Below are positions 1 to 23,467 of a DNA stretch of 23,467 nt, one piece after another; positions within the stretch are counted from its first letter, which is position 1; every line of letters begins with the position of its first letter. Origin of the DNA: Kofleriaceae bacterium (GTDB taxonomy: Bacteria > Myxococcota_A > Polyangia > Haliangiales > Haliangiaceae); NCBI GenBank assembly GCA_046597055.1, contig JBKJLC010000043.1, positions 1 to 23,467 of the forward strand, in the 5' to 3' direction. Both the position numbers and the translations under genes were made by a program. The notes under the pieces were generated by a model that saw only the letters and a program-made list of their open reading frames with translations, ran no database searches and had not been told where the DNA came from.

Positions 1-90
1 GAGGAGCGCGACGCCGCACTGATCCTAACCTTCGAGCGCTTCAAGTCCACCCCCTCGCTCCTCGCCGGCCATGTCGCCCGGTTTCTTTGA
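1..90 (+). CDS. Possible 3' end of an upstream gene (partial, hypothetical)
   Basis: Frame 1 is open from the window edge to TGA at 88-90 (EERDAALILTFERFKSTPSLLAGHVARFL*). No recognisable motif. Confidence 0.3.
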   Translation, partial: EERDAALILTFERFKSTPSLLAGHVARFL

Positions 91-105
91 TCCAGGCTCC
101 ATGCG

Positions 106-789
106 ATGCTGGTTAGCCTCCCAACGCCGAAGTTCCTGACGTTCGTCGAGGCCGACGCGCTGATCGCGGCGGCGACCCCCATGGACCCCTGGAAGGCCAT
201 GGTGATCGTCGCGGTGCGCACGGGCCTGCGGCACGGCGAGTTGACGGCGCTGCGCTGGCAGGACGTCGATCTCAAGGGCGGGAAGCTGTCTGTCGTCGAG
301 AACTACGTGGAGGGTCACACCGGCACGCCCAAGAGCGGGCATGGTCGCGAGGTGCCGCTTTCCAACGATGCCCTCAAGGCGTTGAGGTCCATCCGGCACA
401 ACCGCGGCCCGCTGGTGTTCTGCACGAAGCAGGGCAAGCACCTGGAGCACTGGGTCACCGACAATCAGCTTCGACTGTTCTGTCGCGCCGCCGGCATGCT
501 GCCGATCGGCTGGCATCGGTGTCGCCATACCTTTGCCTCGCATCTTGCGATGCGCGGGGTGTCGATTAAGACGATCCAGGAGCTGCTTGGCCACGCGAAC
601 CTCAAGATGACCATGCGCTACGCGCACCTCATGCCCGAGGTGCGTCGCGATGCGGTCCTCTTGCTCGACCAGCCCCCGCCGGTCAGTGACAAGGACGACG
701 TGCCGAAGCCGCGCAAGCCGAGGAAGAAGAAGCCGGAGCCGGCTGACGTGCCCGAGGATGCGGCGGATGACGAACCGGATGACGAGTAG
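106..789 (+). CDS. Tyrosine recombinase/phage integrase family protein, catalytic domain only
   Basis: All catalytic motifs are present: TGLRHGEL (R), TPKSG (K), WHRCRHTFAS (HxxR), LLGH (H), TMRYAH (Y). The ORF begins at the catalytic domain (KFLTFVEADAL) and ends in a Lys-rich then acidic tail. Confidence 0.9.
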   Translation: MLVSLPTPKFLTFVEADALIAAATPMDPWKAMVIVAVRTGLRHGELTALRWQDVDLKGGKLSVVENYVEGHTGTPKSGHGREVPLSNDALKALRSIRHNRGPLVFCTKQGKHLEHWVTDNQLRLFCRAAGMLPIGWHRCRHTFASHLAMRGVSIKTIQELLGHANLKMTMRYAHLMPEVRRDAVLLLDQPPPVSDKDDVPKPRKPRKKKPEPADVPEDAADDEPDDE

Positions 790-848
790 GGGCGGCGAGT
801 AGTCGCGCCGCGCCGGACCAACCAGACGAACCGATGGAGGAGGGTGAC

Positions 849-1463
849 GTGATACGCCTAAAAGCGGAGACGGATTTTTTCGCGGACGAGCCAAACGAGG
901 TCTTCGGACTCGTGACGAGGTCTCGCGTTGAGATTCGCCGGGAGGCGGGCGGGGACGGGAGCGAGGTGGTGGGCACGGTGTCCGCCGCGGTCATCCACTA
1001 CGGCGAGGCCGCCAACGTGGGCGCTTCGCTGTGCGCGGCAATGGGCGAGGTGTACGAGCCGCTCTACGAGGCGTTCTTCCACGAGGGTGGGTTGCGGGAC
1101 GTCTTCGATGCGATCGGTGATGGGCTCCTCTACATCGAGGCGATCGAGATCCCCGACTCTTGGCGCGAGCGCTCGATCGATCTCGCCGTCGTGCGTCGTC
1201 TGTCGGAGACGCTCGGCATGGGGTGCAGCATGGTCGTCCTCAACCCTGCCGAGCTGCGGCGCAGGTCGCAGTGGGGCCGGGTGGGCTTCTCCATCGTCCA
1301 CACGTTCGGTCCCGAGACGTACCTGGCCCAGAACCGGGGGCAGCGTGCGCCGCGCGTCGTAGAGGTCGAGGCCGATCGCTTCGAGGTGATCGACCCTCGC
1401 GAGGTGGACGCCGAGCCCGCCATCGAGCCGGCCGACGAGCCCCCCGCCGAGCGAGCCAACTAG
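849..1463 (+). CDS. Hypothetical protein, possibly a degenerate GNAT-fold protein
   Basis: ORF 834-1463. GTG at 849 has GGAGGAGG (836-843) upstream and is the likelier start. LLYIEAIEIPDSWRERSI resembles GNAT motif A, and WGRVGF resembles the C-terminal xxxxGF motif. Confidence 0.7.
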   Translation: MIRLKAETDFFADEPNEVFGLVTRSRVEIRREAGGDGSEVVGTVSAAVIHYGEAANVGASLCAAMGEVYEPLYEAFFHEGGLRDVFDAIGDGLLYIEAIEIPDSWRERSIDLAVVRRLSETLGMGCSMVVLNPAELRRRSQWGRVGFSIVHTFGPETYLAQNRGQRAPRVVEVEADRFEVIDPREVDAEPAIEPADEPPAERAN

Positions 1464-1478
1464 CGTCGTTTGGCGCCG

Positions 1479-1536
1479 CGTGGCAGCCCCGTGGCAGCAA
1501 ACGCCTCGCAAAATGCGTAACTATTGTGAACTATTG
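1479..1536. repeat. Two pairs of short tandem direct repeats
   Basis: CGTGGCAGC at 1479-1487 and 1490-1498; AACTATTG at 1519-1526 and 1529-1536. Confidence 0.75.
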
Positions 1537-1537
1537 G

Positions 1538-1580
1538 ACGGCCTCAGACATGTCCCCGGTCTGACGGGCCGTGTTATCCC
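1538..1580 (+). promoter_or_regulatory. Inverted repeat plus extended -10-like element upstream of puuD
   Basis: ACGGCC-TCAGAC (1538-1549) pairs with GTCTGA-cg-GGCCGT (1559-1572). TGtTATCCC at 1572-1580 lies 7 nt before the GTG at 1588. Confidence 0.5.
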
Positions 1581-1587
1581 GCGACCT

Positions 1588-2778
1588 GTGCAGGCCAACG
1601 AGCTGCTGGATGTCTTCTTTCGCTGGGCCCACCTGATCGCCGGGATCATGTGGATCGGCAACTCGATGCTCTTCAACTGGCTCGATCGCAACCTGATCGC
1701 GCCGCCCCCGGGCGCTGCCCACCGCCTCTCGCAGGGCAAGATCTACATGGTCCACTCCGGGGCCTTCTACGAGGTGGAGAAGAAGCTGCTCGAGCCCGGC
1801 CAGCTGCCCCAGGAGCTGCACTGGTTCAAGTGGCAGAACTTCCTGACCTGGCTCACCGGCATCTCGCTGCTGGTGATCGTCTACTACCTGAACGACGCGG
1901 CGTTCCTGATCGACCCGTCGGTCAAGGCGATGTCGCAGGGCGAGGCGATCGCCTGGTCGGTCAGCACGCTGGTCATGGGCTGGGTGGTCTACGACCTGAT
2001 CTGGATGACGCTCGGCAAGCGGACGCCGGCGATCGGGACGCTGCTCTCGTTCGTGCTGCTGTTCGGCGCCGCCTACGGGTTCACGCTGCTGTTCAGCGGC
2101 CGCGCGGCGTACATCCAGACCGGCGTCCTGATGGGGACCGTGATGACCGGCAACGTGTGGCTGCGCATCCTGCCGTCGCAGAAGGAGCTCATCGCGTCGA
2201 CGAAGTCGGGCCAGGAGCAGGACCCCACCCTCTCGGTCCGCGCCAAGCAGCGCTCGATCCACAACAACTACCTGACCTTCCCGTTGCTGTTCATCATGAT
2301 CAGCAACCACTTCGCGAGCACCTACAGTCACCACCTCAACTGGCTGGTGCTGATCGTGATCATGGTCGGCGGCGCCGGCGTCCGTCACTTCATGAACGTG
2401 CGCTACGCGGGCAAGGCGTGGCTGATGCCGGCGTTCGTGATGGCCGCGCTCGGCCTGGGCGGCATGGTGACGCTCACCCGCGTGCGTGAGGCGCCGGCGG
2501 TGACGGTCACCGGCCAGGTCACGTTCGCGCGCGCGCAGGAGATCATCATCGCGCGGTGCGCGTCGTGCCACAGCGCGCGACCGACCGACCCGACCTTCCC
2601 GATCGCGCCCGGCAACATCGTGTTCGACACCTCCGACCGCATCAAGGCGATGGCGGCCCGCATCAAGGATCGCGCCGTGGTGAACCAGACGATGCCGTTC
2701 CTCAACCGCACCGAGATGACCGAGACCGAGCGCGCCGAGCTGGGCGCCTGGATCGATCAGGGAGCCAGGCTCCAGTGA
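1588..2778 (+). CDS. puuD: Membrane urate hydroxylase with C-terminal cytochrome c (PuuD family)
   Basis: Family motifs RWAHLIAGIMWIGNS, VHSGAFY, LHWFKW, SGRAAYIQTG, RSIHNNYLTFP and MISNHF; multiple TM segments; haem motif CASCH; purine catabolism context. Start moved to GTG 1588. Confidence 0.92.
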   Translation: MQANELLDVFFRWAHLIAGIMWIGNSMLFNWLDRNLIAPPPGAAHRLSQGKIYMVHSGAFYEVEKKLLEPGQLPQELHWFKWQNFLTWLTGISLLVIVYYLNDAAFLIDPSVKAMSQGEAIAWSVSTLVMGWVVYDLIWMTLGKRTPAIGTLLSFVLLFGAAYGFTLLFSGRAAYIQTGVLMGTVMTGNVWLRILPSQKELIASTKSGQEQDPTLSVRAKQRSIHNNYLTFPLLFIMISNHFASTYSHHLNWLVLIVIMVGGAGVRHFMNVRYAGKAWLMPAFVMAALGLGGMVTLTRVREAPAVTVTGQVTFARAQEIIIARCASCHSARPTDPTFPIAPGNIVFDTSDRIKAMAARIKDRAVVNQTMPFLNRTEMTETERAELGAWIDQGARLQ

Positions 2779-4136
2779 CCGCGCCGTGGCAGGCCCGGAT
2801 CGACCGGGTGGTCCGCTCGCGCCGGGTGGTGCTGCCGACCGGCACCGGGCCGGCGGCGATCCACATCGCCAGCGGTCGCATCGCGCAGGTCGCGGCCTGG
2901 GACGACGTCCCGGCCGGGGCCGCGCTCGACGACGTCGGTGACCTCGCGGTCATGCCCGGCATCGTCGACACCCACGTCCACCTCAACGAGCCCGGCCGCA
3001 CCGAGTGGGAGGGCTTCGCGACCGCGACCCGCGCCGCCGCCGCCGGCGGCACGACCACGCTGGTCGACATGCCGCTCAACTCGATCCCACCGACCACGAC
3101 CCGCGAGGGCTTCGCCGCCAAGCGGCTGGCCGCGCGCGGGCAGTGCGCGGTCGACGTCGGCTTCTGGGGCGGCGTGGTGCCCGGCAACCTCGACGAGCTG
3201 GCCGGCATGGTCGAAGACGGCGTGCGCGGCTTCAAGTGCTTCCTGGTCGACTCCGGCGTGCCCGAGTTCGGCTGGGTCGGCGAGCCCGAGCTGACCCCGG
3301 CGATGGGCCGGCTCGCCGGCCTGGCGGTGCCGCTCCTGGTCCACGCCGAGGTGGCCGGCCCCATCGACGATGCGGCGGCCGCGCTGGTCGGCGCCGATCC
3401 CCAGCGCTACGCGACCTACCTGGCATCGCGGCCGCCGGCGGCCGAGGAGGCGGCGATCGCGCTGGTGGTGCGCCTGTGCCGCGCGACCGGCGCCCGCACC
3501 CACATCGTCCATCACTCGGCGGCCAGCGCGCTGCCGCTGATCCGCGGCGCCCGCGCCGAGGGCCTGCCGTTCAGCGCCGAGACCTGTCCGCACTACCTGC
3601 GCTTCGCGGCCGAGACCATCCCCGACGGCGCCACCGCCTTCAAGTGCGCGCCGCCGATCCGCGACGAGGCCAACCGCGAGGCGCTGTGGCAGGCGCTGGC
3701 CGAGGGCGTGATCGAGCTGGTCGCCTCCGACCACTCGCCGTGCACGCCCAACCTCAAGGCGATGGACACCGGCGACTTCGTCAACGCCTGGGGCGGCATC
3801 GCCGGCCTGCAGCTGGCGCTGCCGGTGGTGTGGACCGAGGCGTCGCGACGCGGCCACAGCCTCGACGACGTCGCGCGCTGGATGGCGGCGGGCCCGGCCC
3901 GGCTGGCCGGCCTGACCGGCCGCAAGGGCGCGATCGTGGTCGGCGCCGACGCCGACCTGGTCGTGTTCGACGACGACGAGCAGGTGATCGTGCAGGCGGC
4001 GGCGATCCGCCACCGCCACCCGATCACGCCGTACACCGGCGCGACCCTGCGCGGTCGCGTCCACGCGACCTACCTGCGCGGCGAGCGCATCTACGACGGG
4101 CACGAGGTCGCCGGCGACCTCGGCACGCTGCTGTGA
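2775..4136 (+). CDS. allB: Allantoinase (metal-dependent cyclic amidohydrolase)
   Basis: Motifs PGIVDTHVHLNEPGRTEWEGF, DMPLNSIPPTT, GFKCFL, VHAE, ETCPHYL, FKCAPPIR, SDHSPC and WGGIAGLQ. The GTG start overlaps the puuD stop (GTGA). Confidence 0.95.
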   Translation: MTAPWQARIDRVVRSRRVVLPTGTGPAAIHIASGRIAQVAAWDDVPAGAALDDVGDLAVMPGIVDTHVHLNEPGRTEWEGFATATRAAAAGGTTTLVDMPLNSIPPTTTREGFAAKRLAARGQCAVDVGFWGGVVPGNLDELAGMVEDGVRGFKCFLVDSGVPEFGWVGEPELTPAMGRLAGLAVPLLVHAEVAGPIDDAAAALVGADPQRYATYLASRPPAAEEAAIALVVRLCRATGARTHIVHHSAASALPLIRGARAEGLPFSAETCPHYLRFAAETIPDGATAFKCAPPIRDEANREALWQALAEGVIELVASDHSPCTPNLKAMDTGDFVNAWGGIAGLQLALPVVWTEASRRGHSLDDVARWMAAGPARLAGLTGRKGAIVVGADADLVVFDDDEQVIVQAAAIRHRHPITPYTGATLRGRVHATYLRGERIYDGHEVAGDLGTLL

Positions 4137-4145
4137 GGAGCGCCT

Positions 4146-5648
4146 GTGAGTGACCCCGAGACCCCTGCCTTCCTCGACCTGCCCGACCTCGCGGTCGAGA
4201 CCGTCGGCGGCGCCGCGCTCGCCACCAACGACGACTTCTTCGCCGAGAAGGAGGCCCTCTTGCGCGCCCACCCGGCCGAGTGGCGCGAGCACGCGTACAC
4301 CGATCGTGGCAAGTGGATGGACGGCTGGGAGTCGCGGCGGCGCCGGGACCCTGGCTACGACTGGTGCGTGATCCGGCTCGGCATGCCCGGCGTGATCCGC
4401 GGCGTGGTGGTCGACACCGCCTACTTCCGCGGCAACTACCCGGCCGCGTGCTCGATCGAGGCCTGCGAGATCGACGCGCCGCTCGACCTCGCCGCGCTGG
4501 CGACCGCGACCTGGACCGAGGTCCTGCCGCAAGCCGCGCTCGGCGGCGATCGCAAGAACCTGTTCGCGATCACGCACCCGGGCCGGGTCACCCACCTGCG
4601 GCTCAACATCTTCCCCGACGGCGGCGTCGCCCGCCTGCGCGTGCACGGCGAGGCGGTCCCGCGCTGGTCGCGCCTGACCGCGCTCGGCGGCGTGGTCGAT
4701 CTGGCCGCGCTCGAGCACGGCGCGGTGGTCGAGACCTGCAGCGACATGTTCTTCGGCTCGCGCAACAACCTGATCAAGCCAGGCCCGTCGCGGTCGATGG
4801 CCGACGGCTGGGAGACCCGCCGTCGGCGCGGTCCTGGCAACGACTGGGCGATCGTGCGGCTGGCTGCGCGGGGCGTGATCGAGCGGGTCGAGCTCGACAC
4901 CTCGCACTTCAAGGGCAACGCGCCCGGCCGCTGCGTGCTCGAGGGCACCGATGCGCCCGGCGTCGCCGCCGACCAGCTCGCTGGCTGGCGGGTGCTGCTG
5001 GCGACCCCGGCCCAGCCCCACACCCGCCACGTGTTCGACGACGAGCTGCGCCGGATCGGCGCGGTCAGCCACGTCCGCCTCAGCGTCTTTCCCGACGGCG
5101 GCGTCGCCCGCCTGCGGGTGTGGGGCGCGCCGGTCCTGCCGGCTTCCTACGGTGTCACCGCGCTCAACGCGCTGCCGGCCGCGGACGCTGCCGCCGCGCT
5201 GCGCCGCTGCTGTGGCGCGTCGCGCTGGGCCGAGACCATGGCCGCGCTGCGGCCGTTCGAGGACGTCGCCGCGCTGCTGCGCCAGGGCGAGCAGGTGTGG
5301 TGGTCGCTGGGCGAGCCCGACTGGCTGGAGGCGTTCGCCGCTCACCCGCGGATCGGCGAGCGCGGCGAGCGCACGCCCGGCTCGGTGTGGTCGAGCACCG
5401 AGCAGCAGGGCGCGGCGGTGGCCGCGAGCGACCTCCAGGCCGAGCTGGCGACGGCCAACGCGAGCTACGCCCAGAAGCTCGGCTTCATCTACATCGTGTG
5501 CGCGACCGGGCGCTCGGCCGAGGAGATGCTGGCCGACCTCAAGATGCGCATCGACGGCGGCCGGGCCGGCGAGCTGCGCACCGCCGCCGAGGAGCAGGCC
5601 AAGATCACCCGGCTGCGCCTGCGGAAGCTGGTCGAGGAGCTGTCATGA
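4146..5648 (+). CDS. alc: Bifunctional allantoicase / OHCU decarboxylase fusion
   Basis: Two allantoicase repeats (DGWESRRRR and DGWETRRRR, each followed by IFPDGG/VFPDGG-VARLRV) up to about 5130. A UraD domain follows (CCGASRW, AFAAHPRIG, STEQQG, YAQKLGFIYIVCATG, EQAKITRLRL). Confidence 0.92.
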   Translation: MSDPETPAFLDLPDLAVETVGGAALATNDDFFAEKEALLRAHPAEWREHAYTDRGKWMDGWESRRRRDPGYDWCVIRLGMPGVIRGVVVDTAYFRGNYPAACSIEACEIDAPLDLAALATATWTEVLPQAALGGDRKNLFAITHPGRVTHLRLNIFPDGGVARLRVHGEAVPRWSRLTALGGVVDLAALEHGAVVETCSDMFFGSRNNLIKPGPSRSMADGWETRRRRGPGNDWAIVRLAARGVIERVELDTSHFKGNAPGRCVLEGTDAPGVAADQLAGWRVLLATPAQPHTRHVFDDELRRIGAVSHVRLSVFPDGGVARLRVWGAPVLPASYGVTALNALPAADAAAALRRCCGASRWAETMAALRPFEDVAALLRQGEQVWWSLGEPDWLEAFAAHPRIGERGERTPGSVWSSTEQQGAAVAASDLQAELATANASYAQKLGFIYIVCATGRSAEEMLADLKMRIDGGRAGELRTAAEEQAKITRLRLRKLVEELS

Positions 5649-5977
5649 TCACGACCCACGTCCTCGACACCGCCGAGGGCCGCCCGGCCCGCGACGTCCC
5701 GATCCGGCTCGACCGGCACGACGGCGACGAGTGGCGCGAGGTCGGCGCCGGCGCCACCGACCTCGACGGCCGCCTGCGCACGCTGACCCCCGAGGGCCCG
5801 GTCGCGCCCGGCCGGTACCGCCTCGCCTTCGACACTGCCGCCTACTTCGCGGCCCGCGACGTCGACGGCTTCTTCCCGGTGGTCGAGATCCAGTTCACGA
5901 TCGTCGACGGCACCGCGCACTACCACGTCCCGCTGCTGCTCAGCCCGTTCGGCTACTCGACGTACCGCGGCAGCTGA
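5645..5977 (+). CDS. uraH: 5-hydroxyisourate hydrolase (transthyretin-like)
   Basis: MITTHVLDTAEGRPA, TDLDGR, FFP, HYHVPLLLSPFGYSTYRGS with the C-terminal YRGS signature. ATGA overlap with the previous stop. Confidence 0.96.
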   Translation: MITTHVLDTAEGRPARDVPIRLDRHDGDEWREVGAGATDLDGRLRTLTPEGPVAPGRYRLAFDTAAYFAARDVDGFFPVVEIQFTIVDGTAHYHVPLLLSPFGYSTYRGS

Positions 5978-6086
5978 CTGCCACCTGCGTCCGGACATCC
6001 CCGTGAGGTGCCGACGGCGGGCCAGGCGCGGCGGCGTACGCTCGTCGCCTCGTTCCGCCGGCCCCGGCTTCGTCCTCGGAGAACCC

Positions 6087-6457
6087 ATGTCGCTCGCTCG
6101 CCGTGCCCACCCTCGCGCTCGCGGTCGCGCTCGCCGCGTGCGCCAGTAACCCGCCGCCGAGCTACCCGGTGGTCGGCGGGCCACCCGCCGCCGCGCCCGC
6201 GCCGGCCGCGCCCGCCGCGCCGATCGCCAGCGATGCCGTCGTCGGCGACTGGACCGGCGACTGGGGCCGCCTGGTCCTGCGCGCCGATCAGGGCCGCATC
6301 CTCGGCGTCTAGAGGGACCCGCACGCTCGATGGCCGCTGGCGCTACGGCAACGACGGCGACTGGCGCGACGACTGGGATCTCGCCCGGGACCCGACCGAG
6401 GTCCCCGGCGATCTGCTGGCGCGCTTCGCCGACGCCTCGACGTTCGGCGCCGAGTGA
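6087..6457 (+). pseudogene. Disrupted small lipoprotein gene
   Basis: Frame 1 (6103-6312) gives lipobox LAAC, a Pro/Ala linker and GDWTGDWGRLVL..GV, then TAG. Frame 2 continues with TLDGRWRYGNDGDWRDDWDL..FGAE* to 6457. The SD-preceded ATG at 6087 is in a third frame. Confidence 0.55.
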
Positions 6458-6678
6458 TGGGGCGGTCGCCGCGCGCGAGCGCCCACTGCAACCGGCCGGG
6501 TGCGGTCAGCTGACGCCAGCCGGCAATTGGTTCGGCTTCCAAACCATGCGGCGGACCACGGGTGGCTGCTCGGGGGCATCGCTGCAACCGGTTGTCCGCG
6601 GCAACTCCCCCGGTCGCGCGGGTGGCGACCCGACGCGCCGATGCCGGGCGCGCGCACGTCATCGTGCGGAGTTGCGGC

Positions 6679-6694
6679 TGGCCACGACGTTGCA
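6679..6694 (+). promoter_or_regulatory. Sigma54-type -24/-12 promoter
   Basis: TGGCCACGACGTTGCA has exact GG-N10-GC spacing with TTGCA. ATG 6707 is 13 nt after the GC. Confidence 0.7.
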
Positions 6695-6706
6695 TTGCGG
6701 CGAGGC

Positions 6707-8365
6707 ATGCGTAGCCATCTCCTGATCGCCTCCTTGCTGCTCGCCGCGTGCGACGGGCCGTCCGACGATCCCGCGGTCGGCCCGCCCTGCGCCGGCAAGT
6801 GCGACGCCGCCGGGGTCGGTGACGTCGATGGCGACGGCACCTCGCTGTGCGTCGCGCTCCGCGGCAACGGCCCGCGCATCACGGCGCACTTCGGCGCGAT
6901 CGCGCGCGTTCTCGAGCACCACGGCCTGATCGACGGCGTCGCCGGCGGCAGCTCCGGCTCGATCACCGCCTTCCTCCTCGAGAGCGTCGAGTTGAACCCG
7001 GCGGTGTACGCGTGCGACGGCGGCTCGTGCACGAACCGCCAGGCCGGGGAGCGCGCGGCGTTCCTGATCAAGTCGCTGCGCGGCTACGTCGAGGTCCTGG
7101 CCGAGACCGACGAGGCGCTGGCGTTCGCGGCGGTCGGCCAGCTCGCCGCCGCGATCAGCGCCCGTGACGTCGAGGGCCTGCTCGCGCGCGACCCCGACGC
7201 GGCGGTCGCGGCGCTGCAGACGATCCTCGCCTCGCCGGAGCTGCGCGCCCTGGTGAACCCCGAGCTCGCCGAGGTCCTGCGCGCGTCGCCGAACCCGGCG
7301 TTCCACGCGCGCGACCTGGTCGACAGCGTGCGCGGCGGGTTGGCCTTCACGGCGACCGACCCGACGATGTTCGTGCGACCGGGCGTGGTCGCGTTCCCGG
7401 GCTTCGTCGCGCTGCTCGGGCAGCTCGGCACCTTCTACGCCGGCGGCGGGCCGGCGGATGCCGCGGCGCTCGGCCGCCTGCTCGACGCCTGCGCGCCGGC
7501 CGCGCGTGGCCTGCCGTGGACCGAGGCGAGGGCGGTCGGGTACGACGGCGGGACCTGCGGCGCGCGCTTCGGCGAGCTGCTCGCGCGCTGGCGGGTCGCG
7601 GTCCGCGCCGAGCCGGACCGGTTCAGGTCCCGGCTCGACGACCGGGTCGGCGCCGCGTTGCCCGCGCTGGTCACCACCGGCGTGCTCGAGGGTGACGCGG
7701 TCGCGGCGTGGCAGCGGGCCCGCGCCGACTACCTCGCGGCCCGGCCGGTCGCGCTCGACGTCCGCTTCGACGACGTCGGCGTGGGCTACTTCGGCGATCC
7801 GGCCGACCTCGAGCGGGTGATGCGCGCCGGCCAGCGCCGGACCGACGCGAAGGCGCGCAAGCGCCGCGACCTGGGCGCCGTGACCTGGCGGGAGGCGCTG
7901 GCGACCTCGCCGGCCGAGCCGGGGCTGTCGCGCGGGGTCGAGCTGGCCGACGGGCGGGTGTCGGTCGGTGGCTGGAGCGATCTGCAGCCGGTCCTCGTGC
8001 TCGAGGATCTCGGCTGCGACCAGACCATCTTCATCACCCGCGAGGGCGGTGCGGGCAGCTTCGAGACCGGCATCGCGCGCATGCTCGGCCTCGGTGACGC
8101 GGAGGCGCAGGCGCTGTTCGCCCTCGACGACCCGGCGTCGAGCTACTACCAGGCGATCGACGCCGCCGGTGGCGTCTGGTGCAGCGACTGGGACGCGCCG
8201 GCGGTGCAGGACCTCGACCTGATGACGTCGGTCGGGTACGACGCGCCGTTCGAGACGGCCGAGCCGTTCTTCACCGACGCGGTCACGCCCGCGCCCAACC
8301 TGGTCGCGCGGACCGGCGTGCCCGGCTGCACGCTCGGGGTCGCCGAGCCCGGTGCGCCCGAATAG
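6707..8365 (+). CDS. Secreted lipoprotein with a divergent patatin-like domain
   Basis: Lipobox MRSHLLIASLLLAAC and a GKCD motif. ALRGNG sits at the Gly-rich loop position, GGSSG is the GxSxG elbow (6944-6958), and SVGGWSD sits where DGG is expected. Confidence 0.65.
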   Translation: MRSHLLIASLLLAACDGPSDDPAVGPPCAGKCDAAGVGDVDGDGTSLCVALRGNGPRITAHFGAIARVLEHHGLIDGVAGGSSGSITAFLLESVELNPAVYACDGGSCTNRQAGERAAFLIKSLRGYVEVLAETDEALAFAAVGQLAAAISARDVEGLLARDPDAAVAALQTILASPELRALVNPELAEVLRASPNPAFHARDLVDSVRGGLAFTATDPTMFVRPGVVAFPGFVALLGQLGTFYAGGGPADAAALGRLLDACAPAARGLPWTEARAVGYDGGTCGARFGELLARWRVAVRAEPDRFRSRLDDRVGAALPALVTTGVLEGDAVAAWQRARADYLAARPVALDVRFDDVGVGYFGDPADLERVMRAGQRRTDAKARKRRDLGAVTWREALATSPAEPGLSRGVELADGRVSVGGWSDLQPVLVLEDLGCDQTIFITREGGAGSFETGIARMLGLGDAEAQALFALDDPASSYYQAIDAAGGVWCSDWDAPAVQDLDLMTSVGYDAPFETAEPFFTDAVTPAPNLVARTGVPGCTLGVAEPGAPE

Positions 8366-8444
8366 TCAGGGTACCTTACCAAAACCTGCCCCACCGCAGT
8401 TTTGACGCCCGTCAGGGCCATCGCCGCGTGTATGGTCCGCCGCG

Positions 8445-9395
8445 ATGAGGGCACCCTGGATCACGCTGTTGTTCACGATCCCCCTCGTTGCGTGTGGTCC
8501 GTCGGCGGGCGGAGCCGACGACGACGACGACGACGATGACGGCAGCGGCGGCATCGACGCACCGACCCAGACCGGCGATCCCGGCGACGGCGGCGTCTGC
8601 ACGGACGTGGTCGATCTGGTGTTCGTCCTCGACACCTCGAGCTCGATGGACTTCGTGCTGTCCCAGCTCGAGGGCCAGATCGCCGGCGTCGTCACCGCGG
8701 CCAACCAGCTCGCACCCGACGCCCATTTCGGGCTGATCGCCTTCCAGGACAACCATCGGCTCGACGCGACCGGCCCGCTCGAGGGCGGCCGCGTCCATAC
8801 CCAGGCCGCGACCCTGCAGGCGGCGTTCGCCCACTACCGCACCGTCTACACGGGCAACAACCGCAACCCGGGCGACGGCCCGGGCGGTCCGACCACGCAG
8901 AACCCGATCTGCGAGGAGAACTCGCTCGACGCGCTGTACGCCGCCGCCAGCGAGTTCCCGTGGCGGCCCAACGCGACCCGCGTCGTGATCGTCGCGACCG
9001 ACGACACGTTCCTCGAGGCGTCCGACAACTACGGCGATCGCGACCACGACGGCGACACCTCGTCGACCGATTACCCGAGCGAGGGCAACTACCCGGCGCG
9101 CCACACCCTCGCCGAGACGGTCACCGCGCTGCAGGCCGGCCGCATGCGCGTGTTCGCGTTCAGCCGCGTGCGCGAGCCCGGCTTCTTCGACCGGTGCGGC
9201 ACGCCCCGGCGCTTCCCCTGGGCCGACCTCAGCGACGGCTGGAGCACGCCGTACCTCGGCGCACCGCCGATCCCGGCCGCGACCGACGCGCTGCAGTTCG
9301 ACCTCGACCAGGTGCGCTCCGGCGCGCTCTCGCTGTCGGCGACGATCAACGGCGTCGTGCTCGACTCGTACTGCTCGCCGCCCGTCATCGACTGA
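8445..9395 (+). CDS. von Willebrand factor A (VWA) domain lipoprotein
   Basis: Lipobox LVAC; Asp8 linker; DLVFVLDTSSSM (MIDAS DxSxS); FGLIAFQD; EENSLDAL; FPWRPNATRVVIVATDD. Confidence 0.85.
   Translation: MRAPWITLLFTIPLVACGPSAGGADDDDDDDDGSGGIDAPTQTGDPGDGGVCTDVVDLVFVLDTSSSMDFVLSQLEGQIAGVVTAANQLAPDAHFGLIAFQDNHRLDATGPLEGGRVHTQAATLQAAFAHYRTVYTGNNRNPGDGPGGPTTQNPICEENSLDALYAAASEFPWRPNATRVVIVATDDTFLEASDNYGDRDHDGDTSSTDYPSEGNYPARHTLAETVTALQAGRMRVFAFSRVREPGFFDRCGTPRRFPWADLSDGWSTPYLGAPPIPAATDALQFDLDQVRSGALSLSATINGVVLDSYCSPPVID
8517..8540 (+). repeat. (GAC)n trinucleotide run encoding Asp8
   Basis: (GAC)6-GAT-GAC just after the lipoprotein Cys. Confidence 0.85.
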
Positions 9396-10163
9396 GCCTC
9401 GCGCTGGCCCGCACGGTGGCGCCGGAGCTGTCCCGACGCCACTGGCAGGAGGCGGTGAGCGCGGCGGGCGGGCGCCGTGGTTGCTCCGGCGGCGCCTGGT
9501 CGCGGCCGACGACGGCGACGACCACCACGCCGCGCTGCGCGGCCTCGACGGGGACGCGCGCGCGGTCGCGGCGCTGCTCGCGGTGGCCAGCCGGCCGGTG
9601 ACCGAGGCGGCGCTGGCCACCGCCCACGAAGCCGAGGTGGCCGGGGCGGTGCGCGAGCTGGCGCGGCGTGGCCTCGCCGGCGTGACCGCGAACGGCCCGC
9701 GCCTCCTCGACATCGCGCGCGGGGTCGTCGAGGCCGCGCTGACCGACGACGATCGGGCCGGCGCGCGCGCGGCGATCGCGGCGCGCTGGCCCGGCCACGA
9801 CGATCCGGCGGCCGCGCTCGAGGCCGTGCGGCTGCTCGCCGAGGACCGCCAGGTGGACGCCCTGGCCGCGCTCGCGCGCGACGGCGACCGGCTGCTCGAG
9901 CGCGGCCACGGCGACGTGCTGTGGCGCTGGGTCGGATCGATCGGCGCGGCGCCGCTGTACCACTGGCGCGCGCGGATCGCGGCCGCGGCCGGCCCCCCCG
10001 GCGCTCGGCGAGCTCGAGCCGCCGCCCGGCGACGACCGCGACGAGCAGCTGGCGTGCGGTCGCCTACACCAGCACCTTGACCAGCGTGCTGGTCAAGGTG
10101 CTCCCCAACTGCGCGGGCTCGAGCGGCACCGCGTGGAACTTCTCGGTGTCGTGCCCGCTCTAG
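9396..10163 (+). pseudogene. Frameshifted internal fragment of a STAND/winged-helix-type protein joined to an unrelated C-terminal fragment
   Basis: No proper start. Protein-like text switches frame near 9470 (AAGG/APWLLRR, GxP-like) and at the C7 run 9993-9999. A third frame then gives VAYTSTLTSVLVKVLPNCAGSSGTAWNFSVSCPL*. Confidence 0.5.
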
Positions 10164-10309
10164 CCGGCTGATCGGCGGCGCGTCGCGGCGCCGCCGACCG
10201 TCCGCGCGGCGATGCGTGGGGCACCACCACCGGCTCGATTGCGTGCCCACGCAGGCCGCGGGTCTGCGAGCGCCTCGGCGCATGGGCGGCCGGTCTGCTA
10301 TGAATCGGC

Positions 10310-10519
10310 ATGACCGAGCACGGCCCAGAGTCCGACCCGACGCCGCGGCTTCGGCCGCGCGGCTTCATACCGGTCCTCGGCGCGCTCGCCGGCGCCGCCG
10401 CAGGACTTGCCTACTACTGGTTCGTAGGCTGCGATAGCGGTTGAGCCTCACAATCGAACCCCGTGATCGCGACCGGTCTCGGCGCGGCGCTGGGTCTCGT
10501 TGCGACCGTGAGTCGCTGA
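10310..10519 (+). CDS. Small two-TM DUF6132-like membrane protein with in-frame TGA (candidate selenoprotein)
   Basis: MTEHGPESDPTPRLRPRGFIPVLGALAGAAAGLAYYWFVGCDSG-[TGA 10442-10444]-ASQSNPVIATGLGAALGLVATVSR*. Similarity to the DUF6132 pattern as I recall it (YYxFVGCxSGxCxITSNP..G) continues past the TGA. TGcTATGAAT lies just upstream. Confidence 0.7.
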
Positions 10520-10582
10520 GCGTCTGATTCAGGTCATCGGTCGCGGGAGGGTGCAGCGCGGAGCGGCGCCGCCCGCGTCGGC

Positions 10583-11200
10583 TCAGGTGTGCGCCGTCGG
10601 GACCGGCGCGTCGACGACCAGGACCACCCCGAGATCCTGGCGCAACTTGCGCAGGGCGGCGGCGAGGCGGGACTTCACCGTGCCAACGGGGATCCCGAGG
10701 TGCGCAGCCATCTGCGAACATGACAGGCCGTCGAAGTAGCTCAGCTCGAGGACCTGCCGTTGCGGGGGCGACAGCAGCGCGACCGCGGCGCGCACGTGCT
10801 GTCGGTCGGCCTGGTCGCCCGGCTCGGGCCCCGCGCACGCGCGCCCGACCAGCCCGCCTTCGTCGTCGCACCGGAGCCGAACTCGGGCCGACCTCAGCAC
10901 GTCGATCGCGCGCGAACGCGTCCGGACCACGAGCCAGGTGAGCACGCGGCCGCGCCGATGATCGAAGTCCGGCGCGTGACGCCACACCTCGACGAAGACA
11001 TCATGGAGCACGTCTTCGGCCTCACGCCGGTCGCGGAGCATCCGGATCCCGAGGCCCAGCAACAGCGGCGCGTATCGATCGTAGAGGCGACCGAGCGCCC
11101 CGCGGTCGCCATGCGCGATGGCCAGGACCCACGCGGCGGCGGCGGCGTTGTCGGCTTCCATGGCGGCCGCGTCCAAACGCGGTCCTGTGGCCCCCCTCAT
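10583..11200 (-). CDS. ECF RNA polymerase sigma factor (SigK-like)
   Basis: Region 2: GDRGALGRLYDRY..AEDVLHDVFVEVWR..WLVVRTRSRAID. Region 4: LSPPQRQVLELSYFDGLS..LGIPVGTVKSRL. Confidence 0.93.
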   Translation of the reverse strand: MRGATGPRLDAAAMEADNAAAAAWVLAIAHGDRGALGRLYDRYAPLLLGLGIRMLRDRREAEDVLHDVFVEVWRHAPDFDHRRGRVLTWLVVRTRSRAIDVLRSARVRLRCDDEGGLVGRACAGPEPGDQADRQHVRAAVALLSPPQRQVLELSYFDGLSCSQMAAHLGIPVGTVKSRLAAALRKLRQDLGVVLVVDAPVPTAHT

Positions 11201-11385
11201 CTAGGGCAACCGTATCATCGCGCCATGGTTTGCCAAGCGTCGACGGCGGGAGCGACGCAGCGGCGCGAGCGCGTGTCAGCGCACCGCGGCGAACGCGTGA
11301 ACGCGCCGCTGGCCGTGCGTCCCACGATGTGAGCGCGGCCGCGCCAGCGGTTGTCCTGCCCGGCGGCGACCCCTATCCTCGCCTC

Positions 11386-12120
11386 ATGCGGCCCCCTCCT
11401 CGCGCGCGCCCGTCGTCGCCGAAGCGACCCCGGCCCGCCGCAAAGGCGGCCCCCGCGGTACCGCGCCGGCCCTACGGCGGCAAGGCTCCCGAGCAACGCC
11501 GGCTCGATCGGCGCGCCCGGCTGATCGCGTCCGCGCTCGATCTGTTCGGCACCCAGGGCTACGCCCGCACCAACCTGACCGCGCTCTGCGCGCACGCCGG
11601 CGTCTCGACGCGTGACTTCTACACCGAGTTCACGTCGCGCGAGACCCTGATGGCCGCGCTCTACGAGCACCTGGTCGCCAACGTCCTCGGCCACGTGGTG
11701 CGCGGGCTCGGCGAGGCGCCGCCTGGCCCACGCGCCCGCGTCGTCCACGGCCTGCGCGCGTTCATCCGCGCCTACCTCGTCGATCCACGGGTCGCCCGCG
11801 TGCTGTGCCTCGAGATGGTCGGCGCCAGCCCCGAGCTCGAGCAGCTGCGACGGCGCGGCATGCGCAGCTTCGCCGCGCTGATCGAGACGCAGGCCTACGA
11901 GCTGTTGCAGGGCGACGTCCCCCGCGATGCCCTCCGGCTGTCAGCGCTCGCGCTGGCGGGCGCGACCAACGAGCTGATCGTCGAGTGGCTGACCAATCCC
12001 GCGCCGCCGCCGGTGGTCATGCTGGAGGACAACCTCGCGCTCATCTTCCTCGCGCTCCTCGATGCCTCGCCGCGTGCGCAAGCGCTCCTCCACGAGCTCG
12101 GCGCCAAACCGCGCGCCTGA
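11386..12120 (+). CDS. TetR/AcrR family transcriptional regulator
   Basis: RPYGGKAPEQRR..LIASALDLFGTQGYARTNLTALCAHAGVSTRDFYTEF (HTH). Start moved to ATG 11386, 6 nt after TATCCT (11374-11379). Confidence 0.92.
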   Translation: MRPPPRARPSSPKRPRPAAKAAPAVPRRPYGGKAPEQRRLDRRARLIASALDLFGTQGYARTNLTALCAHAGVSTRDFYTEFTSRETLMAALYEHLVANVLGHVVRGLGEAPPGPRARVVHGLRAFIRAYLVDPRVARVLCLEMVGASPELEQLRRRGMRSFAALIETQAYELLQGDVPRDALRLSALALAGATNELIVEWLTNPAPPPVVMLEDNLALIFLALLDASPRAQALLHELGAKPRA

Positions 12121-12143
12121 GCCGAGGGGCGCGGCTCAGGCTT
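12115..12143 (+). terminator. Stem-loop at the tetR stop (probable intrinsic terminator)
   Basis: Perfect 10-bp stem GCCTGAGCCG/CGGCTCAGGC with a 7-nt loop. Only a short TT tail follows. Confidence 0.6.
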
Positions 12144-12467
12144 GATCCCAAGTCTTCATGTGATCGGAAGGGCTCACCCTTTCCCGGTGGCCCTGAGCCG
12201 GCGCCGCAGGCGCCGTGTCGAAGGTCAGAGCCGAGGTGCCGCGCGTGATCTTCGACGGGCTGCCCTTCGACGGCGGGCGCCGGGACACCGGGGAAGATGT
12301 GCGGGAGCCTGAGGGCGCGGGCCGGCGCTGCTCCGCAGCGATCAGCCGCGGGCTCCGGCCACGGCCGACGGGACGATGGGACGATGGGATTCCAACGCGC
12401 GACGCCTTTGAACGCCCGCAGGAAAGTTTCGTTTCCGGTCCTCACCGCCGGACAATGGCCTCGCGGC

Positions 12468-12517
12468 GCGATATCTGAAAATCAGCCTTGTCAGATTTCC
12501 AGATATCGCTGTAGGGT
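12468..12517 (+). promoter_or_regulatory. Palindromic operator overlapping a sigma70-type promoter
   Basis: GCGATATCTGAAAATC (12468-12483) and GATTTCCAGATATCGC (12494-12509) are inverted repeats at 15/16. TTGTCA (12488-12493) lies in the spacer and TAGGGT (12512-12517) 18 nt downstream. SD GGAGG at 12532-12536. Confidence 0.8.
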
Positions 12518-12540
12518 CACCTCGAACCCTGGAGGTGCCC

Positions 12541-13629
12541 ATGTCGGCTGTCCCTTTCATGCCGCGCGCCGCGCTCGTCGCCGCGGTCGCCACCGCTCTC
12601 GCCCTGACCGGATGCGATGACCCCGAAGCCGGGGAGGCGCGACGCTGTGCGTCGGCGTCGGGCTACGCCGGCGACGACAGCTGCCTCGAGCCACCGGCGC
12701 CCGGGACCGGCTTCCAGCTCCACTACGGCCCGGCCAGCCTCGACGATCCCGACGAGGTCGCCCGCTATCTGCTCGCCCCCGGCGAGGAGCGCACCGACTG
12801 CGTGTTCCTGAAGACGCCCAACGACGAGGAGATCTTCATCGCTGGCTACCGCGGTCGCATGCGCCCCGGCTCGCACCACATGATCACGTACGTCCAGGAC
12901 CACGACACGCCCGACAGCGAAGGTCCCGAGCCGTGCGCGCAGGGCGCGGACAGCACGTTCCTGCTCGGGTCGCAGGAGCCGGCGATCGATCTCACCGTCG
13001 ACCAGGCCGCACCCGAGGAGCTCGGCGACGCGATGCGCCTCGGCGCACGCCGCCAGGTCGCGATCCAGCTGCACTACCTGAACGGCACCGACGCGCCGAT
13101 GCTGCGCGAGGCCTGGATCAACGTGCTCTACGCCGAGCCGGCCCAGGTGACCCGCGAGGTGTCGTCGCTGTTCTGGCTCGGTGGGCTCGGCATGAAGGTG
13201 CTGCCCGGCGTGCGCGAGACCATCCGCGCGCAGTGCGAGGTCCCCGCCGACGCGCCCCCCGATCTGGCGCTGCTCCGCATCACGGGGCACTTCCACGCCC
13301 ACACGCTCCGGCAGAGCGTGTGGAAGCTCTCGGGCGCGACCCGGACCCGCGTCTACGAGGGCTACGACTACAACCACCCCGGCTGGCTGGCGTTCAACAG
13401 CACGGCCGACAACCCGGCGCCCGACCCGGCCCGCCAGACCGCCGGGAGCGACCACGACGGCCCGCTGCCGCTCGCCCCGGGCGATCGGCTCGAGTGGGAG
13501 TGCGACGTCCACAACACCACCGGCGCACCGCTCGAGTTCGCCGACGGCGTCTTCACCGCCGAGATGTGCAACGTCTTCGGCACCTACGCGCCGAGCATGG
13601 GCGGCGCGTGGCGCTGCCTCAACTTCTGA
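12541..13629 (+). CDS. Copper type II (PHM/DBH-like) monooxygenase family lipoprotein
   Basis: CuH ligands in GSHHM and QLHYLN; CuM ligands in GHFHAH and EMC; lipobox ALALTGC. ATG 12541 follows the SD (12559 is an alternative start). Confidence 0.85.
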   Translation: MSAVPFMPRAALVAAVATALALTGCDDPEAGEARRCASASGYAGDDSCLEPPAPGTGFQLHYGPASLDDPDEVARYLLAPGEERTDCVFLKTPNDEEIFIAGYRGRMRPGSHHMITYVQDHDTPDSEGPEPCAQGADSTFLLGSQEPAIDLTVDQAAPEELGDAMRLGARRQVAIQLHYLNGTDAPMLREAWINVLYAEPAQVTREVSSLFWLGGLGMKVLPGVRETIRAQCEVPADAPPDLALLRITGHFHAHTLRQSVWKLSGATRTRVYEGYDYNHPGWLAFNSTADNPAPDPARQTAGSDHDGPLPLAPGDRLEWECDVHNTTGAPLEFADGVFTAEMCNVFGTYAPSMGGAWRCLNF

Positions 13630-13645
13630 GCCCCGGAGCGCTCCC

Positions 13646-15184
13646 ATGTCGCTCTTCGAATGGTTCCGCCGCCGCAAGAAGTCGGCGCCCGAGCTGCCGA
13701 CCGAGCCGCCGATCTGGCTCAACGCCCGGTCGAACGGCGAGTACTTCCACGAGCCGACCACCCGCGAGCGCCGGCTGCGCGAGCTGGTCATCGAGCAGGC
13801 GGCCGCGCCGGCCCGCCGCCTCGGCCTCGACCGCCGGGAGCTGCTCGCCTCCAGCATGGGCATGGCGCTCACGCTCGGGCTCGCGAACCGGCTGGCCGGC
13901 TGCGACGCCGGCGGCCACTACCACGTCCCCTCGCTCGACGAGTGCGTCGCGCGGGGCGGGCGCGCGCTGTCAGGCGGCGGCGAGTTCATCTTCGACGTCC
14001 AGACCCATCACTTCGATCCCGCCGGCGACTGGCGCGCGACCAACCCGGTCTACGCGAGCTTCCTCGCCACGCTCGGCACCTGCGGGGCGAACGATCCCAT
14101 CGACTGCTTCCGGCGCGAGCGCTACGCGGAGCTGCTCTTCGTCGACAGCGACACCACGGTGGCGGTGCTGTCGAGCTTTCCGGCCGCGCTGTGCGACGAC
14201 CGGCGCCGGGCCGGGTGCGGGCTGCCGCTCGACAACCCCGGCATGGCCGGGACCCGCGACTGGCTCAACGAGCTCACCCACTCGGAGCGGCTCGTCAACC
14301 ACTGTCAGGTGATGCCCAACCTCGATCTCGCCGAGCAGCTCGCGATGATGGACGAGATGGCCGCGAGCTACGGGGTCGGCGGCTGGAAGTGCTACCCCGC
14401 GTTCGGTCCGGACCAGGTCGGCTTCTGGCTCGACGACCCGATCGGTCGGGCCTTCATCGAGCGCGGCCTCGCGCTCGGCGTCGACGTGTTCTGCGTGCAC
14501 AAGGGCCTGCCCATCCCCGGGTTCGACCTGGCCCACAACTATCCGACCGAGATCGGCCGGGTCGCGCGCGCGTACCCCGAGGCCAAGATCGTCGTCTACC
14601 ACTCGGCGATCTGCGCCGGCCAGGACCTCACGTGCAGCCCGATGGAGGGACCGTACGATCCGGCCAGCGCGACCCAGGGCATCGACACGCTCCTGCGCTC
14701 GCTCGATGACGCCGGCATCGGACCCGGCCAGAACGTCTACGCCGAGCTGGGCAGCTGCTGGAACCAGGTCATGCACGACCCCACGCAGGCGGCGCACGTG
14801 CTCGGCAAGCTGCTGCTCCGCGTCGGCGAGGACAACGTGCTGTGGGGCACCGACGCGATCCTCAACGGCTCGCCCCAGCCGCAGATCGAAGCGCTGCGCG
14901 CCTTCGAGATCGATCCGGTCTTCCAGGATCGCCACGGCTACCCGGCGCTGACCCCGGCGCGCAAGGCCAAGATCTTCGGCCTCAACGCCGCGCGGCTCTA
15001 CCGGATCGATCCGGCTCGGCAGCGCTGCGTCGTCGAGCGCGACGTGTTCGCCGATGCCCGGCGCGCGCTGGACGACGAGCTCGGTCCCCGGCGCTGGGCG
15101 GTGCAGCGCCCGCTCGGTCCGATCTCGCGGCGCGAGTTCGTCGCCCACGCGCGCGCGCAGCGCGCGAGCGGACGGCCGGCATGA
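13646..15184 (+). CDS. Amidohydrolase superfamily (Amidohydro_2-type) metalloenzyme
   Basis: FIFDVQTHH, GWKCYP, CVHKG, VYHSA, WGTDAI..GSPQPQIEALRAF and KAKIFGLNAARLY. Confidence 0.88.
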   Translation: MSLFEWFRRRKKSAPELPTEPPIWLNARSNGEYFHEPTTRERRLRELVIEQAAAPARRLGLDRRELLASSMGMALTLGLANRLAGCDAGGHYHVPSLDECVARGGRALSGGGEFIFDVQTHHFDPAGDWRATNPVYASFLATLGTCGANDPIDCFRRERYAELLFVDSDTTVAVLSSFPAALCDDRRRAGCGLPLDNPGMAGTRDWLNELTHSERLVNHCQVMPNLDLAEQLAMMDEMAASYGVGGWKCYPAFGPDQVGFWLDDPIGRAFIERGLALGVDVFCVHKGLPIPGFDLAHNYPTEIGRVARAYPEAKIVVYHSAICAGQDLTCSPMEGPYDPASATQGIDTLLRSLDDAGIGPGQNVYAELGSCWNQVMHDPTQAAHVLGKLLLRVGEDNVLWGTDAILNGSPQPQIEALRAFEIDPVFQDRHGYPALTPARKAKIFGLNAARLYRIDPARQRCVVERDVFADARRALDDELGPRRWAVQRPLGPISRREFVAHARAQRASGRPA

Positions 15185-16593
15185 GCCCGAGGTCGCGGCC
15201 GGGCGTGGCCGGAGCGCTGCTGCTCGCGGTCGCCGCCTGCGGTGGCGAGGAACCGCCGGCGCCGTTCCCCCCCGGCGCGTGGTGGCCCGCGTACGGCCGC
15301 GACCTCGACAACTCGCGGGCCAACCCCGACGAGGTCGAGCTGACGCCCGAGACGGTCGGCGGCCTGGTGCCGGTGTGGCGATACGCCGGCCCCGGCGTCA
15401 CGTCGACGCCGGTGGTGGTCGACGGCCAGGTCTTCATCGGGACCTGGCGCGGCCGCCTGGTCGTGCTCGACGCCGTCACCGGGGCGGTCGTGCGCGAGCT
15501 GGCCCTGCCCGGCGCCGGCACGGTCGACGCCACCCCGTGCGTCACCGCCGACCACATCTACGTCGGAGACGGCACCGGCACGTTGCACGCGATCGACCGC
15601 GCCACCGGTGCGGTGCGCTGGTCGACCCCGCTGGATCCGGGAACCCCGACCGCGCACCTCTACGGCTCGCCGGTGTACCTCGCCGACGCCGGCCTGGTGG
15701 TCAGCGGGGTCGCCTCGATCGAGCTGACCCTCGACGGCGTCACCGACTACCACTTCCGCGGCAGCATCGTCGCGGTGGATGCGGCGACCGGCGCCCCGCG
15801 CTGGCGCCGCTACCTGACCGCCGACGACGCCACCGCGGGCGCCGGCGTCTCGGTGTGGTCGACCGCCGCGGTCGACCCCGCGCGCCGGCTGCTGTTCATC
15901 GGCACCGGCCAGAGCTACGAGGCGCCGGCGAGCTCGCTCGGCGACGCGCTGGTCGCGATCCGGTACGACACCGGCGAGCTGGCCTGGCACCGGCAGTTCA
16001 CCGCCGACGACGTGTTCACGTTCTTCGGCGGGATCGAGGGCCCCGACTTCGACGTCGGCGCGGCGCCCAACCTGTTCACGGTCGGAGGCCGCGACGTGGT
16101 CGGCGTCGCCGACAAGGCCGGCGTCTACTCGACGCTCGATCGCGACACCGGCGAGATCATCTGGGCCCGCCAGCTCACGGTGGGCAGTCACCTCGGCGGC
16201 GTGATGGTCACCGCCGCGGTCCACGGCGGCTCGATCTACGTGGTCTCCAACCGGTGGGCCACGTACGACGACTTCGGCGACCCGCGCAACACCTCGGTCG
16301 CGTTCGGCCTCGACGCCGCCACCGGCGTCGCGCGCTGGCAGACCCCGCTCGCGGCGCCCAGCTTCGGCGCCGTGTCGTGGGCGGGCGGCGTCGTGTACGT
16401 CGGCACCATCGACGGCACCTTCCATGCGCTCGCCGGGTCCGACGGACGGTCGCTCTGGCACGACCCGTCGCTGCAGCCGATCGGCGGCGGCGCGACGATC
16501 GCCGCCGGCCGACTGCTGGTCCCACACGGATTCGTGTTCCTGGGCGCGCCCGGCGAGGCCGAGGGCGGCGTCACCGCCTACGGCCTGCCGTAG
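15181..16593 (+). CDS. PQQ-binding-like beta-propeller lipoprotein (polyvinyl-alcohol-dehydrogenase-like family)
   Basis: ATGA overlap; lipobox AVAAC; WPAYGRDLDNSR; repeated AxDxxTGxxxW docking motifs; SVWSTAAVD..FIGTGQSY..DALVA..WHRQ..DDVF..GPDFDVGAAP. No CxxCH. Confidence 0.85.
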   Translation: MSPRSRPGVAGALLLAVAACGGEEPPAPFPPGAWWPAYGRDLDNSRANPDEVELTPETVGGLVPVWRYAGPGVTSTPVVVDGQVFIGTWRGRLVVLDAVTGAVVRELALPGAGTVDATPCVTADHIYVGDGTGTLHAIDRATGAVRWSTPLDPGTPTAHLYGSPVYLADAGLVVSGVASIELTLDGVTDYHFRGSIVAVDAATGAPRWRRYLTADDATAGAGVSVWSTAAVDPARRLLFIGTGQSYEAPASSLGDALVAIRYDTGELAWHRQFTADDVFTFFGGIEGPDFDVGAAPNLFTVGGRDVVGVADKAGVYSTLDRDTGEIIWARQLTVGSHLGGVMVTAAVHGGSIYVVSNRWATYDDFGDPRNTSVAFGLDAATGVARWQTPLAAPSFGAVSWAGGVVYVGTIDGTFHALAGSDGRSLWHDPSLQPIGGGATIAAGRLLVPHGFVFLGAPGEAEGGVTAYGLP

Positions 16594-16633
16594 GCCGCAC
16601 CCCGACACTCTCACCATCACGAGGAGACGCAGC

Positions 16634-17032
16634 ATGCGCAAGCGCGAGACGATTGGATACCTCATGTTCACCATCGCCTTCGGCCTGGTCGCCGGTTGTG
16701 GCGGCGACGGCGGCGACGGCGGCGACGCGGACCCGACGGCCGACCCGGCGGTGCGGCAGTGCATCGCGGCCTCGCCCGAGGTCTCGGCGTGCGTGGAGTG
16801 CGCGTGCACCTCGTGCCTCGTCGAGATCAAGGCGTGCGACGACACCGCGGGCTGCGCGGCGATCCGCGCGTGCGGCGCGCGCAGCGGCTGCTCGGGCGCC
16901 GACTGCTACGGCGAGAACACCTGCCGCGAGGTCATCGATGCCAACGGCGGGCCGTTCGGGATCGGCGCCAGCACCGCGCTCACCGTGGGGCAGTGCGCCG
17001 ACGGCGCCGGCTGCCCGTGCAGCGCGTCATGA
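16634..17032 (+). CDS. Small Cys-rich lipoprotein (132 aa, 15 Cys)
   Basis: SD GAGGAG at 16621-16626; lipobox LVAGC; core CVECACTSCLVEIKACDDTAGC..C. Confidence 0.85.
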   Translation: MRKRETIGYLMFTIAFGLVAGCGGDGGDGGDADPTADPAVRQCIAASPEVSACVECACTSCLVEIKACDDTAGCAAIRACGARSGCSGADCYGENTCREVIDANGGPFGIGASTALTVGQCADGAGCPCSAS

Positions 17033-17892
17033 GCGCGCGGTGGCTCGCAGCCGCCGCGGGCGCCGTGCTGGCGTGCAGCGCGGCCAGGGCCCCCGGGGTC
17101 GACGACTCGCCGGCGGTCGATGCGCGCAGCAGCGGCGACGGCGGCGCGGCCTCGTCGTGCCCCCACCGCGGCCCACCGGTGATCGATCCCGCGTCGCGCC
17201 CCGCGTGCTGCCCGGGCGCGCACTGCTTGCCCGCGAGCGTGATCGATCCCGGGCTCACGGACGACCTCGCGCCTTGCGCCGCCGATCCGACCCAGCTGTG
17301 CGTACCCGACGATCTCATCGCCAGTGCGGGCGAGTTCGTGCCCGCCACCTGCGATTCCCTGCTCGGCGCCGAGGGTCGTTGCCTGTCGACCTGCCTGCCG
17401 CGCATCGCCGCCCAGACCGACGCCTTGCCCCGCAGCACCTGCGGCCCGAACGAGCTGTGCGCCCCCTGCTACGACCCGACCACCGGCGAGGACACCGGGG
17501 CCTGTCGGGTGTCCTGCGATCCGGGGCCGAGCCGGCCGCCGACGATGGCGGTGACCTGCTGCCACGACGACGGACACTGCGTTCCACCCGCGGCCGCCGG
17601 CGCCGACGCCGATCAGCTGGGCATGGACACCTGCCCGGCCGGCTTGCTGTGCGCGCCCGACGTGCTCGCGAGCCGGGACTACGTCGCGATGGCGTGCGAG
17701 ACCGTCGTGCTCGCGCTGATCTTTGGCGACGCGTACCGGCCGGGCGCGTGCATGCCCGACTGCTTGCCGGCGGTGAGCAACTTCCTGCTCGGGCAGGACG
17801 GCTGCGCGACCGGCTACAAGTGCGCGCCGTGCCTCGACCCGCTCAGCCAGCAGCCGTCCGGCGCCTGCGATTACCTGCCGCCGGCGCTGTGA
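17029..17892 (+). CDS. Cys-rich repeat lipoprotein (287 aa, 27 Cys)
   Basis: ATGA overlap; lipobox AVLAC; internal duplication with CAPCxDPxxxxxxGAC present twice. Confidence 0.85.
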   Translation: MSARWLAAAAGAVLACSAARAPGVDDSPAVDARSSGDGGAASSCPHRGPPVIDPASRPACCPGAHCLPASVIDPGLTDDLAPCAADPTQLCVPDDLIASAGEFVPATCDSLLGAEGRCLSTCLPRIAAQTDALPRSTCGPNELCAPCYDPTTGEDTGACRVSCDPGPSRPPTMAVTCCHDDGHCVPPAAAGADADQLGMDTCPAGLLCAPDVLASRDYVAMACETVVLALIFGDAYRPGACMPDCLPAVSNFLLGQDGCATGYKCAPCLDPLSQQPSGACDYLPPAL

Positions 17893-18002
17893 CGTGCGTC
17901 GTGCAGCGGGACGGTGTGCGCACCGACCAGGCTCACGCGAAGCCGCGATCGTCCCCGATTCGATCCTGGAAGGATATCCGGCGGTGAGGCTCCACCATCC
18001 CT

Positions 18003-18022
18003 CGCGACCGTGGCGGGTCGCG
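18003..18022. terminator. GC-rich hairpin between convergent genes
   Basis: CGCGACC-gtggcg-GGTCGCG; no U-tract on either strand. Confidence 0.35.
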
Positions 18023-18093
18023 TGGGCGCTGGATCGCTACCGTGGCTCGGTTCAGGGCGGTCCCGAGGAATCGCACGGCTGACGGTTCGGCCG

Positions 18094-19044
18094 TTACGGC
18101 GCGCACGCGAGCTGCGCGAGGAAGGCGTCGCGGTCGTCGATGCTGAGCAGCAGCTGCGACGACGGCCGCGACCGGCCGAACAGGCCATGCACCTCGACGG
18201 GCGTGTGCAGCGTGAGCAACACGTTGGGGTCGGTGTACGAGAGATCGGTCGCACCGGTCACGGCGGACTCGATCGGCGCAGCGCTCGCGATGACCTCGCG
18301 CGGCACAGTCACGCGCCTCGTGACCCCGCGTTCGATCACGACCCCCACGGGGGTGAACCGCAGCGGCGCGAGACGGACCGCGTGGGCGGAGCCGATGAGC
18401 CAGAGGAGCCCATACGCGGATAACGCCGACAGGACGACCGCGAGGGTCGGTGCAAACCGAACGAGGATGACGTGCATCGCGACCGCTTCGACCAACGCGA
18501 GCACGGCGAGCACGCCGAAGAACATCAGGACCCCGGAGCGACGATGCATCGTGAACCCACCCGGCGCTGCCCGGAACCAGCCGGTCAACGCGAGGACGAG
18601 AATCGCGACCTCGGCGGCGAGCACGCTCGCGACGGCCGGCACCGGGATCGCCTCGCGAAATGCGCCGTCGAGGGCCGCCGGCAGGCCATGCCCCTGGTTC
18701 CGCCGCGCACGCACGTCGCGCAGCACGCGACGACCACGTACCAAGATCGAGCACACGATCGCCGCTTCGATCACGATCGCGACCACCCCGAGTGCGCGCA
18801 ACCCGACGAGCATCCGCGCAGCCGCGCAGCCGAGCACGAGCACGCGGACCAGCGCCGCTGGCCGCGCGTGACCGGGCCGGACCGCGAGCAGCCAGAACCA
18901 GGCCGCCGCGGTGAGCGTGAGGTCCGCCGCGACCGCGATGCCGAGCGATGGATACGCCGGCAGGAGCGTGAACGCGATCACGACCGCGCACGCGTAGACG
19001 GCAGCGATGGCGAGCAGCGCGGGCAGCAGCACGGGTCGGGTCAC
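18094..19044 (-). CDS. Hypothetical multi-pass membrane protein
   Basis: Several hydrophobic segments, an FTMHRRSG motif and a soluble beta-rich C-terminus (PNVLLTL..HGLFG..LLLSIDD). Start uncertain: GTG 19044 versus 19104 in the ORF track. Confidence 0.8.
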   Translation of the reverse strand: MTRPVLLPALLAIAAVYACAVVIAFTLLPAYPSLGIAVAADLTLTAAAWFWLLAVRPGHARPAALVRVLVLGCAAARMLVGLRALGVVAIVIEAAIVCSILVRGRRVLRDVRARRNQGHGLPAALDGAFREAIPVPAVASVLAAEVAILVLALTGWFRAAPGGFTMHRRSGVLMFFGVLAVLALVEAVAMHVILVRFAPTLAVVLSALSAYGLLWLIGSAHAVRLAPLRFTPVGVVIERGVTRRVTVPREVIASAAPIESAVTGATDLSYTDPNVLLTLHTPVEVHGLFGRSRPSSQLLLSIDDRDAFLAQLACAP

Positions 19045-19294
19045 TCGGCTTCGATGCGGCCCGCGTGGAGATCGCTTGATTGCCGCGGCCGCGCTGGCAG
19101 GCACCGGTGCCGGCCAACGCGGCGCTCCATGGCACTCGTGTCCACTGCTCGTTCGTGCGTCGTCCTGGTGGGTATCAGTCGCTCACTCGCTCGATCACGG
19201 CCTCTGGCTGGGGAGGGGCTGGGGCTCCCCATGGCAAGCTGCCCCGGTCATCCGGGGTGGCCCGCCGCTGCCATCCGGCCGACCGGGGAGTCTC

Positions 19295-20299
19295 ATGGAA
19301 CGCAAGCTCGTCTCGATCCAGCGCGTCGACAGCGTCGAACCGATCGTCGGCGCCGACAACATCGTGAAGGCCCGGGTGATGGGCTGGGACGTCGTGATCA
19401 AGAAGACCGAGCTCGCCCCGGGCGATCCGTGCGTGTTCTTCGAGATCGACAGCGTCCTGCCCGAGGGCCAGCCCTGGGCCGAGTTCATGCGACCGCGCGG
19501 CTTCCGCGTGAAGACCGCACGCCTGCGCGGCGTGCTCTCGCAGGGCCTGGCGATGCCGGTCGACATCTTGCCCGCGGGCGTCGCGCTGCCCGCGATCGGC
19601 ACCGACCTCGGCGATCTGCTCGGCGTCGTGAAGTTCGAGCCAGTGCTGCCCGACGCCCGCGAGGTGGCCGGCCCGTTTCCCGGCCAGGTGCCCAGGACCG
19701 ACGAGCTCCGCCTGCAGTCGGCGCTGGCCGTGCTCGACGAGCTGCGCGGCCGCGACTTCGTCGTGACCACCAAGCTCGACGGCACCTCGGCGACCTACTT
19801 CCGCCCGCTCGACGGTGAGCTGGTCGCGTGCTCGCGGAACTGGGCGCTCCGGCCGGGCCCCAACCCGGTGTGGCGGATGGCCGAGAAGTACCAGCTCGCG
19901 ACCACGCTGCCGCCCGGGGTCGCCATCCAGGGCGAGCTGTGCGGCCCCGGCATCCAGAAGAACCGACTCGGCCTGGCCGAGCTCGAGCTGTTCGTGTTCA
20001 GCGTCCACGACACCCGCGACGGCCGCTTCCTCGGCCACGACGAGACCGTGCGCTTCTGCGCGGCGCATGGGCTGACCCCGGTGCCGGTCGAGCTGCGGGT
20101 CGACGGTGACGATGCCGCGACCTTCGAGCACTCGCTGGCCGTCTACCTCAGGCTGGCCCAGGGCCTCTACCGGGGCACCCGCAGCCGCAAGGAGGGCATC
20201 GTGGTCCGCCCGCTGATCGAGGCGCAGTCGCCGACGCTGGGCGGTCGGCTGTCGTTCAAGGTGATCAACAACGACTTCTTGCTGAAGGACGAGGCCTGA
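19295..20299 (+). CDS. ATP-dependent RNA ligase, DRB0094/Rnl5 family
   Basis: N-terminal MERKLVSIQR..GADNI..VFFEIDS..LRGVLSQGL, then PRTDELRLQ. Nucleotidyltransferase motifs: KLDGTS (I), IQGELCG (III), LFVFSV (IIIa), KEGIVVR (IV), SFKVINNDFLLK (V). SD GGGGAG at 19285-19290. Confidence 0.93.
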   Translation: MERKLVSIQRVDSVEPIVGADNIVKARVMGWDVVIKKTELAPGDPCVFFEIDSVLPEGQPWAEFMRPRGFRVKTARLRGVLSQGLAMPVDILPAGVALPAIGTDLGDLLGVVKFEPVLPDAREVAGPFPGQVPRTDELRLQSALAVLDELRGRDFVVTTKLDGTSATYFRPLDGELVACSRNWALRPGPNPVWRMAEKYQLATTLPPGVAIQGELCGPGIQKNRLGLAELELFVFSVHDTRDGRFLGHDETVRFCAAHGLTPVPVELRVDGDDAATFEHSLAVYLRLAQGLYRGTRSRKEGIVVRPLIEAQSPTLGGRLSFKVINNDFLLKDEA

Positions 20300-20323
20300 C
20301 CGTCGTCTCCTTGCGGGGCGTCA

Positions 20324-21697
20324 TTACTCCTCGACGCGCTTGCGGTCGAGCCAGGCCTCGATGTCGCCCTCGAAGGCGGCGAAGGCGTCCGGGTTGTGGA
20401 TCTGCAGCTCCCGCCGCGCGCGCGCGATGGCGTCGTCGGCCTCGTCGCTGTCCCGACCGGCGGTGTCGAGCAACATGTTCATCGGGCTCGGTTCGTCGGC
20501 ATGGGTCGAGAACATCGCGCGCACGATCTTGCGCGCGTCCTTCGCGGTCGCGTCCACGGCCTGCCACTCGCCGAGCACCGCCACCAGCCCGCGCTCACCC
20601 TTGCCCTTCAGCTGGGCCTTGTCGGTCGACGCCCAGCTCGGGTTGTCGCGCTGCCGCGCACACAGGTAGTTGTGGGCTCGGGTGAGCAGCTGGTCGGCGG
20701 CGGCCGGCGTGCGGGCGCCATCGACCGGCGTGATGACCACGGCACTGTCGATCACCTCGACCCCGCTCATCGCGATGATGCTGTCCAGGATCGCATCGGC
20801 GTCTTCCAGCCGTTGCCCGGCAAGCCGGTCGAGCGCATGCGTGATCGCGACCCACGCAACCTTGTGCTGACCTTGCTTGGTCTCCTCGCCGTCCTGGTAG
20901 ACCGGCGGGCGTGCGGGCGTCGCGAGGAGCCACTTGATCTCGTAGTCGCCCACCTCGTCGGCTTCGACCCGACCGCGGTCCGGATGTTTGAGGGACAACT
21001 TCGCGAAGGGGGTGCTCAGCACGAGCTCCTGTCGGTACGGCGGATCGCCCTTGCGCTGCACCATCTGCGACACGGCCTGGCCGTCACCGGCGCGAACATC
21101 CAGCAGCGACTCCGCGCTGGCGCCAGCGACCACCCGATCGGCCACCGCGTCGGCATGCTGCTCGTACACATCCCCCGCCGCGCCGACGCCGCCCGCGAGC
21201 TGCACGCCGCCACGCTGCTGCACCACGTGCGCCGCCTCGTGGGCAGCGGTGTGCAGGTCCGGCGTGCCGCCGAACGCGACGGCGTTGCCGGTCGCGTAGG
21301 CCTGCGCGCCGATCGCGGCGTTGGCCTCGGCCGCCGCGCCGCCGGTGTACGCCTGCACGGTCCGGACGTCGTGCCGGCCGAAGCTGGTCTGGATCTGCTC
21401 GAGGAACGGCAGCGACGTGCCGCTACCGCTCACGCCGCGCGCCGCATGGACGGCTGGCTGCTCGCCGTCGAGCTCGCCGTCGAGCGCCTGGACCGGCCCG
21501 GTCGCAAACCAGAACGGGTCCGGGGTCGGCATTCCCGCCAGCGCCACATCTGCAATGGAGGACGACGGGGCGATCGCGTCCGGCGCCGTGACCGCCCGGC
21601 GCTGGATGGCGTCGGTGAGGGCCCGCTTGCCGGGTGCCGGACGGTCGACGCCGTGAGCTCCGTCCACGAACGAGGAAGACGCCCTGAAGTCGCGCAT
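20324..21697 (-). CDS. DUF4157 (eCIS core domain) protein with an uncharacterised C-terminal domain
   Basis: [55 protein letters not shown] (HExxH at 21227-21241); N-terminal PGKRALT; VQRK linker. Start ATG 21697 chosen from the promoter position. Confidence 0.88.
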
Positions 21698-21709
21698 GCC
21701 GGCAGCAAC

Positions 21710-21725
21710 AGCACGGGCCGGGCCA
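21710..21725 (-). promoter_or_regulatory. Sigma54-type -24/-12 promoter
   Basis: Minus-strand TGGCCCGGCCCGTGCT has GG-N10-GC spacing. The ATG is 13 nt after the GC, the same spacing as at 6679-6707. Confidence 0.55.
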
Positions 21726-21770
21726 GCGGGACCGCGTGGTGGGACGTGGACCTGGACACGACCCCGCCGG

Positions 21771-21808
21771 GTTGAACGGTCCATCAACGGCGCACTGGAC
21801 GGTTCAGC
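21771..21808. repeat. Imperfect inverted repeat (enhancer site or terminator)
   Basis: GTTGAACGGTCCA-N12-TGGACGGTTCAGC, between the GGDEF stop and the DUF4157 promoter. Confidence 0.6.
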
Positions 21809-21823
21809 GTGCGCGACCGGAGC

Positions 21824-23233
21824 TCACGGCCGAGGACTGGCGAGCGCCGGGCCGCGCGCGTGGACGACGACCTGATTCTTGCCGGCGCGCTTGGCCCGGT
21901 ACATCGCCGCGTCAGCGAACGCGACCAGCTCGGCCGGGGTCTCGCTGTCGCCGGGGAACACGCTGACCCCGACGCTGACCGACAGCGCGACCTCCGTGCC
22001 GGCGACGGCGTAGGTCTGGTTCAGCGCGACCAGCAGCCGACGCGCCACCACCTGGACGTCGGCGGCGGACCGGAGCTCCTCGAGCACGACGGTGAACTCG
22101 TCGCCGCCCAGGCGGGCCGCGGTGTCGACCGAGCGCAGCGACCCCTCGATCCGACGGGCGGCCTCCGCGAGCACGCGATCGCCCGCCTCGTGCCCGAGCG
22201 TGTCGTTCACCGCTTTGAAGCCGTCGAGGTCGAGGAACAGGATGCCCACGGTGCCGGTGGCCCGCCGCGCGCGCGCCAGCGCCTGGCGCAGGCGGTCCTC
22301 GAACAGCATCCGGTTGGGCAGCCCGGTCAGGGTGTCGAAGTGAGCCAGCTGGAAGACGACCTTGTCGACCCGCTGACGCTCCACCTCGCTGCGGTCGAGC
22401 GCGCGGGCGGTGGTCCAGGTCAGGATCATCGCGGTGATCACCATCGCGCCGATCGTGTAGGCCACGCCGAACGCGGGGCCGTACAGCCCGGCCAGCTCCC
22501 CCTGGAGTCGGAGCCAGCCCAGCAACGGCGGCGCGACCACCAGCAGCGGCATCATCCCACGCATGACCCGGCCGCCCGGACTCCGGCTGGTGAGCGCGGC
22601 CATCAAGCCGGTGGCCGGCATGGCGCACAGCACCGCCGCCGCCATGGCCAGGAACAGCAGCGCGGTGTGCAGCGCCATCGGGATGAACGTCGCCACGCGA
22701 ACCAGCGCGGCGGCGCTGTACGCGTAGCCCAGGAGGGTCACGAACGACGTCAGCGCCACGACCAGCGTCAGCACGTGCGCGAGCCGCGGCCGACCGAGCA
22801 TCAAGCTGCCGACCGCCGCCCCGATCACCGCGAAGTTGATCGCCGTGTTGGGCGCCATCCGGTTGGGCTGCCCCCCGAGGTCCAGCCGCGACGCGAACAG
22901 CCACCGGTCGATCGACATCTCCTGGCCAAGCAGGTAGCCGGCCAGCCGGATCAACCCGAAGCCGCCGACCACCAGCGCCAGGCCGAGCGGGATCCAGCGG
23001 CGCGGCCCGGCGCCCCCCTCGGCGCGCATCAGCAGGGCGGCGCCCAGCGCGATGAAGCCGAGCGCGGTGACCGGGTTCATCGCGACCAGGCCGGGGACGA
23101 TCGACGTCAGGGTCTGACTCCCGATCTGCCAGCCGATCAGCACGGCCGCCCCGACCACCACCGCCGCCCCGGCACAGGCGACCCCCGCCCTGCGCGCGAC
23201 CTTGACGAACGTCGGGTCGGAGAAGTCGCCCAC
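21824..23233 (-). CDS. Membrane-bound diguanylate cyclase (GGDEF)
   Basis: Multi-TM N-terminus (MNPVTA, RMAPNTA, MALHTA); DTLTGLPNR; FLDLDGFKAVNDTLGHEAGD; RSVD I-site; RLGGDEF; ADAAMYRAK. Start GTG 23233 (or ATG 23242). Confidence 0.93.
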   Translation of the reverse strand: MGDFSDPTFVKVARRAGVACAGAAVVVGAAVLIGWQIGSQTLTSIVPGLVAMNPVTALGFIALGAALLMRAEGGAGPRRWIPLGLALVVGGFGLIRLAGYLLGQEMSIDRWLFASRLDLGGQPNRMAPNTAINFAVIGAAVGSLMLGRPRLAHVLTLVVALTSFVTLLGYAYSAAALVRVATFIPMALHTALLFLAMAAAVLCAMPATGLMAALTSRSPGGRVMRGMMPLLVVAPPLLGWLRLQGELAGLYGPAFGVAYTIGAMVITAMILTWTTARALDRSEVERQRVDKVVFQLAHFDTLTGLPNRMLFEDRLRQALARARRATGTVGILFLDLDGFKAVNDTLGHEAGDRVLAEAARRIEGSLRSVDTAARLGGDEFTVVLEELRSAADVQVVARRLLVALNQTYAVAGTEVALSVSVGVSVFPGDSETPAELVAFADAAMYRAKRAGKNQVVVHARGPALASPRP

Positions 23234-23345
23234 GGCCGGCATCGTATCCCAGAACGAGCGCTCCCCCGGTGAACGCATGGGCTCCCTCCCAATCCGGCCG
23301 CAACCGCGCGGGTCGCCCACGCAGCGCGGGCCAGGCCGGGTTCGG

Positions 23346-23467
23346 CTACTCGGCGGCCGGGCGACGACCGTCGAGGATCTTCACGAACGAGCGCGAGCGG
23401 ATCTCCTCGAGCGACAGGCCGGTCGCCAGGGCTTCGTCCTCGCGGACCGCGCCGCACGAGATGCCGC
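23346..23467 (-). CDS. 3' end of a gene entering from the right (partial, unidentified)
   Basis: Minus-strand frame reads GISCGAVREDEALATGLSLEEIRSRSFVKILDGRRPAAE* with GC3-rich codons. Confidence 0.6.
   Translation of the reverse strand, partial: GISCGAVREDEALATGLSLEEIRSRSFVKILDGRRPAAE

Follow-up and report, generated by a model that had tools for sequence, protein, structure and literature searches.

A 2026 catalogue of bacterial selenoproteins lists 119 families (PMC13188914, Table 1). Catalogued families with cysteine homologues have an in-frame UGA at the position of a conserved Cys, occur in Sec-positive genomes only and carry a hairpin downstream of the UGA, with a G at the start of its loop at a distance of 16–37 nt. 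The gene described here shares these features. The catalogued proteins, however, mostly adopt a thioredoxin fold or are enzymes, whereas the predicted product of our locus is a two-helix microprotein. Neither a row for DUF6132 nor a CxxxU motif is present in the table of 119 families. The family was also not seen in the portions covered of PMC13326102, PMC12013277, PMC13745706 and bioRxiv 10.1101/2022.07.06.499078 (in three of these the string "6132" occurs 0 times in those portions), and the rows containing "6132" in the portion examined of the BSepDB supplement are accession numbers only. Full-text literature searches for DUF6132 or PF19628, for CPITSNP or CxxxU and for selenoproteins of Myxococcota returned nothing relevant among the matches listed.

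The closest described proteins are the Cys forms of DUF6132 (PF19628). They have in common with the locus two Gly-rich helices, a YY-x3-GC-x-SG loop, an SNP motif and both chalcogen positions. In contrast to them, the locus has Sec in place of the second Cys, a spacing of three instead of four residues between the two positions and no ITS. It stands alone and is apparently leaderless, whereas the Cys forms lie in a thioredoxin-CcdA operon, and its protein scores below the Pfam cut-off. Among the best 150 proteins of the wider family, the Cys spacing is four in 144 and three in 4 of the 148 that could be parsed; both Cys residues are visible in the other two.

Gene and predicted product

The window, i.e. 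the whole stretch of 23,467 nucleotides that was analysed, contains an ORF that starts with the ATG at 10310, has a TGA as codon 45 and continues for 24 more codons to a terminal TGA at 10517–10519. An in-frame TGA lies three codons ahead of this ATG, which is therefore the sole possible start. The translation agrees with an earlier, sequence-only reading of this DNA, which had proposed such an ORF with an internal TGA and a terminal stop and had expected gene callers to miss it. Indeed, translation table 11 yields an ORF of only 44 aa at the locus, and in databases the gene calls for its relatives stop at the same GCxSG, as stubs of 35–55 residues. The ORF is a real, unannotated gene. Its features are listed in Table 1.

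Table 1. Features of the locus, in coordinates of the window.
Feature	Position	Strand	Basis
Possible extended -10 element just 5' of the ATG (leaderless transcript); last base of the hexamer off consensus here	10296–10305	+	inferred
Gene; predicted product is a DUF6132-related membrane protein of 69 residues, with the in-frame TGA decoded as Sec45	10310–10519	+	translation, TGA conservation, profile matches
Helix 1, residues 19–39, Gly/Ala-rich; basic RLRPR ahead	10364–10426	+	AlphaFold model, charge count
Cys41, first residue of the CxxxU pair, invariant	10430–10432	+	28/28 and 34/34 alignment rows
In-frame TGA (predicted Sec45) opposite the invariant second Cys of DUF6132	10442–10444	+	alignments; TGA in 44/44 in-frame metagenome homologues
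SECIS-like hairpin; apical loop GUCU at 10476–10479, 31 nt past the UGA	10455–10499	+	fold and comparative pairing
Helix 2, residues 51–67, downstream of the TGA, overlaps the hairpin	10460–10510	+	model, alignment, coding conservation

The AlphaFold model consists of two helices with a mean pLDDT of 77, which drops to ~63 in the loop between them. Two helices flanking the loop had been predicted from the letters alone; their hydropathy reaches only modest peaks (1.49 and 1.43 in 19-residue windows). A Foldseek search of the model against the PDB gave zero matches at E ≤0.001. Across the genome, an HMM built solely from 34 Cys relatives matched this ORF and nothing else (55 bits, E 1.9e-14), so a chance match can be dismissed. 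Contigs from three of four sequencing runs span the TGA codon and show no alternative letter there; the three covering runs belong to one study, one of them is possibly the source, and the fourth run has no coverage of the codon.

Relation to DUF6132

Pfam and NCBIfam scans of the 69-residue protein returned no family, and the DUF6132 HMM (PF19628, gathering cut-off 23.2 bits) recognised the locus in neither a protein nor a genome search. None of 11 myxobacterial Sec forms reaches this cut-off (best score 20.6 bits); 14 of the 17 Cys relatives tested pass it. With the same HMM, 3 of 61 relatives scored above the cut-off. One form with a CxxxxU motif (L132) passes with 23.4 bits, and another gave no hit. 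Because the DUF6132 HMM misses the Sec protein, the link to this family runs through the Cys relatives. Full-length homology to proteins passing the cut-off is present, and a profile-profile comparison of Sec and Cys forms gave a match probability of 99.6%, with U placed opposite the second Cys and a gap of one residue.

The alignment thus bears out the earlier placement of the TGA on the second Cys, one residue closer to the first; the shorter loop is found in 51 of 54 TGA genes. The loop of the protein reads C-x3-U-ASQSNP and does not match the C-x4-C-x-ITSNP of DUF6132. The description as DUF6132-like holds in that the matching Cys relatives are DUF6132 proteins, but not in the formal sense, as the HMM of the family passes over the protein itself. 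Judged from these comparisons, the predicted protein is a member of a DUF6132-related CxxxU subfamily and not a formal member of DUF6132. The wider family comprises 1500 cluster representatives at E ≤0.001. A word-index search with the single protein as query yielded 1 hit. Among 8000 candidates scored for longer, fused forms there was 1 protein, apparently a mis-joined call, which is weak evidence either way.

Conservation of the TGA codon

When 301 genomes of the class were sampled, each of the 14 top matches (the locus included) contained one in-frame TGA. A profile of 13 Sec forms matched 54 of 138 genomes of the family, of which 50 carry the TGA form and 4 a stop-free form only; the family tallies (the 138 genomes and the selA counts below) include the unpublished genomes G347 and G348, whose loci were used in no alignment and in no other count. 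Scanning all species genomes for a TGA-only pattern gave 49 loci, from which 13 chance matches were dropped. The remaining 36 are homologues: 32 come from entries titled Kofleriaceae, Haliangiales, Myxococcota or Deltaproteobacteria, and four are of low GC content, two of these titled Ca. Delongbacteria. In a metagenome scan that allowed TGA, TAA, TAG or TGG at the site, 44 of 46 matches were in-frame homologues (several of them duplicates) and two were dropped as chance matches. All 44 have TGA, with none having TAA, TAG or TGG; 39 are CxxxU and 5 are CxxxxU forms. Some bias towards TGA at the site is to be expected, since TGA accounts for 2726 of the 3618 stops in the genome. At their ends, however, 54 distinct TGA genes use different stops (41 TGA, 7 TAA and 6 TAG), whereas the internal codon is unchanged. 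Relatives thus keep the TGA, the outcome that the sequence-only reading had named as support.

Another three TGA forms were found outside the family but within the class; two of them retain IT-x-NP, and the third has IS-x-SP. A weak TGA match in genome G036 was rejected as not homologous. Two TGA-form paralogues each were observed in G015, G297 and G333, and several other genomes have one TGA form and one stop-free form.

The pattern also continues past the TGA, as had been claimed. The following 21 codons are free of in-frame stops in all 50 myxobacterial genes, whereas the +1 frame contains stops in 35 and the +2 frame in 8 of them. The pN/pS ratio after the TGA is 0.75 in frame, the lowest of the six frames, compared with 0.86–1.35 in the other five. 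It is higher than upstream of the TGA (0.48); this weaker coding signal may reflect an RNA structure that holds synonymous sites. There are also Cys forms that share the short loop and are full length, among them L147, P0005 and P0006.

Selenocysteine machinery

The genome contains a tRNA-Sec gene (70.4 bits, cut-off 47) as well as selA, selB and selD, all above their curated cut-offs; the complete set proposed as a genome check is therefore present. Its selD has an in-frame TGA of its own. Within the family, selA was found in 45 of the 50 genomes with a TGA form, and four of the five that lack it were checked and each have selB or tRNA-Sec above the cut-off. This co-occurrence says little on its own, because 124 of the 138 family genomes are selA-positive. 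In the class sample, selA is present in 19 of 21 genomes with a TGA form versus 22 of 44 with only stop-free matches, where sequence was inspected for 18 of the 44 and one partial match was excluded. The two selA-less genomes with a TGA form have selB. Fisher's exact test gives p 0.002 for this association, a value that overstates the case since the genomes are related. The four low-GC genomes have tRNA-Sec in 4/4 and selA in 3/4 cases. None of the three findings that had been named as arguments against a selenoprotein, i.e. a genome without Sec machinery, TGC or TGT in all relatives and a lack of conservation after the TGA, was observed.

A second tRNA-SeC call by ARAGORN (G000:C201:10901-10993) is not in the list obtained with the Rfam tRNA-Sec model and is probably spurious. 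Three more likely selenoproteins with UxxC or CxxU motifs were noticed in the same genome (G000:C30:9797, + strand; C83:20567, + strand; C260:45990, - strand), with peroxiredoxin-like and AhpD-like as tentative labels.

SECIS-like hairpin

According to the bSECIS model, the loop comprises 3–9 nt with a G at its first or second position and lies 16–37 nt from the UGA (PMC13188914, Fig. 2 legend). The predicted hairpin of the locus agrees with this model. Its folding energy is about -24 kcal/mol, with a z-score versus shuffled sequences of only -1.1 for the single copy. The strict loop rule is satisfied by 28 of 50 Sec genes versus 4 of 20 Cys genes. Taken alone this rule is weak evidence, because a cruder version of it lets through 19 of the genome's 43 motif hits, mostly junk. 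Resampling of synonymous codons gave a mean z of -2.24 for the Sec genes, with 42 of 50 below -1, and of +0.22 for the Cys genes, with 2 of 20 below -1.

We scored a register of 17 base pairs, which was derived from the same set of Sec genes: 73% of the cells are paired, and in three of five covariation measures 0 of 500 shuffles scored as high (for the remaining measures the counts were 213 and 250 of 500). At pair 15-57, GC (23 genes), CG (18) and UG (4) replace one another. In the same register the Cys genes are paired in 54% of the cells, a level reached by 419 of 500 shuffles. A held-out set of 30 high-GC genes, taken from 37 new ones, is 72.5% paired, compared with 34–50% when the register is slid. 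With RNAalifold, neither the 50 Sec genes nor the Cys set yielded a consensus structure, and Rfam gave 0 matches within the window. By comparative pairing the base of the predicted stem is well supported, and its loop is variable.

Four low-GC relatives (L122, L130, L132 and L138, of Ca. Delongbacteria type) also have a TGA at the equivalent position. They differ from the locus in being mostly CxxxxU forms and in having a shorter and nearer hairpin, with its loop ~17 nt from the UGA. In a 100-row tree their Sec genes form a clade of their own (98/88) among Cys forms; the short-loop Cys forms L147, P0005 and P0006 fall inside the myxobacterial Sec clade, with a support of 84/90 on only 60 columns. 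The separate clade together with the different, nearer hairpin suggests a second origin of Sec. An AU test with 40 rows did not reject a single Sec origin (p-AU 0.39).

Interpretation of the internal TGA

We predict from these comparisons that the product of the ORF is a selenoprotein with Sec at codon 45, to which we assign a probability of about 0.93. If the TGA were a true stop, the product would be a 44-residue peptide with a single anchor, and the conserved DNA downstream would act at the RNA level, for example as a terminator or a stability hairpin. The prevalence of TGA among the stops of this genome would suit this view, a hairpin itself constrains sequence, and some truncated product is expected anyway where Sec insertion is inefficient. 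We nevertheless consider it very improbable: real stops drift, but neither TAA nor TAG occurs at the site in any of the 44 metagenome homologues, the frame beyond it is open and aligns with helix 2 of the Cys relatives, a terminator-like run of T is absent, and the nested Cys revertants are full length. A loop that is one residue off canonical DUF6132, with SQ instead of IT, could also be taken for the mark of a private nonsense mutation, a sequencing error or a pseudogene. The identical codon, however, is present in contigs of three runs and in 54 distinct genes, and the conservation data have already refuted this reading, leaving it a negligible probability.

Two further candidates were rejected. 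An antisense gene is disfavored by the reverse-strand pN/pS, which lies within the 0.86–1.35 range given above, and by the poor codon-position GC of the overlapping minus-strand ORFs. Reassignment of TGA to Trp or Gly is ruled out, TGA being the main stop of the genome.

Genomic context

Of 52 Sec genes, 25 have the hexamer TAnnnT 4–8 nt ahead of the start and 1 has a Shine-Dalgarno-like word; for 20 Cys genes the counts are 0 and 11. The genome background of TAnnnT is 256 of 1997 ORF starts. A scan with consensus promoters at the locus found no promoter. The Sec gene is probably a stand-alone, leaderless transcript in this lineage. Genome-wide, TAnnnT shows a peak 12–15 nt ahead of ATG starts, which suggests that leaderless transcripts are common in the lineage.

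Of 20 Cys genes, 15 have a thioredoxin or CcdA gene close by, CcdA-thioredoxin fusions counted in; these operons stem from a few related families, and the neighbours were picked heuristically. For the myxobacterial Sec genes, the nearest picked ORF encodes a thioredoxin, a peroxiredoxin or a rhodanese-lactamase in 7 of 50 cases (94 ORFs scanned), a figure that stands without a background count. The window itself contains no neighbour of these three kinds; the adjoining gene encodes a convergent ECF sigma factor. The context of the myxobacterial Sec genes is not conserved, and most copies stand alone. One DsbD_TM gene is located elsewhere in the genome. In all four low-GC loci, in contrast to ours, the gene lies in an operon in the order thioredoxin, Sec-DUF6132, OsmC. 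Three of these genomes have two thioredoxins, two have an ArsR-family gene after OsmC, and in 3/4 loci one thioredoxin has a start resembling a signal peptide.

Other parts of the window contain, where the contig begins, a gene of the phage integrase family (106–789, + strand), a cluster for purine and urate degradation (1480–5977) with Urate_ox_N, an amidohydrolase, an allantoicase-OHCU decarboxylase fusion and HIUase, an RNA ligase with a PHA02142 OB-fold (19007–20299, + strand) and a protein with an eCIS core domain (20324–21787, - strand). On another contig, 25 tRNA genes are arrayed on one strand within ~6.5 kb (G000:C145:67810-74361). Such tRNA arrays occur on mobile elements.

Proposed mechanism

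Based on the comparative data and the model we propose the following mechanism, which combines Sec insertion, a periplasmic Cys/Sec relay, recycling by thioredoxin and CcdA and a stand-alone gene, and which as a whole we rate at somewhat better than even odds. SelB bound to the hairpin past the UGA would deliver Sec-tRNA to codon 45, as the comparative evidence suggests. The product would cross the membrane as a hairpin of two helices, its termini lying in the cytoplasm and its loop, G-C41-D-S-G-U45, in the periplasm, according to the model and the positive-inside rule, by which basic residues mark the cytoplasmic side. In the Sec forms a mean of 2.7 basic residues precede helix 1 and 1.6 follow helix 2, with 0.5 in the loop, and the wider DUF6132 family has the same distribution. 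Since basic residues flank the helices and are rare in the loop, the latter is predicted to face the periplasm. There, Cys41 and Sec45 would alternate between a reduced state and a selenenylsulfide, and Sec would be the reactive nucleophile, as deduced from selenoproteins of the CxxU type. From the operons of the relatives we infer that the pair would be re-reduced by an exported thioredoxin fed from CcdA/DsbD, and that the electrons would be handed on to oxidised envelope thiols. In this lineage, the gene would have left the thioredoxin-CcdA operon.

The same selenoprotein might instead act on sulfane sulfur and serve a rhodanese-persulfide dioxygenase system, with a loop that captures or reduces persulfide or polysulfide at the membrane. 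Rhodanese-lactamase genes adjoin L114, L120 and L140, DUF302 adjoins L101 and L140, TauE and a lactamase-fold gene adjoin the Cys form L025, and a similar GUxSG motif is tabulated for YeeE/YedE selenoproteins (PMC13188914). We regard this role as unlikely, however, because a rhodanese-lactamase neighbour was found for only 3 of 50 myxobacterial Sec genes, thioredoxin and CcdA dominate near the Cys forms, and no YeeE match at E ≤1 occurred among 28 proteins. By analogy with small membrane proteins of the Mer type, the Cys/Sec pair might also bind a soft metal such as Cu or Hg, for which two chalcogen ligands in the short loop of a two-helix protein would be suited. A putative mercuric transport protein is among those catalogued with Sec (PMC13188914). 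Metal binding appears less probable still, because the Pfam-named neighbours include no Mer or copper-transport genes, only one ArsC and one cation ATPase, and a third conserved ligand is absent from the alignments.

By analogy with the relatives, the protein most likely functions as a small redox relay at the outer face of the cell membrane. The sequence-only reading had likewise proposed a Sec-containing membrane redox microprotein; of this, the Sec is supported by the conserved TGA and the machinery, and the redox role is deduced only from the motif and the neighbours of relatives.

Significance

The recoding mechanism itself is standard. As selenocysteine usually marks a catalytic redox residue, the TGA indicates which residue is the working one in a family that is still uncharacterised. 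More speculatively, and at odds well below even, the protein could be a minimal integral-membrane selenoenzyme, a two-helix hairpin in which a single periplasmic selenol ends the thioredoxin-CcdA chain. Sec would then have been recruited repeatedly by phyla that are not related, with a SECIS inside the coding region of helix 2 that differs from case to case, and the myxobacterial gene would have become an independently transcribed envelope redox catalyst. Going by the conserved TGA genes, a widespread DUF6132-related family is very probably added to the bacterial selenoproteome, one that is missing from the catalogue of PMC13188914 and whose Sec-encoding genes the databases hold as truncated stubs. 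With its working residue indicated, the function of this family becomes testable.

Follow-up and report, generated by a model that had tools for sequence, protein, structure and literature searches.

In a soil myxobacterium, a copper protein of the PHM/DBH fold is encoded beside an amidohydrolase, a PQQ-type β-propeller and two cysteine-rich proteins, in a compact locus behind a TetR-family regulator. Regulator, palindrome and gene order all reappear in a second genome. We tentatively read the locus as a TetR-repressed, exported catabolic module that would oxidize and then cleave its substrate, with the propeller returning electrons to copper.

Locus organization and export signals

Within the window (the whole stretch of DNA analysed, 23,467 nucleotides), the cluster comprises five open reading frames, all on the + strand, in which two junctions are gaps (16 and 40 nt) and the other two are ATGA overlaps (Table 1). 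The coordinates reproduce exactly the layout given by the first-pass annotation, and the genes are presumably co-transcribed.

Table 1 Features of the five-gene locus and its upstream region
Feature	Position	Strand	Description
TetR-family regulator	11386..12120	+	Pfam TetR_N; ATG 11386 start inferred from the G044 copy
Inverted repeat	12468..12509	+	Putative operator; 16-nt arms, 94% match
Putative −35 box	12488–12493	+	TTGTCA, spanned by the inverted repeat
Putative −10 box	12512–12517	+	TAGGGT, 18-nt spacing from the −35 box
RBS of gene 1	12531–12535	+	GGAGG
Gene 1	12541..13629	+	PHM/DBH-fold two-copper monooxygenase-like lipoprotein (by motif), 362 aa
Gene 2	13646..15184	+	Amidohydrolase-2 TIM barrel, 512 aa
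Gene 3	15181..16593	+	PQQ-type β-propeller lipoprotein (by motif), PVA-dehydrogenase-like group, 470 aa
Gene 4	16634..17032	+	Small Cys-rich lipoprotein (by motif), 132 aa
Gene 5	17029..17892	+	Cys-rich repeat lipoprotein (by motif), 287 aa

All five products had been called lipoproteins, a description that holds for genes 1, 3, 4 and 5 but not for gene 2. In the former, a lipobox cysteine ends an N-terminal hydrophobic stretch (LTGC at C25, VAAC at C20, VAGC at C22 and VLAC at C16, respectively), making these four likely Sec/SPII-type lipoproteins by motif. C25 is present in at least 90% of 86 gene-1 relatives and C16 in 89% of 120 rows of the gene-5 family. The LAGC of gene 2 (residues 83–86, Cys86) lies behind a twin-arginine-like motif (D62-R63-R64-E-L-L, 13829–13846), and because the whole N-terminal segment is modelled at pLDDT 72–98, it is not a standard lipoprotein signal. 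A twin-arginine and cysteine box is found in 93 of 119 gene-2 relatives (median offset 61), and gene 2 is a possible long-signal Tat lipoprotein. Export of all five products is likely. A crude genome scan places a lipobox-like motif in 565 of 5,953 called genes (9.5%) with a longest run of three, a count that excludes this locus, where genes 3–5 were mis-called by the gene caller used.

Regulator and candidate promoter

The TetR-family protein is likely the repressor of the five-gene unit. It occupies the identical position in the second genome, G044 (about 81% DNA identity), shares one contig with genes 1 and 2 in an independent run, and has a counterpart flanking the related cluster of L009. 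The first-pass annotation placed one operator/promoter ahead of the genes; the part that stands is a palindrome over a putative −35 box, kept in G044, but a consensus sigma-70 scan found no promoter at the locus. We read TTGTCA-18-TAGGGT as a putative promoter because the G044 copy has a matching TTGCCG-17-TAGCGT, with the GAAAAT..TTG.C..ATTTCC core and the −35/−10 spacing retained. The repeat is one of the 6 A+T-richer among 96 such repeats in the 8.4-Mb genome; elsewhere in the genome its half-site has six two-mismatch matches, none palindromic by eye. Scanning the locus for terminators returned a single terminator-like site, inside gene 2 and at chance level.

Recurrence in other genomes

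Only one other genome, G044, from another family, has the full five-gene set, there in identical order behind TetR at about 80% DNA identity; as assembled, a deletion of 1.5 kb at the junction between contigs fuses its genes 1 and 2. TetR and the five genes are also found on overlapping contigs from an independent study (run X6). Smaller sets run PHM–amidohydrolase–propeller in L009 and propeller–amidohydrolase–PHM in G195/L126, placing the three enzyme families directly adjacent in three lineages and two orders, on distinct branches of the amidohydrolase tree. Neither gene 4 nor gene 5 is seen in the sets of L009, which is cut by a contig end, and L126. A PHM-like gene directly adjoins the amidohydrolase at two more loci, L068 (where it is a redoxin–cytochrome–PHM fusion) and L138, and a propeller adjoins a PHM-like gene at a third (L155). 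The amidohydrolase clade of gene 2 (support 0.98) travels with PHM-like and/or gene-4 genes: 6 of 6 members have such a partner, two of these indirectly inferred. Neighbours of lipid type comprise a P450 and TonB receptor (L009), a GMC oxidase (L065) and β-oxidation genes (L209).

Co-location of the five families, as first proposed, thus extends to the complete set with TetR in one genome and to the three enzymes at two more loci, but most relatives stand alone. Any partner family lies within 5 kb at only 9 of 125 amidohydrolase loci (3 of 46 where at least 4 kb is available on both sides), and a PHM-like gene near the amidohydrolase in 2 of the 46 is within the rough 1–6% chance range for genomes with 7–46 copies. 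Partners are lacking at 15 of 16 propeller loci fetched and, within 1.5-kb flanks, at 28 of 28 gene-5 loci; 12 of 12 close PHM-like loci fetched have neither amidohydrolase nor propeller.

A co-regulated toolbox is a serious possibility, albeit not the reading we favour. The genes would answer to one repressor and one inducer, and their products would work extracellularly on related substrates, each enzyme using general reductants or acceptors, with no electron coupling or ordered pathway. That each family is usually found alone fits such an arrangement, as do the variation in gene order and membership between loci, the lipobox-like motif in about one in ten host genes, and the 5–46 PHM-like matches per genome. 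(Our class-wide gene-1 profile search scored no more than 4 candidates per genome and undercounts, giving 4 rather than 46 in G793.) A toolbox sits less easily with three enzyme families directly adjacent in three lineages and two orders, with overlaps of the translational coupling type and with the recurrence of TetR. The catabolic module that we prefer is itself mix-and-match rather than a fixed five-part machine, and other versions add a c-type cytochrome.

A PHM/DBH-fold copper protein

Fold and ligands agree with the PHM/DBH assignment first made for gene 1. The predicted structure (pLDDT 91.8) is a two-domain jelly-roll, for which Foldseek returns rat PHM (E 2e-12) and human DBH (E 8e-11) at TM 0.55–0.66. 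The copper ligands are H112, H113 and H178 (CuH) and H250, H252 and M342 (CuM), each at least 90% conserved among 86 relatives, and the HxH and EMC motifs line up with those of PHM. Judged by this model, gene 1 genuinely has the PHM/DBH fold, and none of the six copper ligands is missing. Gene 1 itself has no Pfam match (Cu2_monoox) and several relatives match PF03712; a single-sequence PDB search gave nothing useful. Thr248 stands at the position of PHM Arg240, the residue binding the peptidylglycine carboxylate, and Phe346 at that of PHM Tyr318. With no Arg240 equivalent and no NHL/PAL family in the cluster, gene 1 does not appear to be PHM proper or PAM.

An amidohydrolase with an unusual N-terminus

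Gene 2 is an amidohydrolase, as annotated, and belongs to the amidohydrolase-2 family by Pfam (PF04909, above cut-off) and by fold (TIM-barrel model, pTM 0.93). It matches amidohydrolase-2 structures with Z 18–22 over about 270 residues at 11–18% identity; PDB searches by single sequence and by profile gave nothing useful, and no solved or named close relative emerged. Conserved residues are D117, Q119, H121, K248, H285 and H319, with Q119-T-H121 as the first metal motif; D403 is invariant in 25 close rows and below 90% in 127 rows. The group is marked by its unusual conserved N-terminus around the twin-arginine motif, in which a conserved 60-residue segment carries S29-N30-G31-E32. It is also large, at 5,347 hits.

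The propeller and its cofactor

The call of a PQQ-type propeller for gene 3 is supported by sequence in a broad quinoprotein sense. Motifs of the PQQ/Ca site (SIEL, VWS, GTGQSY, GPDFD and DKAG), whose residue roles are those we assume for the fold, align with enzymes of known type; GTGQSY has Gln where Asn is expected, and several relatives have Asn. There is no CxxCH haem domain and no vicinal Cys pair. Gene 3 is 29% identical (E 7e-30) to a haem-propeller on the Sphingopyxis 113P3 plasmid and has the Glu, Trp, Asn/Gln, Asp and Lys positions in common with it. That propeller, which adjoins a hydrolase-like gene and a cytochrome c, we take to be the PVA pathway enzyme, its record naming only a PQQ propeller. 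Other gene-3 relatives carry or adjoin cytochrome-like domains. Two narrower identities were rejected: a methanol/ethanol-family PQQ dehydrogenase (92.8 bits against a TIGR03075 cut-off of 480, and no CC) and a PVA dehydrogenase-type quinohaemoprotein (gene 3 has no haem c fusion). The Sphingobium relatives were set aside as a substrate clue, the sole paper found dealing, in its accessible part, with another gene (PMC11026547).

PQQ use by gene 3 is in doubt because neither pqqB nor pqqC was found in the host genome (94% complete), where no PqqE scored over cut-off. G044 and G195 likewise yielded no pqqB or pqqC; both were detected in G793. Many bacteria use scavenged PQQ, and a scavenged cofactor could serve here.

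The undetected pqqB and pqqC of the host, with the lack of haem or vicinal Cys in gene 3 and its weak matches to TIGR04528 ('acido-empty-quinoprotein') and tetrathionate hydrolase, which show cofactor-uncertain members of the fold, lend something to a PAM-like route, which we nevertheless consider unlikely. Gene 1 would hydroxylate beside an amide nitrogen, a cofactor-free propeller would act as a metal-dependent lyase or hydrolase (in the PAL role, or as tetrathionate hydrolase) and gene 2 would hydrolyse the freed amide, with a cytochrome or small molecule as reductant. Against it stand the PQQ/Ca-site positions kept by gene 3, the prospect of scavenged PQQ, the Thr and Phe that replace PHM Arg240 and Tyr318, and a cluster that has no NHL/PAL match.

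Two cysteine-rich proteins

Genes 4 and 5 are Cys-rich lipoproteins by motif, as first described, but the metal carriage suggested for them fits less well than disulfides because the Cys counts are even: besides the anchor, gene 4 has 14 Cys (and no His) and gene 5 has 26. Both are likely to be disulfide-rich lipoproteins. Gene 5 is a short member of a widespread family that is common in myxobacteria (mostly about 420 aa) and looks like a recent passenger from it; in L065, L072 and L166 the gene immediately preceding the amidohydrolase is a gene-4 relative. ESM Atlas matches for the pair are to Myxococcota clusters only, with scores <0.9, and serve as leads only; NCBIfam has no family for genes 1, 2, 4 or 5. 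A cytochrome identity was rejected, since gene 4 has no histidine and the CxxCH motif is missing from gene 5 and the nine relatives inspected, as was peptide amidation of the two products, neither of which has a C-terminal Gly. Least probable is a protein-modifying or antagonistic system, in which the enzymes would mature or protect the two lipoproteins as the working product on the surface or vesicles, for example in predation: the placing of gene-4 relatives, the wealth of non-anchor Cys and a patchy, probably mobile distribution agree with it, but a terminal Gly is missing from both proteins, the three-enzyme sets of L126 and (as far as its contig end) L009 show no gene 4 or 5, and the gene-5 family is often found apart from the enzymes.

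Proposed working and significance

In the oxidize-then-cleave module, gene 1 would hydroxylate a C–H bond of a probably hydrophobic compound, the propeller would oxidize the new alcohol and likely hand electrons back to copper, and cleavage of the activated bond by the amidohydrolase would follow. The cluster has no cytochrome gene, so electron transfer would be direct, via a free quinone or via a cytochrome made elsewhere. A bolder version, which we think improbable, is an ascorbate-free, haem-free, self-sufficient surface cascade: after PHM-type hydroxylation, the quinoprotein would oxidize the alcohol and pass both electrons straight back, possibly via the disulfide-rich lipoproteins, for a net CH2 to C=O conversion needing only O2; cleavage of the product would fall to a long-signal Tat amidohydrolase of a new kind. 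If true, no bacterial PHM/DBH-type pathway would have been defined before this one, and the family concerned has expanded to dozens of copies in myxobacteria.

To our knowledge, work on PHM/DBH-type copper enzymes has been confined almost entirely to animals and algae, where ascorbate serves as reductant. How electrons arrive at and pass between the two coppers is still debated. The cluster supplies a small soluble bacterial member, with a candidate electron donor and a downstream enzyme encoded alongside it, and the ligand of the upstream repressor should point to the substrate; questions of substrate and reductant thereby become testable. The many PHM-like matches of myxobacterial genomes have no chemistry assigned as yet. 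In the literature covered, which includes few subscription journals, we found no characterized bacterial PHM/DBH system and no Myxococcota report of the propeller group; nor, in keeping with the first-pass annotation, did we find a described system with this combination.

Comparison with known systems

Coupling of a dehydrogenase to a copper enzyme, as first suggested for this locus, is plausible by analogy with fungi. In the available portion of one report, a fungal PQQ-dependent pyranose dehydrogenase (AA12/AA8) drives a copper LPMO, activation depending on its cytochrome domain (PMC5960967). The likeness is one of logic only, an extracellular PQQ dehydrogenase feeding a copper monooxygenase; the fungal pair has an unrelated mononuclear LPMO, another propeller family and a cytochrome domain that the cluster lacks.

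The 113P3 PVA set shares the logic of oxidizing and then hydrolysing, and differs in that gene 3 has no haem domain or CC, the hydrolase here is a TIM barrel and a copper monooxygenase is added. Gene 2 has its fold in common with γ-resorcylate and ACMSD-type decarboxylases, LigJ, LigY, LigI and the uncharacterized BB4693, but is set apart from this amidohydrolase-2 set by a Q-T-H first metal motif, an invariant Lys248, and extra N-terminal (110-residue) and C-terminal (50-residue) parts with twin-arginine-like motifs.

PHM is described, in the part of the source available, as the eukaryotic branch of its clan (PMC8812541). With PHM/DBH, gene 1 shares the double jelly-roll, the HH..H and HxH..M ligands, the Gln before the third His and the EMCN motif. 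It differs as a predicted bacterial lipoprotein of 14–16% identity that lacks the Arg240 and Tyr318 positions and has no PAL or DOMON. Ascorbate is the reductant there, whereas here neighbouring genes provide the candidate redox partners.

A probably regulated five-gene module with unequal predicted export signals

The five ORFs that the first-pass annotation had read as an operon of lipoproteins are all present, with both gaps and both ATGA overlaps, and GGAG-type ribosome sites precede genes 1 and 4. The window is an entire contig of 23,467 bases (genome 8.4 Mb, 94% complete), and its best matches among public sequencing runs are soil metagenomes from one study. Homologues with assigned names indicate Myxococcota, probably Kofleriaceae. 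The lipobox claim stands for genes 1, 3, 4 and 5, predicted to encode proteins with an ordinary short signal ending in cysteine (residues 25, 20, 22 and 16), but not for gene 2, whose LAGC lies at residues 83–86. The module is real and uncharacterised.

Coordinates of the cluster, related loci and other window features
Feature	Sequence	Coordinates	Remark
TetR regulator	window	11386-12120 (+)	
Inverted repeat	window	12468-12509	arms 16 nt, 94% complementary
Gene 1, PHM/DBH-like copper monooxygenase	window	12541-13629 (+)	
Gene 2, amidohydrolase	window	13646-15184 (+)	
Gene 3, PQQ-type propeller	window	15181-16593 (+)	
Genes 4 and 5, Cys-rich lipoproteins	window	16634-17032 and 17029-17892 (+)	
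Twin-arginine-like motifs at both ends of gene 2	window	13646-13903 and 15120-15184	family form DRREFL near residue 62
In-frame PHM-like/amidohydrolase fusion of G044	L015 with L196	1-486 with 1-117	contig junction, 117-nt exact overlap
P450, TonB-dependent receptor and TetR upstream of three-enzyme cluster	L009	1459-6938	
Redoxin-cytochrome c-PHM fusions directly upstream of amidohydrolase	L068; L138	1442-3253; 9976-11154	
Phage-integrase C-terminal fragment, then unknown ORF	window	106-789 and 834-1463	lower-GC stretch at contig start
Purine catabolism cluster	window	1480-5977	starts with Urate_ox_N protein; then, by sequence reading, allantoinase, allantoicase fused to OHCU-decarboxylase-like tail, hydroxyisourate hydrolase
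Lipoprotein-like ORF, 621 aa	window	6500-8365 (+)	no Pfam match; patatin-like GGSSGS motif
vWA lipoprotein	window	8445-9395	after the 621-aa ORF
ECF sigma factor	window	10583-11200	divergent from TetR
OB-fold RNA ligase, eCIS-core (DUF4157) protein with unknown C-terminal domain, membrane GGDEF protein	window	19007-23320	

The TetR regulator, omitted from the first-pass annotation, belongs to the unit: it is co-oriented upstream of the cluster both here and in G044, a genome from another family of the same order, and a divergent TetR precedes the cluster at locus L009. The G044 copy retains the GAAAAT..TTG.C..ATTTCC core of the inverted repeat, with a TANNNT hexamer 17 nt on (18 nt in the window). 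Genome-wide there are 96 comparable repeats, six with arms of at most 50% G+C. A consensus promoter scanner found no site, and in X6, a sequencing run from an independent study, the intergenic stretch is swapped for 107 other letters. Separately, one 47-nt A+T-rich inverted repeat occurs in three copies on different contigs of the host genome (C155, C191 and C251); it may be the end of a small mobile element or a shared terminator.

Three enzymes and two Cys-rich proteins

Gene 1 has no match in Pfam, NCBIfam or the PDB (the last by single-sequence search), and its profile matches PHM and DBH weakly. With its structure model (pLDDT 91.8) as query, rat PHM (E 2e-12) and human DBH (E 8e-11) score far better than unrelated folds. 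Among 86 aligned relatives H178, H252 and M342 never vary, and H112, H113 and H250 are at least 90% conserved; the proposed copper monooxygenase family is upheld by these ligands and by the model. Positions that we take to be Arg240 and Tyr318 of PHM fall in the computed alignment on Thr248 and Phe346, making peptidylglycine an unlikely substrate. PHM/DBH-like genes are strongly expanded in G793 (46 matches in one 8.8-Mb genome) and other Myxococcota genomes, with seven in the host and 13, 7 and 5 in three more. Five other host copies lack the gene-1 neighbours, and most fetched copies stand alone.

Gene 2 scores above the PF04909 cut-off, as expected of an amidohydrolase. Its structural neighbours span decarboxylases, hydratases and hydrolases at 11–18% identity (Z up to 21.8), so the reaction is not fixed. 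The LAGC sits behind a conserved N-terminal segment (invariant P22, S29 and E32; DRRELL motif). An RR motif is found in 111 of 119 relatives (median offset 61), followed by a Cys box in 93 of these and preceded by a family-invariant SNGE segment; 87/119 carry a second RR-like motif near the C-terminus (P.[ST]RREF). We infer a long-signal Tat lipoprotein, and conserved Cys pairs (146/154 and 183/191) fit with export. AlphaFold models all 512 residues confidently, N-terminus included (mean pLDDT 93, pTM 0.93); the segment therefore seems to pack against the barrel and may act as intramolecular chaperone, cap or uncleaved anchor. The family is large (5347/8000 candidates); relatives at E 1e-100 occur in 34/401 genomes of the class, and the amidohydrolase in 5/61 near-relative genomes and only 1/16 others of the genus (a 45% relative). 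One member, in Sphingobium, has beta-oxidation genes around it.

Gene 3 bears out the PQQ-type call, with PQQ and PQQ_2 domains above cut-off, and scores far under curated dehydrogenase cut-offs. At 29% identity it resembles a haem-propeller encoded on a Sphingopyxis 113P3 plasmid, next to genes for a hydrolase-like protein and a cytochrome c. The alignment keeps Glu, Trp, Asn/Gln, Asp and Lys positions that we take to be the PQQ/Ca site; the CC pair and haem domain are absent from gene 3. Close relatives occur in 17/401 genomes of the class, and three relatives have a cytochrome-like tail. No cytochrome is encoded within the five-gene cluster; the host has two PSCyt1 matches outside it. Neither pqqC nor pqqB was found in the host, G044 or another compared genome, G195, by a search that detects both in G793, and a PqqE search of the host gave no match over cut-off.

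Genes 4 and 5 are Cys-rich as described (14 and 26 cysteines beyond the anchor), with no CxxCH and no assigned family in searches; their products are likely disulfide-rich, judging by sequence. The gene-5 family occurs in 49/147 genomes of the order, usually as a longer gene standing by itself, with none of the other four cluster families at 28 other loci (1.5-kb flanks). Gene-4 relatives lie directly upstream of an amidohydrolase at L065, L072 and L166. Among 66 chosen genomes, all three strong gene-4 matches are amidohydrolase-linked, although they had themselves been part of the query alignment, and the 17 weaker ones lack the link where checked.

Conservation of the gene set

Co-location in other genomes holds for all five genes in G044 and for the three enzymes in L009 and G195, but most relatives lack partners. 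G044 has TetR and the five genes in the same order (~80% DNA identity, two overlapping contigs). As assembled, its gene 1 runs to residue 247 and then continues in frame with gene 2 from residue 393, either a deletion variant or an assembly fault. Contigs of X6, one of four runs, bridge TetR–gene 1–gene 2, gene 2–gene 3 and genes 3–4–5. The order is PHM-like, amidohydrolase, propeller in L009 (26, 42 and 42% identity) and propeller, amidohydrolase, PHM-like in G195. At L068 and L138 a PHM-like gene fused to a cytochrome immediately precedes the amidohydrolase, on sequence the same pairing with a putative built-in electron chain. L155 pairs propeller and PHM-like genes divergently, and L065 combines PHM-like, regulator, gene 4, amidohydrolase and a PSCyt1 cytochrome; cytochromes also accompany cluster relatives in L166.

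In a midpoint-rooted FastTree of 46 amidohydrolase barrels (three proteins and 43 of 125 loci), the clade with gene 2 (support 0.98) has PHM-like and/or gene-4 partners in 6/6 members, two of them only by inference from contigs of equal length, and PHM adjacency recurs on four other branches. Across 125 loci, with 10 duplicate and self loci dropped, a partner family lies within 5 kb at nine, and at three of the 46 with long flanks; PHM-like genes, at 2/46, do not exceed a rough 1–6% chance range. None of the other four families occurs at 15/16 propeller loci (G195 not counted), and none of 12 close PHM-like loci retrieved (11 of them in a single genome) has an amidohydrolase or propeller nearby. 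The gene set has a patchy distribution and is probably mobile.

A possible pathway and comparison with known systems

We tentatively favour an inducible exported pathway that oxidises and then cleaves. Copper in gene 1 would hydroxylate the substrate (two electrons in), the propeller would oxidise the resulting alcohol (two electrons out, likely recycled) and the amidohydrolase would then cleave. The P450, TonB-dependent receptor and TetR upstream of the three enzymes at L009 hint at a lipid or sterol-like substrate, and neighbour genes weakly suggest a hydrophobic one. A co-regulated toolbox, its enzymes uncoupled, is nearly as likely.

The literature searched held no characterised bacterial PHM/DBH pathway, although subscription journals and supplements, outside that coverage, may hold annotations; PAM appears as comparison only in PMC12912966, and PHM is called eukaryotic in PMC8812541. 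New here are the haem-free five-gene version, the conserved unit of TetR and putative operator, the gene-4/amidohydrolase link and counts showing that the module is loose. PVA breakdown runs on dehydrogenase–hydrolase logic; the proposed pathway would share that logic, and the cluster is not a member. The fungal PQQ dehydrogenase–LPMO pair requires its cytochrome domain, according to PMC5960967; unlike that pair, the window cluster has no cytochrome of its own and is not a member, and the likeness of the proposed pathway is one of working logic.
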